A DNA stretch of 64,000 bases, taken from an uncultured Candidatus Saccharibacteria bacterium (GTDB lineage Bacteria; Patescibacteriota; Minisyncoccia; Phycocordibacterales; Phycocordibacteraceae). The notes beneath the pieces were generated by a model. That model ran no database searches and had not been told where the DNA came from. It saw nothing but the letters and a program-made list of their open reading frames with translations. The translations under genes and the position numbers were made by a program. Numbering within the stretch: the first letter of the stretch is position 1; each line of letters opens with the position of its first letter. The stretch covers positions 262,978 through 326,977 of the forward strand of contig CAYMNZ010000001.1 in the NCBI GenBank assembly GCA_964391975.1. The letters run 5' to 3'. Positions 1 to 64,000 of this stretch are shown here, in pieces.

Positions 1-832
1 CGAAGAGGTGCAGAGCCAACACGGTCAACTCGCCATTATTGACGAGGAGGGAGTTACCTTTACCTCTCATCACGACGGCTCTCTCCATCGTTTTACTCCA
101 GAGCGTTCGGTAGAAATTCAGCATGCCCTCGGCGCCGATATGTTCTTTGCCTTTGATGAGTGCACCTCCCCTACAGCAGATTTTGAGTATCAAAAAGATG
201 CCATGTACCGGACGCATCGCTGGGCCGATCGCTCACTTAAGGCCCATCGGCAGAATCTTGCAGCGAACCGCACGCAAGGAATCTTTGGAATAGTGCAGGG
301 GGGTCGTTACGAAGATTTGCGAAAGGAAAGTGCTCGAGAGATTGCAGGCATGAACTTTGATGGTTTCGGCATAGGTGGTTCTTTCAGTAAGGAAGATATG
401 GGCAGCGCGCTTCAGGCCGCCATACCTGAACTTCCAGAAGAGAAGCCGCGGCACTTCCTTGGTATAGGAGAGCCGGGCGATTTGCTTACAGGCATAGCAG
501 AGGGGTTGGACCTCTTTGATTGCGTTGCTGCAACCCGTATTGGGCGCCATGGCTCTATCTACACGCGTCGTGGCATCAGGCATCTGCGAAACGGCGAATT
601 CAAGAATGATTTGAGTCTGTTGGATCCCGAGACCATTATTCCTGGAACGGAAGGCTTTACGCGTGCGTACGTCTCACACCTTTGCCGTTCGGGTGAGATG
701 CTAGGGTCGGTTATAGCTTCCATGCATAATCTTGGGTTCGTGCTCTCGCTCGTGGATGGCGCGCGCGATGCGCTTCTTCATGGTACGTTCGATGCATATA
801 GGGCAGACTTCATGCGCGACTACTATGCCTAA
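1..832 (+). CDS. tgt: queuine tRNA-ribosyltransferase (5' partial; open frame reaches the window edge)
   Basis: Translation matches TGT core (FAFDECT, zinc-binding region). No start inside the window. Confidence 0.9.
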   Translation, partial: EEVQSQHGQLAIIDEEGVTFTSHHDGSLHRFTPERSVEIQHALGADMFFAFDECTSPTADFEYQKDAMYRTHRWADRSLKAHRQNLAANRTQGIFGIVQGGRYEDLRKESAREIAGMNFDGFGIGGSFSKEDMGSALQAAIPELPEEKPRHFLGIGEPGDLLTGIAEGLDLFDCVAATRIGRHGSIYTRRGIRHLRNGEFKNDLSLLDPETIIPGTEGFTRAYVSHLCRSGEMLGSVIASMHNLGFVLSLVDGARDALLHGTFDAYRADFMRDYYA

Positions 833-2900
833 CTTCAAGCTTCACACGCCCTTTCCTCCAGCAGGCGATCAGCCTCGTGCAATTGAGGTGCTCTCCAAAG
901 GCCTTAAGGATGGTTTACGCCACCAGACACTTCTTGGTGCTACCGGAACAGGAAAGACGTTCACGGTGGCGAATGTTATTTCTAACGTTGACAAGCCAAC
1001 CTTGGTGCTGGCTCACAACAAGACGCTTGCCGCTCAGCTTGCTCAAGAGTATCGGGAGTTCTTCCCAGAGAACGCGGTCCATTACTTCGTCTCCTACTAC
1101 GATTACTACCAGCCTGAGGCATATATCGCGCATTCCGATACGTATATCGAGAAAGAGGCGCAGATTAACGCAGAAATTGACCGTTTGCGCCACGCTGCTA
1201 CACAGGCTCTGCTTACTCGCAAGGACGTGATTATTGTTGCTTCGGTGTCTGCTATTTATGGTCTTGGGTCTCCAGAGCAGTATGAGAAGGTGCATGTGAA
1301 GCTAGTGGTGGGAGAAGAAGAGAACCGGGCTGCACTTATTCGAAAGATGGTGGGCATTTACTTCGAGCGCACCAATGCTGACCTCGAGCCCGGGCAACTG
1401 CGAGCAGTGGGGAACGCAGTGGAGCTTATGCCGGTTAACGAGCGGGCTATCTATCGCATTACGTTTGATGGGGCAGTCATTGCTCGCATTGAGCACCTCG
1501 ACCCCGTTTCGCGCGCCAAAATAGGGGAGCCAACTTCCCTATTTGTCTTCCCTGCTAAGCACTTCGTTACCAATGAGGAGGAGCGTAATCGAGCAATTGA
1601 GGACATTAAACGGGAGCTGGATGAACAGCTCGAGAAGTTCAAACGGGAAGAGAAGCCGCTTGAGCATGAGCGTTTGAAGCGTCGGACGCTGCATGATATT
1701 GCGCTTATTCGAGAGCTTGGATACACCAGCGGTATTGAGAACTACTCACGACACTTCGATGGTCGTGCACCAGGGGAGCCGCCACATACACTACTTTCGT
1801 ACTTCCCACACAAAAAGGATGGTACGGCTGACTTCCTTACCATCATTGATGAGTCGCACGTAACGGTGCCGCAGATTGGCGGCATGTATGCAGGGGACCG
1901 TTCTCGCAAGGACAACTTGGTTGAATACGGATTCCGACTTCCCTCCGCTCGCGATAACCGCCCACTTCGTTTCGAAGAGTTTGAAGAGCGCATTGGGCAG
2001 GTGATATATACCTCTGCGACTCCAAGCACCTACGAGCGTGAGCACTCAGTCCCTCCTGCGGGCCAGATTACCGAGCAGATTATTCGTCCAACAGGACTTA
2101 TTGACCCAGAGCTTGTGGTGCGCCCCATCGTTGAAAGCGGAGACTACAAGGGACAGGTTGCTGATTTTATAGATGAGGCCGATGTTGTCATCAAGCGTGG
2201 TGGCAGGGCAATTGCGACCACTCTTACCAAGCAGATGGCAGAGGACCTTGCTGAATTCCTTCGAGAGCGGGGAATTAAGGCCGAGTATCTTCATAGTGAT
2301 GTGAAGACCATCGACCGCATTGAGATTCTGACTGAATTCCGCAGAGGCAAGTTCGACATCCTTGTTGGAGTGAACCTGCTTCGCGAGGGACTCGACCTTC
2401 CTGAGGTAGAGATGGTGGGAATTCTCGATGCAGATAAGGAGGGTTTTCTCCGTTCAGAAACTTCCCTTATCCAAACGATTGGCCGCGCTGCCCGTAACGT
2501 GCTCGGCAAGGTGTTCCTCTATGCCGATGTCATGACGGGCTCGATGGAACGCGCCATCGGAGAAACCAACCGCAGGCGCGCAGTTCAACAGGCCTATAAC
2601 GAGAAGCACGGCATTACTCCTGAGACCATCAAGAAGGAGATTCACGATATCGCAGCTTCCATGCGCACCGAGCACCAGAAGACCGTGCATGAGATGCTTG
2701 CGCTCGATCAGAAGCTCTATAAGGAGGACCCAAAGTCCTTTATTGCCTCCAAACGCCAAGAAATGGCAGATGCGGTGGAGACGCTCGACTTTGAGACCGC
2801 TGCCATTATCCGGGATGAAATTTACGCGCTTGAAGGGAAGTCAGACCCAAAAGAGCGGGGAAAGAAGGGCAGGAAGCGTAAGCCTCTTTCGGGGGCGTAA
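825..2900 (+). CDS. uvrB: excinuclease ABC subunit B
   Basis: Walker A (GATGTGKT), helicase motifs and C-terminal UVR domain. Start moved to ATG 825 (MPNFKLHTPFPP), overlapping the tgt stop by 8 nt. Confidence 0.93.
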   Translation: MPNFKLHTPFPPAGDQPRAIEVLSKGLKDGLRHQTLLGATGTGKTFTVANVISNVDKPTLVLAHNKTLAAQLAQEYREFFPENAVHYFVSYYDYYQPEAYIAHSDTYIEKEAQINAEIDRLRHAATQALLTRKDVIIVASVSAIYGLGSPEQYEKVHVKLVVGEEENRAALIRKMVGIYFERTNADLEPGQLRAVGNAVELMPVNERAIYRITFDGAVIARIEHLDPVSRAKIGEPTSLFVFPAKHFVTNEEERNRAIEDIKRELDEQLEKFKREEKPLEHERLKRRTLHDIALIRELGYTSGIENYSRHFDGRAPGEPPHTLLSYFPHKKDGTADFLTIIDESHVTVPQIGGMYAGDRSRKDNLVEYGFRLPSARDNRPLRFEEFEERIGQVIYTSATPSTYEREHSVPPAGQITEQIIRPTGLIDPELVVRPIVESGDYKGQVADFIDEADVVIKRGGRAIATTLTKQMAEDLAEFLRERGIKAEYLHSDVKTIDRIEILTEFRRGKFDILVGVNLLREGLDLPEVEMVGILDADKEGFLRSETSLIQTIGRAARNVLGKVFLYADVMTGSMERAIGETNRRRAVQQAYNEKHGITPETIKKEIHDIAASMRTEHQKTVHEMLALDQKLYKEDPKSFIASKRQEMADAVETLDFETAAIIRDEIYALEGKSDPKERGKKGRKRKPLSGA

Positions 2901-2960
2901 CTTCCCTCTCTCAGCCTTGGTTTCCATAGACAAATCAGGTCCAATTGCTATCTTTTACCT

Positions 2961-3554
2961 ATGCACGAACTACCGCCTCCTCTCTACGTTTCCCATGAGA
3001 TTGGCACCGTAACCGCAAAGGACGGAAGAACGTTCAATGCGGTCATGGGGCTTCCCAAAGAACTGGTAGAACAGCTTAAGGAGCGCTCTCTGGACCTCTC
3101 GGACACCGAACTCCAGGAAAATAGCTCCGACTACAAACGCTTTGGCGAAGGTTCCTACGAGGAGTGGTATGCAAAGGAGCGTACGACCTTTGCCCTTGTG
3201 GACCCAGCAAACGGGAAGCTGGCGGCAGTTGGGTGGCTCGGACCTAAGCCTCTTGGTCGTGATTCTGCTAAACATCTTTCAGAAGATGAACAGAGAGTTG
3301 ATGAACGAGCTCTTGCAAGCGGTGATTGGCACACTATTTCTTTCCGCTCCTATGGCGAGTACCGTGGGGTCGGGCTCATGAAAGAATTCTCGAAACTCGT
3401 TCTTGATGCATACAAAAAGGGATACCCGAACGCAAAGATTTGGAGTATTACAGATCGAACCAACAAAGGGAGTACGAAACTCTCTGAATCTATGGGACTT
3501 ATTGAGCATCCTGAGTCGACAGATACTCGTATAGTGATGGCAGAACCCGAATAG
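2961..3554 (+). CDS. hypothetical protein, possible GNAT-fold acetyltransferase
   Basis: YRGVGLMKEFSKLVLDAY resembles GNAT motif A (R-x-x-G-x-G). Otherwise no recognisable family. Confidence 0.4.
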   Translation: MHELPPPLYVSHEIGTVTAKDGRTFNAVMGLPKELVEQLKERSLDLSDTELQENSSDYKRFGEGSYEEWYAKERTTFALVDPANGKLAAVGWLGPKPLGRDSAKHLSEDEQRVDERALASGDWHTISFRSYGEYRGVGLMKEFSKLVLDAYKKGYPNAKIWSITDRTNKGSTKLSESMGLIEHPESTDTRIVMAEPE

Positions 3555-3555
3555 C

Positions 3556-4701
3556 ATGTCACGAGTGAAGCTCACAGAATACCGGGCAAAGTCCCTCATA
3601 CTTGGTGGCGAGTACACTGGCGTCTCGCTATCCTCTTCGAGTGATACGGTCCCTGAAGGAGCATGGGTGGTGAAAGTGGACCAGGGAATTAAAAAGCGCA
3701 TGAAGCAGGGCTTGGTGAAAGTGAATATTTCTTCCAAGGAGATTGGCCCGGCAATTGCTGAGTGGGAGAAGAAAGGATTTTCAAACTTTATTGCAGAGCC
3801 ACTGCTCCCACACGAAGCTTCCGAGGAACAGTATCTCTCACTTGAAAGGGTGCGTGAGGGCATTCGTCTGCTCCATGCGAAGGAAGGCGGCATTGAGATA
3901 GAGGAACATCCAGAGAAGGTAAGGAGCTTCATTCTCACGGAAAGTGTTGCTGGCACGGCAAAGGAGACAGGCGTACCGGAAGAGTTCCTTACTTCGCTTG
4001 TTGATACTTTTGAGAAGAATCATTTCGCGTTTCTCGAGATAAACCCTCTTGTCATCAAAGACGGGAAGGTGCATCTGCTTGATGCGGCGGTGTTGGTTGA
4101 CAGTGCTGCGGAGTTTTTTGTTAAAGGTGCCTGGACTGAAACAGATATTGTCGAAGGGAAGGCGAAACATCAGGCCGAAGAGAATGTGGCTGCACTTCAG
4201 AAGACGACCCCTGCCTCCCTCAAGCTCTCTGTGTTGAATGAGGAGGGTTCCCTCTTCTTTTTGCTTTCCGGCGGCGGAGGCTCAATTGTCATTGCTGACG
4301 AAGCGGCACTCCTTGGGCAGGGAGATGCCATTGGTAACTATGGAGAATACAGCGGTGGTCCGACGCGAGAGGAGACCTATCTCTACACTAAGGAGGTACT
4401 TTCGCTGTTGCTGGCATCTAAGGCTCCTAAGAAGGCGCTCGTAATTGCCGGAGGAGTAGCGAACTTTACTGACGTTGCCAAAACCTTTGCTGGTATTCGT
4501 GACGCGCTGGCAGAAGTGTCTGGAGAAATGAAGAAAGCACGTATCAAGGTATTTATACGCCGCGGCGGCCCGAACGAAGCTAAGGGACTTGCTGACATGA
4601 AAATATTCCTCGACCAGGAAGGTCTTCTGGGGGCTATTCATGGCTCGAGCGCGGTCATCACCAGTGCGGTTGATGACGCCGTTACGTTCATACAAGCATG
4701 A
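3556..4701 (+). CDS. ATP-grasp subunit of an ATP-citrate lyase / citryl-CoA synthetase-like enzyme (SucC/AclB family)
   Basis: N-terminus LTEYRAKSL..WVVKVDQG..VKV and an EINPLVI motif parallel succinyl-CoA synthetase beta. Translationally coupled to the next gene. Confidence 0.55.
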   Translation: MSRVKLTEYRAKSLILGGEYTGVSLSSSSDTVPEGAWVVKVDQGIKKRMKQGLVKVNISSKEIGPAIAEWEKKGFSNFIAEPLLPHEASEEQYLSLERVREGIRLLHAKEGGIEIEEHPEKVRSFILTESVAGTAKETGVPEEFLTSLVDTFEKNHFAFLEINPLVIKDGKVHLLDAAVLVDSAAEFFVKGAWTETDIVEGKAKHQAEENVAALQKTTPASLKLSVLNEEGSLFFLLSGGGGSIVIADEAALLGQGDAIGNYGEYSGGPTREETYLYTKEVLSLLLASKAPKKALVIAGGVANFTDVAKTFAGIRDALAEVSGEMKKARIKVFIRRGGPNEAKGLADMKIFLDQEGLLGAIHGSSAVITSAVDDAVTFIQA

Positions 4702-6473
4702 CCATTCTCGACACCATTAGGGGCGGGGAACGGGGAATTGTTATCGCAGGTAACCACCCTGCCATCGTGCAGTCCATGCTCGATTTCGATTACCTCTCTG
4801 GCAAGGAGCGTTCGATTATCGGTATTGTGACCGGGGCTCGAAAGGCGCAGAAGTATTTCTGGGGAAAGGAAGAGATCCTTGTTCCCTGTTATAAGGATTT
4901 TACATCGGTTCCTGAGAAGGACCGTGTTCGCTTCCTTTTGAACCTTCAATCAGGGCGCCGTGCTTTTGACGTCACCGTTTCTTTCTTTGAGACGTTCCCC
5001 GAGGCTTTGGGCGCTCATCTCTTTGCAGAGAACGTACCAGAAGCGCACGCCATTGAACTTATCCGCCGTTTTGGTGGGAAGAAACTCATTGCAGGACCTT
5101 CAGGTGTGGGCATGTTGGTCCCGGGGCACCTAAAGCTCGGAGCCATAGGAGGAGTCGATATTCCACAGATTATGGCCAGCAAGCTCACCACACCCGGCTC
5201 CATAACTGTTGTGGCTACCTCAGGAGGTATGACGAGTGAGCTCATTCGCGCAGTGACATCTGCAGGGAAGCGACTTTCCTTCTCCTTATGTATTGGAGGC
5301 GATAGGTTTCCGGTCTCATCGCTTGGGGATGTGCTCGCGCTTGCAGAGGCGGATGCGCAGACGAAGGGAATCGTGTACTTCGGCGAGCTTGGCGGGGTGG
5401 ATGAATACGAGATAGTCGAATTGATAAAGGCGAAGAAGCTTACCAAGCCAGTGGTCGCCTACATCGCAGGTATCGTCGACGAGGCGTTCGATGAGCACAT
5501 GCAGTTTGGGCACGCTAAGGCGCTGGTTGCCCACAAGGATGAAAGTGCACGGGCAAAGCGAGAAGCTTTGAGGGAAGTTGGTGTCATTGCACCGGATACC
5601 TTCCCAGAGTTCTTGGAGGCTATGAAGAGTCTCCCTGAGGGGGAATTTAGTGATACCATCATCGATACACAAACGCTTATGGACCGACAGAAAAGTATTC
5701 TTTCAACAAGGGAAGTCATGGACCTCGAGGAGGCACCGACCTTTGTTTCAAACGGACAGTTGGTTAAGAACGACAGGACCTTTGCGTCGTCGGCTCTTGC
5801 TGCGCTTCTTGGTGCTCCTGCCAAGTCCCCTGTTACCAACGCGTATGCGGAGGCCATCTTCACGCTCCTCATCGACCACGGAGGCCATGTCTCAGGTGCC
5901 GTGAACACCATGGTAACTGCGCGCGCAGGAAAGGATCTCGTTTCTTCGCTCACCTCCGGATTGCTTACCATTGGTCCTCGTTTTGGAGGGGCTATTAATG
6001 AGGCTGCGCGTACTTGGAGGGCGGGTGTTGCATCAGGGCAGAACGCAGCTGACTTCGTTGAGGCTTCGACCAAGGGAGGAAAGGTTATCTCTGGTATTGG
6101 GCACCGCAAGTACCGTGTGGGGCTCCCGGACCCTCGTGTAGCAGCGCTTTCAACCTTTGCAGAGCTCTTGAAGTCCCACCCACATTACGACCTTGCCCGC
6201 GAGGTAGAGAAGGTAACGACTGGTAAGAATGGCTCTCTCATCCTTAACGTCGACGGCGTTATTGCTTCCCTGATGCTCGACATTCTTGCTGAGTGCGAAG
6301 GGTACGACGATAAGCAGATTCAGGAGCTTATTGATGCTGAGTTCTTCAATGCGCTCTTCGTCATACCGCGCTCCGTAGGCTTCATCGCGCACTTCATGGA
6401 ACAGAAGGAGAATGACGAGGGGTTGTTCAGGCTCCCAGACGAGCTTTTGTTCGAACGCAAACAGGGAGAGTAG
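4698..6473 (+). CDS. CoA-ligase plus citrate-synthase-like subunit (AclA-like ATP-citrate lyase alpha)
   Basis: N-terminal CoA-binding fold, a GHAKA-like phospho-His region and a C-terminal citrate synthase signature GHRKYRVGLPDPR. A 591 aa length fits AclA. Confidence 0.55.
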   Translation: MTILDTIRGGERGIVIAGNHPAIVQSMLDFDYLSGKERSIIGIVTGARKAQKYFWGKEEILVPCYKDFTSVPEKDRVRFLLNLQSGRRAFDVTVSFFETFPEALGAHLFAENVPEAHAIELIRRFGGKKLIAGPSGVGMLVPGHLKLGAIGGVDIPQIMASKLTTPGSITVVATSGGMTSELIRAVTSAGKRLSFSLCIGGDRFPVSSLGDVLALAEADAQTKGIVYFGELGGVDEYEIVELIKAKKLTKPVVAYIAGIVDEAFDEHMQFGHAKALVAHKDESARAKREALREVGVIAPDTFPEFLEAMKSLPEGEFSDTIIDTQTLMDRQKSILSTREVMDLEEAPTFVSNGQLVKNDRTFASSALAALLGAPAKSPVTNAYAEAIFTLLIDHGGHVSGAVNTMVTARAGKDLVSSLTSGLLTIGPRFGGAINEAARTWRAGVASGQNAADFVEASTKGGKVISGIGHRKYRVGLPDPRVAALSTFAELLKSHPHYDLAREVEKVTTGKNGSLILNVDGVIASLMLDILAECEGYDDKQIQELIDAEFFNALFVIPRSVGFIAHFMEQKENDEGLFRLPDELLFERKQGE

Positions 6474-6475
6474 CC

Positions 6476-7330
6476 ATGTCGACACCAGCGGAGAAAGGAA
6501 AAATCACGCGTGCGACCAACGAAGCTGACCCCACAACCTATTCCTCACTTCCTCCGGAAAAGTTCAAACACACTGACACCATCACCATCCTTGATACGCA
6601 TACGAATGAGGAGGTTGAACGTAAAGTGTATACAGACGACCGTGGGAGTCGGTATTTCGAGATAACTCATTTTCCTCGTACGCAGCTGTTCATCGCCAGA
6701 GTCCTCAAAGGCATCGTGAACGTCACAGACGTGCATATGATAAAACCGGCCCGGAAGGATCAGGAACCACTCTTCCTGTCTAAGGAATTAAGCATTGAGA
6801 AGATTGAACAGAAACCTGACGCGGATCTCCGTGCAGATCTTTATGTGCTCGGAAGCGTCTTCAGAGATGTAGATCGCAGTTTTCCAAAACCGAAGTACAG
6901 ACAGGCTAAGACGGATCTTACTGAACCACGAAAGGGAGGGAACATGCGTATGGATGACGGCCGTACATTTCAGTTTGATTTCGAGTCGCCACACTTCACG
7001 TTTTTCCCTCCTTATAAAATGATGGATGAAGAACTTGATGCGAATTTAGCGAAATTTAGTACTGAAGAGGCGACACGGACGCTTGAGAAACTTACTACAC
7101 TTGCCGAACGCGTTGCGGGCGAAGAAGGTATGGATTTCCTCCGCAGAACGAGTACGGCTGCAGGGCAGAACGCCTTTGATCTCTTCAAACCCGTCTACGG
7201 CTCGACCGTTAGCTATGAAGGCGTAGATGAAGATACCGTGCTGGAGCGCTTTGCCAACGTACTGCGCAAACGAATTAGTGAACACCAGGAAAAGCTACGG
7301 CAACGTCTTACTGAGCTCCAGGGCGCGTAA
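6476..7330 (+). CDS. hypothetical protein
   Basis: Intact 284 aa ORF with somewhat lower GC than its neighbours. No recognisable domains. Confidence 0.45.
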   Translation: MSTPAEKGKITRATNEADPTTYSSLPPEKFKHTDTITILDTHTNEEVERKVYTDDRGSRYFEITHFPRTQLFIARVLKGIVNVTDVHMIKPARKDQEPLFLSKELSIEKIEQKPDADLRADLYVLGSVFRDVDRSFPKPKYRQAKTDLTEPRKGGNMRMDDGRTFQFDFESPHFTFFPPYKMMDEELDANLAKFSTEEATRTLEKLTTLAERVAGEEGMDFLRRTSTAAGQNAFDLFKPVYGSTVSYEGVDEDTVLERFANVLRKRISEHQEKLRQRLTELQGA

Positions 7331-7357
7331 GGTCGTTATGTTATACTGCACCCCGTA

Positions 7358-7385
7358 CCTGTCCCGCCACGGACAGGGCTTTCTG
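7358..7385 (+). terminator. putative intrinsic terminator
   Basis: 7 bp stem CCTGTCC/GGACAGG with a 6 nt loop, followed by GCTTTCTG. Sits between the hypothetical and uvrA. Confidence 0.35.
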
Positions 7386-7389
7386 TAAA

Positions 7390-10023
7390 ATGACACCTAA
7401 AAAGAAGTCGCACGAGCAATATACTGGGGAAGACTGGATTAGTGTGAAGGGTGCTCGTACCCACAACCTTAAGAACCTGTCGGTGAAGATGCCGAGGGGT
7501 ACCATGACCGTGCTCACAGGCCTCTCAGGCTCTGGAAAGTCCTCCTTGGCCTTCGACACTATCTTCGCTGAAGGTCAGCGCCGCTACGTTGAATCCCTTT
7601 CTGCCTACGCACGCCAGTTCCTCAACCAGATGCAGAAGCCGGATGTCGACGAGATTACCGGTCTTTCTCCAGCTATTTCTATAGATCAGAAGAGCCGCTC
7701 CAATAACCCTCGCTCCACGGTTGCTACGGTTACTGAGATTTATGACTACCTACGCGTCCTCTATGCGCGCGCAGGCCAGCCGTACTGCGTGAATCACGAT
7801 GTGCCTATCGAGAAACTCTCCAAGGAAGAGATGCTTGGACTCATCATGAGGCGTGTTTCCGAAAAGACGGACAAGGGAAAGAAGGATGAGGTAATGGGTG
7901 TGTCGCTCGACCGCAGCACTGTCACGATTCATGCCCCAATGGTAGTAGGCCGCAAGGGTGAGTACTACCAACTCCTCTACGATCTCCTCGGCAAAGGCTA
8001 CGAGAAGGCAATTATTGACGGCAAAGTGCATTCACTCCGCGAAAAGGTGGTGCTCGATCGTAACAAGCGTCATGACATTGATGCGGTGGTGGACACCATC
8101 TTCGTCTCTGAATTCACTAAGAGCCCGGACGCTGCCCGTGAACGCCTTTCTGAAGCACTTGAGCTCGCACTCAAGGAGGCAGAAGGACTTGTAAAGATTG
8201 GACACGCAGATGGTTCTATAGAAACACTCTCTGCGAAGTTCATCTGCCCGGAGGACGGAGCATCTTTCCCAGAGGTAGAGCCACGTCTTTTCTCCTTCAA
8301 TAGTCCGTACGGAGCCTGTCCGAACTGTAACGGTCTTGGGACTGAGTCACTGTTTTCTGAGGAGATTTGTACCGTGTGTGAAGGGAAGCGTCTTCGTCCT
8401 GAAGCACTGCGCGTGTATCTTAAAGACAAGAAGGACAAGACGCTGGGTAAGAACGTGGTGGATTTCACTAACTTTTCTATACGCGAAGCTAAAGAGTTTA
8501 TGGATGGCCTTGAGCTCTCAGAGATGCGCATGGAGATTGCGTCCCCTATCATCCGCGAGATTACGAGTCGTCTCGACTTCATGCTCAACGTCGGACTCGA
8601 CTATCTGACGCTTAACCGTTCTGCCGCAACGCTCTCCGGAGGGGAAGCACAGCGCATTCGACTTGCCTCTCAGCTTGGTACCGGACTTGTAGGAGCGCTG
8701 TATGTGCTTGATGAGCCAACCATCGGCCTCCACCAGCGCGACAACGACCGTCTCATCAAAACGCTTCTCACGCTTAAGGAGCTCGGAAACACCATTCTTG
8801 TGGTTGAACACGACGAAGACACCATCTACGCTTCTGATTACATCGTCGATATAGGTCCTGGGGCAGGCGTACATGGAGGAACTGTTGTAGCGCACGGTTG
8901 GCTTGATGAACTGCTTACAGCTCCCAAGAACGACTCTGGTTCAGTCACACTTTCGTATCTTCGTGGAGAGAAAGAGATTGAAGTGCCAGAAGAGCGCAGG
9001 ACAAGCGAGAAGGGCTCTATCAAGGTTCGTGGGGCAACGCTCCATAACCTCAAGAACCTCAACGTTGATGTTCCTTTGGGCAAGCTTGTTGCAGTGACTG
9101 GTGTGTCTGGCTCAGGAAAGTCGACCTTCCTCTACGACATCCTCCACAAGAACGTCGCCAATATGATGGCGCGTCGCCAGGCGAAGCCCATGCACATCGC
9201 TTCCATTACCGGAACTGAGTATATGGGGCGCACGGTTCTCATAGACCAGTCTCCTATTGGCCGCACGCCACGCTCGAATCCTGCAACCTACACGGGAGCT
9301 TGGACGCACATCCGTGACCTGTTTGCGGCAACTCCGGAAGCCCGTGCACGTGGATGGAAGCCAGGACGCTTCTCATTTAACGTAGCCGGAGGACGCTGCG
9401 AGGCCTGCCAAGGTAACGGCATGATTGCGGTAGAGATGCACTTCCTTCCAACGGTGTATGTGACTTGTGATGTCTGTAATGGCAAACGGTTTATGAAAGA
9501 GACGCTTGAGGTGACCTATCGTGGCAAGAATATCTGGGAAATTCTTGAAATGACCGTTGAGGAAGCTGAGAAGTTCTTCAAGGAGATTCCTTCGATTAAC
9601 GACCGACTCTCTACCCTTAACTCTACCGGTCTCGAGTACCTGACGCTTGGACAGAGCGCCACGACGCTTTCCGGAGGAGAGGCACAGCGGGTGAAGATTG
9701 CTTCAGAACTCTACCGTCCTATTACCATGAAGACGCTATACCTTCTTGATGAGCCAACCGTAGGTCTCCACTACGAAGATGTGAGAAAGCTCATTGAGAT
9801 ACTTCAGGAGCTGGTTCGACGCGGTAATACGGTAGTGGTCATTGAGCACAACCTCGACCTGATCAAGTGTGCTGACCACATCATCGACTTTGGTCCTGAG
9901 GGAGGGAACGGAGGCGGAAAGGTGGTTGCCAAGGGAACTCCGGAGGATGTTGCTGGCACGGAAGGCTCACACACTGGAGACTATCTTCACAAGATGTTCC
10001 GTAAGCGTGTTAAGAAGAAGTAA
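7390..10023 (+). CDS. uvrA: excinuclease ABC subunit A
   Basis: Two ABC ATPase modules ([18 protein letters not shown]), LSGGE signatures and zinc fingers CPNCNGLG and CEACQGNG. Confidence 0.95.
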
Positions 10024-11285
10024 TGGATCGCGTTGCGCTTAAAACACTCGACCTTCCTGACCTGCCTGGTGTCTATCTCTTTACCCTTGGGAAAGGGCGT
10101 GCGAAGAAAGTGCTCTACGTAGGCAAGGCGACGTCGCTTCGTGACCGCGTGCGTTCGTACTTTGATGACGACCTTATCGCAACGCGTGGACCGCGGTTGG
10201 TTGATGTTGTTACTCGAGCGGAGAGCGTTTCCTTTGAAGTCACACCAACTGTTCTTGAAGCGCTCGTTAGGGAAGCTGCACTCATACGTGAGCACCATCC
10301 TCATGGGAACTCAATGGGAAAGGACGATAAGACTTTCCTGTATGCGGTCATTACGGACGAGGAAATACCGAGAGTGCTTGCAATTCGTGGCAAGGACCTC
10401 GATATGAAGGGAAGTCGCATTCTTGAGAACGGCATCAAACTCCGAGCCATACACGGACCATTTACGAGTGGGTACCAACTCCGAGAGGCGCTTCGTTTAA
10501 TACGCCGCATCTTCCCTTTCTACGATACTGAACGCCCGGTTGGGCAAGGAAATCGACACGTGCAGGGAAAGGTGGAGTTCAATCGACAGATTGGACACTA
10601 TCCGCGCGGTATGGACCGCAAAGACTACCTTTGCTCCATTCGCAACGTCTCTCTGTTTCTCTCAGGACGTGTGAAAACACTGAGAGTCACTCTAGAGAAG
10701 GAAATGAAAAAGGCAGCAAAAGAGGAGCGCTTTGAAGATGCGGCTGAGATTCGTCGCCAGCTCTTCGCTCTCGACCATGTGCAGGATGTTTCGCTTATTC
10801 GCGAGGACCGAGAGACAGAGGTAGTGAGTCCACGTATCGAGGCCTACGATACCGCCCACCTCTCTGGAAAGGACGCCATCGGGGTCATGGTGGTCATAGA
10901 GAACTCAGTGCCGGTGAAGAAAGACTATCGCACTTTCCGCATACGCGGGTACGGAGGGAAGTCACTTAACGACGACATCGCTTCTCTCAAGGAGATTTTG
11001 AATCGCCGTCTCGGGCACCCAGAATGGCAGCTGCCCAAGGCCATCGTCATAGATGGTGGGAAGACCCATAAGAAGGCCGCTGAGGAGGTCTTAAAGCTCG
11101 CTGGCGTAGGGATTCCGGTGGTTGCAGTAGTGAAGGACGATAAACACCGCCCCCGGGAAGTCATTGGCTCTCTTCGGGCCGGGATAGCAGACGCTGATGC
11201 AGTACTCGCAAACTCAGAGGCGCACCGGTTCGCTATCGGGAGACACCGATGGGCTCGTCGGAGTGCACTTCGGAAACGTCTGTAA
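10023..11285 (+). CDS. uvrC: excinuclease ABC subunit C, short form lacking the C-terminal HhH domain
   Basis: GIY-YIG N-terminus (GVYLF..LYVGKA), UVR motif (EDAAEIRRQL) and an RNase H-like endonuclease half. Only 420 aa. Confidence 0.8.
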   Translation: MDRVALKTLDLPDLPGVYLFTLGKGRAKKVLYVGKATSLRDRVRSYFDDDLIATRGPRLVDVVTRAESVSFEVTPTVLEALVREAALIREHHPHGNSMGKDDKTFLYAVITDEEIPRVLAIRGKDLDMKGSRILENGIKLRAIHGPFTSGYQLREALRLIRRIFPFYDTERPVGQGNRHVQGKVEFNRQIGHYPRGMDRKDYLCSIRNVSLFLSGRVKTLRVTLEKEMKKAAKEERFEDAAEIRRQLFALDHVQDVSLIREDRETEVVSPRIEAYDTAHLSGKDAIGVMVVIENSVPVKKDYRTFRIRGYGGKSLNDDIASLKEILNRRLGHPEWQLPKAIVIDGGKTHKKAAEEVLKLAGVGIPVVAVVKDDKHRPREVIGSLRAGIADADAVLANSEAHRFAIGRHRWARRSALRKRL

Positions 11286-11309
11286 GGATGCCTGGGTTAT
11301 ACTTTCCAC

Positions 11310-12284
11310 ATGCACGGAACTGTTGTCGGTATTCTTCGGGGAGGACCATCGTCAGAACACGATGTATCACTTAAGACAGGAGCAGCGATGCTCAAGAATC
11401 TTTGTCGGGAGCGTCACACCCCGAAAGATATTTTTATAGACCGGCAGGGAATCTGGCACGAGCGTGGGATTCCGGTGTCTCCTGAGAAAGTGCTCCGAAG
11501 TATTGACGTTGCGCTCCTTGGATTTCATGGAGAGTGGGGAGAAGACGGTGAAGTACAGAAGCTGCTTGAACGTTATGGTGTTCCCTACACCGGTTCTGAC
11601 TCGCTAGGCTCTGCGCTCGCTATGCATAAGGTGCTCGCAAAGGAGCATGCGTCAGATATCGGTCTTCTCACGCCTCGTTACAGGCTTATTGAGAAGGAGG
11701 AGGACATTGATGCCGCAGTGAGTGAGATTGTGAAATCATTCCTGCAGCCGGTGGTGGTGAAGCCAGTCGCTTCAGGCTCTTCTGTGGGCATTGCTATGAC
11801 ACACGGACACGCACCTTTGGTTGAAGCCGCAATGAACATACTTCAAAGCGGGGGTGGAGCACTTGTTGAGGAGCGCATACGTGGTCGCGAAGCAACGGTG
11901 GGCGTTGTCGAAGGCTTGCGAGGCGAGGAGTACTACGTGCTTCCTCCCATCGAAATAGTGCCGCCTCCAACCGAGGACTTCTTTTCCTACGAAGCAAAGT
12001 ATGGCGGCGGGTCCCGAGAGATTTGTCCGGCTCCTTTCCCAAAGAAGGTGACCAAGGAGCTTATGGAGTCTGCCAGAAAGATTCACAAGGCCCTCGGACT
12101 TCGGCACTACTCCCGTTCAGACTTCATGGTCTCCCCTCACGGTATCTATTACCTTGAGACCAACACGCTTCCTGGCATGACAGAGGAGTCACTTCTGCCT
12201 AAGGCACTTGCTGCAGTGGGCATGTCCTTCCAGGATTTCCTTACCCACCTCATCGACCTAGCCCTTAAGCGCAAGACCGTATGA
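11310..12284 (+). CDS. ddl: D-alanine--D-alanine ligase
   Basis: N-terminal GGPSSEHDVSL and an ATP-grasp core. Confidence 0.9.
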   Translation: MHGTVVGILRGGPSSEHDVSLKTGAAMLKNLCRERHTPKDIFIDRQGIWHERGIPVSPEKVLRSIDVALLGFHGEWGEDGEVQKLLERYGVPYTGSDSLGSALAMHKVLAKEHASDIGLLTPRYRLIEKEEDIDAAVSEIVKSFLQPVVVKPVASGSSVGIAMTHGHAPLVEAAMNILQSGGGALVEERIRGREATVGVVEGLRGEEYYVLPPIEIVPPPTEDFFSYEAKYGGGSREICPAPFPKKVTKELMESARKIHKALGLRHYSRSDFMVSPHGIYYLETNTLPGMTEESLLPKALAAVGMSFQDFLTHLIDLALKRKTV

Positions 12285-12625
12285 AAGACCTGACTCAAAT
12301 GAAATGTGTGGCCTGCGAAGGCGGTGTTCCCAAGCTAACTGAAGGGGATGCGAAGGCGTTCCTTACCCATACGCCGTCTTGGACTCTGTCTCCTGACTAT
12401 ACGTCCGTAGAGCGTACTTTTACATTCAAGGACTTCAAGGAGGCGTTGGCTTTCGCCAATAAGGTTGGCGCAATAGCGGAAGACGAGGGCCATCACCCAG
12501 ACATCACCGTAGGATGGGGCAAGGTTCGAGTTTTCCTGACCACCCATGCCATTAAGGGCCTCTCGGAGAACGACTTTATCGTTGCGGCTAAGGTGGACAA
12601 GCTAGAGCGCGAATCCGTAGCGTAG
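12281..12625 (+). CDS. pterin-4-alpha-carbinolamine dehydratase
   Basis: PCD/DCoH signature EGHHPD. Overlaps ddl by ATGA. Confidence 0.85.
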   Translation: MKDLTQMKCVACEGGVPKLTEGDAKAFLTHTPSWTLSPDYTSVERTFTFKDFKEALAFANKVGAIAEDEGHHPDITVGWGKVRVFLTTHAIKGLSENDFIVAAKVDKLERESVA

Positions 12626-13405
12626 AGCATACGGCGAAGCTCCACCGGTGTTTACCCGATAGAGAAGTCTCGGTTCGCTTGAGGCGAATTCAGTTCTTCC
12701 ATGCAGGACCGCTGTGTTGTCGACAATGAAAAGTTGCTTCGGTTCGAGGCGGAACTCAAAGATGTTCCCAGGGTCGCGTACGAATCCACGAAGCAATTCG
12801 AAGGCGCGACGAGCTTCTTTACGCACCTCAACCTTGGCGACGGTGTCATAACGAAACGCGATGCGTGTAAGAGGACCATGTTTCGAGAACACTGCTCGGG
12901 TTGCTGATTTTCCTGCGCGGGTCACGGTCATCGCGTCAGGAGCGTACAGTTCTGAAAGTCCTTCAGGGTCAATTGACGCCAGGTACTCGTGCGCAGCGCG
13001 TCCTGAGATTACGTGACTCATTCCACCTTCTTTTGCTTGGCGTTCGCAATAGAGAATCGCGGTGAAAGGCGCTTCAGTGTTAAACGTTCCATCAGAGTGG
13101 GGAAGATGGGGCTGTGAGGTTGTCCCCAGGTAGTCAGCGAACCCTTCCATGGGAGTGATTGGCGCAACCCCGTCTTTGTCTGCTCGGTCGTGGGGGAGGA
13201 CGTTCCCGAATACCTTGGCCAACGCCAGTAGCTCTTCCTTAGGGGTACGGGATTCCTCTAGGCTCAGAACCACAAACTTATGCGTGTGGAAGGTATCTAT
13301 GAGCTTTTCAAGGTTATTCCCAGTAAGTTGGGTAGCGCTCGGTACAGAAATAAAGGCGTCAGTAGGGGCCACCATACAATTGGTGTAACTGGGTATGGAT
13401 ACCAA
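12602..13405 (-). CDS. TauD/TfdA-family Fe(II)/2-oxoglutarate dioxygenase
   Basis: HSDGTF (HxD iron ligands) and the overall TauD-like pattern. Convergent with the previous gene. Confidence 0.65.
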   Translation of the reverse strand: MVSIPSYTNCMVAPTDAFISVPSATQLTGNNLEKLIDTFHTHKFVVLSLEESRTPKEELLALAKVFGNVLPHDRADKDGVAPITPMEGFADYLGTTSQPHLPHSDGTFNTEAPFTAILYCERQAKEGGMSHVISGRAAHEYLASIDPEGLSELYAPDAMTVTRAGKSATRAVFSKHGPLTRIAFRYDTVAKVEVRKEARRAFELLRGFVRDPGNIFEFRLEPKQLFIVDNTAVLHGRTEFASSEPRLLYRVNTGGASPYALRYGFAL

Positions 13406-13458
13406 AGGTCACCTGAATGCCTAGTGAATAGCCCTCGCGCACCATTTTAAAAACGTGC

Positions 13459-13464
13459 TATAGT
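13459..13464 (+). promoter_or_regulatory. candidate -10 box (TATAGT) for tRNA-Ala
   Basis: TATAGT lies 9 nt upstream of tRNA position 1. Confidence 0.3.
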
Positions 13465-13473
13465 CTCCCGCAC

Positions 13474-13546
13474 GGGCCGTTAGCTCAGTTGGTAGAGCAC
13501 CTCATTTGCAATGAGGGGGTCGCAGGTTCGAATCCTGTACGGTCCA
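13474..13546 (+). tRNA. tRNA-Ala (anticodon UGC)
   Basis: Manual cloverleaf with a G3:U70 pair, anticodon loop TTTGCAA and T-loop TTCGAAT. No CCA encoded. Confidence 0.9.
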
Positions 13547-13561
13547 CACTATCTAGAAACC

Positions 13562-14077
13562 ATGGAAGACACGTCTTCATTTTGGTCTGCCCTCGGAAGC
13601 ATCATTACAGCATTGGTGACACTAGGATTGTATTGTCTTGCTTCAGAACAACTTAATAAAATAAAAGAAGTCAACAGTGCTGATTTTTTGCACCGGTTGT
13701 TAAATGATCTTGGAAAAAATTCAAAATCCATAGACATAGTGCGCGACTTAAAGAAAAACGATTTAATGTTTACGCTCGTGAATGACTTGGCGTTCTTTTC
13801 AACTTCAACAATTCCGCAGAAATACGACAGTTCGGATTTCAACGAGACAGTTTTGAATCCTCTGGAACTCGTGGCTATTTATGAGAAGAAGGGTCTGATT
13901 GACATAAGCATGGTGTACGAAACATGTGATGCCTATCTTCGTCTTGTTTGGGAACATGAAACTATAAAAGAATATATTGATTGGGTCAGAAGTCGACCTC
14001 GATCCAGTGATTGTTATGATGCGATGGAAGAGTTGTACATAAAGCTTATTAACTATGGGAATGCAAAGATTCAATAA
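13562..14077 (+). CDS. hypothetical membrane-anchored protein (low-GC islet)
   Basis: Start moved to M18 so the ORF does not overlap the tRNA. N-terminal TM helix. GC is about 36%, far below the flanks. Confidence 0.45.
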   Translation: MEDTSSFWSALGSIITALVTLGLYCLASEQLNKIKEVNSADFLHRLLNDLGKNSKSIDIVRDLKKNDLMFTLVNDLAFFSTSTIPQKYDSSDFNETVLNPLELVAIYEKKGLIDISMVYETCDAYLRLVWEHETIKEYIDWVRSRPRSSDCYDAMEELYIKLINYGNAKIQ

Positions 14078-14282
14078 ACCTACAACCATGCGACCCGAAC
14101 ATTTCGACGTACTGGGTATTCTTACGTTCACCTACATCCTAGGGTTTGCCCTTTGGGCGTACATCACTGAAGTACCGGTACCGGAGTGGACGCTCGCCAT
14201 TCTCGTGTTTATAGGCATCATTGGCCTCCTCATAGACTGTTCGACTGTGTTCGAATACATCTTCGAAAAGAAGAAGAAATAA
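14055..14282 (+). CDS. small hypothetical membrane protein (2 TM)
   Basis: 75 aa, two hydrophobic helices, low GC. Confidence 0.35.
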   Translation: MGMQRFNKPTTMRPEHFDVLGILTFTYILGFALWAYITEVPVPEWTLAILVFIGIIGLLIDCSTVFEYIFEKKKK

Positions 14283-14283
14283 T

Positions 14284-14625
14284 ATGCGTGTCTGGGATGT
14301 GTCTCCGCGCATACTCTGTCGCAAGCATCTGCTTGGAGAGCACAGAGAGCTTCATGGGCTCTGGAACATTCTAACCAAGCACAAGGGTGTGGGAGGGTAC
14401 TCACGACACCCAGAAACGCTCAGGTGGGTAGGAAAGACTAAGGCGCTCTATGCCCGGCACGAAACACTGGTGAAGGAGATGCAACGGCGTGGCTATAACC
14501 ATCTGTCCCCGCTTGATAAGCGTTTGGCGAAGGGAAGTGCGACACAGCGAAGCTACATTGACTTCCCTGCTGCCCAGAAGAAGATTCTCAAGAAGAAACC
14601 TTGTGAGTGCCCGGCTACGTTCTAG
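14284..14625 (+). CDS. pyrimidine dimer DNA glycosylase-like (T4 endonuclease V / DenV family)
   Basis: LCRKHLLGEHREL aligns with T4 endoV HLMAEYREL (catalytic Glu at the same offset). ...RRGYN aligns with PBCV-1 CV-PDG ...SRGYN. Confidence 0.5.
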   Translation: MRVWDVSPRILCRKHLLGEHRELHGLWNILTKHKGVGGYSRHPETLRWVGKTKALYARHETLVKEMQRRGYNHLSPLDKRLAKGSATQRSYIDFPAAQKKILKKKPCECPATF

Positions 14626-15439
14626 GTGCAAGAAAGAGCGTTCGTAGAGAGTTTCTATTACTAGAGAGGATTTTCGCTACGAATCCTTTTGGATCTTTCT
14701 GCGCCGCAAATGCCGGAGTGAGAGGCAGCTCTTCCTGCATTCGGTTCATGAAGCAATTGAAAATTTCGGCTCGTTTGGCAAGAATTCCAGGATGTTCCGT
14801 AGGGTCCGAGAGATTCCCCGAGAGGTACATAGTCTCGAGAAGGGAAATGAAGTCCTTGAGATACCCATCGAGGTTCTTGTCTGTACGAAAAACGTTTGAA
14901 CCGGTTTCCATGAATGCCTTGATGAGCGCGTGCTGGTCTTGCTCCGATTTAATCCCCGAGAGGGAGTCCTTTAGCAAGCCGTAGAGCCGGACTGTATCGA
15001 TGATTGCCTTATCGGCGATGATGGCAATCCTTTCTTTTGGAACCTCATGTACCTCCACTTGAGCTCGGTCCGGATGGCGAGCATCGAGTGCTTCTTCCAA
15101 ATCGTCTGCCTCGCCCTCGGGACTGGCTGCAATTGCGTTTCGAACATGAAATGCACGCATCATCGTGTTAAATCCCGTCACCTGCTCTTCCGTAAGCACC
15201 CATTTTTTCTTTGGGACGCTATGTAGTATGTCTTTGCTTCCAAGGTCGCCCGAGGTCATACCTTCCCCCATAAAGAAGGTGATTGCCGCTGGAGTGAACG
15301 GGTACCGCGCGTTCCCTTTGGGGAATCCGACAAACCAAGACTGTGGGATAACTATTTCCTTGGGTTGAAGCCATTCAGGTGTTTCCTTCTTTGCTTTGAA
15401 GAGTTCCATTGCCACAAAGTATAGGGCAGGCCTTACCAA
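14615..15439 (-). CDS. hypothetical protein
   Basis: 274 aa ORF with no recognised domains. A terminator hairpin lies immediately upstream (higher coordinates). Confidence 0.45.
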   Translation of the reverse strand: MVRPALYFVAMELFKAKKETPEWLQPKEIVIPQSWFVGFPKGNARYPFTPAAITFFMGEGMTSGDLGSKDILHSVPKKKWVLTEEQVTGFNTMMRAFHVRNAIAASPEGEADDLEEALDARHPDRAQVEVHEVPKERIAIIADKAIIDTVRLYGLLKDSLSGIKSEQDQHALIKAFMETGSNVFRTDKNLDGYLKDFISLLETMYLSGNLSDPTEHPGILAKRAEIFNCFMNRMQEELPLTPAFAAQKDPKGFVAKILSSNRNSLRTLFLAPRT

Positions 15440-15440
15440 A

Positions 15441-15470
15441 CGAAAAACCGCCCCTCAAGGGGGCGGTTTC
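15441..15470 (-). terminator. intrinsic terminator for the SWIB gene (minus strand)
   Basis: On the minus strand the hairpin CCGCCCC-TTGA-GGGGCGG is followed by TTTTTCG, directly downstream of the 15491 stop. Confidence 0.6.
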
Positions 15471-15490
15471 CGTAACCTCTGTAGAGAGGG

Positions 15491-15739
15491 TTAGGACATG
15501 TGAGGCGAGATGAGCTTCGTCATCTCGAACATGGTTACTTCTGCCTTTCCACCGAAGAGGACCTTAAGTTTGTCATCCGCGAGGATGTTCCTCTTGTTCT
15601 TAGGGTTCTGGAGGTCGTTCTTCTTGATGTACTCCCAAATCTTCTTGGTGACCTCAGAGCGGGGCATTGGGCCTGCTCCCACGACTGCCTGAAGCTCAGG
15701 CGAGAGGGTCATCGGCTTAGATAGTGCTGCGTTAGGCAT
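15491..15739 (-). CDS. SWIB/MDM2 domain protein
   Basis: PRSEVTKKIWEYIKKNDLQNP...FEMTKLISPHM is a classic SWIB fold sequence. Confidence 0.75.
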   Translation of the reverse strand: MPNAALSKPMTLSPELQAVVGAGPMPRSEVTKKIWEYIKKNDLQNPKNKRNILADDKLKVLFGGKAEVTMFEMTKLISPHMS

Positions 15740-15845
15740 GATGATTCGTTATCTTTTATGGATTATCCGTACAGCATCCCCTATATGGCGGATACGTCAA
15801 TAGGAAGCTGTAGCATAGCCCGGATGGGGCTTAGGTGAACCTCAG

Positions 15846-15916
15846 TCGGGCCGCCGGGAATCGAACCCGGTCTCTACGCACCCGAAGCGTATGTACTACC
15901 GGTATACTACGGCCCG
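15846..15916 (-). tRNA. tRNA-Pro (anticodon CGG)
   Basis: Reverse complement gives a C1:G72 acceptor (typical of bacterial Pro), anticodon loop TTCGGGT and T-loop TTCGATT. 71 nt with a short D-loop. Confidence 0.85.
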
Positions 15917-15965
15917 AATTGGCACAGAATATCAAGGATTACGACCACGTGATACTCTTTTGGGT

Positions 15966-16277
15966 ATGACATGGGTTGAAGGCCCGCATGGCTACAGTCG
16001 GCAGGAGCCTACTCGCGAGAATACACACGTGATTGAGGTTGATGGTGAATATACAAAAAAGAGCCTCAGGTTCTCTAGGCTGCTTCAGCAAGCGTGTGCC
16101 GAAGCTGAGGCCCAAGGCAAGAACATCGTACAAGTGATTTTCAAAAACGGGATTCGAGTCTATCGATTCAACAAGGCACTACAGCAGGAGGAAACCGACC
16201 CGGTACGATACGTCCTACAAATCCCTCCCCATTTCCAGGATGATTTTAGAGAAGAAGACTTGGAACTTGAAAAGTGA
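15966..16277 (+). CDS. hypothetical protein
   Basis: The track ORF starts inside tRNA-Pro, so the start is moved to M26. Ends 1 nt before tRNA-Val. No homology recognised. Confidence 0.3.
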   Translation: MTWVEGPHGYSRQEPTRENTHVIEVDGEYTKKSLRFSRLLQQACAEAEAQGKNIVQVIFKNGIRVYRFNKALQQEETDPVRYVLQIPPHFQDDFREEDLELEK

Positions 16278-16278
16278 G

Positions 16279-16352
16279 TGGGCAATACAGGATTCGAACC
16301 TGTGACCTTTCGCGTGTGAGGCGAACGCTCTAACCAGCTGAGCTAATTGCCC
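16279..16352 (-). tRNA. tRNA-Val (anticodon CAC)
   Basis: Reverse complement GGGCAATTAGCTCAGCTGGTTAGAGC...CTCACAC...TTCGAATCCTGTATTGCCCA folds as a cloverleaf. Confidence 0.85.
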
Positions 16353-16399
16353 GAGAGGCAACGATACCAAAGGAGGGCACCAAATGCTACGCTAGTTGA

Positions 16400-16978
16400 A
16401 TGATTCCGCGTCCAGACGGCCACCAGAAGATTCCTCCCCACGCAACGAAAGCCTTTGAAGGGGTGCTCTTCGATGTGTATCAGTGGGAGCAGGAGTTGTT
16501 TGATGGCACGAAGGCAACGTTCGAGAAGCTTCGACGTCAGGACACCGTTTCAGTCATTGCAACAACTAACGATCGTAAGATTCTTCTCATCAACGACGAG
16601 CAGCCGGGGCGCGATGCAGTCATCACGTTCCCTGGTGGGCGACTGGATGCTGGCGAAGACCCAGAGACTGCGGCTAAGCGGGAACTTCTTGAGGAAACTG
16701 GGTACGAAGCAAAGGAGTTGGTGCTCTGGAAGAGTTATCAACCAGTTTCAAAGCTCGACTGGGCGTTCTATATCTTCGTTGCGCGGAACGTTGAAAAGGT
16801 CACCGAGCCGCATCTTGATGCTGGAGAGCGCATTTCCATGTGGGAGGCAGGTCTCGATGAGGTTATTGAGGTCATGCGGCAGCCACAGTTCCAGGGGAAG
16901 GAGATTGCACTCGACTTACTTGAAGCGAAGTACAACGCTGAATCAAAAAAGAAGCTCGAAGAGCTCCTGTTTGGTTGA
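16400..16978 (+). CDS. NUDIX hydrolase
   Basis: Nudix box GG..DAGEDPETAAKRELLEETGYEA. Confidence 0.85.
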   Translation: MIPRPDGHQKIPPHATKAFEGVLFDVYQWEQELFDGTKATFEKLRRQDTVSVIATTNDRKILLINDEQPGRDAVITFPGGRLDAGEDPETAAKRELLEETGYEAKELVLWKSYQPVSKLDWAFYIFVARNVEKVTEPHLDAGERISMWEAGLDEVIEVMRQPQFQGKEIALDLLEAKYNAESKKKLEELLFG

Positions 16979-16981
16979 TGG

Positions 16982-17052
16982 TCGGGCCGCCGGGAATCGA
17001 ACCCGGTCAGTCTGCTCCCAAAGCAGATGTACTACCGGTATACTACGGCCCG
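16982..17052 (-). tRNA. tRNA-Pro (anticodon UGG)
   Basis: Near-identical paralogue of the Pro-CGG gene. Only the anticodon arm differs (loop TTTGGGA). Confidence 0.85.
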
Positions 17053-17134
17053 ATTCGGTGGAGAATAGCAGATTGAATCGATTAAGGATATATACTAGTC
17101 TCAGACTCAACTGGGCATTCTCCTCGAGTCCATT

Positions 17135-17617
17135 ATGAAAACACCGCAAAAACCACTTTTCATTGAACGAGCAACGTCCTGGATAGGGTCGGTGCCTTCG
17201 CTCATTCTCCATACGGTGGTATTTCTGGGGGCCTTTAGTCTTGGCATCATCCACGCTGCTTCCTGGGAGATTATTCTGCTCGTGCTTACGACTGTGGTTT
17301 CGCTTGAGGCCATCTATCTTGCGATTTTCATACAGATGACGGTTAACCGAAACACTCAGCAGCTGCGTGAGGTGGAGGAAGACATTGATGAGATTCAGGA
17401 AGATGTTGAGGAACTTGGAGAGGACGTTGATGAGATTCAGGAAGACATCGAAGAGATGAGTGAGGATCTTGATGAGATTCAGGAGGACGTGGAGGAGATG
17501 ACGGAAGAAGAGGAAGCAGAGGCACAAAGCGTAAAGAATGCCGCGACGCTTGAGCAGCTCACTGCTGACGTTCGCCGCGTACTTGCTGACCTTGAGGGGC
17601 TCAAGGAAAAGAAGTAA
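17135..17617 (+). CDS. membrane protein with acidic coiled-coil tandem repeats
   Basis: Two N-terminal TM helices, then three 14 aa units (DEIQEDxEExxEDx) and a charged C-terminus. Confidence 0.55.
   Translation: MKTPQKPLFIERATSWIGSVPSLILHTVVFLGAFSLGIIHAASWEIILLVLTTVVSLEAIYLAIFIQMTVNRNTQQLREVEEDIDEIQEDVEELGEDVDEIQEDIEEMSEDLDEIQEDVEEMTEEEEAEAQSVKNAATLEQLTADVRRVLADLEGLKEKK
17387..17512 (+). repeat. 3 x 42 nt in-frame tandem repeat inside the CDS
   Basis: Each copy begins GATGAGATTCAGGA(A/G)GA. The copies start at 17387, 17429 and 17471. Confidence 0.7.
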
Positions 17618-17629
17618 CATTCTTCTAAC

Positions 17630-17703
17630 GGGCCCATAGTAAAACGGTATTACGCATCCATGGCATGGATGAAGTCGGGGTTCGATTCCCCGTGGGTCCA
17701 CCA
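17630..17703 (+). tRNA. tRNA-Ala (anticodon GGC), CCA encoded
   Basis: G3:U70 pair, anticodon loop ATGGCAT, T-loop TTCGATT and a genomically encoded CCA. Confidence 0.85.
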
Positions 17704-17781
17704 CTCTCCACAGTTTTGCGGACTAAGCATCTGCTTGCTACTATGCCCCTATAACCCAGGACAGGGGTCATTTTTGTACAC

Positions 17782-18573
17782 ATGGCAACCGAACATCTAG
17801 CCGAAGAAGCTGGCCACGCCGCTGAGGCGGCGCATGGCGCCAGTATCCACGTGGTCCTTAAGGCCGAGGAGCTTTTCAGTCTCTGGGGTCTCCCGGTGAC
17901 TAACTCGCTGTTGATGACCTGGATTGTGGTCGGTTTGATGCTTCTCTTTGCTGTGCTCTTTCGACGCCAGATTTCTATGGTGCCAGGGAAGCTTCAGGCG
18001 GCTATTGAAATGCTCTTCCAGGGCGTGCTCGATTACATGGCGGAGACCCTTGAGGACGAGAAGCTTGCGCGCCGGTTCTTCCCGCTCATCATGACCATTT
18101 TCCTGTTCGTGTTGGTTGCCAATGAGCTCGCCTTTATTCCAGGAGTAGGGTCGGTGCTCTACGGGGATGTGCCGTTACTGCGCGCCCCAGCTGCTGACCT
18201 TAACCTGACGCTCGCGCTTGCGATTATCGCGTTCTTTACCATCGAAATCACTGGTGCGGTGGTACTTGGGTTTTTCAAGTATGCCGGGAAATATGTTAAC
18301 TTCAGGTCACCGGTCGACTTCATCGTGGGCATCATCGAGCTCCTGTCGAACGTGGGTCGCCTCGTCTCCTTCTCCTTCCGTCTTTTCGGAAACGTGTTTG
18401 CAGGGGAGGTGATGATTGCGGTAGCGGTGTTCTTCGTCGCGTACCTGGTGCCGGTGCCCCTGATGGCCTTTGAGGTCTTCGTGGGCTTCATCCAGGCAGT
18501 GGTGTTCGCGATGTTGACCCTGTTCTTTATCAAGCTTGCAATCATGGAACCGCACGGGGACGAGGCACACTAG
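17782..18573 (+). CDS. atpB: F0F1 ATP synthase subunit a
   Basis: Polytopic membrane protein with the conserved Arg-containing C-terminal helices. First gene of the atp operon. Confidence 0.9.
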   Translation: MATEHLAEEAGHAAEAAHGASIHVVLKAEELFSLWGLPVTNSLLMTWIVVGLMLLFAVLFRRQISMVPGKLQAAIEMLFQGVLDYMAETLEDEKLARRFFPLIMTIFLFVLVANELAFIPGVGSVLYGDVPLLRAPAADLNLTLALAIIAFFTIEITGAVVLGFFKYAGKYVNFRSPVDFIVGIIELLSNVGRLVSFSFRLFGNVFAGEVMIAVAVFFVAYLVPVPLMAFEVFVGFIQAVVFAMLTLFFIKLAIMEPHGDEAH

Positions 18574-18620
18574 CCTTTTCTCCATGCGGCTCCGGGATGG
18601 AGCACTTTACGAAACGATAA

Positions 18621-18860
<240 letters not shown>

Positions 18861-18866
18861 CCAATC

Positions 18867-19313
18867 ATGGACGCGCTCTTCGAGGCATTCGGCATAGACT
18901 GGAAACTCCTCATCGCTCAGGCGGTGAACTTCGGAGTGCTCTTTGTGGCACTCTGGTTCCTTCTCTACAAGCCGGTAATGAAAACCCTTGATGAGCGTGC
19001 CAAGAAAATTGCACAGGGAGTTGATGACGCTGAGCGAGCTTCTGAGAAGCTTGCTGGCGCTGATGTCGCTGCAGCAAAGGTAGTCGCAGAAGCAGATGCT
19101 AAGGGCGCAGAAGCGCTTGCCTCTGCACGTGAAGCTGCTGCAACAGAGCGAGCACGCCTTGTGAAAGACGCTGAAGCTCGCGCTGAAGCAATCTCAAAGG
19201 ATGCAGATGCTCGTGCGAAGGAGGTCGCTGCTAAGGCACTTAAGGAGAGTGAGAAGGAAATTGCACGCCTTGCAGTTCTTGCGGCCGCGAAGGTGGTGGG
19301 AGAGCGCAACTAA
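18867..19313 (+). CDS. atpF: F0F1 ATP synthase subunit b
   Basis: N-terminal TM helix followed by a long Ala/Glu/Lys-rich helix. Operon position. Confidence 0.8.
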   Translation: MDALFEAFGIDWKLLIAQAVNFGVLFVALWFLLYKPVMKTLDERAKKIAQGVDDAERASEKLAGADVAAAKVVAEADAKGAEALASAREAAATERARLVKDAEARAEAISKDADARAKEVAAKALKESEKEIARLAVLAAAKVVGERN

Positions 19314-19315
19314 CT

Positions 19316-19684
19316 ATGGAGAACGTCTACGCAACCGTCGTCACTCGCCTTCTTGCTTCTGGCAAGAAAGAGGATGAGGTTGTGAAGAATCTCCTTGCGC
19401 ACCTCAAAGAGAAGGGGCGCCTGAAGCTCCTTCCAGCAATTCTTCGAGCCCTTAAGTTAGAAGAGGAGCGTGGTCAAACACTTGGAGCCACGGTAGAAGT
19501 TGCTCGCGAAGAGGACGCCAAGGCTGCACTTGCTGAAGCAAAGACACTCGGCATTGATGCAGAGACAGCGGTTGTGAATCCCATCCTCCTTTCTGGATGG
19601 CGTGCACGAAAGGAAGGGGTGCTGGTGGATAGAAGCGGGAAGCGCGCGCTAACCGACATCTACCGCGCCGCAGTGAAAGCGTAA
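19316..19684 (+). CDS. atpH: F0F1 ATP synthase subunit delta (short form)
   Basis: OSCP/delta-like. Sits between atpF and atpA. 122 aa. Confidence 0.65.
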
Positions 19685-19710
19685 CTTTATTACTTACTTT
19701 AGAAGAACGT

Positions 19711-21261
19711 ATGCAGAGCATCATAAAGAAAATCGAGAAGGAGATTGCTGACTTCGCACCAAGCACTGGTGCGGAAGAGTCCGGCATCGTTCGCGCCACC
19801 GGTGACGGTATCGCGGAGATTGATGGCCTCGACAAGGCAATCATGACTGAAATGGTGCTCTTCGACCCTACGTTCGATCGTACGCTTGAGGAAGCGCTCA
19901 AGGACTCTGACCCAATCTACGGACTGGTGCTGAACCTTGAAGAGGATGGGGTGCGCGCCGCCATTCTTGGAGATGCTTCAAAAGTGTACGAAGGCATGCT
20001 CGTTCGTCGTCTTGGTCGCCTCCTCTCCATCCCGGTAGGCGATTCGCTTGTTGGACGCGTGGTGAACCCACTTGGTGAGCCTGTTGATGGCAAGGGCCCA
20101 ACGGGCGCTACCAAGTTCACGCCGATTGAGCGCGAAGCGTATGGTGTGATTGATCGTGCTCCGGTGAACGTTCCACTTCACACGGGTATCAAGGCAATTG
20201 ATGCCATGGTGCCAATTGGTCGTGGTCAGCGCGAGCTCATCATTGGTGACCGCGGCGTTGGAAAGACCACCGTTGCTATCGACACCATTCTCAACCAGAA
20301 GTCTGAGGACCCTGCAACGCGTCCTATTTGTATCTACGTTGCCATCGGTCAGAAGGAATCCAAGACTGCAAAGATTGTTGCTGAGCTCGAAGAGGCAGGA
20401 GCAATGGAGTACACGATTGTCGTCACGGCTCCAGCATCAAGTCCTGCAGCACTCCAGTTCCTTGCACCGTTCTCAGGGGCAGCAATTGGTGAGCACTTCA
20501 TGGATGCTGGCAAGGATGCGCTCGTGATTTACGACGACCTTTCCAAGCAGGCAGTGGCGTATCGCCAGATGTCGCTTCTTCTTCGCCGTCCTCCGGGCCG
20601 CGAGGCATACCCAGGAGACGTCTTCTACCTGCACTCTCGTCTTCTTGAGCGTGCGGCAAAGCTTTCCAAGGAAAAGGGAGGTGGCTCATTGACCGCGCTT
20701 CCTATCATTGAGACACAGGAAGGCGATATCTCGGCCTACATTCCAACGAACGTGATTTCGATTACGGACGGTCAGATTTTCCTTCTCACCGATCTCTTCA
20801 ACAAGGGTATGCGTCCTGCTATCGACAGCGGTAACTCCGTATCGCGCGTGGGTTCTGCCGCACAGACCAAGGCTATGAAGAAGGTGTCTGGAAAGATTAA
20901 GCTGGAGCTCGCGCAGTTCCGTGAACTTGAAGCCTTCATGCAGTTCTCTTCTGACCTTGATGAGAACACCAAGAAGCAGATTGACGGTGGGCGCCGCCTC
21001 ACTGAGGTGCTCAAGCAGACCAACGGCAAGCCACTTCCGTTCGAGATGGAATCAGCCGTTATCTTTGCTGCGGTGAACGGCTACTTCGACACGTTCTCGC
21101 CAGACGACACGAGTGCACTTGAGCGCAAGCTCCAGGACTACCTCACCCGCGAAGGCAAGGATGTGCTCTCGGGTATTCGTGAGAAGCGTGAGATTACCGA
21201 AGACATCGAGAGCAAGCTCCGTTCGCTTCTTGATACCTTTGTTGCAACTGCGAAGGCATAA
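19711..21261 (+). CDS. atpA: F0F1 ATP synthase subunit alpha
   Basis: GDRGVGKT Walker A and an alpha-specific C-terminus. Confidence 0.95.
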
Positions 21262-21269
21262 CAATCTTC

Positions 21270-22178
21270 ATGGCTCTTAAGGACATCAAAGCAAAGATAG
21301 GGGCGACCAAGCGCATGCACACGGTGACCCGTGCCATGGAGGCCGTCTCTGCCGTAAAGATGCGCAAGACGCAGGCGACCGCTCTCTCTGGTCGTCCGTA
21401 TGCTCGCGCAGCACTTTCAATCCTTGGACGTCTTTCAGGAGCCGAGGACATCAGGCGCCACCCGCTTGCTAACGAGCGCCCTGTGAACAAAATGGCGCTT
21501 GTGGTGCTTACCTCTGACAAGGGACTTGCTGGTGCGCTCAACAGCGGCGTTATAAAGCTTGCAGCCCTTGAGGCCAACAAGTACCCGAAGGAGAGCATCT
21601 CAGTTATTGCGTACGGAAAGAAAGGTGAGGAGTACTTCGCACGTCGTGGCTACAACGTGGTGAAGGCAGTTGAGAACAAGCGCGACGACGTCCCACTGTC
21701 GGTCATGGAAGAAATTTCCCGCGAGCTCTCAACTGGCTTCCTTCGCCAGGATTACGACAAAGTGGTAGCGGTCTACAGCAACTTCAAATCTACCTTTGAG
21801 CAGGTGCCCACAGCTCACACACTCTTGCCGCTTACGCTTCCTTCTATTGCAGAGCTTGTCCGCAAAATTAAGCCCGCAAAAGGAAAGTGGAGCAATGATG
21901 TTGAGCTGGCGGCTCCTTCTTCCTACATGGTGGAGTCCAGTGGCGACGAAATCATGCACGTTCTTGTGCCACGTCTTGTTGCGGTCTCGCTCTACTACAT
22001 GCTTCTTGAGTCAAAGGCCTCCGAACACTCCGCCCGCATGGTCGCTATGAAGAGCGCCTCTGACAAATCGAAGGAGGTGGCTCGTGACCTGACACGCCTC
22101 TTTAACAAGGTGCGTCAGGCGGCCATCACGCGAGAGGTGTCGGAGATTGTGGGCGGCAGGGAGGCCTTAGCAACGTAA
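21270..22178 (+). CDS. atpG: F0F1 ATP synthase subunit gamma
   Basis: Conserved gamma N- and C-terminal helices (IKAKIGATKRM..., ...ITREVSEIVGG). Confidence 0.9.
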   Translation: MALKDIKAKIGATKRMHTVTRAMEAVSAVKMRKTQATALSGRPYARAALSILGRLSGAEDIRRHPLANERPVNKMALVVLTSDKGLAGALNSGVIKLAALEANKYPKESISVIAYGKKGEEYFARRGYNVVKAVENKRDDVPLSVMEEISRELSTGFLRQDYDKVVAVYSNFKSTFEQVPTAHTLLPLTLPSIAELVRKIKPAKGKWSNDVELAAPSSYMVESSGDEIMHVLVPRLVAVSLYYMLLESKASEHSARMVAMKSASDKSKEVARDLTRLFNKVRQAAITREVSEIVGGREALAT

Positions 22179-22180
22179 TT

Positions 22181-23954
<1,774 letters not shown>

Positions 23955-23955
<1 letters not shown>

Positions 23956-24203
23956 TGGCTAAGACCTTTCATCTCACTGTTGCGCGTATCGGAGAGAACC
24001 TCTTCGATGGTGAGGCGGTATCCGTTTCTCTTCCAGGAGTGGAGGGTGTCTTCGTCGTCCTTGCCGGGCACGAAGCATTCGTTACAGAGTTAAAGGAAGG
24101 GGAGGCAAAGATTGAAGCCGCTGATGGAACCAGACACCATGTGCCGATACACCAAGGTGGAGTCGCGGAAGTGTCGGGAGGGCAGGCAACAGTGCTTCTG
24201 TAA
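23955..24203 (+). CDS. atpC: F0F1 ATP synthase subunit epsilon (beta-sandwich only)
   Basis: N-terminal epsilon domain. Only 82 aa, lacking the C-terminal helices. Confidence 0.75.
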
Positions 24204-24250
24204 TCCACAGATACGCTTGCGATTACCACTCTACGTGTCATGCTTAAAGT

Positions 24251-24670
24251 ATGAGTGAAGACGTTCCCTTCCACGTGCAGATGCCACACCGCCCTCCGCG
24301 GCACTACTACGGCGATATCGTTCGCATTCTCTTCGTCGTTGCCGCAGTGATTCTCTTTGCGATGCAATTCACGGGCATTCGCCTGCCGTTTTCGGCTTTC
24401 GGTTCTATCATGATGATTATCGTGCTCGTGATTGCTGCCGGACTTACTAATCCTGTGCAGACCTGGATTCACTGGACCAATATCTTTATAGCGGGCTTCT
24501 GCCTTCTTCTTTTCGGAGGATTAGCATTGTCCCGTTTCCAGACACAGGCAGCTTTGTTCCCGGACGGTATCCTCATTGGTGTGCTCGCGATGATGTTTTT
24601 GGTTGCACTCTATTCGGCTGTAAAGACACTTCGTGGCATTCTCATGCGTGACGCGCCTGAGATTCGTTAA
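24251..24670 (+). CDS. hypothetical membrane protein
   Basis: About 4 TM helices. Confidence 0.45.
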   Translation: MSEDVPFHVQMPHRPPRHYYGDIVRILFVVAAVILFAMQFTGIRLPFSAFGSIMMIIVLVIAAGLTNPVQTWIHWTNIFIAGFCLLLFGGLALSRFQTQAALFPDGILIGVLAMMFLVALYSAVKTLRGILMRDAPEIR

Positions 24671-24675
24671 GGTAA

Positions 24676-24695
24676 CGCCCCTACGGGCGCTTTTC
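24676..24695 (+). terminator. weak candidate terminator
   Basis: CGCCC-CTAC-GGGCG hairpin followed by CTTTTCG. Confidence 0.3.
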
Positions 24696-24715
24696 GTATA
24701 TGGTAGAATCCCTGG

Positions 24716-24943
24716 ATGAGTATTCAGGGATTTTTGCTTCGCCAAGTTGCGAAGATGAAAATGAAGAATGTGCCGGCTGGGCAGCGGGACCAGATTATTG
24801 GATTCCTTGAAAAGGACCCGGAGCTGATGAAGAAGATTGGGGATGAGATTGACCGCAGAGTTAAGAAAGGAGGAGAGAATCAGATGAAAGCCTCGATGGA
24901 GGTTATGAAGAAATATCGTAAGGAGTTGAGTCAGCTCATGTAA
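24716..24943 (+). CDS. small hypothetical protein
   Basis: 75 aa Lys-rich ORF preceded by a TAGAAT -10-like box. Confidence 0.3.
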   Translation: MSIQGFLLRQVAKMKMKNVPAGQRDQIIGFLEKDPELMKKIGDEIDRRVKKGGENQMKASMEVMKKYRKELSQLM

Positions 24944-24945
24944 CC

Positions 24946-25467
24946 ATGCTGCCGCTTACTGCAGAGGGACTACTCATGATTCACGCGCTTGGCGCCGCGC
25001 TCGGTGCTGCGGGAGTGACCTTTGCCGAGTTGTTCTACACGCAGGCGGTCGTTGATGGAAAGATTGATACCTGCGAGAAAAAACACATCGAGCACACGCT
25101 CTGGGCACTACAGTGGGGTGTTTCAATCATGGTGCTTGCAGGCATTGGCCTCATCATTGTTGAGTATTTCCTTCCGTACTCTGAGCAAACTGTGCTTACT
25201 GCGCCGTTCTGGATGATTCACACACTTACCGTTGTGGTCATTGTGTTTGGTTTCCTAATCTCCCGCAATCTAGTGCCGTGGTGGCTTGGTTCCGCTGCTG
25301 CATTCTCTGCGTGGTGGATGATGCTTGCGCTTCATGCCTGGAGGACGATTCCCCTAGGATACCTTGCGCTCTGGCTTGCCTACGTGCTTGTTACCGCTGC
25401 TGCAATCTGCATTTTCCCGTACATCCGCTCCTTCCTTATTGACCGAGAGAAGCGTTCTCGCACATGA
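24946..25467 (+). CDS. hypothetical membrane protein (4 TM)
   Basis: Hydrophobic helices. Confidence 0.45.
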   Translation: MLPLTAEGLLMIHALGAALGAAGVTFAELFYTQAVVDGKIDTCEKKHIEHTLWALQWGVSIMVLAGIGLIIVEYFLPYSEQTVLTAPFWMIHTLTVVVIVFGFLISRNLVPWWLGSAAAFSAWWMMLALHAWRTIPLGYLALWLAYVLVTAAAICIFPYIRSFLIDREKRSRT

Positions 25468-26051
25468 AAAAGATTCTCGTCTTGCTCGGACATCCGAACA
25501 CGGACACGCTTTCGGGGCATCTTGCGAGTGTCTATGCTGAGGCCGCTACGCTTGCCGGGCACGAGGTACGACGCGTGAATCTCGGAGAACTTTCTTTCGA
25601 CCCTATTTTGCACAAAGGATATCGAGAGATACAGCCACTCGAACCGGATTTGCTTGCGCTCCAGGAGGATTTTAAATGGTGTGACCATCTGATGCTGGTG
25701 TATCCAATCTGGTGGCTCTCAGCTCCTGCGCTTCTGAAGGGTCTCATTGATCGTTTGTGGCTTCCGGGTTTTGCGTTCCGTTATCACAAGAGCAAGAGCG
25801 GAAAACGACGATTGGGCTGGGACCAGTTACTTAAGGGCCGTACCGCACGGATGGTCGTGCTTATTCAAGCTTCGCCAATTCTCGAGTACCTTGCATTTGG
25901 TGATTTCACTAACGAAATGGCGCACGGAACACTCGGGTTTGCGGGTATCAAGACGCACGTTTCTAAGGTAGGACATAGTGAGACCTTGAGCCCCAAGGCG
26001 CTAGGTAAGTGGGAAGAGAAGATGCGGAAACTCGGTGCAAGGGCGAAATAA
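25464..26051 (+). CDS. flavodoxin-like NAD(P)H dehydrogenase (quinone) family protein
   Basis: KILVLLGHP..., DHLMLVYPIWW and a Flavodoxin_2 (MdaB/KefF-like) pattern. Confidence 0.7.
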   Translation: MKKILVLLGHPNTDTLSGHLASVYAEAATLAGHEVRRVNLGELSFDPILHKGYREIQPLEPDLLALQEDFKWCDHLMLVYPIWWLSAPALLKGLIDRLWLPGFAFRYHKSKSGKRRLGWDQLLKGRTARMVVLIQASPILEYLAFGDFTNEMAHGTLGFAGIKTHVSKVGHSETLSPKALGKWEEKMRKLGARAK

Positions 26052-26088
26052 CTTTGCGTTTCCTCCTCCTTTCCGTTAGGGTAGCCAG

Positions 26089-27186
26089 ATGCTAAAGATT
26101 GGAATCGTCGGACTCCCGAACGTCGGGAAGTCCACTCTGTTTAATGCGCTCACCAAGGCGGCAGTTCCTGCTGAGAACTACCCATTCTGTACGATTGACC
26201 CATCGGTAGGAGTTGTGGGTGTTCCTGATGCTCGCCTTGATCAACTTGCTCTGCTCTCGGGCTCTGAGAAAACGATTCCCGCAGCCATTGAGTTTGTGGA
26301 CATTGCAGGCCTCGTAAAGGGAGCATCCGAAGGGGAAGGGCTTGGCAACCAGTTCCTTTCCCATATCCGGGAGGTAGACGCCATCCTCCAAATGGTGCGG
26401 TTCTTTGAAGACGCAGATATTACTCACGTACACGGAGAGATTGACCCTGTGCGTGACATTGAGGTGATAAACCTCGAACTCACCCTTGCTGACCGTGATG
26501 GCGTTGCAAAGCGCCGCGAGAAGCTGATTCGTGATATTCGTGCAGGCCTTAAGGAGGCTCAGGCAGAGGATGCAGTACTCGCTAAGGTTGAACAGGCGCT
26601 TGAAATGGGCAAGCTTGCCAAGAGTGTTGCGCTCACCGAAGAAGAGGCAAAGCTGGTGAAGCACCTCAACCTTCTGACCTTGAAACCCATTCTCTATGCT
26701 TTTAACGGAAAGGCTGGAGGACACAACATTGCAGAGACTGGCGACGGGCGTGCCGCAAAAGCATACGAACTCGTTGAAAATCTTGGCAGCACCTTTGTGC
26801 ACGTGGACGCACGCACTGAGCATGAGCTCAATGATGTTGCCACAGGGGACAAGGACATGTTCCGTCAGGAACTTGGGGTACAGGTGGACGGTCTTGTTGA
26901 CCTTATTCGCAAGGCGTACGAAACTCTTGGGCTCATTACCTTCTTCACCACAGGCCCCAAGGAATCTCGCGCGTGGACGGTTGAAGAGGGTGCTACCGCA
27001 CCTGAAGCCGGCGCTGCTATTCACAACGACTTTAAAGACAAGTTTATTCGTGCAGAGGTTGTGGGATGGGACACACTGCTCGCTGATGGTTCCTGGAGCG
27101 CCTCCCGTGATAAAGGAAATCTTCGGACCGAAGGGAAGACCTACGTGGTTAAGGACGGAGACGTAATGGTGTTTCTCCACTCTTAG
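26089..27186 (+). CDS. ychF: redox-regulated ribosome-binding ATPase YchF
   Basis: [10 protein letters not shown]1 motif, a TGS-like C-terminus and a typical 365 aa length. Confidence 0.9.
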
Positions 27187-27207
27187 CTCGGTGCTAGACT
27201 TTCACTT

Positions 27208-28422
27208 ATGAGAGACCGCGATCCACTTGAGGCAATCAGGCGGCGTATTGCAGCTGATCCTAAGCTTGCCGAAGAGGTTGCGCTTGAGAAGAAGCGAATG
27301 GAGCGCAGACAACTTCTTAAGTTCGGGGGCAGCGCAGCACTTATCGGCGCGGTGGGAACTGTGTTTGGCTTGAAGGCCGGTAACACTTGGAGGACGGGCT
27401 TCGGCTTTGTCGAAGCTGCACGAGCAGAATCAGCTCCGCGAGTTCCTTCGGAGCACTTTGAGCGTGCCAAGTCTTCCTTCAAGAAGGTGTACGGTTCTAT
27501 GGGTGCCGATCAGATTCTTTTCATTGACCATTTTGCTGCTCCTATTGGTCGAGAACGAACAGCTCCGCTCGTTGATGACCCAGAGAATCCAGGCAAAAGA
27601 CGTATTGACCAAACGTGGCTCAATGCAGAGCGGCAAAGGATTTGTGATGGGTGGCAACCCGTCTGCAATCCAGCAGAGGAGCTTCCGCGCCAAGTAAATG
27701 TAATTGGACACCTAGGTGGCCGCCCTGAAGGTACAACGTTCGTTGACATACTTGCAGACGCAGACCATGGAGGAAAAGAGTACGAGGGTACAACCCGCAT
27801 CAAATATGTTGCAGAAAACATAGGCATTCATGTTTCGATTGAAAATGGAGCCGTGCTGGATGAAGTTTGCCGTCTTATCCCTGCGCTCATTGGTCAGGAA
27901 TCATCGTATCGAGATGATGTTACCTCTGAGGCAGGGGCGCTCTCTTCAGTTCAGGGAATGCCAGAAACCATTGCAGACCTTGGGTACACCACTGAAGAGT
28001 TAAAGGATTTTAAAAAACAAATTGAATTTGTGGGAGCCGCCTTCTCGCAGAACTACAGTGCAATTACGAGAGTTGCGCGTCAGGAACTGAGCGATATTAA
28101 GAAGGAATTTTTCCCAGATGGTGAAGGCGCCGGGACGTTCGATCAAGATTTCCTTGCACCAGTAGTACTCAACGCTTACAACGCTGGTTCAGGGACCATG
28201 GTTGCCGTGCTGCGCTGGTTCCGCCAGAAGTACCCAGATCGTGCTGCCTATGTAAGAGCACACGGGCCACAACCTGTTGCTTTCGGTCGAGACCTCTTCC
28301 TTCGAATGACGCAGGAAGCATACTTTGATGCGGCAGTTGAGCTGTATGGCGAGCAATCCTGTCTTTACTGGATTGGTATTGAGGGACTTGCTGCTGAGAT
28401 GCAGGAACGGAATCTGTATTAG
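27208..28422 (+). CDS. hypothetical exported protein with a Tat-like signal; possible lytic transglycosylase-like motif
   Basis: RRQLLKFGGSAALIGA resembles an S/T-RRxFLK twin-arginine signal. LIGQESSY...SEAGA...GMPET resembles the SLT motif ES..-AGA-GLMQ, weakly. Confidence 0.45.
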   Translation: MRDRDPLEAIRRRIAADPKLAEEVALEKKRMERRQLLKFGGSAALIGAVGTVFGLKAGNTWRTGFGFVEAARAESAPRVPSEHFERAKSSFKKVYGSMGADQILFIDHFAAPIGRERTAPLVDDPENPGKRRIDQTWLNAERQRICDGWQPVCNPAEELPRQVNVIGHLGGRPEGTTFVDILADADHGGKEYEGTTRIKYVAENIGIHVSIENGAVLDEVCRLIPALIGQESSYRDDVTSEAGALSSVQGMPETIADLGYTTEELKDFKKQIEFVGAAFSQNYSAITRVARQELSDIKKEFFPDGEGAGTFDQDFLAPVVLNAYNAGSGTMVAVLRWFRQKYPDRAAYVRAHGPQPVAFGRDLFLRMTQEAYFDAAVELYGEQSCLYWIGIEGLAAEMQERNLY

Positions 28423-28445
28423 GGGTTCTGCTATACTTTCCAGAT

Positions 28446-28979
28446 ATGACACAGAACCACCCTAAATTTGTCCGCTGGGCCGTGATGCTTGGAATCGTTA
28501 TTGCCCTCAACCTCTTCTTCTTTGCGGCGCGTGCGCTCATCCTCCCCGAGCCAAACTATGAGGACTACTGCCCAGTCAATCTGCAGCCGGCAGCAAGTGA
28601 GCAGGCGTGTGTTGCTCAAGATGGTGTTTGGGTCGCCACTCCTGACAACGCACAGGTCACTGCGGTCGTGAAGCCAAGCCCTGAAGGGTACTGTGACCTC
28701 TACCAAAAGTGCCAGCCGCTCTATGACGAGGCGCAGAAGGAGTATCAGATGTATGCGTTTGCCATCATGCTCGGGCTCGGCATTATCTCCATCATTGTTG
28801 GAGTGCTTCCAATCGGCTCCTCTATTGTCTCAACAGGTCTCTCCTATGGAGGTGTGCTTGCGCTTATCATCGCTGCCTTCGGGTACTGGGGGGAGGCAGG
28901 AAACCTACTCCGTCTCCTTATGTCAGTGATTGCTCTTGGCGCTCTCCTCTACATCGGCATCAAGCGCTTCAGAGACTAG
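28446..28979 (+). CDS. hypothetical membrane protein
   Basis: An N-terminal TM helix and two C-terminal TM helices. Confidence 0.45.
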   Translation: MTQNHPKFVRWAVMLGIVIALNLFFFAARALILPEPNYEDYCPVNLQPAASEQACVAQDGVWVATPDNAQVTAVVKPSPEGYCDLYQKCQPLYDEAQKEYQMYAFAIMLGLGIISIIVGVLPIGSSIVSTGLSYGGVLALIIAAFGYWGEAGNLLRLLMSVIALGALLYIGIKRFRD

Positions 28980-29003
28980 TGGTACAGGGAGTGCGTATCA
29001 ATT

Positions 29004-31439
29004 ATGGCTAAGCCTACTTACGACCACGCTCAGATAGAGAAGTCCGCCCAAACTAAGTGGGCGGAAGCCAACCTGTTTGCAGCAGACGCGACAGAGTCGG
29101 GGAAAGACCCGTACTACCTGCTCTTTGAGTTCCCGTATCCCTCCGGTGACATCCACATTGGGCACTGGTACGCCTTCGCGCTTACTGACATCTATGCGCG
29201 CTACCTCAGGATGAAAGGAAAGAATGTGCTCTTCCCAATAGGCTTCGATGCATTCGGGCTTCCGGCAGAGAATGCTGCCATTCGCAATGGGGTGGACCCA
29301 CGTGATTGGACCTACGCCAACATGGAGCGCATGCGAGAGCAAATTAAGAGCATGGGCACGTCTGTTGATTGGGAGCGCGAGGTTATTACCTGTGAGCCCA
29401 GTTACTACAAGTGGACGCAGTGGCTTTTCGGGAAACTCTACGAACACAAGCTTGCTGAACGAAAGGAAGCGCCGGTGAAATGGTGTCCTAAAGACCAGAC
29501 CGTGCTTGCCAATGAGCAAGTCGTTGATGGTAAGTGTGAGCGCTGTGGGACCGATGTGGAGGAACGCAGACTTACCCAGTGGTTCTTTAAGATTACTGAA
29601 TACGCAGAGCGTCTCCTCAACGACCTGGACGCACTTCCATGGCGCGAGGATATCAAGGATGCGCAGCGTGCGTGGATAGGGAAGTCTGAAGGAGCAAAGG
29701 TGTACTTCCCCCTTACGTTTGTACGAAATCCTGAGCACAACGATAAGCGTGATAATGAGGGTAACCCTGCGCGAGTTCCCGTTTTTACCACGCGACCTGA
29801 CACGCTCTTTGGAGCAACGTACCTCGTTCTTGCGCCTGACCATCAATGGGTGACCCTTGCCACCGATGACGCTCATGATGTTGTGGGTAACAAGCAGGAG
29901 GTAAAAGACTATGTTGAGGCGACTCGTAAGAAAACTGAACGGGAACGTTCAGAAAACAAAGACAAGACGGGCGTGAAGATTGAAGGAGTTGTTGCGATTA
30001 ATCCTGCCACTGGAGAGGAAATTCCTATGTACGTGGCTGACTACGTGCTCGCTTCCTATGGTACGGGAGCGGTGATGGCTGTTCCAGCGCATGACGAACG
30101 CGACTTCGAGTTTGCCACCAAATACAGTCTTCCCATAAAAACAGTCATCGAAGGCGGTGTTCCTGGCTCCTTGTTTACCGACGGAGGAACGTTACTCGAC
30201 TCAGGAGAGTTTACAGGAATGGATAACGAGGAAGCGAAAGCAAAGATTACTGAAAAGGTGAATGGTGAGATGGTAACTAATTACCGTATCCGTGACTGGC
30301 TTATCTCCCGACAGCGCTACTGGGGGTGTCCAATTCCAGTGGTGTACGACCCTGAGGGCGTCGCCCATTTAATCCCAGAAGAGCACCTGCCGTGGCTTCT
30401 GCCTACCGATGTTGACTTCAACTCAGGGGACAAAGCACCGCTCGCTTCGTCTACAGAGTTAAAGGAACGTGTCGAGAAGCTCTTTGGTCCTGGATGGACG
30501 CCGGAGTTAGATACGCTTGATACCTTTGTCGACTCATCGTGGTACTACCTTCGCTACCTCACTCCAAAGGACGAGAACAAGTTTTCTGATGCTGCACTCA
30601 TGGAGAAGTGGCTCCCCGTTGATCGCTACTCCGGCGGGAGCGAGCACACCACCATGCATCTTCTCTATGCACGCTTCTTTCACAAGGCGCTCTACGACCT
30701 TGCCTTGGTGCCGACTCCGGAGCCATTTAATGAACGTTTCAATCGCGGCATTATTTTGGGACCTGACGGAGCAAAGATGTCGAAGTCAAAAGGAAACGTG
30801 GTTAACCCCGATGAGTTTGTTGGGAAGTATGGGGCTGATGCGGTACGCATGTACCTTGCTTTCATAGGCCCTTACAACGAGCCGGGGCACTACCCTTGGA
30901 ACCTCGATGGGGTTGAGTCTATGCGTCGCTTCCTCGATCGTGTGAACCTTCTTACCGAGAAGTTCTCTGACGACGAGCCGCCTGCAGAGTGGACCCGCGC
31001 CTTTAGCAAATCAGCTAAAAAGGTCGCTGAGGATACTGAGCGCTTTAAGTTCAATACGGCCATCTCCTTCCTTATGACAGCGCTACGTGACCTGGAGAGT
31101 CTCCCTGAAGTACCCAAGAGTGCCTTCCAGGAGTATCTAAAGCTCCTTGCTCCCTTCGCTCCACACCTCTCAGAACACCTCTGGGAGCTCTCAGGAGGGG
31201 AAGGGAGTGTGCATTCCGCCTCTTGGCCTGAGACCATCGACGTTGTAGAGGATACGGCTACGGTGGTGGTGCAGGTGAATGGCAAACGGCGAGGTGAATT
31301 GGAACTTTCTCTCGTGATTTCCCAGGAAGAGGCGGTACGATTGGCTATGGAACTTGCTCCGGTGGCGAGCGCTCTTGAAGGGAAGGCAACCAAAAGGGTC
31401 ATCTACGTTCCTGGAAAGATACTCAACCTGGTCGTATAG
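29004..31439 (+). CDS. leuS: leucyl-tRNA synthetase
   Basis: HIGH-like P-x-x-x-H-I-G-H motif, KMSKS, and editing and anticodon-binding domains. Confidence 0.95.
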   Translation: MAKPTYDHAQIEKSAQTKWAEANLFAADATESGKDPYYLLFEFPYPSGDIHIGHWYAFALTDIYARYLRMKGKNVLFPIGFDAFGLPAENAAIRNGVDPRDWTYANMERMREQIKSMGTSVDWEREVITCEPSYYKWTQWLFGKLYEHKLAERKEAPVKWCPKDQTVLANEQVVDGKCERCGTDVEERRLTQWFFKITEYAERLLNDLDALPWREDIKDAQRAWIGKSEGAKVYFPLTFVRNPEHNDKRDNEGNPARVPVFTTRPDTLFGATYLVLAPDHQWVTLATDDAHDVVGNKQEVKDYVEATRKKTERERSENKDKTGVKIEGVVAINPATGEEIPMYVADYVLASYGTGAVMAVPAHDERDFEFATKYSLPIKTVIEGGVPGSLFTDGGTLLDSGEFTGMDNEEAKAKITEKVNGEMVTNYRIRDWLISRQRYWGCPIPVVYDPEGVAHLIPEEHLPWLLPTDVDFNSGDKAPLASSTELKERVEKLFGPGWTPELDTLDTFVDSSWYYLRYLTPKDENKFSDAALMEKWLPVDRYSGGSEHTTMHLLYARFFHKALYDLALVPTPEPFNERFNRGIILGPDGAKMSKSKGNVVNPDEFVGKYGADAVRMYLAFIGPYNEPGHYPWNLDGVESMRRFLDRVNLLTEKFSDDEPPAEWTRAFSKSAKKVAEDTERFKFNTAISFLMTALRDLESLPEVPKSAFQEYLKLLAPFAPHLSEHLWELSGGEGSVHSASWPETIDVVEDTATVVVQVNGKRRGELELSLVISQEEAVRLAMELAPVASALEGKATKRVIYVPGKILNLVV

Positions 31440-31491
31440 GGCCTAGACTTGCGCTCTTTGGCGCTTCGTGGTATAAATTAGAACACAAAAC

Positions 31492-32568
31492 ATGGCTCCG
31501 AAAGCTAAAACTCCAAAGAAAACGCGCGCAAAAGCTGCCTCCACAGCTTCCTTCACGTTCGACGCGCTTACGCTCTCCAAACAGCTGTTGGCCGATATCT
31601 CAGACCGCGCCCGCGAGGTTCTCTCACTACGCTTTGGACTTGGATCCAAGAACACGCGCGAGACGCTTGAAGCAATTGGCGAGCGCTGGGGCATCACCCG
31701 CGAGCGTGTGCGCCAGATTGAAGCGTCCGGGATTGAATCCATTCGCTCCTCAAAGGCATTTAAGGATTCTGAAGAGGCCTTCGATGAGCTTTCTACGTAT
31801 GTTGCTTCTCTTGGAGCTATCGTTCCAGAAGATATGCTTCTCTCCGAGCTATCCTCTGACGAGAAGAGTCGCAATGCATTTCGGTTTCTCTTGGTAGTAG
31901 GAAGTTCCTTTTTCCGTGAACGTGAGACCGAACATTTCTATGCTCGTTGGCATGTTGACCACAAAACTGCTGCCAAGGTGCACGGTGCACTTTCAAAACT
32001 CTATACATCACTCTCTGATGATGAGGTACTTTCCGAAAGTGAACTCTTTGAACGCTTCCTAGGGGAGCTTAAGGATGTGAGTACCGCCTATCACAACGAG
32101 GAGGTTTTGAAGCGTTGGCTCTCTCTTTCAAAAACCATCGACAAGAACCCGCTCTCTGAGTGGGGTCGTGCACACGCACCCGTCATTCGCACCAAGGGCA
32201 TTCGCGATTATGCGTACCTAGTCATCAAGCGTGCCAACGCCCCAATGCACTTCAAGGAGGTTGCGAGCGCCATCACTGAGCTTTTTGCCAAGAAAGCACA
32301 CGTAGCAACCACCCACAACGAACTCATGAAGGACAATCGTTTTGTGCTTGTTGGTCGTGGACTCTACGCGCTTGCAGAATGGGGCTTTGAGCCGGGTGTG
32401 GTGCGCGATGTTATCAAGGAGATACTCAAGAAGCGCGCGCTTTCTCGTGAGGAAGTCATCAGTGAGGTAAAAAAGAAGCGCTATGTGAAGGACAACACCA
32501 TTTTGGTGAATCTCAACGACTCTCGCTACTTCAAACGTCAGAAGGACGGAACCTACTCGATCGCCTAG
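31492..32568 (+). CDS. Lys-rich tail + sigma-70 region 4 HTH + HARE-HTH (RNAP delta-like) domain protein
   Basis: N-terminus PKAKTPKKTRAKAAS. LRFGLG...TLEAIGERWGITRERVRQIEA matches RpoD region 4.2. The C-terminus (HFKEVASAITELF...DNRFVLVGRGLYALAEWGF) resembles HARE-HTH. Confidence 0.55.
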   Translation: MAPKAKTPKKTRAKAASTASFTFDALTLSKQLLADISDRAREVLSLRFGLGSKNTRETLEAIGERWGITRERVRQIEASGIESIRSSKAFKDSEEAFDELSTYVASLGAIVPEDMLLSELSSDEKSRNAFRFLLVVGSSFFRERETEHFYARWHVDHKTAAKVHGALSKLYTSLSDDEVLSESELFERFLGELKDVSTAYHNEEVLKRWLSLSKTIDKNPLSEWGRAHAPVIRTKGIRDYAYLVIKRANAPMHFKEVASAITELFAKKAHVATTHNELMKDNRFVLVGRGLYALAEWGFEPGVVRDVIKEILKKRALSREEVISEVKKKRYVKDNTILVNLNDSRYFKRQKDGTYSIA

Positions 32569-32577
32569 ACTGCACAA

Positions 32578-32599
32578 CCGCCCGGAGGGGCGGTTTTTT
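32578..32599 (+). terminator. intrinsic terminator
   Basis: CCGCCC-GGAG-GGGCGG hairpin followed by TTTTTT. Confidence 0.65.
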
Positions 32600-32616
32600 C
32601 TTGCTATACTTGCCGC

Positions 32617-33966
32617 ATGTCGAGCAGCGGACACGGCGGGGGCGGGCCAATGAGGCTTCCGGGCCTGCATTCAATCGAACACTTCGTCGAGCAGACGAAC
32701 GATGGTGCCGGTGTGTACATTCCTGGATGGGGTCTGATGACCTCATTTGTTATTCTGCTCTTTCTGTTTTTTGCGCTTTCTCCTGCGCAGACGCTTGCTA
32801 ACTTCAATCTTCTTTTCTTCCTTTCACCGATTTGGATAACTTGGTTGCTTGGCCGTTGGGCTATTTTCTCCTTCGTAAAATGGCGCCGCGCCGTCTGGAG
32901 CACGCAGTGGGAGTGGGTATTGCTTGAGATCCGCATCCCACACGACAACATCCGTACACCAGCGTCGATGGAGGCATTCTTCCAATCTCTCCACATCCCG
33001 GCTGGACAGGGAACGTGGTACAAGCGACACGTGTTCGGACGCACCCGTGACTGGTGGAGCTTTGAAATTGCCTCAGTGGAAGGAAAGGTGCGTTTCTACG
33101 TCTGGACCCGTCAGCGTATTCGCCGCGCAACGGAGAGTTTCCTCTACGCACAATACCCAGACATCGAAATTATCGAAGCTGAGGATTACAGCCGTCTCAT
33201 CAACCCGTCGCACGGAGATTGGAACATGTTTGCCTGTGAATACATGTTCACCAAGCCTTCGCCATACCCAATCAAAACCTATGTGCAGTACGGCAACGAC
33301 CGCCCGCATGTGCAGGACCAGGCGTATGTTGACCCCTTTGCAAACGTTATTGAAATGCTCGGTGCGCTTGGTAAGGGTGAGCAGTTCTGGCTGCAGATTA
33401 TCTGCCGTGCAACTCGCCACGATACACAGCATGGGAAGGGAACTATCAAAGAGCAGGCGAAGGCACTTGTTGATGATTTGAGGCGTGAGGCAGCCAAGTT
33501 GAACCCCATGGGCTTCCCGAACGCCAGTCCGGGCATGATGCTCCAGATGGAAGCCATTGAACGAAACGTCGGTAAGTTAAGTTACGACGTTGGTATTCGT
33601 AGCATTTACTTTGCTAAGCCCGATAAGTTTGTTGGCATGATGGCCGGTATCGCCGTGCAGCTCATGAAGGTCTACAACTCTGAGATTTTCAACGGTCTCG
33701 TGCCAGCACCGCTGTGGTCTGAGAAATTCAACGACTATCCTTGGGAAGACATCGGCGGGAGGCGTCAGGCTCGTGAAATGCATGAGGTGGTCGAAATGTA
33801 CCGCAGGCGCTCCTATTTCCATCCACCCTACAGGGGTCCATGGCTAGTGATGAGCGTTGAGGAGCTTGCTACCATCTTCCATATTCCAACCAAGCACGTA
33901 CAAACACCGGGTCTTGAGCGTAAAGAGACCTCCACCGGGAAGCCGCCGACTAACCTTCCACTCTAG
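32617..33966 (+). CDS. hypothetical membrane protein (449 aa)
   Basis: Gly-rich N-terminus, 2-3 TM helices and a large soluble domain. No homology recognised. Confidence 0.45.
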   Translation: MSSSGHGGGGPMRLPGLHSIEHFVEQTNDGAGVYIPGWGLMTSFVILLFLFFALSPAQTLANFNLLFFLSPIWITWLLGRWAIFSFVKWRRAVWSTQWEWVLLEIRIPHDNIRTPASMEAFFQSLHIPAGQGTWYKRHVFGRTRDWWSFEIASVEGKVRFYVWTRQRIRRATESFLYAQYPDIEIIEAEDYSRLINPSHGDWNMFACEYMFTKPSPYPIKTYVQYGNDRPHVQDQAYVDPFANVIEMLGALGKGEQFWLQIICRATRHDTQHGKGTIKEQAKALVDDLRREAAKLNPMGFPNASPGMMLQMEAIERNVGKLSYDVGIRSIYFAKPDKFVGMMAGIAVQLMKVYNSEIFNGLVPAPLWSEKFNDYPWEDIGGRRQAREMHEVVEMYRRRSYFHPPYRGPWLVMSVEELATIFHIPTKHVQTPGLERKETSTGKPPTNLPL

Positions 33967-33972
33967 AGGCGC

Positions 33973-34971
33973 ATGCGTTCTATCTTTGACTATCTCTGCG
34001 CAGCCTTTGAGCTTCATTGCGCGCGGATGCGCTATGTCTACGGAACACTCCTTCTGGCGCTTATGGTGGGTGGGATTGCAGTGTGGTACTTCCTGCTTCT
34101 GCCACCGTCCCCATTTCCAGTGGGAACAATCATTGAAATCGAAGAGAACTCCTCACTCTATGAGGTGGCCCAGGAACTTAAGAGTGGAGGCTATATCGAG
34201 TCAGAGATTGCCTTTCTTGCACTCATGCGGCTTACCGGTCGTGAGAACAGTGTGCAGGCAGGTCTCTATGTGTTCAAGCAACCCTATGGACTCTTAACCA
34301 TCGCCGATAGGCTTGCCCGGGGCGTCTCAGGTGTGCCGACGGTTCGCATTCGCATACAGGAAGGGCAGACGGCTCGAGAGGTTGGAGAACAGCTCTCAGC
34401 CAAGATTGAAGGGTTTGATATTGCGACCTTTGATCCGAAGGCCCGTGCGCTTGAGGGGTACCTATTCCCGGACACCTACGAGATTCTTCCGGACGAGACA
34501 CCTGACGAGATACTCGAGCGTTTCTACGAGACGTTCCTAAGGCGCACTGAAGGCATCGAAGAGGAGATTGTCGCATTCGACCATCCGCTCCGAGATGTGC
34601 TTACGATGGCCTCGCTTATCGAGCGCGAGGCCCGTGGTCTTTCTGAGAAGCGTATGGTCTCCGGGGTTCTTTGGAACCGCATTGAGATTGGCATGCCACT
34701 TCAGGTGGATGCGGTGTTTGGGTATATAAAAGATACGCAAACCTACAGCCCTTCTTTTGATGACTTGGAGATAGAGTCGCCTTACAACACGTATCGCAAC
34801 AAGGGACTTCCGCCGGGACCAATTGCCAACCCTGGTGTGAATTCTATTCTTGCTGCGGTGACACCTACTGAAACTGAGTATCTCTATTACCTCACCGGTC
34901 GCGATGGGAAGATGTATTACGCGGAGACCTTCGAAGAGCACAAGGCAAACAGGGCAAGGTATCTTGATTAG
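33973..34971 (+). CDS. mltG: endolytic murein transglycosylase MltG (YceG family)
   Basis: N-terminal TM helix and the YceG core (LPPGPIANPG...YLYY). Confidence 0.8.
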   Translation: MRSIFDYLCAAFELHCARMRYVYGTLLLALMVGGIAVWYFLLLPPSPFPVGTIIEIEENSSLYEVAQELKSGGYIESEIAFLALMRLTGRENSVQAGLYVFKQPYGLLTIADRLARGVSGVPTVRIRIQEGQTAREVGEQLSAKIEGFDIATFDPKARALEGYLFPDTYEILPDETPDEILERFYETFLRRTEGIEEEIVAFDHPLRDVLTMASLIEREARGLSEKRMVSGVLWNRIEIGMPLQVDAVFGYIKDTQTYSPSFDDLEIESPYNTYRNKGLPPGPIANPGVNSILAAVTPTETEYLYYLTGRDGKMYYAETFEEHKANRARYLD

Positions 34972-34985
34972 GCTATACTTTTTGT

Positions 34986-35246
34986 ATGACAGAAGAACGT
35001 CCAGTGAGGCAGAACGAGGACACGGTAGAGCAGGTTACTGCCAAGATTGCCCGGAATGCGGGGGAAGTTGAAGCTATTAAGGACACGCTTGCAGGACGAG
35101 CAGCAGCCCGAAGGGAGTTCAGCAGGCAAGGCAGGGGAGCGCTGGAACCACACCCTCTCGATAGTTACGGTCTGCCGGGTAGGCTCAGGCTACTTGAAAG
35201 TGAGCAAAAGAGGTTGGCTGAACGGAAAAAGGAGCTCGAGGGCTAG
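34986..35246 (+). CDS. small hypothetical protein
   Basis: 86 aa ORF. Weak. Confidence 0.25.
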   Translation: MTEERPVRQNEDTVEQVTAKIARNAGEVEAIKDTLAGRAAARREFSRQGRGALEPHPLDSYGLPGRLRLLESEQKRLAERKKELEG

Positions 35247-35254
35247 TATGCTGA

Positions 35255-35285
35255 TTAAGCCTTTTTAAGGTATACTTAGGCTTAG
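35255..35285 (+). promoter_or_regulatory. imperfect inverted repeat overlapping a TATACT -10 box upstream of purL
   Basis: TTAAGCCT-N14-TAGGCTTAG flanks TATACT (35271-35276). Lies 19 nt before the purL ATG. Confidence 0.3.
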
Positions 35286-35303
35286 CAATAGCGACTGATA
35301 CGC

Positions 35304-38243
35304 ATGGCGCATCGCATCACCGTAGAGTCCGTCGCCGAGAGGGCGCGCGCCGGAAGCATACAGGCAATGCTTAGAGAGCGGTTTCCGAAGGCTAGGGTTC
35401 GGGGCGTCTCGGTCACCAACTCCTATACGATTGATAAGACGCTTTCTGCACGCGATCAGAAGGCAGTTTCTGCTGCGCTCACCAATTCCGTCATCGACAA
35501 GGCATCTTTTACTAAGGTCCTGGCGCCTGAAAAGTTCGCCGTTGCCATTGAGATTGGCTTTCTTCCGGGAGTGACCGACAACGTAGGCAACACGGTTCGA
35601 CAGATGGTTGAAGACGCCACGGGAAAGAAATTCAAAGGAAATGAGCATGTCTACTCGTCTCTCTTTGTTTTCCTTGAAGGAACGGTAAGCGAAGAGGAGG
35701 CTAAGAGTATGGCGCTCGAGCTCCACAACCCGCTTATTGAGGAAGCGATTGTGACGCCCAATTGGGAGTGGAAGCGTGGTCGCGTCCAGCTGCGTATCCC
35801 TAAGGTGGCCCTAACGGGTTCCACTCGCGTCGATACGGTTGACCTCCATGTTTCGGACGAGGAACTTCTGAAGATTGGCAAGGAAGGCATTATGGGCGAA
35901 GACGGCATACGTCGAGGACCGCTCGCCCTTTCCGTTCACGAACTCGTTGCTATCCGCACATATTTTGATTCTCTCGGTCGTCTTCCAACCGACGTGGAGC
36001 TCGAGGCACTTGCTCAGACCTGGTCGGAGCATTGCCAGCACACCATTTTCAATGACCCACTTGATGATATAGAGGAAGGTATTTATCGTCGGTACATCAA
36101 AGGAGCTACCAACGAGATTCGCCGGAAGAAAGGGAAGAAGGATTTCTGTGTTTCGGTGTTTAAAGACAACTCTGGTGCCATTGCCTTCAATGAGGACTAT
36201 CTGGTCACCCATAAGATGGAGACGCACAATTCTCCTTCAGCACTTGATCCCTACGGAGGGGCGATGACCGGTATCGTTGGTGTGAACCGCGACACCCTTG
36301 GCTTCGGACTTGGTGCTAAGCCAATCGCGAACCTCTATGGCTTTTGCATTGGCAGGCCCGAGGACACACGTCCGCTGTATCGTGATGCCAAGCTTACAGA
36401 ACGGCTCCTTCCACCACGGCGTATTCTTGAAGGAGTTGTGCGTGGGGTGAATGGTGGAGGTAACCAAAGCGGGATTCCAACCCCACTTGGCTTTGTGTAT
36501 GCGGATGACAGCTACCGCGGAAAACCGTTGGTGTTTGCTGGTACCGTTGGTCTTATTCCACGAAAGAGTGGAAAACGTGAGTTGTTTACCAAACAGGCAA
36601 AGCCTGGCGATTACATTGTGATGATTGGCGGACGGGTTGGTCTCGACGGCATTCATGGGGCAACATTCTCTTCCGAAGCACTACGCGCAGGAAGTCCTGC
36701 GACTGCCGTTCAGATTGGTGACCCTATTACTCAGAAGCGCTTCTCTGACGCCATTATTCGCGAAGCACGTGATTTAGGTCTCTACAACAGTTTGACCGAC
36801 AACGGTGCAGGGGGGCTCTCCTCAAGCATTGGTGAGATGGCGAAGGAGGCGGGCGGATGCGATGTGGACCTTGCAAGTGTTCCAACGAAATACCCAGGAC
36901 TCGCTCCGTGGCAGATATGGATTTCTGAGTCTCAGGAGCGCATGACGCTTTCGGTTCCAAAGAAGAATTGGAAGAAACTCAAAGCTATCTTTGATAAGCA
37001 TGGGGTAGAAGCAACGCGCATTGGTGAATACACAAAGACGGGAAATTGCGTTGTACGATTTGGCACTAAGAAAGTCCTCGACGTCGGGCTTGAGTTCCTG
37101 CACGAGGGGCGTCCGAAGATGCGCCAGGAAAGCCTCGAAGTGCACGCAGTAGAAGTTCCTCTTCCTGCCGAGAAGAAGGCGAATCACGCAAAGACACTTC
37201 TTACACTCCTTTCGAGTCCAAACATTGGAAGCTACGAATTCATCTCAACTCAGTACGATCATGAGGTCCAGGGTATGTCGGTGACAAAGCCACTTCAGGG
37301 TCCAGGCCGCGTTAATGCTGATGTCGGCATTCTAAAACCTCTGGTTAATGACAATCGAGGTGTCGTCCTCTCGCACGGCTACGCTCCTTCCTACAGCGAG
37401 CTCGATACCTACGACATGGCCGCTGCTTCTATCGATACAGCAGTTCGTAATGCGGTTGCAGCCGGCGCTACGCTCGACCACCTCGCTATCCTCGATAACT
37501 TCTGCTGGTCTTCTTCCAAGGACCCAGAGCGCCTTGGGCAGCTTAAGGAAGCAGCACGCGCCTGCTACGAGGTTGCCGTCGCGTACGGTACACCCTACAT
37601 CTCCGGTAAAGACAGCATGTTCAACGATTTCCGAGGTTTCGACAACAAGGGTGAGCCACTTCACATTGCAGCGCTTCCAACACTCTTGGTTTCTGCAATC
37701 GGCGTAATGAAAGATGTGCGTAAGGCGGTCACCATGGACCTCGCTGCAGTTGGGGACACGATGTATCTCATTGGTGAAACCAAGGAAGAATTGGGAGGCA
37801 GCGAGTACGCTCGCTCCTTGGGACTCTCTGGTGGCTCTGTCCCACGGACTGACACTAAGAAGAACTTCGCTGCCTACCGGGCACTTGAGAAGGCCATCAA
37901 TGCTCGCTTGGTTGCTAACGCGCTCGGCCTGTCTCGTGGAGGACTCGCTGTTGCGGCGGCCAAGATGGCAATGGCAGGAAATCGAGGCATGAATCTTGCG
38001 CTTCCTTCAGGAGATGCTCGTACACTCCTCTTCTCTGAGAGCCAGGGACGTGTGCTTGTTGCCGTTCCAAAGGGCAAGGGAAAGAAGTTCGAAGCACTCT
38101 TCAAAGGGGTGGCACTCCGAAAGCTTGGTACGGTCACCGAGAAGAAGGAGTTGGTGCTTAAGGCAGGGGGGACGAATGTGAAGCTCGCGATTCCTGAACT
38201 TCTACGGGCATACCGTAAACCGTTTAAGAAATTCGACGTATGA
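35304..38243 (+). CDS. purL: phosphoribosylformylglycinamidine synthase, PurS-PurL fusion
   Basis: The N-terminal ~80 aa are PurS-like and the remainder is PurL (small-type FGAM synthase II). 979 aa. Confidence 0.9.
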   Translation: MAHRITVESVAERARAGSIQAMLRERFPKARVRGVSVTNSYTIDKTLSARDQKAVSAALTNSVIDKASFTKVLAPEKFAVAIEIGFLPGVTDNVGNTVRQMVEDATGKKFKGNEHVYSSLFVFLEGTVSEEEAKSMALELHNPLIEEAIVTPNWEWKRGRVQLRIPKVALTGSTRVDTVDLHVSDEELLKIGKEGIMGEDGIRRGPLALSVHELVAIRTYFDSLGRLPTDVELEALAQTWSEHCQHTIFNDPLDDIEEGIYRRYIKGATNEIRRKKGKKDFCVSVFKDNSGAIAFNEDYLVTHKMETHNSPSALDPYGGAMTGIVGVNRDTLGFGLGAKPIANLYGFCIGRPEDTRPLYRDAKLTERLLPPRRILEGVVRGVNGGGNQSGIPTPLGFVYADDSYRGKPLVFAGTVGLIPRKSGKRELFTKQAKPGDYIVMIGGRVGLDGIHGATFSSEALRAGSPATAVQIGDPITQKRFSDAIIREARDLGLYNSLTDNGAGGLSSSIGEMAKEAGGCDVDLASVPTKYPGLAPWQIWISESQERMTLSVPKKNWKKLKAIFDKHGVEATRIGEYTKTGNCVVRFGTKKVLDVGLEFLHEGRPKMRQESLEVHAVEVPLPAEKKANHAKTLLTLLSSPNIGSYEFISTQYDHEVQGMSVTKPLQGPGRVNADVGILKPLVNDNRGVVLSHGYAPSYSELDTYDMAAASIDTAVRNAVAAGATLDHLAILDNFCWSSSKDPERLGQLKEAARACYEVAVAYGTPYISGKDSMFNDFRGFDNKGEPLHIAALPTLLVSAIGVMKDVRKAVTMDLAAVGDTMYLIGETKEELGGSEYARSLGLSGGSVPRTDTKKNFAAYRALEKAINARLVANALGLSRGGLAVAAAKMAMAGNRGMNLALPSGDARTLLFSESQGRVLVAVPKGKGKKFEALFKGVALRKLGTVTEKKELVLKAGGTNVKLAIPELLRAYRKPFKKFDV

Positions 38244-39010
38244 AAAAACCACGCATACTCATATTCTCGGGCTACGGTCTCAACTGCGAAGACGAAGCAA
38301 AGATTGCCTTTGAGGAGGTAGGCGGTGTCGCTGACATCGTGCACTTGGAGGACATCATTGCGAAACCTTCGATGTTGAAGAAATATCAGATTATTGTGTT
38401 CCCTGGAGGATTCTCCTATGGAGATGATGCTGGTTCAGGGAAAGCGTACGGAAAACGTGTTGCTCACCACCTTAAAAAAGAACTTCAGGAGTTCCTTTCC
38501 CGCGATACGCTCATGGCAGGTATCTGCAATGGATTCCAGGTCATCACGAGCGCTGGTATTCTCCCGGGAGCACTCATCGCCAACGATTCAGCTAAGCTTA
38601 TCTGCCGTTGGGTAGACATGGAGGTAGTTGGAGATTCTCCCTGGTTGACTGGCATCAAGACGCTCTCAGTTCCAATTGGACACGGCGAGGGTAAGTACTT
38701 CGACACCGAGAAGAATCTTGATGCGCTCGAGAAGGCTGGGCGGGTAGTGCTTAAATACAGCAAGGGAAAGATGGCGAAGTGCTTTAGTCTGCCAGGTAAC
38801 CCGAATGGTTCTCTTCGAGATATTGCTGGTATTACTGGGTACGAGGGACGGGTTATCGGACTGATGCCACACCCAGAACGCGGAAGCTTCTTTACCCAGC
38901 AGCCGCACTGGACCTACCTTCGCGAGAAGTACGAGCGGGAGGGGAAGAAGCTTCCGAAGTACGCAGAGGGCATCGAGGTGTTCCGGAATGCCGTTAATTA
39001 CTTCAAATAG
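38240..39010 (+). CDS. purQ: phosphoribosylformylglycinamidine synthase glutaminase subunit
   Basis: Class I GATase with GICNGFQ. Confidence 0.9.
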   Translation: MKKPRILIFSGYGLNCEDEAKIAFEEVGGVADIVHLEDIIAKPSMLKKYQIIVFPGGFSYGDDAGSGKAYGKRVAHHLKKELQEFLSRDTLMAGICNGFQVITSAGILPGALIANDSAKLICRWVDMEVVGDSPWLTGIKTLSVPIGHGEGKYFDTEKNLDALEKAGRVVLKYSKGKMAKCFSLPGNPNGSLRDIAGITGYEGRVIGLMPHPERGSFFTQQPHWTYLREKYEREGKKLPKYAEGIEVFRNAVNYFK

Positions 39011-39011
39011 T

Positions 39012-39836
39012 ATGAATCTTCTCGACTCAATCGCAGCATCCCGAAAGCTCGCGACGGAGTCGATGCGTCAGACACTGTCAATTCTCCCTGGTTCGACAGA
39101 AATTGAGTTCAAAGACGCACTTCTTGCCAACCTTCGTTCGCACAAGGAATTCTATCCTTCGGGTTGGTACGCTCCTCCTCCCGATGGAGTGTGTGTACTT
39201 TTTGACAACCAACCTTTCACTCGACTTCAGTTCGATACTATTCGAGACGAGAAGTACTGGCCAGGAGATTCAAGGTTCAGTTCGGAATCCGTCGGCATCG
39301 TCTATTGTTCTCCGGTGAATATGAAGACAAGCATGATTGGCGACACTGGCCTAACTCTCTATACCGGGGAGAATCTTGAGATTCAGGCACATATCCGAAA
39401 CTGTTACGACGCGATGCTTGCCGCTGCAGACCTTGCGCAGGTTGGAATGCGTTTCAACGACCTTTACACGCTAGCTATGAAAACATTCGTTGATCACGGA
39501 CTTACTATCGGTTGGATGACCACGGAACACGATGCCACTAAGGGCGTCAACCTTGGGCATACCATTCCGGGCTCATACGGGGAACCGCTTCCGTCCGGGG
39601 ACTTCGAGGAAACCAAAGAAGCAATACGGAGCCGACGGATCTATATAAATCCTGTCGAACTCTTTGAGATTCCGGAGACCTGCGCCTTCACCTTCGAGTC
39701 CCGCCTTACCGATATGAGTCTTACCCAGCCAAACGTGTTCTTCCACATGGTGGTTTCTTTCTCGGGCGGGGAGAGGAAAACCATCACTGGATTTGATGGT
39801 ATATTCGGTGATATAGGAATGAAATACATGCTATGA
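39012..39836 (+). CDS. hypothetical protein embedded in the pur operon
   Basis: Start moved to the ATG 2 nt after the purQ stop. No recognisable domain. Confidence 0.4.
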   Translation: MNLLDSIAASRKLATESMRQTLSILPGSTEIEFKDALLANLRSHKEFYPSGWYAPPPDGVCVLFDNQPFTRLQFDTIRDEKYWPGDSRFSSESVGIVYCSPVNMKTSMIGDTGLTLYTGENLEIQAHIRNCYDAMLAAADLAQVGMRFNDLYTLAMKTFVDHGLTIGWMTTEHDATKGVNLGHTIPGSYGEPLPSGDFEETKEAIRSRRIYINPVELFEIPETCAFTFESRLTDMSLTQPNVFFHMVVSFSGGERKTITGFDGIFGDIGMKYML

Positions 39837-40357
39837 AAACACTAGTTGGGATTCTCATGGGCTCAGATTCAGACCTTCCGGTCATGCAGGACGCGGTTAA
39901 GGTTTTGGGTGAATTTGGTATCGGCTGCGAAGTACACACCCTCTCAGCACACCGTACGCCTGAGGCGGTTGTTTCCTACGTTGAGGAAAGCGAGAAGGCG
40001 GGTTACAAGGCCTTTATCTGTGCAGCAGGAGGTGCAGCACACCTTGCAGGAGTCGTAGCTGCTCATACCGCGCTTCCAGTCATCGGCGTACCGATTGCCA
40101 ACAAGACTACCGGGGGTATCGATGCCCTGTACTCGACCGTTCAGATGCCTCCTGGCATTCCCGTTGCGACCGTCGCAATCAATGGGGCCAAGAACGCAGG
40201 TATCCTCGCCGCCCAGATAATCGGTTCAGGAGATGATGACATGCGCGCTAAGGTTACGGCTTACAAGGAGAAGATGGCCAAAGACATCACAGCTAAGGAC
40301 CGCGAGCTCCAAGAGAAAGGTGTTGAACAGTATCTGAAGGACAAAGGTCTTGTATGA
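39833..40357 (+). CDS. purE: N5-carboxyaminoimidazole ribonucleotide mutase
   Basis: GSDSDLPVM and the PurE fold. Confidence 0.9.
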   Translation: MKTLVGILMGSDSDLPVMQDAVKVLGEFGIGCEVHTLSAHRTPEAVVSYVEESEKAGYKAFICAAGGAAHLAGVVAAHTALPVIGVPIANKTTGGIDALYSTVQMPPGIPVATVAINGAKNAGILAAQIIGSGDDDMRAKVTAYKEKMAKDITAKDRELQEKGVEQYLKDKGLV

Positions 40358-41472
40358 ACGATAAGAGCGCCTACGCAAAAGCTGGTGTTGATTACACCGT
40401 CATGGAGCCATTCAAGATGGCCATGGTTGACGCAGGTAAGCGTACGCTCACGTTCCCGAACAAACGCGGCGTCTTTATTAACGAGGACGCGATGCATGCT
40501 CATGGCGCAGTGTTCGAATACCGCGGTGAGACTCCCCATATATGGTGCAAGACTCATGAGGATCTTGGTAACAAGAACTGGATAGCGGAGTGGATGTACG
40601 AACGGACAGGTAAGTCCTACTACGATGCCATAGGGATCGACACAGCACTTATCGTCGTAAACGATGTCATCGCACAAGGCGCACTTCCGGTCGTATTCAA
40701 CGATCAGCTTGAAGCAAGCGACAGTTCCTGGTACGGGGACGAAAAGCGTGCGAAGGACCTTGCTGCTGGATTCCTTAAGATCTGCGAAGAAGTTGGTATG
40801 GCGCTTCCTGCCGGAGAATCCGCGAGCGTGAAATACATCGTCAACCCACGGCCGCCTGTGAAGCAGATTGCAACGCTTTCCGGTTCGGTGACCGGCATCG
40901 TGGCACCCAAGGAGCGGCTCGTGACGGGTCGTAAGCTTGCGGCAGGTGACCACATCATCGCCGTAGCGTCTTCAGGCCTCCATGCAAACGGTATCTCTCT
41001 CGTGATTCAAAAGGCGATGGAGTTGCCGGAGGAGTTCCTGACCAAGCTTCCAAGTGGAACTACTATTGGGGACGAAGCGCTCATTCCTACGCGTTCCTAC
41101 GTCGCCTTAGTTGAAAGCTTGCTTGATGCGGGAGTGGACATTCATGCACTTCTTCCTGGAACCGGTGACGCAATAGGAAAAATCGCCTTCGATAAGCGGC
41201 CATACACGTACCGGATTCATTCTTGGCTTCCGATTCCTCCGCTCTTTACGTACTACCGAGAAGCGCTCGGAGTTGAAATCAGGGATTGCCTTAAGACCTT
41301 TAACTGGGGAGCGGGTTACTACGTCTTCGCACCAGCTAATGAGGTCGAGCGGATCCTTTCGATTGGTAAGGCTGCTGGATACGATCTAATGGATGTCGGT
41401 ACTGTTGAGGATGGCAAACGGGAAGTGATTTTTGGACCAGAGAATATTACACTTCCTCCACCGGGGGAATAA
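40354..41472 (+). CDS. purM: phosphoribosylformylglycinamidine cyclo-ligase (AIR synthase)
   Basis: YAKAGVD N-terminus, GLHANG motif and PurM-like N- and C-domains. Confidence 0.75.
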   Translation: MNDKSAYAKAGVDYTVMEPFKMAMVDAGKRTLTFPNKRGVFINEDAMHAHGAVFEYRGETPHIWCKTHEDLGNKNWIAEWMYERTGKSYYDAIGIDTALIVVNDVIAQGALPVVFNDQLEASDSSWYGDEKRAKDLAAGFLKICEEVGMALPAGESASVKYIVNPRPPVKQIATLSGSVTGIVAPKERLVTGRKLAAGDHIIAVASSGLHANGISLVIQKAMELPEEFLTKLPSGTTIGDEALIPTRSYVALVESLLDAGVDIHALLPGTGDAIGKIAFDKRPYTYRIHSWLPIPPLFTYYREALGVEIRDCLKTFNWGAGYYVFAPANEVERILSIGKAAGYDLMDVGTVEDGKREVIFGPENITLPPPGE

Positions 41473-41486
41473 TATAGAATTAACGT

Positions 41487-42368
41487 ATGGATGAACTCAA
41501 AAAAGGAACACTGCTAAACGAAGGAAAGACCAAAAAGATTTTTGCGGTCGAAGGTAACCCAACGCGGGTTATCGTTGAATACAAGAATGCAATTACTGCG
41601 TTTGATGACCCTTCCTTTACTCAGGAATTCGCTACTAAGGCGAAGTATTCCAATACCACTACCTCTCGCGCGTTTGAGCTTCTGAATGCTGCTGGAGTAC
41701 CAACTTCCTACGTGCGACAACTCAATGATACTGATTTCCTTGCGCTTTCCTGCCAGATGATTCCGCTTGAGGTGGTAGCTCGCCGGTATGCATTTGGAAG
41801 TTATCTGAAGCGCATGCCAGAGTTTGCAGTGGCAGAAGGGCAGCCACCCCACCGCTTCGACCCACCAGTCGTTGAGTTCTTCCTCAAGACCACTAAAGGG
41901 GGCTTGAGCGACAACGAAGGGAACGTGCTTGTTGAAGGACTCGATCCACTCAAGGGCGAGGAGGATCCATTCATTGAGAATCCGAAGGAGAGCCAGTGGC
42001 GCCTCATGCATCCAAAGACACCAGGCGCTGACCAAGCAGCTTCACTCAATCGCACCATTGATGCATCCCGCGTGCTCGGTCCTGCAACGATTGAAGAGAT
42101 GGAAGCAGCTACCGTACAGACCCTTCTCACACTTGAAGCATTCTTTGCCAAGCATGACTTCAAGCTCATTGATTTCAAGATTGAGTTTGGTCTCACCACA
42201 GACAACAAAGTGGTAGTTTCAGACGTTATTGATAATGATAGCTGGCGCCTCAGAGACCAGAACTGGAAAGACGTAAGCAAGCAGTCATTCCGCGATGGTG
42301 AAGCAATGTCTTCGATTGAAGACAAATACGCGCAGGTAGCCGCACTTATGGAGACGTCAAAATCATGA
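41487..42368 (+). CDS. purC: SAICAR synthetase
   Basis: GKTKKIF and the PurC ATP-binding pattern. Confidence 0.88.
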   Translation: MDELKKGTLLNEGKTKKIFAVEGNPTRVIVEYKNAITAFDDPSFTQEFATKAKYSNTTTSRAFELLNAAGVPTSYVRQLNDTDFLALSCQMIPLEVVARRYAFGSYLKRMPEFAVAEGQPPHRFDPPVVEFFLKTTKGGLSDNEGNVLVEGLDPLKGEEDPFIENPKESQWRLMHPKTPGADQAASLNRTIDASRVLGPATIEEMEAATVQTLLTLEAFFAKHDFKLIDFKIEFGLTTDNKVVVSDVIDNDSWRLRDQNWKDVSKQSFRDGEAMSSIEDKYAQVAALMETSKS

Positions 42369-43753
42369 AGGAACTTACCGCGATAAGCCCGCTTGATGGC
42401 CGCTACTCGGGAAGTGTTTCTGAACTCTCTCCCTTAGTGAGTGAATACGGCCTCATCCGCTATCGCGTGTTTGTTGAGTGCGAATACTTCAAAGCACTTG
42501 CAAAGGTTCCGGAGCTCGGCTTCACTCTTTCGAAAGAGGAGATTGCACTCATTGACGGCATAGCTAATGCAACAGAGGAAGATGCGGCAGTTGTGAAGCA
42601 GATTGAGACTGCCGGCTACGAAGGCATCCCAGCTACCCGCCACGATGTAAAAGCAGTGGAGTACCTCATTAAAGGGAAACTCAAGGGCACGTCTCTTGAA
42701 GCAAAGAGCGAATGGGTGCATTTCGGACTTACGTCTGAGGATGTAAACAACCTCTCCTATGCGCTCATGATTTCGGATTCTCTAGAGCGCGTGCTCGCAC
42801 CTAGAATTGAAACGATTCTCTTTGAATTGAATCGCATGGCACAGTCGCATGCATCAGTTTCAATGCTCGCTCGAACGCATGGTCAGCCTGCAACTCCCAC
42901 AACCTTTGGAAAGGAAATGAAGGTCTTTGCTGCACGCATTGAGCGTAGACTCGCTGGCCTCAAGAGCATTAAGATTCAGGCAAAGCTCAACGGAGCATCA
43001 GGGAACTGGAACGCACACGTGGTTGCGTTTCCTTCGGTTGATTGGACGAAGTTCACGACTCAATTTATTGAGGGCTTTAATACAGGCCGTACCTACGGAC
43101 TTGAGGCGAACCTCTACACCACGCAGATTGAATGCCACGACAGCTATGTGGCGGTCTTTGATACCTTGAGACGAGTTAACACCATCCTTATAGGTTTTGA
43201 TCAAGATATTTGGCGCTATGTTTCAGACGGCTGGATTACGCAGGTAGCAAAGGCTGGAGAGATTGGCTCGTCCGCTATGCCACACAAGGTTAACCCCATT
43301 GATTTTGAAAATAGCGAAGGGAACTTGGGGGTAGCCAATGCACTCTTTGAACACTTTGCCCGCAAGCTTCCTATTTCTCGCCTCCAGCGAGACCTTTCTG
43401 ATTCCACAGTGGAGCGTAACTTTGGTGTGGCGTTTGCCCACACACTCATGGGCTACGAATCCATTCTTAAAGGCCTCGCCCGCATTGAGCCTGATGCTGC
43501 AAAGATACGAGTCGCTCTTGATGAGCACCCAGAGGTCCTTGCTGAGGCTATACAGACCGTACTGCGTCGTGAAGGACAGGCTGGTGCCTACGAGAAGCTT
43601 AAAGAGCTTACGCGCGGTGCGTCTCTCACCATTGATGACATTCGCACCTTTATTTGGGAGCTCCCGCTTTCAGAGAAGGTGAAGAACGAGCTTATTGCGC
43701 TTACGCCCGCCTCCTACATCGGACTCGCTGAGAAACTAGCCCGAGGCGAGTAA
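42365..43753 (+). CDS. purB: adenylosuccinate lyase
   Basis: ISPLDGRY N-terminus and fumarate-lyase signature region GSSAMPHKVNP. Confidence 0.9.
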   Translation: MKELTAISPLDGRYSGSVSELSPLVSEYGLIRYRVFVECEYFKALAKVPELGFTLSKEEIALIDGIANATEEDAAVVKQIETAGYEGIPATRHDVKAVEYLIKGKLKGTSLEAKSEWVHFGLTSEDVNNLSYALMISDSLERVLAPRIETILFELNRMAQSHASVSMLARTHGQPATPTTFGKEMKVFAARIERRLAGLKSIKIQAKLNGASGNWNAHVVAFPSVDWTKFTTQFIEGFNTGRTYGLEANLYTTQIECHDSYVAVFDTLRRVNTILIGFDQDIWRYVSDGWITQVAKAGEIGSSAMPHKVNPIDFENSEGNLGVANALFEHFARKLPISRLQRDLSDSTVERNFGVAFAHTLMGYESILKGLARIEPDAAKIRVALDEHPEVLAEAIQTVLRREGQAGAYEKLKELTRGASLTIDDIRTFIWELPLSEKVKNELIALTPASYIGLAEKLARGE

Positions 43754-43772
43754 GCTGGGGTATAGTCGTTCA

Positions 43773-44792
43773 ATGAACGTATTCGTCGGCCTCTCAGGCG
43801 GCGTGGACTCCGCTGTTTCTGCAGCTCTTTTGAAGAAAGAGGGGCACGCAGTTACCGGTGTATTTATTAAGGGATGGTACCCACCGGGGCTTGCCTGCAC
43901 CTGGGCCGAGGACCGTAGAGACGCAATGCGGGTTGCGGCAAAGCTCCGTGTTCCGTTTGTAACACTTGATGCTTCGAGCGAATACAAGAAGGGTGTTATT
44001 GATTACTTGCTTGCTGAATACGAGGCGGGGAGGACACCCAATCCGGATGTTATGTGCAACCGGGACGTGAAGTTCGGTGCGTTTTACGAGTTTGCTCGCA
44101 AAGAAGGAGCGGACATGATTGCCACTGGGCACTATGCGAGGGCACAGGACAGAAAACTCTACCGTGGCGTTGACCCCGCCAAGGACCAAAGCTATTTCCT
44201 CTGGGCGATATCCAGGGACGCACTTGCCCACACATTATTTCCGCTTGGGGGATTCAAGAAGGAGAAGACACGCGAGCTGGCACGGAAGTTTGCACTTCCG
44301 GTGGCAACAAAGCGAGATAGTCAGGGCATCTGTTTTCTTGGAAGCATTTCAGTTGAGGAATTCTTGCGTTCTGAGTTTGGAGAGGCACCAGGTACTGCGG
44401 TCGATGAGAGCGGAAAAGAAATAGGAGGGCACAACGGTGCTTTGCTCCATACGATTGGAGAACGAGTATCGCTTAGAGAAGCACCTTCCGGTCCTTGGTA
44501 TGTGGTGCGTAAGAGCGTAAAAGAGAACCTTCTGGTGGTTGCTAAGGAACGCAGGACAAAGGTTCTGACCAAATCCATCCCGTTCTCAGGACCGAATTGG
44601 CTTACCGATGATATTCCTGATGGAAAACTCGTAGCGCAATATCGCTATCATGGTTCGGTGATTGAAGGGACACTTAATGCAACCGGGACGGCGTTTCTTC
44701 CTACACATCCGCTCCCTGACGCGCTTGCGAACGGGCAGTCGCTTGTGTTCTACCGAGGAGAGGAGTGTCTTGGGGGTGGTATCATTGGGTAA
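43773..44792 (+). CDS. mnmA: tRNA 2-thiouridine(34) synthase MnmA
   Basis: PP-loop GLSGGVDS and the MnmA fold. Confidence 0.88.
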   Translation: MNVFVGLSGGVDSAVSAALLKKEGHAVTGVFIKGWYPPGLACTWAEDRRDAMRVAAKLRVPFVTLDASSEYKKGVIDYLLAEYEAGRTPNPDVMCNRDVKFGAFYEFARKEGADMIATGHYARAQDRKLYRGVDPAKDQSYFLWAISRDALAHTLFPLGGFKKEKTRELARKFALPVATKRDSQGICFLGSISVEEFLRSEFGEAPGTAVDESGKEIGGHNGALLHTIGERVSLREAPSGPWYVVRKSVKENLLVVAKERRTKVLTKSIPFSGPNWLTDDIPDGKLVAQYRYHGSVIEGTLNATGTAFLPTHPLPDALANGQSLVFYRGEECLGGGIIG

Positions 44793-44794
44793 AT

Positions 44795-45181
44795 ATGCGC
44801 GTTGCAGTATCCATTGCGCTCAGTGTTTTTGTACTCATTGGTGTAGCGTATCTGGCGCTGCATGTTGAGTCTTCAATTGCAAAAGACGAGTACGTAAAGG
44901 TGGAGGCGCCACAGGTTACGCTTCTAAGCGACTACGACGAAGGAATCCACACCATTGCTGGGTCACTCCGGGTGCCAACTCCCTGCACGCCGGTTTCTGC
45001 AGCCTCTGTCCTTACTGCAGACGGCACCATACGTGTAGACGTCACCGTTGGTGAAGACACAGATATCTGCCTTATGCGTGCGACCGAGAAGGAATTTTCC
45101 GTAGATTTTGAGGCGCCTGAAGAGGCTACTATCGCAGTGTATGTAAACGAAGCGAAGGCAGTTATCGTTGAAATCCTATGA
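44795..45181 (+). CDS. hypothetical membrane-anchored protein
   Basis: Start moved to the internal Met to avoid overlap with mnmA. N-terminal TM helix. Confidence 0.35.
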   Translation: MRVAVSIALSVFVLIGVAYLALHVESSIAKDEYVKVEAPQVTLLSDYDEGIHTIAGSLRVPTPCTPVSAASVLTADGTIRVDVTVGEDTDICLMRATEKEFSVDFEAPEEATIAVYVNEAKAVIVEIL

Positions 45182-46008
45182 CGGACATTGTTAAAGCAGA
45201 CGGCACCACAGAGTCTTTTGATGGAGTGAAGCTCGAGGCGTCGTTACGGCGTGTCGGAGCAGGTGACCACACTGCCAAACGCATTCGACAGACGATCCAG
45301 GATTCTATTGCGCCAGCTTCAACGACTGATGAAATTTACCGACGGGCTATCACTATGCTTAAGCACGAGGCGAGGCCTGCGGCAGCACGCTACAGTCTTC
45401 GTCGAGCGCTCTTTGAGTTTGGTCCTTCGGGACATCCCTTTGAAGACTTCGTCGCAGAGATATTCAAGAGTGAGGGATGGGAAGTGGAGTGGAGGAAACT
45501 GGTGCCAGGAAAATGCGTGATGCACGAGGTGGATGTCTATGCGCATCGTAACGGCGAAAACCTTGCTGCTGAGCTTAAGTATCACAATGACCCTTCGTAC
45601 AAGACTGATGTGAAGGTCGCCCTCTATGTGAAGGCACGTTTTGACGATATTTCAGCTGCGAGCGCGGCAGATGGAACCACTGCACGTATTGATAAAGGCT
45701 ACCTCATCACCAATACCAAGTTCACCGACCAAGCTATTCAGTTCGCACGGTGCGCCAATATCGGTCTTATGGGCTGGAGCTACCCAACTGAAGGGAACCT
45801 TTATGACCGTATTATCGCCTCTGGCATCTACCCGGTGACCGCCCTTATGAGCCTTCGTAAGGCTGAGAAGAAGCTCCTTATCGACCGAGGCATCGTGACC
45901 TGTAACCAGTTGCGCGAGTCTCGCGACCAGCTGCGCACCCTTATGATTCCGCCCGAGCGCATTGGGGGGATAGTGGCTGAACTAGAGGTGCTCTGCGCTC
46001 CTGTATAA
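45178..46008 (+). CDS. ATP-cone domain protein fused to an Mrr-like (PD-(D/E)xK) restriction endonuclease domain
   Basis: The N-terminus IVKADGTTESFDGVKL...RYSLRRAL fits the ATP-cone. The C-terminus FEDFVAEIFKSEGWEV...VDVYA...AAELKY fits the Mrr catalytic core (D...ELK). Confidence 0.6.
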   Translation: MTDIVKADGTTESFDGVKLEASLRRVGAGDHTAKRIRQTIQDSIAPASTTDEIYRRAITMLKHEARPAAARYSLRRALFEFGPSGHPFEDFVAEIFKSEGWEVEWRKLVPGKCVMHEVDVYAHRNGENLAAELKYHNDPSYKTDVKVALYVKARFDDISAASAADGTTARIDKGYLITNTKFTDQAIQFARCANIGLMGWSYPTEGNLYDRIIASGIYPVTALMSLRKAEKKLLIDRGIVTCNQLRESRDQLRTLMIPPERIGGIVAELEVLCAPV

Positions 46009-46016
46009 TAGGGCGT

Positions 46017-46799
46017 ATGGCTTGGAAATCCCCTACGTTTGACCCGAAAGCAAAAGAGCCGTTTAAGATAAGCCGCTCCAAGATTGATATGTTCACCGAG
46101 TGCCCTCGGTGTTCGTATTTAGACTTGCGACTTGGTGTGAAGCGCCCCAGCATGCCGTCCTTTACCCTCAACAATGCGGTGGACGAGCTCTTTAAGCGTG
46201 AGTTTGATATCAACCGCGCTGACGCAACTACGCATCCGCTCATGAAGGAGTACGGGGTTGATGCAGTTCCGTTTCAGGACCCACGCATGGAAGAGTGGCG
46301 CGATGCGCTTCGTCGCGGTATCGCCACCCACCATGAGCCCTCCAACTTCTATGTGCGTGGAGGTATCGACGATGTGTGGATTAATCCAGCAGGGGAACTC
46401 ATTATCGTCGATTACAAAGCGACCTCTAAACAAAAAGGTCCATCCTCTGTTGATGACCTCTACGATTCCTATAAGAAACAGATGGAGGTGTACCAGTGGC
46501 TCTTTAAGCAAAATGGTTTCAAGGTCTCTCCGACCGGCTACTTCGTCTACGCCAACGGTAAATCCGACATGAAAGCCTTTGATGCAAAGCTTGAGTTCGA
46601 TATCTGCCTCATTGCGTACACTGGGGATGATTCATGGGTTGAACCAACACTTATCCGTATGCGGGAGACGCTTTCGAGTGACGAGATTCCTCCTGTCGGC
46701 ATTTCCTTTGGTGGTGGTCCCTGCGAGTTCTGCACCTACCGAGACGCAGCTGGGAAGATTTTGCTCCAACTCCATACCGCCAACAAGAAAAAGAAGTGA
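46017..46799 (+). CDS. Cas4/RecB-like PD-(D/E)xK nuclease with four Cys (putative Fe-S or Zn site)
   Basis: GGIDDV...IIVDYKAT...QMEVYQWLF (QhxxY motif). N-terminal CPRC and C-terminal CEFC cysteine pairs. Confidence 0.6.
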   Translation: MAWKSPTFDPKAKEPFKISRSKIDMFTECPRCSYLDLRLGVKRPSMPSFTLNNAVDELFKREFDINRADATTHPLMKEYGVDAVPFQDPRMEEWRDALRRGIATHHEPSNFYVRGGIDDVWINPAGELIIVDYKATSKQKGPSSVDDLYDSYKKQMEVYQWLFKQNGFKVSPTGYFVYANGKSDMKAFDAKLEFDICLIAYTGDDSWVEPTLIRMRETLSSDEIPPVGISFGGGPCEFCTYRDAAGKILLQLHTANKKKK

Positions 46800-46818
46800 T
46801 TTGGTATACTGTGCGTAT

Positions 46819-47076
46819 ATGAAAACAGTGTTTACCGGACGGGTACAATCCATCGTTCGCAACATTAAAAAGGGAAAAACCATGACCTATGGTCAGGTCG
46901 CAGCGGCCGCAGGAAAGCCAGGAGCAGCACGAGCAGTTGGCACTATCATGAAGAACAACACGGATAAGGAGATGCCGTGCCATCGTGTGGTGCGTGCAGA
47001 CGGAAAGGCGACTGGGTACAACGGCATCAATGGTCCAAGCCGTGAGGAGCTTCTACGTCGCGAAGGCGCACTCTAA
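46819..47076 (+). CDS. MGMT-family DNA-binding/methyltransferase domain protein (stand-alone C-terminal domain)
   Basis: YGQVA...PGAARAVG...PCHRVV is the O6-alkylguanine alkyltransferase active-site region. Start moved to ATG 46819, giving 85 aa. Confidence 0.6.
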   Translation: MKTVFTGRVQSIVRNIKKGKTMTYGQVAAAAGKPGAARAVGTIMKNNTDKEMPCHRVVRADGKATGYNGINGPSREELLRREGAL

Positions 47077-47079
47077 CCT

Positions 47080-47394
47080 ATGAGTAACCGGGAGCGGAGG
47101 ATACAAGAAATCGCCAACGCCAAAGGTCGCGAAGAGTACAAACTCTGGAGCTCTCCTTCTGGACTTCTGGTGAAGGTCTCTTCAATTGCTGGAGGGAGGT
47201 TCGAACACGTTGTAAATCGTGTCATCGCAGAATCTCCCGACGGCGCTAAGCTTCCGCATACAGGAAAAGATACGCTCTACTACCCACCAAAAACACTGAA
47301 TCTCATTCTCAGGGAGATTTTGAACGAATCGATTCCTCCCAAGAACCGACAGAACATTGAGATTTTTCTTACAGAAAAAGGAGAGCCACTGTAA
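47080..47394 (+). CDS. hypothetical protein
   Basis: 104 aa ORF packed between the MGMT-like gene and ung. Confidence 0.35.
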   Translation: MSNRERRIQEIANAKGREEYKLWSSPSGLLVKVSSIAGGRFEHVVNRVIAESPDGAKLPHTGKDTLYYPPKTLNLILREILNESIPPKNRQNIEIFLTEKGEPL

Positions 47395-47396
47395 GC

Positions 47397-48065
47397 ATGG
47401 AAGTTACGATTGAGCCGTCGTGGAAGGAGAAACTTAAAGAAGAGTTTACTAAACCCTACTTCGCCGAGTTGCGCACGTTTGTGCGAGAAGCCTACACGTC
47501 GAGAACTATTTACCCTGCACCGAAGAATGTGTTCCGGGCCTTCGACCTCACTCCCTTTGAAAAGGTGAAAGTCGTCATTCTTGGCCAAGACCCTTACCAC
47601 GGACCTAAGCAGGCAATTGGACTTTCTTTTGCGGTGTCTGAAGGAGTGCGCAATCCTCCGTCACTGCAGAATATCTTTAAAGAAGTTGCAGCAGACTTGG
47701 GGAAGCCGCTCGTACATACGGACGGAGACCTTGGCCGTTGGGCAGAACAGGGAGTGTTGCTTTTAAACGCTACCTTGACCGTCGAGGCACAGCGAGCGGG
47801 TTCTCATCAAGGACGAGGTTGGGAGCAGTTTACCGATGCGGTCATTCGAAAACTTTCAGAAGAGCGCGAACACCTCGTGTTCATCCTCTGGGGCAACTAC
47901 GCCAAGGCAAAAGGTGCACACATCGATAGAGAAAAGCATCTGGTTATTGAATCCCCGCACCCATCTCCATTTGCAGCACACGGAGGATTCTTTGGTAGCA
48001 AGCCGTTTAGCAAGGCGAACGCGTACCTTGTTGCACATGGGCAGGAACCCATCAATTGGCTCTAG
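47397..48065 (+). CDS. ung: uracil-DNA glycosylase (family 1)
   Basis: GQDPYH water-activating motif and the HPSPF-like C-terminal motif. Confidence 0.9.
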   Translation: MEVTIEPSWKEKLKEEFTKPYFAELRTFVREAYTSRTIYPAPKNVFRAFDLTPFEKVKVVILGQDPYHGPKQAIGLSFAVSEGVRNPPSLQNIFKEVAADLGKPLVHTDGDLGRWAEQGVLLLNATLTVEAQRAGSHQGRGWEQFTDAVIRKLSEEREHLVFILWGNYAKAKGAHIDREKHLVIESPHPSPFAAHGGFFGSKPFSKANAYLVAHGQEPINWL

Positions 48066-50033
48066 CTACCAAATGCGAGCACGGTCCTTAGAAGCTCGGA
48101 AGAGACCGTCGCCTTTCTCGACATCAAAGGCAGTGTAGAAGTCATCGATGTTTGAGAGCGGTCCATTGATGCGGAACTTTGCAGGGGAGTGCGGGTCCGT
48201 AAGTGCCGCTGTCTTCTGAAAGGCGGGGCGTGCATTCTCCCTATCAAAGAGCGTGACACCCAGGAAGAAGCGTTGCTCGGGGGTATAGCCACCGATAACC
48301 TTCCAGCCTGTTTTCTTGAGACGGAGCTTATAAGCGTCAAAGGAGATAGCGATGCCGCCGAGGTCCGCAATATTCTCGCCGAGGGTTAACTTGCCGTTGA
48401 CTTTCACCCCATCAGCAACGCTGTAGCGGTTGAACTGGTCGACGAGTAGTTTGGATTTCTTCTCAAAGCGAGCACGGTCTTTCTTGGTCCACCAGCTCTT
48501 AAGGTTGCCTTTCTCGTCATACTTGGAGCCCTGGTCATCAAAGCCGTGGGTAATTTCATGACCGATAACTGAACCAATGGAGCCGTAGTTAACCGCGTCA
48601 TCTGCTTTTGGGTCAAAGAAGGGTGGCTGGAGAATGGCGGCAGGGAAGGCGATGTCGTTGAGGTTGGGGGCGAAGTAGGCGTTCACCGTCTGTGGGAACA
48701 TGAACCATTCAGTGCGGTCAATCGGCTTGGTGAGCTTGCGCATCTCGCGCTTGTGCACGAATTCAGAGACTCGTAGCAGGTTACCTACGTATTCATTCGG
48801 TAGCACAGAAAGACCCTTATAACTCTTCCACTTGTCAGGGTAGCCAATCTTGCGGTTAAGTGCGCGAAGCTTAATGAGTGCCTTCTTCTTCGTTGCAGGG
48901 CTCATCCAGTCGAGGTTCTTAAGCCGTGCTTTGTAGGCGGTAAAGAGGTCATCAACGAGGATATTCATCTTTCGCTTTGCCACAGGACTGAAGTGCTTCT
49001 TTACGTAGATGCGACCAAGGAGCTCACCTAGATTTCCGTTGACGCAGCCGAGTACCTGGCGCCACAAAGGCTTCATGACCTTCATGCCGGAAAGCACCGT
49101 GCCATAGAAGGCAAAGTTCTGCTTAACAAAAGGTTCTGAGAGAGCACCTGCGAAATCGTTGAGCACATGCCAGGTGAAGTACGTGCGCCAGTCTTCAATA
49201 GGAACCGTGACGAGCATTTTACCAACCGCCTTGAGAAACTGCGGCTGCATGGCGATAACGGCCTTTGTGTTCTTTGCATCAAGGCGCTCTAGGTACTCTT
49301 TCCAGACTATCTGCGGGGCGAGTTTCTGAAGTGCTCCAAGTGTTTTCTTGTGATAGACCTTGTCGGCGTCCCTGCGGTCGACCTTGGTCATGGAGACCTT
49401 AGCCAGTTCCGTCTCAATGCGCATCACTGTTGCCGCTGCTTTTGCTGCGGGCTTTGGAGCAAGGCCTGCAAGTTGGAACATGGAAGTTACATGCGGTACG
49501 TATTTCTCCCGCACTCGCTTTGATTCTGTGTCGTCCTTGAGGTAGTAGTCGCGGTCGGGCATGCCAAGACCATCCTGGAAGAGGTGGATGATGTAGCGCT
49601 CGCTATCCTTTGAGTCCTGGTCTATGCCAGCACCGAAGAGTACGCCAACTCCTACACGATGGAGCTTGGCCATGGTGCGGAGCAGGTCTTCCTTTGTTTG
49701 CATGAACTTCACTTCTGCGAGCAGGGAAGCCAGAGGGGCGAGTCCAATGGCATTGCGATGCTTCTGGTCCATGCCGGAGCGATAGAAGTCCCGAATCATT
49801 TGCTCAGGGGAGCCCTTGGGGAGTGAGCGCTTCTTAAGAAGGCCTTCGAGTATGGCTTTGAGCTTCTTTTCCGTGTCGTAGCGGAGAATCATGAAGCTGC
49901 CCCAGCGTGCCTCTTCTTTAGGAATCGGGTTGCGCTCGAGCCAACCGCCAGAGGCGTGTTGGTAGAAGTCGTCTTGTGGACGTGTTTTTGGGTCTAAATC
50001 CTTAGAATTAAAGCCCCAGTTTCTTGAACTCAT
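48066..50033 (-). CDS. pepO: M13 family zinc metallopeptidase (PepO/neprilysin-like)
   Basis: HEITHGFD (HExxH) and an ENIAD-like second motif. 655 aa. Confidence 0.9.
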   Translation of the reverse strand: MSSRNWGFNSKDLDPKTRPQDDFYQHASGGWLERNPIPKEEARWGSFMILRYDTEKKLKAILEGLLKKRSLPKGSPEQMIRDFYRSGMDQKHRNAIGLAPLASLLAEVKFMQTKEDLLRTMAKLHRVGVGVLFGAGIDQDSKDSERYIIHLFQDGLGMPDRDYYLKDDTESKRVREKYVPHVTSMFQLAGLAPKPAAKAAATVMRIETELAKVSMTKVDRRDADKVYHKKTLGALQKLAPQIVWKEYLERLDAKNTKAVIAMQPQFLKAVGKMLVTVPIEDWRTYFTWHVLNDFAGALSEPFVKQNFAFYGTVLSGMKVMKPLWRQVLGCVNGNLGELLGRIYVKKHFSPVAKRKMNILVDDLFTAYKARLKNLDWMSPATKKKALIKLRALNRKIGYPDKWKSYKGLSVLPNEYVGNLLRVSEFVHKREMRKLTKPIDRTEWFMFPQTVNAYFAPNLNDIAFPAAILQPPFFDPKADDAVNYGSIGSVIGHEITHGFDDQGSKYDEKGNLKSWWTKKDRARFEKKSKLLVDQFNRYSVADGVKVNGKLTLGENIADLGGIAISFDAYKLRLKKTGWKVIGGYTPEQRFFLGVTLFDRENARPAFQKTAALTDPHSPAKFRINGPLSNIDDFYTAFDVEKGDGLFRASKDRARIW

Positions 50034-50074
50034 TGGGTGAAGTATAGCGTTCCCGAATCAGTGGCGCCATGTGG

Positions 50075-50108
50075 GTTCGAATCCTGGGCGGCCAGCAAGA
50101 GGTATACT
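50075..50108 (+). promoter_or_regulatory. degenerate copy (copy 0) of the repeated upstream motif plus TATACT
   Basis: GTTCGAATCCTGGGCGGCCAGC, then TATACT 6 nt before ATG 50115. Confidence 0.35.
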
Positions 50109-50114
50109 GTCGCT

Positions 50115-50456
50115 ATGAGCGATGAATGGCCGTCAGGGAAACCAAAAGTACCTGCAGGAGTGCAGGAAGGATATGACGCATTTATGCAAAACTCTCAAGA
50201 TGAGCTTAGAGAATTTATTACCAATATGGGCCACGGCTGGTACCGACTTATCATTGAATTTCGAAAAGTGGGAGAGAAAACCAGACTCGAGCATCTAGAT
50301 GCTGGCAGTTTGGATCATCTGTTTGAAGAGCTGAGAGACACTGAACTTGATGAAAGACTTGGTCGAACGCTTGCATATCTTCCAGATAGCAAATTGGATC
50401 AACTAATCTCATACATGGACCCGGCTATCAAGGCTCAGTACGGGTGGGCGAACTAA
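50115..50456 (+). CDS. hypothetical protein
   Basis: Start placed after the promoter-like motif. The track ORF from 50037 would contain the motif. No homology. Confidence 0.35.
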   Translation: MSDEWPSGKPKVPAGVQEGYDAFMQNSQDELREFITNMGHGWYRLIIEFRKVGEKTRLEHLDAGSLDHLFEELRDTELDERLGRTLAYLPDSKLDQLISYMDPAIKAQYGWAN

Positions 50457-50460
50457 GCGG

Positions 50461-50500
50461 GTTCCAACATCGTCCCAGACAGCCAGCGATACGTTAGAAT
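50461..50500 (+). promoter_or_regulatory. repeated upstream motif copy 1 plus TAGAAT -10
   Basis: GTTCCAACATCGTCCCAGACAGCCAGC, then TAGAAT 6 nt before ATG 50507. Confidence 0.55.
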
Positions 50501-50506
50501 ATTGAT

Positions 50507-50881
50507 ATGGCTGAACATATAGAAAGACACGCTTCCTCCTTCTTGTTCAGCGAAACACAAGAAGGAGATACCTTTCGATTCTCTTGCGAGCGTGAGGGAA
50601 AGAAGATTGCGGCCGCTTCCGCCACGCTCATCGGCGACAACTTATACGGTATCGGAGGCGTGTTTGTAGATCCGTCACGTCGCAATGAAGGCGTCGGCTC
50701 AAGTTTACTGAAACAAGTAAACGAATTTCTAAGAAGAAAGAAAGCAAGAGGCCGGTTAGTAAATACGGCCCAAGGAGACTCTGCCCGCTTATATGAAAGT
50801 AGTGGATGGAAGCGAGGCCAACACGCATCCCAGGGTGCATATGGCGGCTATGAATATACTTTTGATGGAACTGGCGCGTGA
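50507..50881 (+). CDS. GNAT family N-acetyltransferase
   Basis: GGVFVDPSRRNEGVGSSLL is GNAT motif A. Confidence 0.6.
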   Translation: MAEHIERHASSFLFSETQEGDTFRFSCEREGKKIAAASATLIGDNLYGIGGVFVDPSRRNEGVGSSLLKQVNEFLRRKKARGRLVNTAQGDSARLYESSGWKRGQHASQGAYGGYEYTFDGTGA

Positions 50882-50922
50882 GTTCCAACATTGTCCAAGA
50901 CAGCCAGCAACAATGTATAGTT
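50882..50922 (+). promoter_or_regulatory. repeated upstream motif copy 2 plus TATAGT -10
   Basis: GTTCCAACATTGTCCAAGACAGCCAGC begins 1 nt after the upstream stop. TATAGT follows. Confidence 0.55.
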
Positions 50923-51294
50923 ATGAGCATGAAGATTTACGTTGCCCATTCAAGTGGCTTCGACTTTCAGAAGGAGTTGTACAGCTCAATAAAAAACAGT
51001 GCGGCAGCACAGGAGCACACGTTTATATTTCCGCATGAAAACAGCTCCGAGCCTTTCAACTCGAAAGACCTTTTTGAGAACGAATGCGATCTAGTTCTTG
51101 CGGAAGTTTCGTATCCTTCGACAGGCCTTGGAATCGAGCTAGGGTGGGCGGAAATGCTCGGTATTCCTGTGGTCTGCATATACAAGACTGGCTCTAAAAT
51201 TTCTAATGCACTTACCAAAGTTTCAAAGACGTTTCTTGAGTATGGTGATGAGCAAGAGCTACAGAAGGCGATAGAGAAAGCAGTGAAGGCTTAA
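50923..51294 (+). CDS. nucleoside 2-deoxyribosyltransferase-like protein
   Basis: CDLVLAEVSYPSTGLGIELGWAEMLGIPVVCI matches the NDT-family core. Start at ATG 50923 or 50929. Confidence 0.5.
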   Translation: MSMKIYVAHSSGFDFQKELYSSIKNSAAAQEHTFIFPHENSSEPFNSKDLFENECDLVLAEVSYPSTGLGIELGWAEMLGIPVVCIYKTGSKISNALTKVSKTFLEYGDEQELQKAIEKAVKA

Positions 51295-51298
51295 AAAG

Positions 51299-51336
51299 GT
51301 TCCAACATCGTCCAGACAGTCAGCCGATGTTATATT
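51299..51336 (+). promoter_or_regulatory. repeated upstream motif copy 3 plus TATATT -10
   Basis: GTTCCAACATCGTCCAGACAGTCAGC (one deletion), then TATATT 6 nt before ATG 51343. Confidence 0.55.
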
Positions 51337-51342
51337 TAACAA

Positions 51343-51543
51343 ATGAAATTAAACACAAAAGACAATCGACACCTGTTCTCAGAAATTGTGTTTCTCCTTG
51401 CGTCTGTTCTAGTCTTCCGGAGCGCATGGCATCTTCTTGATAAGTATCCTCTATTCGATGAACCGCTAATGCTCATCCTTTTGCTTGTGCTGGGCTTAGC
51501 GCTTGCTATACCGTCTATGCGACTTATCATTAAGAACAATTAG
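51343..51543 (+). CDS. small hypothetical membrane protein (2 TM)
   Basis: 66 aa hydrophobic ORF positioned exactly after motif copy 3. Confidence 0.4.
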   Translation: MKLNTKDNRHLFSEIVFLLASVLVFRSAWHLLDKYPLFDEPLMLILLLVLGLALAIPSMRLIIKNN

Positions 51544-51550
51544 TAGAAGG

Positions 51551-51589
51551 GTTCCAACATCGTCCCAGACTGCCACTTTGTGGTATCTT
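51551..51589 (+). promoter_or_regulatory. repeated upstream motif copy 4 plus TGGTATCTT extended -10
   Basis: GTTCCAACATCGTCCCAGACTGCCAC, then TATCTT 7 nt before the alaS ATG. Confidence 0.55.
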
Positions 51590-51596
51590 TCTTCCA

Positions 51597-53504
51597 ATGA
51601 AGGTAGCTGAGGTGCGCAAACGATATCTAGAGTTCTTCAAGGAACGCGAGCACGTGATTATTCCGTCTGCGCCTATCGTCCCCGGCAACGACCCGACGAC
51701 CCTCTTTACCTCCTCGGGTATGCAGCCCCTGTTGCCGTATCTGCTTGGGAAAGACCACCCGGAGGGTAACCGGGTTGTTAACTCCCAGATGAGCTTCCGT
51801 GCGGGAGACATCGAAGAGGTGGGTGACAACCGCCACACCACCTTCTTTGAGATGCTCGGGAACTGGTCCCTTGGTGATTATTTCAAAGCAGAGCAGCTCC
51901 CCTGGGTCTTTGAGTTCCTAACTTCCAAAGAGAAGGGTCTTGGGCTGAATCCTGAGAAGCTCTACGTCACCGTGTTCGCTGGAGATGCGGAATCGGGAAT
52001 GGAATCTGATAAGGAATCGGTAGCGATTTGGCAACGTCTCTACAAAGAAGCGGGAATCGATGCTGATTTTGTTGAAATTGGAACTGAAGAAGACGGCTAC
52101 CAGAAAGGAATGCAGGGCGGCCGCATCTTCTCCTATGGCGCCAAGAAGAATTGGTGGAGCCGCGCAGGAGTTCCAGCAAACATGCCAGCAGGAGAGCCAG
52201 GAGGACCTGATTCCGAGGTCTTCTACGACTTCGGTCTTCCGCACGACCCGAAGTGGGGTACTGAATGCCATCCTAACTGTGACTGTGGACGTTTCGTTGA
52301 AATAGGGAACTCGGTGTTCATGCAGTTTGTGAAGGAAGCAGACGGCTCTTTTACACCACTTCCTAAGATGAACGTGGACTTCGGAGGAGGACTTGAGCGC
52401 ATTGCCTTTGCGGTCCTCAACAACCCGGACATCTTTGCTATCGATGTCTTTGAAAGCGCACGGCGTGCTCTTGAGGCTCGCTCTGGGAAGACGTATGGCA
52501 GTGACGAGGCGACCACTCGTTCCTTCCGCATCATCCTCGACCATATTCGCGCTTCTTCCTTCATGCTTGCTGAAGGGGTGTTGCCCTCCAACACCGAAGC
52601 AGGGTATGTGCTCCGTCGTCTTCTTCGTCGTGCCATTCGTGAGGTAGACCGTCTTGGCATCAAGGAAGCGATTCTTCCTGAAGTTGCTGCAGGCTTTGGA
52701 GATGCGTATGCCGACCACTATCCGCATGTGAAGGCAGCGAGCGCAAAGATTGCAGAGGAGCTTTCTAAGGAAGAAGAGAAGTTCCGAAAGACACTTGCGC
52801 AGGGACTCAAGGAATTTGAGAAACTTAAGGCCGTCTCTGCAGACGATGCTTTCACTCTGTTTACGACCTTTGGCTTCCCAGTTGAACTCACCGAGGAGCT
52901 CGCTAAGGAGCGCAGCATTTCTATAGACATGAAGGCAGTGGAAGCACGCATGAAAGAGCATCAGGACACCTCACGCGCAGGTGGCGCCCAGCGCTTTGCA
53001 GGAGGACTTGCCGACCACGCAGAACAGACGGTGCGCTACCACACCACCCACCACATTCTCCTCAAGGCGCTCCAGATGGTGCTTGGCGACGAGGTGAAGC
53101 AGCGGGGAAGCAACATCACCTCAGAGAGGCTTCGCATCGACTTCGCCTCACCTGGAAAGATGACGGACGAACAGAAGGCGGAAGTGGAGAAGATTGTGAA
53201 CGACACTGTCTATCAGGACCTTCCAGTCACTCGCACCGTTATGCCACGCGAAGACGCTGAGAAGCTTGGCGCTCAGATGGAGTTCGGGGTGAAATACCCA
53301 GACATGGTGTCGGTGTATTCAGTGGGTCCTATACACGCAACACAGGAGAGTCCAGATATTCCAAACGCTTTCTCGCTTGAGTTCTGTGGTGGTCCGCACG
53401 TCACCAACACCAGCGAAATACACGAAGGTGGTAAGAAATTTAAGATACAGAAAGAAGAAGCAGTTGCTGCGGGGATTCGAAGGATAAAAGCCGTTATGGC
53501 ATAG
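51597..53504 (+). CDS. alaS: alanyl-tRNA synthetase lacking the C-terminal C-Ala domain
   Basis: Class II catalytic core (FTSSGMQPL, WSLGDYFK) and an editing domain with HxxxH and CGGPH. Only 635 aa. Confidence 0.88.
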   Translation: MKVAEVRKRYLEFFKEREHVIIPSAPIVPGNDPTTLFTSSGMQPLLPYLLGKDHPEGNRVVNSQMSFRAGDIEEVGDNRHTTFFEMLGNWSLGDYFKAEQLPWVFEFLTSKEKGLGLNPEKLYVTVFAGDAESGMESDKESVAIWQRLYKEAGIDADFVEIGTEEDGYQKGMQGGRIFSYGAKKNWWSRAGVPANMPAGEPGGPDSEVFYDFGLPHDPKWGTECHPNCDCGRFVEIGNSVFMQFVKEADGSFTPLPKMNVDFGGGLERIAFAVLNNPDIFAIDVFESARRALEARSGKTYGSDEATTRSFRIILDHIRASSFMLAEGVLPSNTEAGYVLRRLLRRAIREVDRLGIKEAILPEVAAGFGDAYADHYPHVKAASAKIAEELSKEEEKFRKTLAQGLKEFEKLKAVSADDAFTLFTTFGFPVELTEELAKERSISIDMKAVEARMKEHQDTSRAGGAQRFAGGLADHAEQTVRYHTTHHILLKALQMVLGDEVKQRGSNITSERLRIDFASPGKMTDEQKAEVEKIVNDTVYQDLPVTRTVMPREDAEKLGAQMEFGVKYPDMVSVYSVGPIHATQESPDIPNAFSLEFCGGPHVTNTSEIHEGGKKFKIQKEEAVAAGIRRIKAVMA

Positions 53505-53518
53505 CGTATACTGGAGCT

Positions 53519-54643
53519 ATGGCTCTTTTTGGCCGCTCATCGAAGACCGTCGCTTTAATCGATATCGGCTCCTCCTCAATCGGTGGAGGCTATGCCACCC
53601 TGGACAAAAACGGGGTGCCGCGCCTGCATTACGCTACTCGCGTACCCATTGAACTCCATGACAGGCCAATGATTGCGCTTGATATGTTGAAGGCCCTCGG
53701 CATGCTTGGTAACAAGCTCATCAACGAAGGAGCTCCTCAGCTTCACAAGGTACTCGGCAGCGGGAAAGTGGATACAATTCTCGCCTCTATCGGCTCACCG
53801 TGGCAGGAGACCGCTGTGCGTAGCGAGATTATCGAGAAGATTAAGCCTTTTACGTTTACGAAGGCCATCATGAATGAAGCACTCGCCAATGGTGCCAAGG
53901 TTTCGGAAGGAAGAGTTCCTTCGGGAGAGCTCGTGGTCGCCACGCTTCTTAACGGCTACGAAACCAAAAATCCCTTTGGCAAGCGAGCTCAGCGGGCAGA
54001 GCTCGTGGTCCTCTCCTCGACCATTGATCGCTCCATGGCAGAGGGAATGCGCGACGTGCTCGGGCACCTTTATCACACGCGAGATATTGAAGTCTCTGCG
54101 TTTGCACCTATTGCTTACAGCGTCCTGCGAGACCTCTACCCCCACGAAAAAGATTTCCTGGTCATGCACGTCTCGGGAGAGGCAACTGACCTCGCGCTGG
54201 TGAAGCGAGGCATTCTCGTTGATGTCGCGTCTATCACCTCAGGCGTTAATGGTCTTGAACGGGCAGCCCGCAAAGGGGAGCCACTTTCAATGACCGCTAA
54301 CGGAGATCCAGCTCCAAAGGTTCCCAAGGTACCTGAGAGCAGTTCAGCAAAAAAAGAGTGGTTGGAGTCGCTTGCTACCTGTCTTAAGGATTTCTCAAAG
54401 CGCCGCGCACTCCCGCGAACCGTCTTCCTTCTCGCGGACGAGGAGGCTCGCACCTATCTCACCAAAATTCTTGATGACCAGATGCTTCACTCCCTATGGC
54501 TCTCAGACGAGCCGCTCACGGTTATTCCTTCACTCCCGCAGCATCTCTCTGACCGCATTACCTGCGACGAGGGGTGCGACAAAGACCTCTTCATTTCCAT
54601 GCTTGCCCTCTCGATAGGCAAGGACACGGGTATTGAGGCCTAG
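53519..54643 (+). CDS. actin-like (ASKHA) ATPase domain protein, PilM/FtsA-like
   Basis: VALIDIGSSSIGGGYA phosphate-1 motif and a second MHVSGEATDLALV motif. Confidence 0.4.
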   Translation: MALFGRSSKTVALIDIGSSSIGGGYATLDKNGVPRLHYATRVPIELHDRPMIALDMLKALGMLGNKLINEGAPQLHKVLGSGKVDTILASIGSPWQETAVRSEIIEKIKPFTFTKAIMNEALANGAKVSEGRVPSGELVVATLLNGYETKNPFGKRAQRAELVVLSSTIDRSMAEGMRDVLGHLYHTRDIEVSAFAPIAYSVLRDLYPHEKDFLVMHVSGEATDLALVKRGILVDVASITSGVNGLERAARKGEPLSMTANGDPAPKVPKVPESSSAKKEWLESLATCLKDFSKRRALPRTVFLLADEEARTYLTKILDDQMLHSLWLSDEPLTVIPSLPQHLSDRITCDEGCDKDLFISMLALSIGKDTGIEA

Positions 54644-54712
54644 TCCACACATCAACCCCATAAGCCGGGTGAGTGGTGTACAATTCGGGCATTACCAAGC
54701 TAGCCACGCCCT

Positions 54713-55942
54713 ATGCCGAAGACTATCAATGACATCATCCCGCCATCGCGCCGCCGCGCAATGGAAATGGAAGCAGATTCCGGGATGCCTCCTCCGCCCT
54801 CGCAGCACACGTCTTCCTACGATCGACCTCGTAAGAAGTTCCCGTGGGGACTTGTCATTGCCATTCTTATCATCCTTGCTGTATCCGTAGGAGCGCTCTA
54901 CGCATTTGCAGGTGCACGCGTGGAAGTTGAGCCAACCTCAGGGGATGCATCAATCACTGGAGATTTCATTGCAACCGCTGCGGCAGGCGAGTTGCCTTTC
55001 AGCGTGGTAGCTGTCGACAAGATTGCTAGCAAGAAGGTTGAGGCTGAAAGCACCGAGACCGTTAACGATGCAGCTCAGGGCACCGTCACCGTTTCGAACA
55101 CCTCGGAAGAGATTCAGAAGTTCGTCAAGAACACCCGTTTCGAGACCCCAGACGGCCTTATCTTCAAGGCTCAGGACGCTATTACGGTCCCCGCAGGCTC
55201 CCCAGGGGCTCCAGGCACGGTTAAAATCACGGTATACGCAGAGTCTGCAGGCGATAAGTACAATGTTGGCCCCACCTCCTTCACCCTCCCAGGTCTTGCG
55301 AGCTCCGACCTTGGCACGCAGGTAACCGGTAAGTCAGAGGAAGCGATGAGCGGCGGATTCTCCGGCACACGTCCTTCAGTCTCTGAAGCAACGCGCGAGA
55401 AGGAGTACCCAGCGATGGAGAAGTCACTCACTGAAGAACTTGAGACGATGGTAGAGGCACAGGTACCACAAGGCTACGTACTCATTCCTGGTTCAATCTT
55501 CACGACCTTCACGCCGCAGCCTGACACCTCGAGCGCTGCAGGATCTGTTGAAGTGCGACTCAAGGGAACTGCAACTGCAGTTATCTTCCCTGAAGGTCAG
55601 TTGGCCGCTGCGATTGCCGCACGTTCGCTTGGTGTGTACGGCGGTGAGGCAGTGAAGCTCGCCGATGCTGATGAGCTTACCCTCACCGCAACGACGGCTC
55701 CTACTGACACTGAGTTTGCGTTCACACTTTCTGGTTCAACAACGATTCTGTGGGTGGTCGACCCCTCTCGTATCGCTGAGGCAGTGGCAGGGAAGAAGCG
55801 AGATGCCGCCCAGGTCATCCTTGCAGGCTACCCGGAGGTGGAGAAGGCGGTCCTCGTACTTCGTCCCTTCTGGGCAAGTACCTTCCCAGCTGACCCAGCA
55901 GAGATAACGGTTACGGTCGCAGGGGAAGAAGCGCCTAAGTAG
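54713..55942 (+). CDS. hypothetical membrane-anchored protein
   Basis: Pro-rich N-terminus, one TM helix and a Thr/Ala/Gly-rich ectodomain. High GC. Confidence 0.45.
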   Translation: MPKTINDIIPPSRRRAMEMEADSGMPPPPSQHTSSYDRPRKKFPWGLVIAILIILAVSVGALYAFAGARVEVEPTSGDASITGDFIATAAAGELPFSVVAVDKIASKKVEAESTETVNDAAQGTVTVSNTSEEIQKFVKNTRFETPDGLIFKAQDAITVPAGSPGAPGTVKITVYAESAGDKYNVGPTSFTLPGLASSDLGTQVTGKSEEAMSGGFSGTRPSVSEATREKEYPAMEKSLTEELETMVEAQVPQGYVLIPGSIFTTFTPQPDTSSAAGSVEVRLKGTATAVIFPEGQLAAAIAARSLGVYGGEAVKLADADELTLTATTAPTDTEFAFTLSGSTTILWVVDPSRIAEAVAGKKRDAAQVILAGYPEVEKAVLVLRPFWASTFPADPAEITVTVAGEEAPK

Positions 55943-56003
55943 GCCTTTCCACAGCCCAGGTTGACCTTATAGGGCCTATTTGTTAGAGTCTCTAGGCTAC
56001 ACG

Positions 56004-56216
56004 ATGGAAGAAAGCAAAGAGCCTGTCACAGGCACCGTTGAAGAGGTGCTTCCTAATTCGTTATTTCGAGTAAGGATGGAAACAGGGGACCTTTTGCTCG
56101 CTTACCTTGCGGGTAAGATGCGATTGCATCGCATTCGCGTTCTTGTAGGGGACAAGGTGGAACTTATCACCGACCCTTATGGAGGACGTGCCCGCATCGT
56201 GAGGCGCCTTACCTAA
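56004..56216 (+). CDS. infA: translation initiation factor IF-1
   Basis: S1-like fold LPNSLFRV...GKMR...GDKV. Start moved to ATG 56004. Confidence 0.85.
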
Positions 56217-56221
56217 AACGC

Positions 56222-56338
56222 ATGAAAGTACGCGCATCAATTAAGAAGCAACAGCCTGGCGACATTATTGTCCGCAGGCAGGGTCGCCTCTATCGTATCA
56301 ACAAGCGTAATCCGCGCCGCAAGGCACGACAGGGCTAA
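56222..56338 (+). CDS. rpmJ: 50S ribosomal protein L36
   Basis: Not in the ORF track (38 aa). Translation [38 protein letters not shown]. Confidence 0.85.
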
Positions 56339-56365
56339 CGTTTTTAGTACATAAATTTATTTAGC

Positions 56366-56746
56366 ATGCGTATCGCAGGCGTCACCATTCCCGACAACAA
56401 GCATCTCATCCATGCGCTGCCGCTTATCTTCGGCATCGGGCCTACGCGCGCGCGCGACATTTTGAAGAAGGTGAAGATTGCAGAGAACAAGACCGGCAAG
56501 GACCTCTCTCCTGACGAGGAGCAGGCAATTCGCGTTGAGGCTGAGTCCTACCTTATTGAAGGCGAGCTCCGCCGCGAGGTCTCTCAGAACGTGAAGCGCT
56601 TGAAGGACATTGGAGCTGCTCGTGGTGTGCGCCACGCTCGCCGCCTCCCAGTTAAGGGCCAGAGGACGAAGACCAACTCCCGTACGGTTCGCGGTAACAC
56701 CCGCAAGACCATGGGTTCGGGTCGTCGTACGCTTGAGAAAACATAA
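56366..56746 (+). CDS. rpsM: 30S ribosomal protein S13
   Basis: MRIAGV.IP..K....AL..IFGIG. Confidence 0.95.
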   Translation: MRIAGVTIPDNKHLIHALPLIFGIGPTRARDILKKVKIAENKTGKDLSPDEEQAIRVEAESYLIEGELRREVSQNVKRLKDIGAARGVRHARRLPVKGQRTKTNSRTVRGNTRKTMGSGRRTLEKT

Positions 56747-56748
56747 TT

Positions 56749-57183
56749 ATGGGAAAGAAACGAATCATCAAGAAGAGCGGACGCGGACTCGACCAGGGTC
56801 GCAAGGAGCGTGCCCTCGCCAAGAGTGCAAAGCGCCGCATGGAGAAGGGCATCCTTCACGTCGAGGCTACCTTCAACAACACGAAGGCAGTTCTTACCGA
56901 CGAGAAGGGCAATGTCGTTATGTCGTCCTCTGCAGGCGCACTCGGTTTCTCCGGTGCTCGCAAGTCCACCCCCTACGCAGCTGCAAAGGTGGGCGAGCTC
57001 CTCGGCGACAAGGCACTTGCCATTGGTCTTAAGGAAGCATCTGTCATCATCCGCGGCATCGGCGCAGGACGTGAGTCAGCGCTTCGCGCATTTGCCGGAA
57101 AGGGCATTGGTATTAAGGCAATCAAGGACCAGACCCCCGTTCCTCACAACGGCCCTCGTCCTCCTAAGGCACGCCGCGTATAA
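56749..57183 (+). CDS. rpsK: 30S ribosomal protein S11
   Basis: Conserved S11 core GALGFSGARKSTPYAA. Confidence 0.95.
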   Translation: MGKKRIIKKSGRGLDQGRKERALAKSAKRRMEKGILHVEATFNNTKAVLTDEKGNVVMSSSAGALGFSGARKSTPYAAAKVGELLGDKALAIGLKEASVIIRGIGAGRESALRAFAGKGIGIKAIKDQTPVPHNGPRPPKARRV

Positions 57184-57189
57184 ACCCAT

Positions 57190-57804
57190 ATGAAAATCGG
57201 ACCTAAGTACAAAATTGCCAAGCGTCTCGGCCCAATCTTCGAGAAGACGCAGACTCAGAAGTTTGCTGTTGCGCAGGAGCGCAGTGCGGCAAACAAGAAG
57301 CGTGGACGCGGACGCCCAGGAGGCACCGAGTACGGCAAGCAGCTTCTTGAGAAGCAGAAGGTGCGCCTTACCTACGGACTCTCTGAGCGCCAGTTCTCCA
57401 ACTACGTGAAGGAGGCTTTGGTCGCAAAGGGTGCAACGCCTATTGATACGCTTCACCGCCTTCTTGAGACGCGTCTTGATAACGTCGTCTACCGCATTGG
57501 ACTTGCTCCAACGCGCCGTGCTGCTCGCCAGATGGTCTCTCACGGCCACATTACGGTGAACGGTACGAAGACCACCATTCCTTCCCGCCGCGTGTTCCTC
57601 ACGGACCGCATTGGGGTACGTGCAGGCAGCAAGAATGCAAAGTACTTCGAGAACTTCGCTGAGAAGTTCGCGGAGCGTCCTCTTCCATCTTGGGTTTCTT
57701 GGAATCCCAAGGACATGGAGGGCGGCATGACGGAGCTTCCGAACGCACAGAATGCGCCGGTAGCAGGTGACTTCATTGTCATTCTGTCGTTCTACAGCCG
57801 TTAA
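57190..57804 (+). CDS. rpsD: 30S ribosomal protein S4
   Basis: S4 N-terminal domain and S4 RNA-binding domain. Confidence 0.95.
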   Translation: MKIGPKYKIAKRLGPIFEKTQTQKFAVAQERSAANKKRGRGRPGGTEYGKQLLEKQKVRLTYGLSERQFSNYVKEALVAKGATPIDTLHRLLETRLDNVVYRIGLAPTRRAARQMVSHGHITVNGTKTTIPSRRVFLTDRIGVRAGSKNAKYFENFAEKFAERPLPSWVSWNPKDMEGGMTELPNAQNAPVAGDFIVILSFYSR

Positions 57805-57835
57805 TTTTATTCAACTAGGTAATTACGATTGAGTT

Positions 57836-58771
57836 ATGGAATACCACATCACACTTCCTTCTAAGCCGCGTGTTGTCTCGGAAGAGGGCCTTCAGGGCAC
57901 CTACGAGATTGATTCGCTTTACCCAGGCTACGGCCATACGCTCGGCAACTCACTCCGCCGCATCATCCTTTCGTCTCTTTCAGGCGCAACGGTGACTTCG
58001 GTCAAGATTGAGGACGTCCAGCACGAGTTCGCCACCATCGAGGGCGTTCGCGAGTCCGTCATGGAGATTCTTTTGAACCTTAAGCGCGTGCACTTCGTCC
58101 TCCAGGGCGATGAGCCACAGATTGTGCGCCTCTCCGTAAAGGGCCCTAAGCAGGTGACTGCAGGGGATTTCACCCTTCCGTCCCAGGTTCAGGTCATGAA
58201 CCCTGACGTTCACATTGCTGATATTGCTGGCAAGATTGGTCTCGAGCTCGAGGCTACAATTGAACGCGGACTTGGTTACGTTCCCCGCGAGCAGCTCACT
58301 AAGGAGAAGGTAGACATTGGCACCATTGCCCTTGATGCAACCTTCACTCCAATTCGCCGCGTGAACTACGAAGTAGAGAACATGCGCGTTGGTGACCGCA
58401 CTGACTTCAACCGCCTCAAGATTCTTATTGAGACCAACGGAACGATTTCTCCCCGCGAGGCACTTGAGAAGTCTATTGAGATTATGATTCACCAGCTCAA
58501 GGCCGTCGTCGGTTTCCAGGAGGAGACTGAAGAGGAGGAGGCTATGGGTGGTGCAGCTGAGAAGAAAGACAGCTCGAAGGTAAAGGTTGCTGACCTTGGC
58601 CTCTCCGCCCGCATCGTCTCAGCACTCGAGGAGGCAGGTATTAAGAGCGGCGCAGGACTTGCTCGCAAGACCGCATCGTCTCTTAAGGAGCTCGATGGCA
58701 TCGGCGACAAGGCAGTCGAGGAAATCTCGGAGGCACTTGCCGGCTACGGCCTCACCCTCAAGGGCGAATAA
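57836..58771 (+). CDS. rpoA: DNA-directed RNA polymerase subunit alpha
   Basis: N-terminal dimerisation domain (GYGHTLGNSLRR) and C-terminal alpha-CTD HhH. Confidence 0.95.
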   Translation: MEYHITLPSKPRVVSEEGLQGTYEIDSLYPGYGHTLGNSLRRIILSSLSGATVTSVKIEDVQHEFATIEGVRESVMEILLNLKRVHFVLQGDEPQIVRLSVKGPKQVTAGDFTLPSQVQVMNPDVHIADIAGKIGLELEATIERGLGYVPREQLTKEKVDIGTIALDATFTPIRRVNYEVENMRVGDRTDFNRLKILIETNGTISPREALEKSIEIMIHQLKAVVGFQEETEEEEAMGGAAEKKDSSKVKVADLGLSARIVSALEEAGIKSGAGLARKTASSLKELDGIGDKAVEEISEALAGYGLTLKGE

Positions 58772-58776
58772 CATCT

Positions 58777-59127
58777 ATGGCTCACGCAAACAAAGCACGC
58801 TCGTTCGGACGCTCTCACGACCAGAAGGCCGCACTCATGAAGTCCCTCATGCGCTCTTTGGTCATACACGAGCGCATCTCGACCACCGAGGCAAAGGCTC
58901 GTGAGCTCCGTCCAATGATTGAGAAGATGGTGACCCGCGCAAAGACTGACACGGTTGCTAACCGCCGCCTTGTTGCTTCCCGCATTGGGGACGCTGTTGC
59001 AGTGAAGAAGCTCTTCACCGCCATTGGTCCTCGCTACAAGGGTCGCGCAGGAGGCTACACACGTATCGTGAAGCGCCCGATGGGTCCTACCGGACGTAAG
59101 GAGGCGTACATCGCATTCGTCGACTAA
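58777..59127 (+). CDS. rplQ: 50S ribosomal protein L17
   Basis: L17 signature. Operon position after rpoA. Confidence 0.95.
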   Translation: MAHANKARSFGRSHDQKAALMKSLMRSLVIHERISTTEAKARELRPMIEKMVTRAKTDTVANRRLVASRIGDAVAVKKLFTAIGPRYKGRAGGYTRIVKRPMGPTGRKEAYIAFVD

Positions 59128-59136
59128 TACATCGTT

Positions 59137-59541
59137 ATGACATCTATTCGAATGCACAAGGATTTGAGGAACCGCGTCGACCACAAGGTCGCTCCGGTTG
59201 AGTACACTGTGGACGCAAAGGGCCGCACCCTTGGCCGTGTTGCCAGCGAAGCTTCCCACGCACTTCTTGGAAAGAGGAGCGTGCACTTTGTGAAGAACAA
59301 GGTACTCCCAGTTACGGTCACGATAGTTAACGCCAAGAAGCTACTCATCCGTGAGAAGCAGCTCAAGGAGAAGACCTTCCGCCGCTACACTGGCTACCCA
59401 GGAGGACTCCGTGAGGCTAACCTTGGTGAGTTGATTGAGAAGAAGGGTATTGCTGAGGTCGTCCGCAGGACGGTTGATGGTATGCTTCCTCGCAACAAGC
59501 TCCGCAAGGAACGCATGAAGCGCCTCATTGTCACTGATTAA
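59137..59541 (+). CDS. rplM: 50S ribosomal protein L13
   Basis: L13 family sequence. Confidence 0.93.
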   Translation: MTSIRMHKDLRNRVDHKVAPVEYTVDAKGRTLGRVASEASHALLGKRSVHFVKNKVLPVTVTIVNAKKLLIREKQLKEKTFRRYTGYPGGLREANLGELIEKKGIAEVVRRTVDGMLPRNKLRKERMKRLIVTD

Positions 59542-59545
59542 TACT

Positions 59546-59944
59546 ATGCCTGAACTTACTTACACCACTGCTGTCGGCCGTCGCAAGACCGCCACCGCCC
59601 GCGTAAAGCTCACCCCAGCTGCGAAGACGACGATTGTCGTCAACAACAAGCCGGGAGATGAGTACTTCAACACTGGCGAGAGGCGCCAGACTGCGAAGGA
59701 AGCGCTTAACATCGAAGGCGTCGAGGGCAACTTCGAGATTGTCGCGAAGGTCTCTGGAGGCGGCATCAACGCCCAGTCCGAGGCAGTCCGCATGGCAGTT
59801 GCTCGTGCACTTGAGAAGCGGGACGCAGGTCTTCGCAAGAACCTCAAGGCAGCAGGCTTCCTCAAGCGTGACCCACGTTCGGTGGAGCGCAAGAAGCCAG
59901 GACTCTTGAAGGCTCGCAAGCGACCATCTTGGTCGAAGCGTTAG
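59546..59944 (+). CDS. rpsI: 30S ribosomal protein S9
   Basis: Ends ...KKPGLLKARKRPSWSKR. Start at ATG 59546, just after rplM. Confidence 0.9.
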   Translation: MPELTYTTAVGRRKTATARVKLTPAAKTTIVVNNKPGDEYFNTGERRQTAKEALNIEGVEGNFEIVAKVSGGGINAQSEAVRMAVARALEKRDAGLRKNLKAAGFLKRDPRSVERKKPGLLKARKRPSWSKR

Positions 59945-59953
59945 ATTCAAAAA

Positions 59954-59977
59954 CCCGCCCAAAGGCGGGTTTTGTGT
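59954..59977 (+). terminator. intrinsic terminator after rpsI
   Basis: CCCGCC-CAAA-GGCGGG hairpin followed by TTTTGTGT. Confidence 0.65.
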
Positions 59978-59988
59978 ATACTGAACAC

Positions 59989-60594
59989 ATGGATTTTATC
60001 CAAAAAATATTGACCCGTTATCATGCTGACCTCCTTCATACGACGGTTGCCATAATCTACTTGCTATATTTTTGGTATAAAAATTTTGAACTTGTCTCTC
60101 TTGACTTTCTTTTGCAGTTTTCAACATTTGAGCGACTGCTCGTCTTTTTCCTTATTGCTTTCGTTATTGGAAAGGTAGTTGCAACTCTTGGAAGTATTTT
60201 TATAAAAACAACAATCTGGCTTGCTTTTCAACATAACAAGGCTGCATCCTGGAAACAATTCAAAAATGATTTCATACTTAACGTCTCTTTTTCCAATAAA
60301 AAAATTCAACGAAAAGTGGCGGTTGGTTCTGCTGATCTTTTTGTCTTTCTCAACCAACATCCTCTTCTGCAGCGTGAGAGTGAAGCACACGAAAATGCAC
60401 AGGAGTTCTGGTTCACTATGGTTGGGTTCACCCTGGTAGCAATGTTTAGTTCTGTGCAATTCTACGAACTTGTCGCCTTGGCTCTTCTTTTCCTCTTTTC
60501 GACTGCTGTCGCTATCCGCGGCCGCCTTTTGTATCGAGGATTCAGATCACAGTGCTCCCTTCTTGCCTTTGAAGCTATGGGTGGAAAGACGTAG
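59989..60594 (+). CDS. hypothetical membrane protein (low GC)
   Basis: Start placed after the terminator. About 4-5 TM helices. GC is about 38%. Confidence 0.4.
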   Translation: MDFIQKILTRYHADLLHTTVAIIYLLYFWYKNFELVSLDFLLQFSTFERLLVFFLIAFVIGKVVATLGSIFIKTTIWLAFQHNKAASWKQFKNDFILNVSFSNKKIQRKVAVGSADLFVFLNQHPLLQRESEAHENAQEFWFTMVGFTLVAMFSSVQFYELVALALLFLFSTAVAIRGRLLYRGFRSQCSLLAFEAMGGKT

Positions 60595-60653
60595 CTGTGC
60601 CGCCCACACTCTATTCAACAGGTCTTTAGAGAGGTATACTAAGTCATAAGACC

Positions 60654-62111
60654 ATGTGTGGCGTCATTGGTATTTCCTCCCGTAAGCCAGTCGCAGGGGA
60701 GCTGTATGAGGGTCTCATCAACCTCCAGCACCGCGGCCAGGACTCGACCGGTATCGCCACATTCAACGGCCGTTTCCATGTAGTGCGTGGCGTCGGCTAC
60801 GTACGCGAAGCCTACAACCAAGCAGCCTTTGAGGAGCTAGCAGGGAACATGGGCATCGCGCAGACTCGCTACTCCACTGCAGGTTCTGCCACACAGGTTG
60901 GGAACGCCCAACCTTTTCTTACAAATTCCGCTTATGGAATAGCGCTTGTACATAACGGTAATCTCACGAACTACCCACAGCTTCGTAAGGAACTTCAGGA
61001 GAACGATCATTTTCATTGCAATTCAGATTCAGACACCGAGGCACTCCTAGGGGTCTTTGCTACTGAACTCCAGAAGGCACCGGACTCAAAGCAGTTCTTT
61101 GATACCGTTTGCGCGGCCATGGAGCAGGTCTACAAGCGTGTGCACGGAGGGTACGCAGTGGTCGGTGTGATTGCTGGAAAGGGCATGTTTGCCTTCCGCG
61201 ATCAGCACGGCATTCGTCCGCTCGTCATGGGAAAGAGGGATGCGAACGAGTACGTTTTCTCCTCTGAGAACACGCCGTTCACTCCGCTTGGCTTTGAGTA
61301 CGTTGGAGATGTGGAGGCAGGGGAATTGGTCTTTGTGGATACTGAAGGCAACATCTTCCGCAAGAAGATTGTGAACGAGCAGTTCACCCCGGATGTCTTT
61401 GAATACGTGTACTTCGCTCGTCCGGATGCCGTGTTGAACAATGTCTCGGTGTACAGGGCTCGCCTGCGCATGGGACAGAACCTCGCTCAGAGATGGAAGG
61501 AGCTCCATCCAGACATCACCCCTGACCTTGTGGTTCCGGTGCCGTTTACCTCAAACCCAATTGCACTTGCCTTTGCCCACGAGATTGGCGTTCGCTACTC
61601 CGAAGCCCTCTACCGCAACATCTTCATTGGCAGGACCTTCATCATGCCAGGGCAGGACAACCGCTCGAAGTCGGTGCGCCGTAAGCTCTCACCTCAAGCA
61701 ATTGAGCTTGAAGGAAAGGATGTGCTTCTTGTTGATGACTCGATTGTTCGCGGTACCACGACCAAGGAAGTGATTGAAATGGTGCGCAGGGCAGGAGCAC
61801 GCAAGGTGTATTTCGCTTCTGCCTGTCCGCCCATCATGTACCCGGATTTTTACGGCATCGACATTCCAACCAAGGATGAACTCATTGCTGCACGTAAGAC
61901 CGTCCCTGAAATCCAGAAGTTCATCGGTGCTGATCTTCTGGTCTACCAGACCATTGAAGGACTTTCTGAGGCAATCATGCGCAAGGGCGAGCACGATATC
62001 GATCGTCTCTCCATGCCGTATCTTGATGGGTGGTATGTCACTGGAGACATTGATGAGGCACGAATGGAGGAGGTGAAGAAGACGCGCACTGACGAGCGCG
62101 CCTACGACTAA
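60654..62111 (+). CDS. purF: amidophosphoribosyltransferase
   Basis: N-terminal MCGV (Ntn Cys) and a PRTase domain. Confidence 0.9.
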   Translation: MCGVIGISSRKPVAGELYEGLINLQHRGQDSTGIATFNGRFHVVRGVGYVREAYNQAAFEELAGNMGIAQTRYSTAGSATQVGNAQPFLTNSAYGIALVHNGNLTNYPQLRKELQENDHFHCNSDSDTEALLGVFATELQKAPDSKQFFDTVCAAMEQVYKRVHGGYAVVGVIAGKGMFAFRDQHGIRPLVMGKRDANEYVFSSENTPFTPLGFEYVGDVEAGELVFVDTEGNIFRKKIVNEQFTPDVFEYVYFARPDAVLNNVSVYRARLRMGQNLAQRWKELHPDITPDLVVPVPFTSNPIALAFAHEIGVRYSEALYRNIFIGRTFIMPGQDNRSKSVRRKLSPQAIELEGKDVLLVDDSIVRGTTTKEVIEMVRRAGARKVYFASACPPIMYPDFYGIDIPTKDELIAARKTVPEIQKFIGADLLVYQTIEGLSEAIMRKGEHDIDRLSMPYLDGWYVTGDIDEARMEEVKKTRTDERAYD

Positions 62112-62148
62112 CTTTGACTAGCTAAGTGCTTTCGGGCATATTTTTTAT

Positions 62149-62697
62149 ATGAATGACGATGACGTCGTATTGGATACCGATGGCCTTGAAGAAGGTGGCA
62201 GCGAGGAAGACCTCGAAGCTATAGAGGCAGATGCTACAGGCCGAGTAAAGAAGCTCAAGAGTGAGCTCGAGAAAGTGCGCAAAGAAAAACAGGAATACCT
62301 TGACGGCTGGCAGCGCGCCAAAGCTGACTACGTGAACGCTCTTAAGCGCTTTGAGGCGGAGAAGCTTGGCGCAGTCTCTCTGGGCAAGCTCGTGAGTGTG
62401 CAGGCCTTTCTCCCGGCAATAGACTCACTTGATCGTGCTGAAGCTGCAGGGGATGTACCCGAGTCTTTCAGGGGCATTGCCAAGCAACTCCATGACGCTG
62501 CAAAGACGCTTGGTCTCGAGAAATTCGGTACCGTAGGGGAGGCGTTTGACCCAAATATGCACGAAGCCCTCGGGCAGGACCCAGCTGCCTCAGCCGAGGA
62601 AGACGATACCGTGACCGCAATTCTAGAACCCGGATGGAAGTCCAGGGATTCGGTTGTTCGCGCTGCTAAGGTCCGGGTCGCACACTTCGAAGGTTAG
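62149..62697 (+). CDS. grpE: nucleotide exchange factor GrpE
   Basis: Acidic N-terminus, a coiled coil and a GrpE C-terminal beta domain. Confidence 0.85.
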   Translation: MNDDDVVLDTDGLEEGGSEEDLEAIEADATGRVKKLKSELEKVRKEKQEYLDGWQRAKADYVNALKRFEAEKLGAVSLGKLVSVQAFLPAIDSLDRAEAAGDVPESFRGIAKQLHDAAKTLGLEKFGTVGEAFDPNMHEALGQDPAASAEEDDTVTAILEPGWKSRDSVVRAAKVRVAHFEG

Positions 62698-62936
62698 GCC
62701 TTCGATTTCGCAGCTGCTTTTGCAACAGGTTTGGTGACCATCTTTGCGTATGGACCCTTTGGGGTCTGTACGATTGAGAAGCACACCTTATCGCCCTTTT
62801 TGAGATCCGAGAACCGCACGTCTCGGAGGTCGTCTGAATGGAAAAAGAGGGGTTCTTTCACGCCAACTATGCGGATGAAGCCGAAGCCGCTTGCGCGTTC
62901 GACGAGTTCCGTGATGATTCCCTTGTGCGTTGCCAT
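62694..62936 (-). CDS. cold-shock domain protein
   Basis: GFGFI RNP1-like motif and a Lys/Ala tail. Confidence 0.8.
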   Translation of the reverse strand: MATHKGIITELVERASGFGFIRIVGVKEPLFFHSDDLRDVRFSDLKKGDKVCFSIVQTPKGPYAKMVTKPVAKAAAKSKA

Positions 62937-62977
62937 GATGTTGTACAAAAAGGCACCCCGAAAGGTGCCGTTTCTGA

Positions 62978-63178
62978 TTAGACGCGGCGGACGTTAACGG
63001 CCCGTGGTCCTTTCTCTGCCTGTTCGACTTCGAACGAGACAGTGTCGCCAACCTTAAGGTCGTCAAACGCTACGTCCACCAAACCGTTGGAGTGGAAGAA
63101 GAGATCCTTCTCCTCACCATCGCGCTTGATGAAACCGAAGCCTTTGTCCGTTACGGCGGCTATTGTTCCTTGCTGCAT
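62978..63178 (-). CDS. cold-shock protein (CspA family)
   Basis: KGFGFIKRDG..DLFFH.. Confidence 0.85.
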   Translation of the reverse strand: MQQGTIAAVTDKGFGFIKRDGEEKDLFFHSNGLVDVAFDDLKVGDTVSFEVEQAEKGPRAVNVRRV

Positions 63179-63334
63179 ACGTTGTAAGAGCTTTGCACCT
63201 GATAACTATCAAGTACAGGTACTGACATCGGAGGCTCGACAGTCTCTTAGCGCAGCGCTGCGATTTGACTCTTGGATATTAGCATAGAACCCGGCCTGTG
63301 TCGACCCCTTCTTCCTTGGTATACTAGAGAGATT

Positions 63335-63622
63335 ATGTCAGAAACTCACAGACCAAAAGGAGAGGTTGCTCACTTTCGTAGCCCAGATGCTGCTGTAGAT
63401 TTCCCTCGGAAGGAATCTCCAGCTGCCCAGATACGGAGAATTACGAACATTATCAATATCTCAAAGGCTGCAATTAACGAGGCCCGCGCGGCGCTTACGA
63501 AACTCGATGCAGGGGAGTCCATGCCCTTCGAGCGTGAGGTATACGAAGAAAGCATCCTCGACTATGAGGCTTCTATCGAGGCGCTTGAAGAGCATGTGAA
63601 AGGTTTGAGGACACACAAGTAA
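63335..63622 (+). CDS. hypothetical protein
   Basis: Internal Met chosen as start. The track ORF starts at 63272. Confidence 0.3.
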   Translation: MSETHRPKGEVAHFRSPDAAVDFPRKESPAAQIRRITNIINISKAAINEARAALTKLDAGESMPFEREVYEESILDYEASIEALEEHVKGLRTHK

Positions 63623-63632
63623 GAAAGACTTG

Positions 63633-63650
63633 AACCCAGAAATCTCTGGG
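63633..63650 (+). promoter_or_regulatory. 7 bp inverted repeat ACCCAGA-AATC-TCTGGGT upstream of dnaK
   Basis: Perfect inverted repeat. No T-tract follows, so an operator or RNA structure is more likely than a terminator. Not CIRCE. Confidence 0.35.
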
Positions 63651-63709
63651 TGTAAACTGAATAGATAAGGGCATTAGGGGTTCAGACACTATTAATAGGG
63701 ACTGTGTAA

Positions 63710-64000
<291 letters not shown>

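Follow-up and report, generated by a model that had tools for sequence, protein, structure and literature searches.

The locus

The 64-kb window (the whole stretch of DNA analysed, 64,000 nucleotides) carries on its forward strand a complete gene for a protein of 358 residues, together with a putative promoter and an intrinsic-terminator-like hairpin. These features, and the segments of the encoded protein, are as follows.

31449..31477, + strand: putative promoter, read from the sequence
31492..32568, + strand: complete coding sequence, 358 aa plus stop (ORF list)
31492..31557, + strand: basic, Lys-rich disordered tail, aa 1-22, net charge +6, containing TPKK (pLDDT about 54-66)
31558..31767, + strand: σ70 region 4 (σ4; 4.1, the 4.2 HTH and the C-terminal helix), aa 23-92 (Pfam, NCBIfam, PDB, Foldseek)
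31768..31956, + strand: predicted winged helix 1 (WH1), aa 93-155, acidic, less conserved (AF2 topology H-b-H-H-b-b; hhalign)
31957..32187, + strand: predicted winged helix 2 (WH2), aa 156-232, near neutral, less conserved (AF2 model; hhalign)
32188..32391, + strand: winged helix 3, the HARE-HTH, aa 233-300, basic, the most conserved domain (PF05066, TIGR04567)
32392..32565, + strand: predicted winged helix 4 (WH4), aa 301-358, basic, conserved (AF2 model; hhalign)
32576..32603, + strand: intrinsic-terminator-like hairpin, AACCGCCC GGAG GGGCGGTT, then a T run (sequence and scans)

Both strings quoted in the preliminary description, PKAKTPKKTRAKAAS and TLEAIGERWGITRERVRQIEA, are present in this open reading frame as exact matches, at aa 3-17 and aa 58-78, respectively, and a protein 100% identical to that of the window (P0001) is present on 10 contigs. 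In the putative promoter, a −35 element TTGCGC (31449-31454) and a −10 element TATAAA (31472-31477) would be separated by a 17-nt spacer that ends in TGG, as in an extended −10, with the ATG 14 nt further on; TGGTATAAA is found here, at 31469. The −35 element of the window gene is weak, and a strict consensus scan made no call for its promoter. The promoters of the orthologues are near-consensus extended −10 promoters close to the ATG, with TTGAC[TG]-N17(TGn)-TATAA[AC] occurring in 68 of 80 orthologue loci at the position seen in the window gene. Downstream, a hairpin of 8 bp, six of them G-C pairs, with a loop of 4 (32576-32595) starts 8 nt past the stop codon and is followed by the T run; the gene thus has its own terminator, as had been proposed. 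Rfam and tRNA scans gave no match at the locus.

A complete σ70 region 4

The preliminary description saw a σ70 region 4.2 that is not accompanied by regions 2 and 3; profile searches bear this out and show region 4 to be present in full. The Pfam model Sigma70_r4 (PF04545) matches aa 32-85 with 47.3 bits (E 1.4e-12), well above its gathering score of 24.1, while Pfam searches of the whole protein gave no match to Sigma70_r2, r1_2 or r3. The NCBIfam models of RpoD, RpoS and MzaA match through their region-4 ends only. Residues 31-91 match PDB chains of σA/σ70 region 4 (E down to 5e-10), a PDB profile search spans all of 1tty and 4g6d (E 3e-20), and Foldseek superposes σ4 of the predicted model on σ4 structures at 1-2.5 Å.

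The recognition helix contains R70, E71, R72, R74 and Q75, which, with R47, L59 and G63, are among the residues invariant across 133 diverse relatives, in an alignment with a mean column identity of 31%. The printed alignment places this TRERxRQIE helix opposite the matching helix of Staphylococcus aureus σA. By hand alignment, we take R47, L59, G63, R70, E71, R72, R74 and Q75 to be R562, L573, G577, R584, E585, R586, R588 and Q589 of Escherichia coli σ70, reportedly the −35 contacts described by Campbell in 2002 (PDB 1KU7). The RERxRQ motif would thus comprise the −35-contacting residues of primary σ, kept invariant across the family. Averaged over all columns, conservation of σ4 is 0.50 in the 133 relatives, and its charge is +5.

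Four tandem winged helices

The AlphaFold model built on a 137-sequence alignment (pLDDT 93.1, pTM 0.77) shows σ4 followed by four winged helices. It supersedes a model built on 47 close homologues, which had a pLDDT of 66 and an unusable middle; the sequences of the larger alignment have lower identities to the target. In hhalign comparisons, WH1 is related to WH2 (prob 85.5%, E 5.7e-6), WH2 to both WH1 and WH4 at E about 6e-6 (6.8e-6 against WH4) and WH4 to the HARE domain (prob 75%, E 2.5e-5), and WH2 is matched by no Pfam family. In place of the three-part chimera first described, AlphaFold, Foldseek and hhalign thus give a protein that is predicted to consist of σ4 and four tandem, mutually related winged helices of the HARE type. 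A reading of aa 93-232 as a divergent σ2/σ3 was rejected, since this segment has no Pfam match, folds as two winged helices and is related to the HARE and WH4 repeats.

A domain resembling the HARE-HTH of RNA polymerase δ had been placed in the C-terminal third. The resemblance holds, while the placement does not, the HARE-HTH being the third of the four winged helices. Pfam HARE-HTH (PF05066) matches aa 239-297 of the window protein with 24.5 bits (E 3.6e-5), just short of the gathering score of 25.9. Both Sigma70_r4 and HARE-HTH, on the other hand, are matched in all 133 diverse relatives (E ≤ 0.01), the best HARE match having an E of 1.6e-17, and PF05066 is precomputed in the database for most close homologues. 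Judged by these profiles, assignment of the domain to HARE-HTH is solid at the level of the family and borderline in the window protein alone. Its invariant residues are T273, H275, N276, L278, G288, R289, G290 and Y292, and in the relatives its conservation is 0.68 and its median charge +5. WH4 has a net charge of +7 in the window protein (family median +5) and gives weak Trans_reg_C, TFIIE_beta and WH_Rok matches in relatives. Basic charge is thus found on σ4, HARE and WH4, whereas WH1 and WH2, acidic or neutral in charge, show the lowest conservation. There are also hints that σ4 is packed on WH1: the model is compact, DPAM puts residues 6-155 of the probable orthologue SEML1_0294 in one domain, and Foldseek alignments to σ4/flap-tip chimeras run weakly beyond σ4. 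Such packing, if the model is right, could block the flap-binding groove of σ4.

The N-terminus had been called histone-like and Lys-rich. It is indeed a basic tail (net +6 in 22 aa), yet it shows no sequence homology to histones. At least five Lys residues are found in the tail in 37 of 47 close-clade sequences, compared with 2 of 133 diverse relatives, among which the median tail is 5 aa long; the Lys-rich tail was thus gained in the close clade and does not characterize the family. A basic tail of TPKK/PKKA type beside σ4 in this clade fits a domain that works on DNA.

A family of the Patescibacteria

The fusion of domains had been seen as a chimera, and the fusion stands, although it is no one-off. 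More than 7800 homologues were found, in at least 590 GTDB species. Clustering at 50% identity (E ≤ 1e-30) gives no fewer than 540 groups, nearly all of 330-380 aa, and the named relatives are all Patescibacteria, suspect labels aside. The proposed survey of phylogenetic distribution thus yields a huge, ancient and vertically inherited family that is almost confined to the Patescibacteria (CPR). The gene context is fixed, with the gene studied here lying between the gene for LeuRS and orf449, which is followed by MltG; the neighbours conserved across loci encode LeuRS, a membrane protein and MltG. Median identity over the same loci is 68% for the family, compared with 70% for YchF, 63% for LeuRS, 43% for MltG and 39% for orf449, so that constraint is at housekeeping level, like that of YchF and LeuRS.

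Two published data sets contain what appear to be members of the family, and neither discusses the protein (Méheust 2019; Wang 2023). The first lists fam21714 (3.6k.fam21714), of 346 aa, with Sigma70_r4 as its only domain and marked 'unknown', in 1250 CPR genomes versus 2 non-CPR bacterial genomes (Méheust 2019). The second holds SEML1_0294 of Southlakia epibionticum, a protein of 349 aa with PF04545 at 27-72 and PF05066 at 225-283, split into a tri-helical and three winged domains and flagged as core and Patescibacteria-enriched (Wang 2023). Its Tn-seq record shows 24 insertions in the input DNA, of which 1, 1 and 2 were recovered, and a call of ES at T0-T2 (Wang 2023). Both are near-equal in length to the window protein (346 and 349 versus 358 aa), with their Pfam domains placed alike, a like division into σ4 and winged domains, and the same restriction to CPR. 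By architecture, length and family flags, the window family is very probably fam21714 and includes SEML1_0294; what the literature says of CPR restriction and essentiality bears on the window family through this orthology. The family is thus probably essential in one species, by way of its probable counterpart there.

Only about a hundred families distinguish the Patescibacteria from other bacteria, and that of the window protein is probably among them. In the literature on HARE-HTH or Sigma70_r4 in CPR, we came across no discussion of the family. Automatic annotation calls its members RpoS or primary sigma factor (PROKKA, KEGG), or in some cases 'RNA polymerase delta subunit' (JGI). These labels are wrong, and their presence in the databases merits correction.

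Possible roles in transcription

Our leading explanation, held tentatively and at a little below an even chance, is that the protein is a Patescibacteria-specific, constitutively made general transcription factor that acts on promoter DNA, RNA polymerase or both. We infer its DNA specificity, its contact with RNA polymerase and its physiological role. With every −35-contacting residue of primary σ kept, the σ4.2 HTH should read TTGAC-like hexamers; the acidic and variable WH1-WH2 segment would serve as a spacer, and in the close clade the Lys-rich tail was added at the N-terminus. The promoters of the orthologues (TTGAC[TG]-17-TGnTATAA in 68 of 80 loci) establish that −35 elements of the TTGAC type exist in the lineage. 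In the 64-kb window, the search for possible target sites of the form TTGAC-N16-19-TAnAAn found none, and extended −10 motifs are few. If σ4 reads the hexamer that is read by σ4 of RpoD, competition between the two should be expected, and an essential role would then be hard to explain. A purely inhibitory, anti-σ role, one of those first proposed, sits uneasily both with the essentiality recorded for SEML1_0294, the probable orthologue, and with conservation at housekeeping level. The known partners of σ4 are −35 DNA and the β flap, and that of HARE is β′; with partners known for both named domains, the question of function is directly testable. On RNA polymerase, a long distance separates the β flap from the β′ jaw, and canonical docking of σ4 and HARE at the same time would thus seem doubtful.

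A bolder form of the general-factor explanation, which we consider unlikely, would make the protein an extra essential and lineage-defining general factor or polymerase subunit, with a detached second σ4 that reads −35-type DNA and four HARE-type winged helices that tether it to upstream DNA or to β′. If this were true, it would resemble TFIIE and RPC62, the tandem-winged-helix proteins of archaeal and eukaryotic polymerases, and promoter recognition in much of bacterial diversity would depart from the textbook holoenzyme. A large part of that diversity belongs to the Patescibacteria, whose transcription control is hardly known. Genetic data come from one species, S. epibionticum, in which the probable counterpart is essential and is the sole σ-related protein besides RpoD. 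If it were a general initiation factor or polymerase subunit, the protein would define a new form of bacterial transcription machinery.

First among the other readings, somewhat unlikely in our view, the protein could be a free-standing global DNA-binding protein, either nucleoid-associated or a global repressor, that does not bind RNA polymerase stably. It would bind TTGAC-like and neighbouring sites through σ4 and the basic winged helices, with the tail contributing in the close clade, and would shape the chromosome or set the basal occupancy of promoters. The invariance of the DNA-contact residues speaks for it, as do the three basic modules, joined in the close clade by the basic tail, the strong constitutive promoter of the orthologues and the frequent binding of nucleic acid by tandem winged-helix arrays; essentiality and abundance are moreover typical of major nucleoid proteins. 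However, σ4 is complete, with 4.1 and the C-terminal helix, and is far closer to primary σ than to generic HTHs of the LuxR/GerE type, which suggests that more than DNA binding has been conserved, and the HARE-HTH of δ binds RNA polymerase.

Second, the protein might bind RNA polymerase only, with σ4 on the β flap tip and HARE on β′, rivalling σA region 4 or NusA and acting as a δ-like factor for recycling or selectivity, or else as a σ antagonist; DNA reading would be unimportant. We regard this idea, which goes back to the preliminary description, as distinctly unlikely. Docking sites on RNA polymerase are indeed known for both domains, and the JGI label of some members points the same way. 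The invariant residues, on the other hand, are those that contact DNA, although conservation is only 0.50 in σ4 and 31% in the family; the protein has no acidic tail, the active element of δ; it would be odd for an essential gene to encode an antagonist; and, as a weak hint, the flap groove is perhaps partly filled by WH1.

Third, a complete σ4 without σ2 or σ3 could be the region-4 half of a two-subunit or alternative σ in the manner of SigO-RsoA, with a partner that supplies the functions of region 2, and the PROKKA and KEGG labels (RpoS, primary sigma factor) would agree with this. We consider it very unlikely. No σ2-like gene is linked, the neighbours being LeuRS, a membrane protein and MltG, and neither the window nor any of the 80 loci contains a further σ-like ORF. 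The recognition residues, moreover, are of the housekeeping −35 type and do not point to a new specificity. In the Tn-seq table of S. epibionticum only two proteins are annotated as 'sigma', and one of these, RpoD, is complete and includes region 4 (Wang 2023). A split σ in which the protein supplies region 4 to a truncated RpoD is likewise not supported, since the RpoD of S. epibionticum has r1.2, r2, r3 and r4 and is essential (Wang 2023). A family of RpoD type is present in 2026 CPR genomes (Méheust 2019); an rpoD of the window's own lineage was found neither in the window nor in the 80 loci or a 10-kb extension (L081). A role as substitute for a missing α-CTD was also rejected, the RpoA of the window (57836-58771) having RNA_pol_A_CTD.

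Finally, there is a slight chance of an RNA-binding factor, whose winged helices would hold structured RNA, as WH3-4 of SelB hold SECIS, while σ4 tethers it at the β flap, which adjoins the RNA exit, and so couples transcription to RNA folding, processing or leaderless mRNA translation: of the full-length fold matches, that to the C-terminal four-winged-helix array of SelB ranks first (1lva, E 2e-4), yet this match is architectural only (13% identity, TM 0.22-0.28), HARE-HTH is otherwise tied to DNA or RNA polymerase, and the DNA-contact residues of σ4 are invariant.

Comparison with known systems

We compare the window protein with several named systems. First of all, it shares with δ (RpoE) of the Firmicutes a winged helix of the HARE type, which in δ is the module that binds RNA polymerase. 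The TIGR04567 model of δ matches aa 239-297 over model positions 7-70 with 27.6 bits (E 2.4e-6), below its equivalog cut-off of 42, and a phmmer search of PDB with the HARE and WH4 part gave chance matches only and no δ chain. The C-terminal region of δ is long, disordered and polyanionic (net −47) and its acidic tail is its active element, whereas the window protein ends in a basic winged helix; its HARE domain, unlike that of δ, belongs to a set of four repeats on the same chain as σ4. The window protein is thus not an orthologue of δ, with a score below the equivalog cut-off and no acidic tail.

Second, the top fold matches in Foldseek are tandem winged-helix arrays and σ4 structures, and weak TFIIE_beta and TBPIP matches appear in Pfam searches of some relatives. 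The likeness to arrays of the type of SelB C-terminal WH1-4, TFIIE-beta, RPC62 and Dcc1 is one of architecture only, at 10-16% identity and TM below 0.3, and the SelB array is the RNA-binding part of a translation factor. Third, Aravind and Iyer are said to have described computationally, in 2012, proteins with a HARE-HTH in which features of the α-subunit of RNA polymerase are joined to those of σ factors. CPR genomes were scarce at that time. α features are reported for those proteins, whereas the window protein has no detectable α-CTD-like domain. Fourth, the two-subunit σ SigO-RsoA of Bacillus subtilis is a precedent for a region 4 without region 2. It is stress-specific and of another architecture, whereas the window family is universal, housekeeping and has no linked partner gene.

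Finally, the window protein is not a σ factor, as it has neither σ2 nor σ3. It lacks regions 1.2, 2 and 3 of the σ70 factors and thus has no means of σ-type core binding, DNA melting or −10 reading. The σ4 domain is C-terminal in the group-1/2 σ factors and N-terminal in the window protein, and, by hand alignment, the basic patch that activators contact in E. coli (K593, R596 and K597) is replaced by A/S, E and S. The likeness to region 4 of the group-1/2 σ factors (RpoD/SigA, RpoS), on the other hand, extends over the full 4.1-4.2 HTH and the C-terminal helix at 35-43% identity, and both have the TRERxRQIE recognition helix.

Domain architecture

The 358-aa target protein is a σ70 region 4 domain (σ4) joined to a four-fold array of HARE-type winged helices (WH1–WH4), as follows from the parts seen in an AlphaFold model and from the relatedness of the winged helices. 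Its ORF in the ORF list of the window (31492-32568, + strand) contains both peptide strings quoted in the preliminary description; antisense ORFs in that list are without support, and Rfam and tRNA scans found nothing overlapping the locus. Pfam Sigma70_r4 matches residues 32-85 (47.3 bits against a cut-off of 24.1) and no region 1.2, 2 or 3 model in Pfam or NCBIfam matches, in agreement with the claim of a region 4 lacking regions 2 and 3. The NCBIfam RpoD, RpoS and MzaA models are matched through their final ~60 positions only, and a PDB sequence search retrieved σ region-4 chains only (residues 31-91); in the alignment as printed, ...GITRERVRQIEA... of the target faces ...GVTRERIRQIEA... 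of S. aureus σA. Residues 239-297 match Pfam HARE-HTH (24.5 bits, E 3.6e-5), slightly below the cut-off of 25.9, as well as the δ-subunit model TIGR04567 (27.6 bits, below the cut-off of 42), and no Pfam family was assigned to the middle region. Since Sigma70_r4 and HARE-HTH are both matched by all 133 diverse aligned relatives (best HARE E 1.6e-17), the HARE assignment is secure for the family and borderline in the target alone. The profile searches proposed earlier, together with the PDB, thus uphold the reading of a σ region 4 plus a HARE-HTH.

A first AlphaFold run, using close homologues, was poor (pLDDT 66). The second, whose alignment combined 17 close homologues with 120 further ones from a profile search (37-59% identical to the target, mutual identity down to 36%), gave a mean pLDDT of 93.1, a pTM of 0.77 and the following parts.

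Parts of the target protein in the AlphaFold model (ORF 31492-32568, + strand)
Residues 1-22: N-terminal tail, disordered
Residues 25-86: σ4 helices, followed by a short C-terminal helix at 88-92
Residues 94-154: WH1, H-b-H-H-b-b topology
Residues 157-226: WH2, H-b-H-H-b-b topology
Residues 237-294: WH3, the HARE-HTH
Residues 304-357: WH4, H-b-H-H-b-b topology

When the domain sub-alignments were compared profile to profile, WH1–WH4 proved mutually related (WH1-WH2, probability 85.5%, E 5.7e-6; WH2-WH4, 84.6%, E 6.8e-6; HARE-WH4, 75%, E 2.5e-5), and σ4 matched none of them. The three-part chimera first envisaged therefore gives way to σ4 followed by four related winged helices. Many σ4 structures in the PDB superpose on the model at 1-2.5 Å (Foldseek), and a BFVD search found no viral protein with the complete σ4-WH1-4 architecture.

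Conserved residues and charge

Among the 133 relatives (mean column identity 31%), the invariant positions are R47, L59, G63, R70, E71, R72, R74 and Q75 in σ4, and G225, N276, L278, G288, R289, G290, Y292 and T336 in the winged helices. In a hand alignment, those of σ4 correspond to E. coli σ70 R562, L573, G577, R584, E585, R586, R588 and Q589, whose equivalents are −35 contacts in the Taq σA region 4/DNA structure (PDB 1KU7, reported by Campbell et al. in 2002). This entry is among the PDB sequence and Foldseek matches of the target. The same alignment shows that σ70 K593, R596 and K597, the basic residues touched by activators, are not retained in the family. Per domain, conservation is 0.68 for HARE, 0.57 for WH4, 0.50 for σ4 and 0.35 for WH1 and WH2, with median net charges of +5 for σ4, HARE and WH4, −3 for WH1 and −1 for WH2.

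Distribution and published tables

A homology search with the target gave more than 7800 significant matches. The best 120 of these span the whole protein (345-379 aa) with identities of 70% or more, and all come from Patescibacteria, Paceibacterota or Parcubacteria MAGs, under names including 'hypothetical protein', 'sigma factor-like helix-turn-helix DNA-binding protein' and 'HARE-type protein'. An exhaustive HMMER search through 1.84 billion cluster representatives recovered 540 clusters (50% identity) at E<=1e-30 and 1048 at E<=1e-10; of the 150 clusters listed, most are 330-380 aa long and show 35-50% identity over full-length alignments. In the distant clusters, the members that carry a name belong to Campbellbacteria and Ryanbacteria; one distant member is entered in UniRef as 'RNA polymerase sigma-70 region 4 domain-containing protein', and for some the JGI annotation reads 'DNA-directed RNA polymerase delta subunit'. 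With one genome scanned per species, at least 590 GTDB species match two clade-specific peptide patterns, and 80 loci were kept, with MAG labels that include Kaiser-, Nomura-, Taylor- and Lloydbacteria and several doubtful ones. The phylogenetic distribution, a point raised in the preliminary description, is that of a huge family confined to Patescibacteria.

Some labels and gene models call for comment. A 7981-bp contig labelled 'Bacillota bacterium' (JBLNCF010000009.1, locus L017) carries a 72%-identical copy in unchanged gene order and was probably binned wrongly. The label 'uncultured Candidatus Saccharibacteria bacterium', borne by many TPA MAGs (L002, L004, L018 and others), looks generic, given their Paceibacteria-type gene order and ~70% identity. 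One relative (P0184, 659 aa) has an N-terminal multi-pass membrane segment, assumed to be SecF-like, in a fusion that most likely arose by read-through in gene calling and reveals a different upstream neighbour in its clade.

Our literature search found no paper that discusses the protein, and two supplementary tables very probably contain its family. In the first, 3.6k.fam21714 comprises 1320 cytoplasmic proteins of median length 346 aa, called 'unknown', with Sigma70_r4 as sole Pfam domain (Méheust et al. 2019, PMC6744442, Supplementary Data 1). It occurs in 1250 CPR (Patescibacteria), 2 non-CPR bacterial and 0 archaeal genomes and is classed as 'enriched'; within the 921 core families, no second CPR-enriched one has Sigma70_r4, and the RpoD-type fam00428 is found in 2026 CPR genomes (PMC6744442). 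In the second, the PF04545 match of Southlakia epibionticum SEML1_0294 (1050 bp, 'RpoS' in PROKKA) spans 27-72 and its PF05066 match 225-283, and DPAM divides the protein into a tri-helical domain at 6-155 (reference, 5VT0, σ70 chain) followed by three domains termed 'winged', at 156-215, 216-285 and 286-345 (Wang et al. 2023, PMC10633639, Tables S1, S2). It is flagged as core and Patescibacteria-enriched, and is scored as essential at all three time points, with 24 insertions in the input and 1, 1 and 2 recovered (PMC10633639). The organism's RpoD is complete (r1.2, r2, r3, r4), essential and adjoins dnaG, and RpoD and SEML1_0294 are the only 'sigma' annotations in the Tn-seq table (PMC10633639). 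Protein length, the places and parsing of the domains and the family flag, rather than sequence alignment, lead us to infer that the target is orthologous to both.

Gene neighbourhood and promoters

Across the 80 loci, the kept order is LeuRS, target gene, orf449 and MltG/YceG, with LeuRS found in 66, orf449 in 73 and MltG in 60, and with YchF farther upstream in 43. orf449 (32617-33966, + strand) encodes a predicted 449-aa membrane protein that matches neither Pfam nor NCBIfam models; all 73 loci having it place it immediately downstream in the same orientation, at only ~39% identity. Median identity to the window proteins is 70% for YchF, 68% for the target, 63% for LeuRS, 43% for MltG and 39% for orf449, a comparison biased somewhat in the target's favour as loci were selected by similarity to it.

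The terminator attributed to the gene was found as an 8-bp hairpin (6 G-C pairs) with a T run, beginning 8 nt past the stop codon. Upstream, a putative promoter read from the sequence, TTGCGC-17 nt-(TGG)TATAAA, ends 14 nt from the ATG and was not called by a strict consensus scan. In 68 of the 80 loci the sequence ahead of the gene contains a 10-of-12 match to TTGACA-N17-TATAAT, so the lineage uses TTGAC-type −35 elements. The typical orthologue promoter (L002-L075) is TTGAC[TG]-N17 with TGn at its end, then TATAA[AC], ~40 nt upstream; for about half of the loci, just 9 nt separate the −10 hexamer from the ATG, which implies a leaderless or near-leaderless mRNA. Judged by these motifs, expression is probably strong and constitutive and, more speculatively, the near-consensus −35 could permit autoregulation. 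Within the 64-kb window, TTGAC-N16-19-TAnAAn has zero sites on both strands (1.4 expected from shuffles) and TGnTAnAAn only 12; it seems that the −35 elements of promoters here are weak, or that promoters are few as genes are packed tightly on one strand.

Other features of the window
3556-4701, + strand: Citrate_bind and ATP-citrate synthase ATP-grasp domain
4698-6473, + strand: CoA-ligase and citrate synthase C-terminal domain
13474-17703, both strands: five tRNA genes (Ala-TGC, Pro-CGG, Val-CAC, Pro-TGG, Ala-GGC)
53519-54643, 54713-55942, 6476-7330 and 28446-28979, + strand: ORFs of 374, 409, 284 and 177 aa, no Pfam or NCBIfam match

The first two form an adjacent pair resembling a two-subunit ATP-citrate lyase or citryl-CoA synthetase/lyase, surrounded by uvrB, uvrA and uvrC; such a pair is unusual in Patescibacteria, which normally lack TCA-cycle enzymes. 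The 177-aa ORF lies upstream of leuS and is conserved in 14 loci. A 742107-bp contig from one metagenome (JGI 3300020219, Ga0163146_10000001, here L081), probably a near-complete genome, encodes the window's purF product with the same neighbouring genes and places grpE, dnaK, dnaJ, fructose-bisphosphate aldolase and a histidine kinase downstream of the window, with no rpoD within 10 kb beyond it.

Possible roles

Several features need explaining: the frozen DNA-reading residues of a complete primary-σ-type region 4; the basic charge and high conservation of the last two winged helices; the acidic, variable character of the WH1-WH2 pair that separates these from σ4; and housekeeping-level conservation, CPR restriction and probable essentiality beside a normal RpoD. 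Our leading reading, held tentatively, would make the protein a general factor that sits on promoter DNA, RNA polymerase or both, in which σ4 would read TTGAC-like hexamers while HARE and WH4 would hold neighbouring DNA or β′. Its weak points are that competition with RpoD's own σ4 is unexplained, and the placement of WH1: the compact model, the merged DPAM domain (6-155) and extended Foldseek alignments hint that WH1 may lie against σ4 near the flap groove, and the helix after σ4 might occupy the flap-tip-helix binding position. These alignments, to chimeras of σA region 4 and the β-flap tip (7kug_D, 8d5v_B, 8d5v_D), cover 109-114 columns and reach beyond σ4, with TM 0.69-0.73 for 7kug_D and 8d5v_B (113-114 columns) and 0.62-0.65 for σ4 alone.

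A free-standing global DNA-binding protein, for which the conserved DNA-reading residues and basic winged helices also have to be weighed, is unlikely in our judgement. The Lys-rich N-terminus noted at the outset is real in the target (+6 over 22 aa, with a TPKK motif) but is no family trait: five or more Lys occur in 37 of 47 close-clade sequences, to which the tail is confined, against 2 of the 133 diverse relatives, where median tail length is 5 aa. Binding to RNA polymerase only, in a δ-like or σ-antagonistic manner, seems to us improbable; next to the match to TIGR04567 stands a score below its cut-off and the lack of an acidic tail, so the target is not a δ orthologue, the acidic C-terminal region of δ (net −47) being its active element (Pei et al.). 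Nor does it stand in for the α-CTD, which the window's RpoA retains. The protein is not a σ factor either, as σ2 and σ3 were tested for and are absent; that it is half of a split σ factor is very doubtful, no other σ-like ORF appearing in the window, the 80 loci or 10 kb past the window end. Least probable of all is an RNA-binding coupling factor, although the best full-length Foldseek match in the PDB is the four-winged-helix C-terminus of SelB (1lva, E 2e-4), followed by the tandem winged helices of UFL1/DDRGK1, Dcc1 and RPC62.

In 2012, Aravind and Iyer are said to have described HARE-HTH in bacterial proteins mixing features of the RNA polymerase α-subunit and σ factors. The target belongs to a family whose existence was already known and which, uncharacterised and mis-annotated, helps to define its lineage; what is new, as far as the searchable literature goes, is its architecture, σ4 joined to four winged helices of HARE type, and the fact that its −35-reading residues do not vary.

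Follow-up and report, generated by a model that had tools for sequence, protein, structure and literature searches.

A putative ATP-cone nuclease and its Cas4-like and repair-gene neighbors are probably encoded in a conserved housekeeping run of Patescibacteria

Mrr of Escherichia coli is a Type IV modification-dependent restriction endonuclease with a PD-(D/E)xK core (Mrr_cat) and a winged-helix reader domain (Mrr_N). An Mrr_cat core is also found in AF1548 of Archaeoglobus fulgidus (PDB 1Y88; Mrr_cat PF04471 plus AF1548-like_C PF22357), which was crystallized as a 199-residue construct. Its catalytic D/E/K triad has been predicted (PMC1821046), and its role as a restriction endonuclease is a prediction only. 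Cas4 proteins usually contain one N-terminal and three C-terminal cysteines (PMC3466216), and solo-Cas4 proteins encoded outside CRISPR loci are a recognized class (PMC12501428, PMC12538437). The AMP/nucleoside pathway, in which AMP phosphorylase, ribose-1,5-bisphosphate isomerase, and form III RuBisCO salvage AMP by way of pentose bisphosphates, is common to Archaea and CPR bacteria (PMC5113843, PMC6389311).

We analyzed 64,000 nucleotides (the window) of contig CAYMNZ010000001.1 from an uncultured Candidatus Saccharibacteria bacterium. A preliminary description had reported a compact cluster of five co-directional genes encoding an ATP-cone-Mrr fusion (gene 1), a Cas4-like nuclease, an MGMT domain, a 104-aa protein, and UNG. 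All five ORFs are present as reported, with the domains named (Table 1), and are separated by 8, 19, 3, and 2 nt. They belong to a co-directional run that spans ~29004 to 48065, beyond the five genes, so the close spacing characterizes the genome in general rather than a five-gene cluster. We think it probable that the five genes make up the compacted distal end of a ~13-kb housekeeping run, vertically conserved in Paceibacteria-type Patescibacteria (CPR), and not a dedicated repair or defence system, that each product acts alone, and that gene 1 encodes an adenine-nucleotide-gated nuclease of turnover or salvage.

Table 1. Features of the locus, in window coordinates.
Feature	Coordinates	Strand	Details
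mnmA (tRNA 2-thiouridylase)	43773..44792	+	Pfam tRNA_Me_trans 6.2e-70
Small ORF, N-terminal transmembrane segment	44795..45181	+	128 aa from ATG; 138 aa from GTG at 44765
Gene 1: ATP-cone (~aa 1-80), Mrr-type PD-(D/E)xK core (~aa 84-198), AF1548-like HhH-like C-terminal domain (~aa 216-272)	45178..46008	+	276 aa; AF1548 (PDB 1Y88) ortholog
Stand-alone RecB/Cas4-superfamily nuclease	46017..46799	+	260 aa; PDDEXK_1 E 4.5e-10; TIGR00372 cas4 27 bits (cutoff 65)
O6-alkylguanine-DNA alkyltransferase (MGMT), C-terminal domain only	46819..47076	+	85 aa; DNA_binding_1 9e-25; TIGR00589 69.5 bits (cutoff 46.4)
104-aa ORF	47080..47394	+	Variable slot, no conserved block member
ung (family-1 uracil-DNA glycosylase)	47397..48065	+	NF003589 319.6 bits (cutoff 223); TIGR00628 271.9 bits
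M13 metallopeptidase	48066..50033	-	Peptidase_M13_N 2.3e-125; convergent with ung; downstream end of conserved block

We found that gene 1 contains both domains of the proposed fusion and a third, the AF1548-like C-terminal domain, that had been missed. The Mrr_cat match passes the Pfam cutoff (29.7 bits; cutoff 21). The ATP-cone match is slightly below its cutoff (23.6 bits; cutoff 25.8), and the cone is supported by a homolog that passes Pfam (the AF1548 ortholog, 50 bits) and by profile matches to the cones of NrdD, NrdR, and NrdA. Structure prediction, which the preliminary description had suggested, gave a model (pLDDT 93) whose cone superposes on NrdR and RNR cones in Foldseek (1.9-2.9 A over ~80 residues). 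The AF1548 ortholog gave weak matches to HHH_5 (0.016) and Hjc (0.0026), and NusA (HhH)2 domains matched at E ~0.6. Some sources label homologs of gene 1 'Holliday junction resolvase'.

Judged by its sequence, gene 1 is a member of an ancient three-domain family found in Archaea, in Patescibacteria, and in a small number of other bacteria. The family comprises ~397 clusters at 50% identity (E<=1e-30) and spans Archaea and bacteria; gene 1 has >4700 close homologs and is 57-97% identical across 80 related species. Residues K6 and K18 of the cone, the catalytic residues E117, D119, E132, and K134, and H136, N179, and T180 are invariant across Archaea and Patescibacteria. The Paceibacteria cone reads KADG instead of the usual K-R-D-G (Ala replaces the Arg after the first Lys), so nucleotide binding by this cone is not certain.

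The genes are syntenic in 80 related species-level genomes; a lack of synteny would have counted against the preliminary description. The conserved order is leuS, sigma-like, DUF8128, yceG, mnmA, (small membrane ORF), ATP-cone nuclease, Cas4-like, (MGMT), UNG, M13 peptidase, alaS. However, the nuclease and repair genes are not alone in this conservation, which covers the unrelated mnmA, yceG, sigma-like, leuS, M13 peptidase, and alaS genes equally. The most persistent neighbor of gene 1 is mnmA, which is upstream in 79 of the 80 genomes, directly (<60 nt) in 51, and also lies upstream in 6/8 bacterial loci at 34-45% identity. The Cas4-like gene is downstream in 74 loci and directly adjacent in 52, UNG is present in 72, MGMT in 34, and the 104-aa ORF in 2; the M13 peptidase was found in 48/80 loci, a count limited by flank length, and in L092. 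Median identity among relatives is 66.5% for the ATP-cone nuclease, compared to 62.9% for mnmA and 71.2% for UNG, indicating that gene 1 is conserved like its housekeeping neighbors. Conservation also continues beyond mnmA on the upstream side and beyond the peptidase on the downstream side; long-range synteny is thus compatible both with co-regulation of the repair genes and with its absence.

MgtC or other genes separate the two nuclease genes in 18/80 loci and in all deeper lineages. Lineages at 43-45% identity keep the long block, with MgtC between the ATP-cone nuclease and Cas4-like genes and with PCMT and HD_4 between MGMT and UDG, and they retain the order Cas4-like, MGMT, (PCMT), UDG. 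Three loci (L048, L049, and L060) have lost the Cas4-like gene and kept the rest of the block.

The Cas4-like motifs that had been reported are real and are conserved in 74 relatives (C29xxC32, D119, D132-Y-K134, Q155xxxY159, and C236xxC239). The best structural matches to an AF2 model of the protein (pLDDT 87) were SSO0001 Cas4, AdnAB, MGME1, Exo5, and AddB. As had been stated, there are no cas genes (cas1/cas2 included) near it, nor a CRISPR array within the window. The protein most likely works on its own as a RecB-family nuclease carrying a metal or Fe-S staple, and DNA-end processing is its probable function. The MGMT gene, which starts at ATG 46819, encodes the active-site region alone, with the PCHRV motif, as described; it also occurs in L085 and L090-L092, all distant loci, and would be a minimal suicide alkyltransferase. 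UNG, with its GQDPYH and HPSPF motifs, would remove uracil.

Two small ORFs had no family match in Pfam, NCBIfam, PADLOC, or PHROGs. The 104-aa ORF was found only in the nearest relatives, L003 and L004 (52% identity), and in the closest relative, L002, an unrelated 119-aa ORF fills its slot; it is probably lineage-specific filler. The small membrane ORF is part of the same gene string, and its stop overlaps the start of gene 1 (ATGA). A tblastn search detected relatives in 23/80 loci and gave weak matches in the distant L086, L088, and L089; the ORF is missing wherever mnmA directly abuts the nuclease gene. The mnmA gene lies outside the coordinates of the preliminary description.

Outside the clade, the archaeal and other bacterial orthologs of gene 1 had no Cas4-like, UNG, or MGMT neighbor in the loci examined. 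Four archaeal orthologs are in unrelated, housekeeping contexts, and other contexts are mixed (DnaA/PilB, GluRS/Tag glycosylase, and deoxyhypusine synthase). Plasmids of Pontibacter and Criblamydia (two phyla) carry an operon-like cassette of the ATP-cone nuclease, a beta-CASP MBL nuclease, an archaeal-type thymidine/AMP-phosphorylase family protein (NF003338, 668 bits), and a ribose-phosphate diphosphokinase subfamily protein (NF005537, 404 bits); in Criblamydia the stop and start codons overlap. The cassette is also present in 7 metagenome loci and contiguous in 5. A Bathyarchaeia locus encodes ribose-1,5-bisphosphate isomerase (TIGR00511, 419 bits), AMP phosphorylase (TIGR03327, 617 bits), and then the ATP-cone nuclease, with an 11-nt overlap. 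The cassette is limited to one bacterial subclade, the archaeal salvage linkage to one locus, and no salvage cassette or pathway genes were found in the window or in any of the 80 Paceibacteria loci.

These salvage-gene contexts suggest that gene 1 encodes an adenine-nucleotide-gated nuclease that functions in nucleic-acid turnover or salvage. It is plausible that the protein acts alone as a nucleotide-gated nuclease, as independent contexts tie its family to nucleotide salvage. To our knowledge, no nuclease has been described as a component of the AMP salvage pathway, so the link of gene 1 to it is one of gene context. A literature search found no publication linking an ATP-cone to an Mrr-type nuclease or to AMP phosphorylase. 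As in ribonucleotide reductases and NrdR, ATP or dATP bound to the cone could alter how the protein oligomerizes or how its domains pack, and thereby switch a metal-dependent, non-sequence-specific endonuclease held on nucleic acid by the HhH-like domain. The likely role would be nucleic-acid turnover whose products enter nucleotide or pentose-bisphosphate salvage, and the main alternative is DNA repair.

In that alternative, gene 1 would encode a nucleotide-regulated, structure- or damage-specific repair or recombination nuclease (core plus HhH, cf. Hjc and XPF/Mus81-type enzymes), co-expressed with neighboring genome-maintenance genes. We consider this unlikely, but it has several observations in its favor: the invariant catalytic core joined to an HhH-like domain, the HHH_5 and Hjc matches and the resolvase name given to homologs, the nearby UNG and MGMT genes, and the order from Cas4-like to UDG that persists in deeper lineages. 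A Tag 3-methyladenine glycosylase is encoded two genes downstream in L136, L138, and L144, which belong to another lineage, and, with UNG and MGMT here, could point to a genuine link with repair. Yet the HhH and Hjc similarities are sub-significant, mnmA is a steadier neighbor than every repair gene, the Cas4-like gene can be lost while the rest is kept, and archaeal, Bacteroidota, and Chlamydiota loci and several other bacterial contexts contain no repair neighbors. The same losses and interruptions, the sporadic MGMT and 104-aa genes, the lack of such partners outside the clade, and the equal synteny of unrelated genes make it improbable that the five genes are one module, as had been proposed, in which the two nucleases work together to degrade or repair DNA under control of the nucleotide pool. 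The 2-19 nt spacers in the window and the frequent position of the Cas4-like gene after gene 1 would fit such a module.

The preliminary description had given equal weight to defence. Anti-phage activity of the cluster, or of gene 1 alone, as a Type IV (Mrr-like) restriction enzyme or solo-Cas4-based system would be consistent with an Mrr_cat fold typical of restriction enzymes, with the two plasmid-borne orthologs, and with PADLOC matches to the ZorD nuclease domain (0.0055), PDC-S02 (0.0057), and Cas4 models (1e-7). However, these matches are at noise level or are generic Cas4 matches far under the family cutoff, and the plasmid copies are in a metabolic cassette whose other members have no PADLOC matches. 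Gene 1 is core-like in its abundance and in its fixed position among housekeeping genes, GC content and composition are uniform, the Mrr_N methyl-DNA reader and the cas1/cas2 genes and CRISPR array are absent, and a search of 50,697 phage records gave no match to gene 1. We therefore regard defence as highly improbable. It is just as hard to sustain that gene 1 encodes an NrdR-like, nucleotide-sensing regulator, non-enzymatic in vivo, in which the nuclease fold and the HhH domain serve solely for DNA binding. The architecture parallels that of NrdR (DNA-binding module plus ATP-cone), and the cones superpose, but E117, D119, E132, and K134 are retained as an active-site pattern in Archaea and bacteria, and there was no conserved operator-like context or RNR neighborhood among ~150 loci.

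Gene 1 is close to AF1548. Residues 91-270 align with AF1548 (E 1.8e-25; 6.4e-76 when the family profile is used), superposition of the model on 1Y88 gives a TM of 0.79 (normalized to the target), and the predicted triad corresponds to D119, E132, and K134. Unlike gene 1, the crystallized construct has no ATP-cone; archaeal proteins of ~265 aa that are near-identical or related to AF1548 do have one. Gene 1 and E. coli Mrr have the core in common, but in gene 1 an ATP-cone replaces Mrr_N, an HhH-like domain is added at the C terminus, and the distribution is that of a core gene rather than of a patchy defence-island gene. The cone has the N-terminal signature V-x-K-x-x-G-x-x-E-x-F-x-x-x-K-[IL] of RNR and NrdR cones, but its fusion partner is a nuclease, where theirs is a reductase or zinc ribbon. 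The Cas4-like protein shares the RecB motifs (D, DxK, QxxxY) with Cas4, solo-Cas4, and AddB-type proteins (SSO0001, PDB 4IC1), but its four conserved cysteines flank the core 2+2 (CxxC ... CxxC). Finally, the gene 1 family resembles the AMP/pentose-bisphosphate salvage pathway in its Archaea-plus-CPR distribution, and its orthologs are operon-linked to AMP-phosphorylase-family genes in the Bathyarchaeia locus and in the bacterial cassette.

The preliminary description of this region recorded five co-directional ORFs and suggested that they may be a nucleotide-pool-gated module or a defence system. Translation bore out the five ORFs at 45178-48065 as described, and we refer to them as genes 1 to 5 (see table). 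The spacers between them are 8, 19, 3, and 2 nt. Genes on the plus strand run unbroken from ~29004 to 48065, so tight co-directional packing is the style of this genome and does not set the five genes apart. GC content is level throughout the region. Promoter and terminator counts across 43.5-48.5 kb were not above those in shuffled sequences, and the scan gave no operon boundaries. The stop codon of a small membrane ORF overlaps the start codon of gene 1 (ATGA); judged from the sequence, this ORF is translationally coupled to the predicted-cytoplasmic ATP-cone nuclease. Elsewhere in the window, a tandem repeat (17376-17501; period 21/42 nt, about 3-6 copies, 66-79% matches) probably lies within a coding region, and five tRNA genes (Ala-TGC, Pro-CGG, Val-CAC, Pro-TGG, and Ala-GGC) lie on both strands within 4.3 kb (13474-17703).

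Coordinates of the genes, gene clusters, and cassettes discussed in the text
Feature	Located in	Coordinates	Strand	Description
yceG	window	33973-34971	+	leuS side of purine cluster
Purine-biosynthesis cluster	window	35304-43753	+	between yceG and mnmA
mnmA	window	43773-44792	+	upstream of small membrane ORF
Small membrane ORF	window	44795-45181	+	N-terminal transmembrane helix (translation)
Gene 1	window	45178-46008	+	276 aa; Mrr_cat above cutoff, ATP-cone just below (Pfam)
Gene 2	window	46017-46799	+	260 aa; PDDEXK_1, E 4.5e-10 (Pfam)
Gene 3 (MGMT)	window	ATG at 46819, ends 47076	+	85 aa; DNA_binding_1, 9e-25; PCHRV
Gene 4	window	47080-47394	+	104 aa; no match in Pfam, NCBIfam, PADLOC, or PHROGs
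Gene 5 (ung)	window	47397-48065	+	family-1 UNG; NF003589, 319.6 bits (cutoff 223)
Cassette, L093	Pontibacter actiniarum plasmid NZ_CP021236.1	1972-6597		four-gene cassette headed by gene 1 ortholog
Cassette, L094	Criblamydia sequanensis plasmid NZ_LK031773.1	6995-11602		four-gene cassette headed by gene 1 ortholog
L083	Bathyarchaeia JAWCHK010000003.1	3463-6873		ribose-1,5-bisphosphate isomerase, AMP phosphorylase, ATP-cone nuclease

We found that the five genes belong to a much longer conserved block. We scanned GTDB at one genome per species and obtained 438 loci with a relative of gene 1, of which we analyzed the best 80; L-numbers denote loci throughout. By tblastn, mnmA was upstream of gene 1 in 79 of these 80 loci, directly so in 51, and in 24 of the 80 a gap of ~400 nt between the two genes holds the small membrane ORF. 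The Cas4-like gene (gene 2 in the window) was downstream of gene 1 in 74 of the best 80 loci (52 direct), with a gap of at least 150 nt, room for an inserted gene, in 18 of the 80. UNG was found in 72/80 and MGMT in 34/80. A convergent M13 peptidase was found in 48/80, a count bounded by the length of the flanks. Three loci (L048, L049, and L060) retain UNG and have no Cas4-like gene. Clustering of the ORFs in the 80 loci gave the common order leuS, a Sigma70_r4/HARE-HTH protein, a DUF8128-like protein, yceG, mnmA, and gene 1, followed by the Cas4-like gene, MGMT where present, UNG, either an opposite-strand M13 peptidase or an M16 pair, and alaS. Loci with 43-45% identity have the same long order, with MgtC (and DUF7282) between gene 1 and the Cas4-like gene and PCMT between MGMT and UDG, then HD_4. 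On shorter contigs at 34-42% identity, mnmA, the small ORF, and gene 1 are still together. Weakly similar forms of the small membrane ORF occur in distant lineages in addition to the roughly 24 of the best 80 loci, and the ORF seems to be ancestral and to have been lost repeatedly.

Median identities across the 80 loci were 66.5% for gene 1, 62.9% for mnmA, 71.2% for UNG, and 53.7% for the Cas4-like protein. The value for gene 1 is near those for mnmA and UNG, indicating that gene 1 is as constrained as its housekeeping neighbors. Synteny in relatives holds in 80 species, and we reject chance adjacency, but the synteny is not specific to the nuclease and repair genes because housekeeping genes are equally conserved. 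The five genes form the compacted end of a housekeeping block that is long and vertically inherited, and conservation of that block says nothing specific about cooperation among them. The partnership of Cas4-like, UNG, and MGMT genes is absent outside one clade. For these reasons the notion of a five-gene functional module is not supported. There is nothing out of the ordinary in the cluster as such; it shows that a gene order preserved in streamlined CPR genomes can look like a functional module.

Patescibacteria seldom carry genes for de novo purine synthesis. In the window, the leuS-side genes (29004-34971) are followed by a purine cluster that encodes a purL-like FGAR-AT, a purQ-like GATase_5, an M24-like ORF, purE (AIRC), a purM-like AIRS protein, purC, and purB. 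In distant relatives and in over 70 related genomes, mnmA comes immediately or almost immediately after yceG. The purine cluster thus looks like an insertion of ~8.8 kb, common only to the window and loci L001-L004.

All of the best 80 of the 438 loci have Patescibacteria-type content regardless of how the records are labelled. One (L032; JBLNCF010000009.1) is labelled 'Bacillota bacterium' and contains the Paceibacteria-type block at 60-75% protein identity. Dozens of loci labelled 'uncultured Candidatus Saccharibacteria' (many CAY*/CAZ*) contain the same block at 60-75% protein identity. The mismatch points to mis-binning or to coarse taxonomic labels.

Gene 2 encodes a solo nuclease of the RecB/Cas4 superfamily in which the arrangement of the cysteines is unusual. 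Both features noted in the preliminary description are conserved in 74 relatives: the RecB motifs (D119, D132-Y-K134, and Q155xxxY159) and the four cysteines (C29xxC32 ... C236xxC239). The best NCBIfam match is cas4 (TIGR00372), at 27.1 bits against a cutoff of 65. Cas4 and AddB-type proteins have one N-terminal and three C-terminal cysteines as ligands of an Fe-S cluster (PMC3466216); gene 2, in contrast, has two and two (CxxC...CxxC), and its metal could be Fe-S or Zn. The predicted structure (pLDDT 87) matches SSO0001 Cas4, AdnAB, MGME1, Exo5, and AddB with modest TM-scores. Close homologs number in the thousands in Patescibacteria under the NCBI name 'PD-(D/E)XK nuclease family protein'. 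As first noted, the 64 kb window contains no CRISPR array; nor do cas genes occur among the neighbors in the window or in the best 80 of 438 loci. We therefore reject an association with CRISPR; solo-Cas4 proteins, encoded outside CRISPR loci, already form a recognized class (PMC12501428).

The assignments of the remaining genes also stood. The short MGMT protein of gene 3 matches PF01035 (9e-25) and TIGR00589 (69.5 vs a cutoff of 46.4), with PCHRV in its translation, and is the alkyltransferase C-terminal domain by itself. It has no N-terminal Ogt-type domain, it falls far below the cutoffs of full-length equivalogs (NF007626, 57.9 vs 192), and relatives carry the same short form (85-94 aa). 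Gene 5 is UNG at the equivalog level, with NF003589 and TIGR00628 (271.9 vs 185.75) both above cutoff and the GQDPYH and HPSP motifs present. Gene 4 remained without a family assignment in the four databases searched. It is present in 2 of the best 80 of 438 loci (L003 and L004), and is a lineage-specific insertion. In L002, the closest relative with the region, an unrelated 119-aa ORF (7896-8255) lies between MGMT and UNG. This slot is a hotspot of small-gene turnover: even nearly identical genomes differ in the small ORF that fills it, and the ORFs are unrelated. We favor the view that UNG, the minimal MGMT, and the solo Cas4-like nuclease are maintenance enzymes that act independently. All component families of the cluster are already in databases.

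What remains of interest is gene 1, as a slowly evolving, predicted nucleotide-sensing nuclease with a link to a salvage cassette. The proposed fusion of an ATP-cone to an Mrr-type nuclease proved correct but incomplete: both domains are present, and there is a third, AF1548-like domain at the C-terminus that had gone unmentioned. Mrr_cat scored 29.7 bits (cutoff 21). The ATP-cone (PF03477) scored 23.6 bits in gene 1, just under the cutoff of 25.8, and homologs pass; P0241, an archaeal ortholog of Archaeoglobus fulgidus AF1548, scored 50.1 bits for the cone, 40 bits for Mrr_cat, and 93 bits for AF1548-like_C. Residues 91-270 of gene 1, including residues 200-270, align with AF1548 (PDB 1Y88) at E 1.8e-25, and the gene 1 family profile spans 90-273 at E 6.4e-76. 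A direct Pfam search of the isolated segment gave a weak match to AF1548-like_C (PF22357; E 0.091), and close homologs have a precomputed PF22357 match. Gene 1 thus combines the Mrr_cat core with its D...ExK triad, the AF1548-like domain, and the ATP-cone.

The signature residues of gene 1 are intact. Across 35 aligned sequences (15 from Patescibacteria and 20 from Archaea), the cone residues K6 and K18 and the nuclease-core residues E117, D119, E132, K134, H136, N179, and T180 are invariant. D119, E132, and K134 match by spacing the catalytic residues predicted for AF1548 (PMC1821046). An AlphaFold model built on these 35 sequences was confident (pLDDT 93, pTM 0.87). Foldseek matched it to 1Y88, then to the nuclease domains of MspJI, Can2, and Cdn1, and after these to the ATP-cones of NrdR, NrdB, NrdD, and NrdA (1.9-2.9 A over about 80 residues). 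Cones of NrdD, NrdR, and NrdA are likewise within reach of the family profile, and the V-x-K-x-x-G-x-x-E-x-F-x-x-x-K-I signature lines up. The C-terminal domain has weak similarity of the HhH type (HHH_5 at 0.016; NusA (HhH)2 domains at E about 0.6).

The three-domain architecture is already annotated, as 'ATP cone domain-containing protein' or 'restriction endonuclease'. When 1.84 billion representatives were searched exhaustively with HMMER, the family comprised 397 clusters at 50% identity (E<=1e-30), with nearly all members 270-290 aa. AF1548 (1Y88) is a structural-genomics protein, and its crystal structure, available since 2004, covers two of the three domains. The crystallized chain (199 residues) lacks the ATP-cone, whereas archaeal homologs of ~265 aa found in an AF1548-seeded search, 99% identical as well as more distantly related, carry the ATP-cone, Mrr_cat, and AF1548-like_C. 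An internal start codon was probably taken as the beginning of the deposited AF1548 ORF. The family was placed under Mrr_cat in a survey of PD-(D/E)XK nucleases (PMC3424549), and the GOS analysis predicted AF1548 to be a restriction endonuclease (PMC1821046). Our search of open-access papers for AF1548, 1Y88, or an ATP-cone with nuclease, Mrr, or AMP phosphorylase found no functional study.

We found that the defence reading is not supported. PADLOC-DB 2.0 gave weak domain-level matches for gene 1 (E about 0.005), generic Cas4 matches for gene 2, and none for MGMT, the 104-aa ORF, or UNG; matches for six window proteins and four cassette proteins (below) were at noise level or generic. Gene 1 had no match in PHROGs, and tblastn against 50,697 phage records found no ortholog. 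Type IV restriction enzyme Mrr has an N-terminal Mrr_N winged helix, which reads modified DNA. In contrast, gene 1 has no match to Mrr_N and begins with the ATP-cone. Unlike defence genes, with their patchy, island-like distribution, gene 1 evolves slowly, keeps a fixed place within a run of housekeeping genes in 80 species, and lies in a region of uniform GC content. We therefore reject a defence system.

Outside the Paceibacteria-type block, gene 1 orthologs have other neighbors. We saw neighborhoods in about 150 loci, in a family of ~400 clusters at 50% identity. Four archaeal loci (Geoglobus, Ferroglobus, Bathyarchaeia, and Aenigmarchaeota) have four different housekeeping contexts, none with a Cas4-like, UNG, or MGMT gene. 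In L139-L151, DnaA, the gene 1 ortholog, a PilB/T2SSE-like ATPase, and leuS adjoin, a context that may be near the replication origin. In L136, L138, and L144 the order is GluRS, the ortholog, an ORF, and Tag 3-methyladenine glycosylase, and in L122-L132 the neighbors are deoxyhypusine synthase and agmatinase.

On two plasmids, from hosts in different phyla, the ortholog heads a four-gene string of the same composition. Both orthologs are full-length and were recovered by tblastn against plasmids, one in Pontibacter actiniarum (40.6% identity) and the other in Criblamydia sequanensis (32.5%). The second gene encodes an MBL-fold protein with Beta-Casp and RMMBL domains, the third an archaeal-type member of the thymidine/AMP-phosphorylase family (NF003338, 668 bits; AMP_phos, 480 bits, below the cutoff of 535), and the fourth a ribose-phosphate diphosphokinase (NF005537, 404 bits). 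Stop and start codons overlap in the Criblamydia cassette. With the Pontibacter and Criblamydia proteins as seeds, a metagenome scan gave 58 loci, and the closest seven (L095-L101; 56-61% identity) carry the cassette, contiguous in five and with a P-type ATPase inserted in two. The cassette is often near P-type cation ATPases. We found no description of it in open-access papers. In the Bathyarchaeia locus (L083), the AMP phosphorylase gene overlaps the ATP-cone nuclease ortholog by 11 nt. The pair immediately upstream, ribose-1,5-bisphosphate isomerase (TIGR00511, 419 bits vs 314) and then AMP phosphorylase (TIGR03327, 617 bits vs 535), comprises two enzymes of the archaeal AMP/pentose-bisphosphate pathway, which is common to Archaea and CPR bacteria (PMC5113843, PMC6389311). 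Neither the window nor any of the 80 Paceibacteria loci (best 80 of 438) contains a gene of this pathway.

From two independent gene-context associations, we infer that the role of gene 1 is nucleic-acid turnover that feeds salvage. In RNRs and NrdR, adenine nucleotides act through the cone on oligomerization or domain arrangement; by analogy, the cone of gene 1 would bind adenine nucleotides and gate the nuclease by oligomerization or domain rearrangement. The fullest form of the proposal, in which an adenine-nucleotide-gated nuclease, gene 1, opens a route of nucleic-acid catabolism and salvage, is tentative and in our estimate rather unlikely. The ATP-cone/Mrr/HhH protein would cut DNA or RNA when the ATP/dATP signal permits, the beta-CASP exonuclease, where present, would trim the fragments to mononucleotides, and enzymes of the AMP-phosphorylase family would pass these into ribose-1,5-bisphosphate or PRPP metabolism. 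The main alternative is that gene 1 is a nucleotide-regulated repair or recombination nuclease, consistent with the HhH-like C-terminal tail and with the repair genes that lie near it in two lineages.

If the salvage proposal is correct, gene 1 would control, almost universally in reduced-genome Patescibacteria and in many Archaea, how nucleotides are supplied from nucleic acid that is scavenged or the cell's own. Such a cone-gated nuclease would bear on how symbiotic, biosynthetically poor organisms obtain nucleotides. Gene 1 is also notable in its own right: it evolves slowly at a fixed position in Paceibacteria-type genomes, it has orthologs in many archaeal phyla, and, by sequence, its catalytic and nucleotide-binding signatures are intact. 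The cassette in cultured Pontibacter actiniarum is a tractable experimental handle. To our knowledge, the only role understood so far for ATP-cones is the regulation of deoxyribonucleotide synthesis, in RNRs and NrdR. The cone of gene 1 would be the first shown to control a nuclease, and it would carry the regulatory logic of deoxyribonucleotide synthesis over to nucleic-acid breakdown.

Follow-up and report, generated by a model that had tools for sequence, protein, structure and literature searches.

Putative attachment sites of tRNA-Gln-targeting serine recombinase elements in arrays of single-gene cassettes in Patescibacteria

Introduction

In a 64-kb stretch of genomic DNA from an uncultured Candidatus Saccharibacteria bacterium (64,000 nt, hereafter the window), several small genes in succession are preceded by almost the same sequence of about 27 nt, a -10 box and a start codon. 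The question raised by this locus is what such a repeat does. Its place ahead of genes had led to the original prediction that it is the site of a common regulator or alternative sigma factor, driving five independent leaderless units. The Patescibacteria (CPR) account for a large share of bacterial diversity and have genomes of <1 Mb, and to our knowledge few mobile elements have been described for them. A 2025 study of groundwater plasmids states that CPR plasmids are rarely studied (PMC12023590).

Results

Repeat copies and array layout in the window

The motif, GTTCCAACATCGTCC(C)AGACnGCCAGC, is present in four copies in the window, all on the + strand (Table 1), with no chance matches in shuffled sequence; no further copies were found elsewhere in the 64 kb. 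A motif profile built from 341 copies found outside the window detected exactly these four, each with E <= 1e-7. The gaps between the upstream stop codon and copies 1 to 4 are 4, 0, 4 and 7 nt, matching the predicted range of 0-7 nt, and a TAnnnT box starts 6-7 nt past each copy and ends 6-7 nt ahead of an ATG. The four-copy arrangement of repeat, box and start codon is thus real. A degenerate fifth copy had also been proposed; its sequence, TATACT box and ATG are present, but it falls outside the motif family (Table 1) and is instead a tRNA-Gln-like 3' fragment.

This fragment anchors the array. It consists, in order, of the T-loop, the 3' strand of the T-stem, the 3' strand of the acceptor and GCA, and is followed by the -10 box and ATG of the first cassette; no complete tRNA was found there with ARAGORN. 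Equivalent tRNA-Gln 3' fragments anchor arrays in L157, L278 and L199/L162 (loci carry the prefix L). The L157 contig is syntenic with the window, and its anchor, TTCGATACCTAGTCTGCCAGCA, overlaps the ung stop codon.

The array in the window is recombinase-less. It starts with a tRNA-Gln 3' fragment and continues with four units, each made of its own -10 box, a leaderless ORF and the motif; alaS comes next. No recombinase gene was found in the window, and specifically no large serine recombinase (LSR) by phmmer. Of the gene identities first proposed, the GNAT acetyltransferase (Pfam Acetyltransf_1, E = 3.6e-10) and alaS (tRNA-synt_2c, E = 3e-120) stand, while the resemblance of the cassette 3 product to nucleoside 2-deoxyribosyltransferase is weak (Nuc_deoxyrib_tr, E = 8.3e-6, 26.4 bits, under the gathering score of 28.8). 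The ORFs of 113 aa (cassette 1) and 66 aa (cassette 4) gave no family match. alaS, which had been counted as a fifth array member, belongs to the core genes and follows the last cassette. The stop codon of cassette 2 directly adjoins motif copy 2, and the extended site at motif copy 1 spans ~50455-50489. The M13 peptidase gene is missing from the corresponding position in L157; it is taken as context of the array.

Table 1. Features of the array and its flanks in the window, and the motif copy of free contig L282.
Feature	Position (nt)	Strand	Details
M13 peptidase gene	48066-50033	-	Between ung and anchor; own leaderless-type promoter
Array anchor	50073-50097	+	tRNA-Gln-like 3' fragment, GGGTTCGAATCCTGGGCGGCCAGCA; motif profile E > 10
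Cassette 1	50098-50487	+	-10 box TATACT 50103-50108; 113-aa ORF 50115-50456; motif copy 1
Motif copy 1	50461-50487	+	Exact
TAnnnT box after copy 1	50495-50500	+	TAGAAT; ATG 50507
Cassette 2	50488-50908	+	-10 box TAGAAT; GNAT acetyltransferase ORF 50507-50881; motif copy 2
Motif copy 2	50882-50908	+	2 mismatches
TAnnnT box after copy 2	50916-50921	+	TATAGT; ATG 50929, alternative ATG 50923
Cassette 3	50909-51324	+	-10 box TATAGT; ORF 50929-51294 (alternative ATG 50923); motif copy 3
Motif copy 3	51299-51324	+	1 mismatch plus 1-nt deletion
TAnnnT box after copy 3	51331-51336	+	TATATT; ATG 51343
Cassette 4	51325-51577	+	-10 box TATATT; 66-aa hydrophobic ORF 51343-51543; motif copy 4
Motif copy 4	51551-51577	+	3 mismatches; 3' end altered to GCCACT
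TAnnnT box after copy 4	51584-51589	+	TATCTT; ATG 51597
alaS	51584-53504	+	Core gene, not a cassette; own -10 box TATCTT 51584-51589; ATG 51597
Sole motif copy in L282	2241-2212	-	Inside LSR ORF 767-2263

Leaderless promoters

In 104 same-strand cassettes from other genomes, the start codon follows TAnnnT at a distance of exactly 6 nt in 47 and exactly 7 nt in 13, and a Shine-Dalgarno-like sequence is present in just 13%. Each cassette very probably makes a leaderless mRNA, and the original description of leaderless, cassette-like and independent units is upheld. The layout of TATACT, 6-7 nt and ATG is also found at 14 of the 36 other genes of the window, which lack the motif, and the promoter is therefore independent of it. 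Leaderless promoters are a genome-wide feature, and the cassette promoters belong to the cassettes rather than to the motif.

Motif arrays across Patescibacteria

The same motif, at a full length of ~35 nt, was found at no fewer than 145 Patescibacteria loci, in 377 copies; since the loci were gathered by motif matching (several duplicate one another), the sequence logo overstates conservation. The full site reads A-n-AAAG GTTCCAACATCGTCCCAGAC-n-G-CCAGC-AA. Orientation is never mixed within a locus (145 loci), and the median copy spacing is 545 nt. The 176 single-ORF units have their ORF on the motif strand in 104 cases and on the opposite strand in 72; the same-strand ORFs end with a stop codon 0-8 nt ahead of the following motif. 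Arrays reach 14 copies with near-perfect arms beside unrelated ORFs, and degenerate copies also occur inside arrays, for example in L199 (6463-6498, E = 0.1) and L259 (E = 0.48). The array copies are not complete attP sites, because they have no conserved right half-site (P').

The motif has neither dyad symmetry, for which a check had been proposed, nor a stable fold (MFE -1.0 kcal/mol, z = +1.06). No inverted-repeat partner was found downstream of it, and no excess of inverted repeats with the flank. Of 140 larger ORFs inside arrays or next to them, none encodes a recombinase that recurs; a XerD-like gene lies beside or just beyond the array in two related loci. The small accessory genes of the tRNA-Gln locus include those for HAD, NUDIX, GNAT, alpha/beta-hydrolase and kinase-type proteins.

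tRNA-Gln makes up 31 of the 44 tRNAs in the motif loci, and 30 of these 31 genes precede the array and share its strand. The discriminator base of the tRNA covaries with motif position 25 (G/G 66, A/A 9, mismatched 4). Together these comparisons clearly indicate that the arrays are anchored at the 3' end of tRNA-Gln. The short 3' block of the motif copies tRNA-Gln in its acceptor 3' strand and discriminator base, and the other part, GTTCCAACATCGTCCCA, is an invariant element-side arm; the crossover can be placed only as within or near the CCAGC block.

Recombinase-bearing elements, integrated and free

Elements with an LSR and a rolling-circle Rep occupy the stretch from the tRNA to the first motif. 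In L155, L199, L277 and L279 the LSR gene adjoins tRNA-Gln with its 3' end, and by coordinates L277 and L279 show a 13-nt overlap of the two genes; the 3' end of the L278 LSR gene overlaps a 3' fragment of tRNA-Gln. In each of these five loci a motif or motif array lies on the far side of the element. The L199 recombinase has Resolvase, Recombinase and Zn_ribbon_recom domains, and physical linkage of an LSR to a motif site extends over L155, L199, L277-L280 and L282. In L280, an LSR of 52% identity overlaps tRNA-Lys, and the far junction is GTTCCAACATCGTCCCAT followed by AGGGCGGAC, the latter reproducing the 3' end of tRNA-Lys exactly; this relative thus has the same 17-nt arm fused to the 3' end of its own target. 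The integrated junctions are hybrids of element arm and host target, as seen in the tRNA-Lys case and in the tRNA-Gln discriminator covariation. No tRNA or motif could be recognised to the left of the LSR elements of L203 and L218.

Free forms are represented by L282-L287, circularly permuted contigs of 5,751 nt whose start points vary between assemblies, and which carry Rep, LSR and cargo genes. One free element has a Shedu-type defence gene as cargo. Each 5,751-nt circle has a single motif, within the last 52 nt of the LSR ORF (Table 1), which is a single, contiguous attP. The integrated LSR has 486 aa and ends ...EIMLRD*, and the free form has 498 aa and ends ...VWDDVGTGLTISL*. The LSR family comprises 2,584 homologues at E <= 1e-30, and the Rep of the autonomous elements is of the G2P/RepSA type, the RepSA match being weak. 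These integrative elements form a family of 4-7 kb, with LSR, rolling-circle Rep, HTH regulator and cargo genes, spread across Patescibacteria.

Cassette turnover between related loci

Through the tRNA-Gln region to ...CCCAGC, L162 and L199 match at 100% identity; beyond it they are unrelated. The difference between L262 and L270 is exactly one cassette, of 844 nt, with motif copies at its borders. L157 has different cassettes within its synteny with the window, and a cassette that lies beside the tRNA in L158 is found, 98% identical, deeper in the array in L239. From such alignments, it is clearly indicated that cassettes are gained and lost as whole motif-bounded units.

Discussion

All the evidence for the attachment-site explanation is comparative, and it firmly points to the motif being an attachment site of site-specific recombination. 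The explanation as a whole, which we consider reasonably probable, is that the motif copies are att sites of tRNA-Gln-targeting LSR elements, and that the arrays were formed by excision of elements via alternative copies. An element inserts at the 3' end of tRNA-Gln, after which its recombinase gene adjoins and overlaps the tRNA (attL), and a motif is left at the far end (attR). Each array copy would be equivalent to attR, so that an LSR element at the head of an array could excise via a nearer or a farther copy; this may leave cargo cassettes behind or carry some away, and arrays would therefore grow and turn over at their tRNA end. We infer that recombinase-less cassettes can move in this way. 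Against the explanation stand the window without a recombinase and the 140 larger ORFs in or near arrays without a recurring one, and canonical LSR chemistry does not account for internal cassette exchange. The missing P' half-site of the array copies, the L203 and L218 elements with neither tRNA nor motif recognised on the left, and the XerD-like gene at two related arrays also count against it.

An att-site origin is shared by a different history, in which the copies are inert: attR remnants of full-size insertions at tRNA-Gln whose recombinase and replication modules were later deleted while the cargo was kept, with strain differences arising by homologous recombination between the ~30-nt repeats. 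The degenerate copies in L199 and L259, the array copies without a conserved P' half-site and the recombinase-less window agree with it. The units, however, are so compact and regular (stop 0-8 nt before the motif, start mostly 19-21 nt after it) that random deletion of 3-4 kb backbones would not produce them; among the arrays examined, none was noticed to have pseudogene fragments of a recombinase or Rep between its cassettes. Near-perfect arms in up to 14 copies beside unrelated ORFs, and the different depths of the nearly identical cassette in L158 and L239, also count against inert remnants, which we regard as unlikely, if with appreciable weight. Other enzymes could be envisaged. An integron-like or Xer/dif-like system run by a tyrosine recombinase, with an attC-like or dif-like motif, would fit single-ORF cassettes, uniform orientation and the XerD-like gene just beyond two related arrays, but is very unlikely: the motif has no dyad, fold or downstream inverted-repeat partner, the site is 27-35 nt against 57-141 nt for attC, no such enzyme recurs among the 140 ORFs or occurs in the window, and the physically linked gene encodes a serine recombinase.

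Slightly less credence still goes to the motif serving as nick site or origin for the rolling-circle Rep (an HUH enzyme), which would free cassettes by starting at one copy and stopping at the following one. The G2P/RepSA-type Rep of the autonomous elements and the asymmetric, uniformly oriented site would suit it; yet the site has no hairpin and is placed within the recombinase gene, at its 3' end and away from rep, and its second half tracks the target tRNA (Gln or Lys), as an integration site would and an origin would not. The least probable reading, and a highly improbable one, is the regulatory site first proposed: a promoter element or operator through which an alternative sigma factor or shared regulator drives the leaderless gene after each copy. 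Within the window the motif does cover about -47 to -21 of four promoters, as upstream elements or operators of sigma-70-type promoters would, always 6-7 nt ahead of the -10 box, and 19-21 nt is the commonest motif-to-start distance across genomes. But no gene start on the same strand follows 31 of the 74 internal copies, 18 (24%) sit between two convergent 3' ends, and across the family the motif is often away from any gene start. The enclosed ORF runs against the motif in 41% of units, anything from 0 to >17 nt separates motif and -10 box in other genomes, some loci have a terminator directly after the motif, and in the free element the motif lies inside the recombinase coding sequence. A fixed position and orientation relative to starts was thus not found across the family, 14 leaderless-type promoters of the window do without the motif, and the comparisons show another role for the motif, as a recombination attachment site.

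The attachment-site explanation invites comparison with the LSR integration systems of phages and integrative elements, such as phiC31, Bxb1 and TP901-1. The Patescibacteria recombinase shares their Resolvase, Recombinase and zinc-ribbon domains, and the elements share an attP at or in the recombinase gene, a specific chromosomal target and hybrid attL and attR. Unlike those systems, the Patescibacteria elements target a tRNA gene at its 3' end, which the last codons of the recombinase supply or overlap, insertion swaps the recombinase C-terminus (498 to 486 aa), and attR-type sites pile up in arrays of up to 14 copies that part recombinase-less single-gene units. We know of no arrays of attR-type sites for LSR systems.

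Integron attC sites are imperfect palindromes that fold as single-stranded DNA, and clusters of them without an integrase are termed CALINs. Compact, mostly single-ORF cassettes, sites in one orientation, frequent lack of an adjacent recombinase gene and insertion at one defined end are common to integrons, CALINs and the present arrays, whereas the motif has neither a fold nor R/L box palindromes, the cassettes are self-promoted and 41% of them inverted, a tRNA end takes the place of attI as anchor, and the enzyme is a serine recombinase rather than the tyrosine recombinase IntI. Of the marks of the integron/CALIN class, single-orientation cassette arrays were found, but neither an attC fold nor, in the window or recurring among the 140 ORFs, an IntI-type enzyme beside attI. 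AICEs of the pSAM2 type are likewise small, plasmid-like integrative elements with a RepSA-type rolling-circle initiator (weakly matched here) and integrate at tRNA genes; pSAM2, however, has a tyrosine integrase, targets tRNA-Pro and builds no cassette arrays, in contrast to the LSR, tRNA-Gln target and arrays described here.

The tycheposons of Prochlorococcus also combine integrase, replication and cargo modules and insert at tRNA genes, where newcomers push older elements along; partial tRNAs serve as their attachment repeats, and the resulting islands are hypervariable (bioRxiv 10.1101/2020.12.28.424599). The LSR, Rep, HTH and cargo elements at tRNA-Gln, and the tRNA-Gln 3' fragments in the window, L157, L199/L162 and L278, correspond to these features. 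In tycheposons, however, 910 of 937 use tyrosine recombinases, and the attachment repeats are plain partial tRNAs (bioRxiv 10.1101/2020.12.28.424599), whereas the Patescibacteria elements, in another host phylum, share a conserved non-tRNA arm of 17-23 nt across classes, and their island is a regular array of one-gene cassettes.

For annotation, a motif found regularly ahead of genes may be a recombination site and not a regulatory one. The more than 2,500 serine recombinase homologues, with predictable attP/attB pairs, would be raw material for genome-engineering landing pads. For the Patescibacteria, the comparisons probably define a widespread mobile system, with its attachment site, target, recombinase family and free and integrated forms, which would explain the hypervariable locus of small accessory genes beside tRNA-Gln. 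It is possible, if tentative, that they possess a serine-recombinase counterpart of the integron, in which self-promoted, leaderless single-gene cassettes from a pool crossing classes are deposited and picked up at the 3' end of tRNA-Gln by small LSR-plus-Rep shuttles using many attR-equivalent sites.

The motif array in the window

The repeated motif described for this stretch proved to be real. Four copies of GTTCCAACATCGTCC(C)AGACnGCCAGC lie on the + strand at 50461, 50882, 51299 and 51551, where none would be expected by chance, and the rest of the 64-kb window holds zero further copies. A profile built from the copies of other genomes detected exactly these four, each with E ≤ 1e-7. Their placement at genes was also borne out: the copies begin 0-7 nt past a stop codon, and a TAnnnT box comes 6-7 nt after every copy, with an ATG a further 6-7 nt on. 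The degenerate fifth copy of the original prediction (GGGTTCGAATCCTGGGCGGCCAGCA) is not scored as a family member by the profile, and instead corresponds to the T-loop, T-stem and acceptor 3′ end of a tRNA-Gln-like gene whose 5′ part is missing. Among the gene assignments, those of the GNAT acetyltransferase and alaS were upheld, the match of the nucleoside deoxyribosyltransferase-like protein is weak, and the others are an unknown 113-aa ORF and a hydrophobic 66-aa ORF.

The window locus was also recovered as the 742-kb metagenome contig Ga0163146_10000001. Strain variation was looked for, and the same four cassettes (units of ORF plus motif) are present in all other assemblies of the locus; an apparent cassette difference in one contig, L291, was only a contig-end artefact. 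The fourth motif copy has an altered 3′ end (TGCCACTTTGTGGTA, 51571-51595), with a short hairpin and a T-rich run overlapping the −10 box of alaS; the structure resembles a terminator and might protect alaS from read-through.

Features of the window array and of loci carrying homologues of the large serine recombinase (LSR)
Locus	Feature	Position	Remarks
Window	Array anchor	50073-50097	tRNA-Gln 3′ fragment
Window	Cassette 1	50098-50487	
Window	Cassette 2	50488-50908	
Window	Cassette 3	50909-51324	
Window	Cassette 4	51325-51577	
Window	alaS		After cassette 4; core gene with its own leaderless-type promoter
Window	TATACT-like −10 boxes before core genes (examples)	11296-11309, 28432-28445, 32603-32616, 43759-43772, 53505-53518	
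L277, L279	LSR gene overlapping tRNA-Gln		6-8 motif copies
L278	LSR gene overlapping tRNA-Gln 3′ fragment		14 motif copies
L280/L281	LSR gene overlapping tRNA-Lys		
L282-L287	Fifth LSR homologue		Free circular form

Motif family and array geometry

Further loci were gathered by matching the motif against species-representative genomes and against metagenome contigs, and the two scans combined gave at least 145 loci with at least 377 motif copies. This set contains duplicates (L039 = L229, L203/L232, L163/L211, L166/L167 and L174/L205), and its ORF calls are heuristic. Among the matches listed, every taxon-named locus with the full motif belongs to the Patescibacteria/CPR (Paceibacterota/Parcubacteria, Saccharibacteria, Nomura-, Wolfe-, Kaiser-, Berkel- and Moranii-bacteria). 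The conserved site spans ~35 nt, A(-6)-n-AAAG GTTCCAACATCGTCCCAGAC-n-G-CCAGC-AA, with a sequence logo that is inflated because the loci were collected via the motif itself. A scan of viral contigs with a 17-mer returned 34 matches, all in one homologous high-GC phage coding region (L121-L154), a gene family identical to the motif over 20 nt (GTTCCAACATCGTCCCAGAC). Its reverse strand, read by eye, gives ...VWDDVGTFDG..., with the same heptapeptide as the recombinase tail; these matches were rejected as CPR elements and treated as coincidence.

The orientation of the motif is never mixed within a locus (at least 145 loci). Two or more copies occur in at least 103 loci, with a median spacing of 545 nt (interquartile range 413-683). 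The matches listed include 176 single-ORF units, the ORF lying on the motif strand in 104 and on the other strand in 72. In same-strand units the ORF most commonly starts 19-21 nt after one motif and ends 0-8 nt short of the next, and opposite-strand ORFs leave ~53 nt on one side, enough for a terminator, and ~55 nt on the other, enough for a promoter. Also among the matches listed, 18 of 74 internal copies are situated between two 3′ ends and 31 of 74 have no same-strand start downstream, and in other genomes the distance from the motif to the −10 box varies from 0 to >17 nt. Given this strand mix, the copies between 3′ ends and the variable spacing, the motif is therefore not a promoter, and its proposed role as a site for a common regulator is very unlikely from the anatomy of the arrays. 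A sigma-54 or ECF −35 element on the reverse strand, considered by eye, was dropped because spacing and orientation are inconsistent.

Probable leaderless expression

The leaderless arrangement claimed for the array genes is real in the cassettes, yet it is general across window genes that have no motif. Of 104 same-strand cassettes, 47 have a TAnnnT box ending exactly 6 nt ahead of the start codon and 13 have one ending 7 nt ahead of it, and a Shine-Dalgarno-like sequence is present in 13%; in opposite-strand cassettes the balance is the other way round, with the −10 arrangement in 19% and a Shine-Dalgarno-like sequence in 44%. In the window, 'TATACT, 6-7 nt, ATG' precedes 14 of the 36 genes that lack the motif and have an upstream spacer of ≥25 nt, and a Shine-Dalgarno-like sequence occurs at only 6 of 69 genes. 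From the presence of the −10 box and ATG pattern without the motif, and from the rarity of Shine-Dalgarno sequences, leaderless mRNAs appear to be the normal and main mode of expression in this organism; the promoters would belong to the cassettes, each of which would bring its own minimal one.

Anchoring at tRNA-Gln and probable cassette turnover

Among the matches listed, the loci of the family contain 44 tRNAs, of which 31 are tRNA-Gln. Of these 31, 30 precede the array and share its strand, with the first motif typically following at a distance of one cassette length. The sequence following the tRNA resembles that following the motif, with a spacer, a −10 box, 6-7 nt and an ATG. The 3′ part of the motif resembles the T-stem and acceptor 3′ strand of the tRNA, which it follows only in the last ~5 nt and the discriminator. 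Motif position 25 varies together with this base (G/G 66, A/A 9, mismatched 4), the A/A pairs coming from five loci in at least two lineages. The simple idea that the 3′ half of the motif is the displaced original tRNA end was rejected, as in the element-bearing locus L155 the differing acceptor strands preclude an exact copy.

Two loci from one metagenome, L162 and L199, are 100% identical through the tRNA-Gln region to ...CCCAGC and unrelated thereafter. The difference between L262 and L270 is exactly one 844-nt unit with motif copies at both bounds, and a 98%-identical cassette adjoins the tRNA in L158 and lies deeper within the array in L239. As shown by comparison, strains differ by whole cassettes bounded by the motif and the tRNA-Gln 3′ end is the insertion target, and the exchange point is placed in or adjoining the CCAGC block because of the homology break and the discriminator covariation. 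The locus L157 has the mnmA-to-ung gene order in common with the window and five different cassettes right after ung, its anchor, a tRNA-Gln 3′ fragment, overlapping the stop codon of ung. The distribution of the motif family, this synteny and the small size of the window's 742-kb contig would place the source organism in the Patescibacteria. In the window, an M13 peptidase gene (48066-50033, − strand) lies between ung and the array anchor; since the anchor of L157 directly overlaps ung, this gene would represent an insertion in the window or a loss in L157.

The first 120 nt of L199 and L162 contain a complete tRNA-Gln and, 15 nt later, a second tRNA-Gln 3′ fragment of a different allele (GGTTCGATCCCTAGTCTCCCAGC). 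The last codons of the L199 recombinase are encoded by this fragment, which therefore looks like the remnant of a previous insertion. Four loci (L158, L163, L211 and L257) encode, immediately upstream of tRNA-Gln, a recurrent protein of 224-245 aa whose N-terminal region is HTH-like, and its ORF ends at, or overlaps, the 5′ side of the tRNA; in L088 a LAGLIDADG-domain protein (4635-5336) takes its place.

Recombinase-bearing elements

In L155 and L199, a 6-7-kb element between tRNA-Gln and the first motif encodes an LSR (Resolvase, Recombinase and zinc-ribbon domains), a rolling-circle replication protein (Rep) of the G2P/RepSA type, an HTH protein and cargo. At E ≤ 1e-30 the LSR family numbers 2,584 homologues, six more of which were looked up at locus level. 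For four of the six (five loci), the 3′ end of the gene overlaps the 3′ end of a tRNA, with the motif on the far side and on the tRNA's strand; the locus of the sixth homologue (L288) contained no tRNA. The far junction of the tRNA-Lys case reads AAAGTTCCAACATCGTCCCAT then AGGGCGGAC, the last nine bases of which match the tRNA-Lys 3′ end exactly. The motif thus has two parts, a constant element arm and a copy of the target tRNA end. No direct repeats were found when looked for around the LSR elements; serine recombinase elements are expected to lack them. A search of viral contigs for the recombinase gave no relatives.

The constant 17-nt arm is also fused to other 3′ ends (for example CCTCTCCGC, GATGGTGCAC and GTTCGGAGC) in L001, L007, L011, L018, L019, L062, L082 and L087, of which L011, L019 and L087 carry a Gammaproteobacteria label. 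These fusions may be junctions with other tRNAs, and CCTCTCCGC would be compatible with the acceptor end of a tRNA-Ser; no tRNA matching the fused 3′ ends was found inside L001, L007, L011, L018, L062, L082 or L087.

The contigs L282-L287 are 5,751 nt long and have break points that differ between assemblies, indicating a free circular form. The circle encodes Rep, the recombinase, a 526-aa protein, a Shedu-type SduA_C protein and a 75-aa protein; the Shedu-type defence gene is carried as cargo (L282 3975-5189, also in L283-L287). The single motif copy, GTTCCAACATCGTCCCAGACTGCCACCAGC, is on the opposite strand to the recombinase gene and inside the last 52 nt of that gene, and is attP. Its reverse strand encodes the recombinase tail, ...LVAVWDDVGTGLTISL and a stop codon, so that the recombinase of the free form (L282 767-2263) has 498 aa and ends in ...VWDDVGTGLTISL. 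The integrated recombinase (L277 10001-11461) has 486 aa and ends in ...LEIMLRD, its stop codon coming from the T-stem of the tRNA. The recombinase is thus shortened from 498 to 486 aa on insertion, and the changed C-terminus could switch its properties.

Proposed mechanism and alternatives

Comparison, which provides all of the evidence on att sites and turnover, shows the motif to be the attP/attR site of LSR elements. The LSR would be the catalyst, and each array copy would be the equivalent of an attR, because it has the element arm and the identity block. Against this model, the array copies are without a conserved right half-site, no recombinase is present in the 64-kb window or recurs beside arrays, and neither tRNA nor motif was found at the left ends of two LSR elements (L203 and L218). 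In the main alternative, which is in our view less likely, the motif copies are inert scars that homologous recombination has reshuffled; the compact, regular geometry of the cassettes speaks against it.

Folding and Xer-type readings were rejected. The motif contains no dyad and is unstructured (MFE −1.0 kcal/mol, z = +1.06), which disfavours an attC-like hairpin. Beside copies 2 and 3 of the window (50888-50893/50911-50916 and 51305-51311/51326-51332), the spacer after the motif is complementary to ACATTG or AACATCG over 6-7 bp, and a base change in the motif between the two copies is matched by a change in the complementary spacer. Across the family, inverted repeats of ≥6 bp beside motif copies numbered 8, compared with 12 in shuffled sequence, and the complementarity is probably chance. 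For a dif/Xer site there is likewise no dyad, only two related Xer genes lie near arrays, and the motif is presumably unlike the usual XerD arm. A gene for a XerD-like tyrosine recombinase is located shortly beyond the last motif in two related contigs, L231 (5431-6363, 12 nt away) and L259 (4768-5481).

The motif is absent from Rfam, and a scan of 49900-51700 gave only a chance snoRNA match (E = 0.4). A full-text search with the motif sequence in either orientation returned no paper, and the literature on integrons, leaderless promoters, serine recombinases and CPR islands, of incomplete coverage, contained no account of the system; within these searches we found no prior description of the motif, the tRNA-Gln arrays or the element family. 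In how it works, the system is like a serine-integrase element with a tRNA target, and in the building of islands it is like the tycheposons (10.1101/2020.12.28.424599). Its product looks like an integron cassette array, but the arrays have no folding attC and no IntI, and their cassettes have their own promoters.

Under the proposed att-site model, the recombinase element at the head of an array could excise via a nearer or a farther motif copy, and, depending on the copy used, cargo cassettes would stay behind or some would leave with it. Canonical attP × attB and attL × attR reactions alone would both build the arrays of this family and drive their turnover at the tRNA end.
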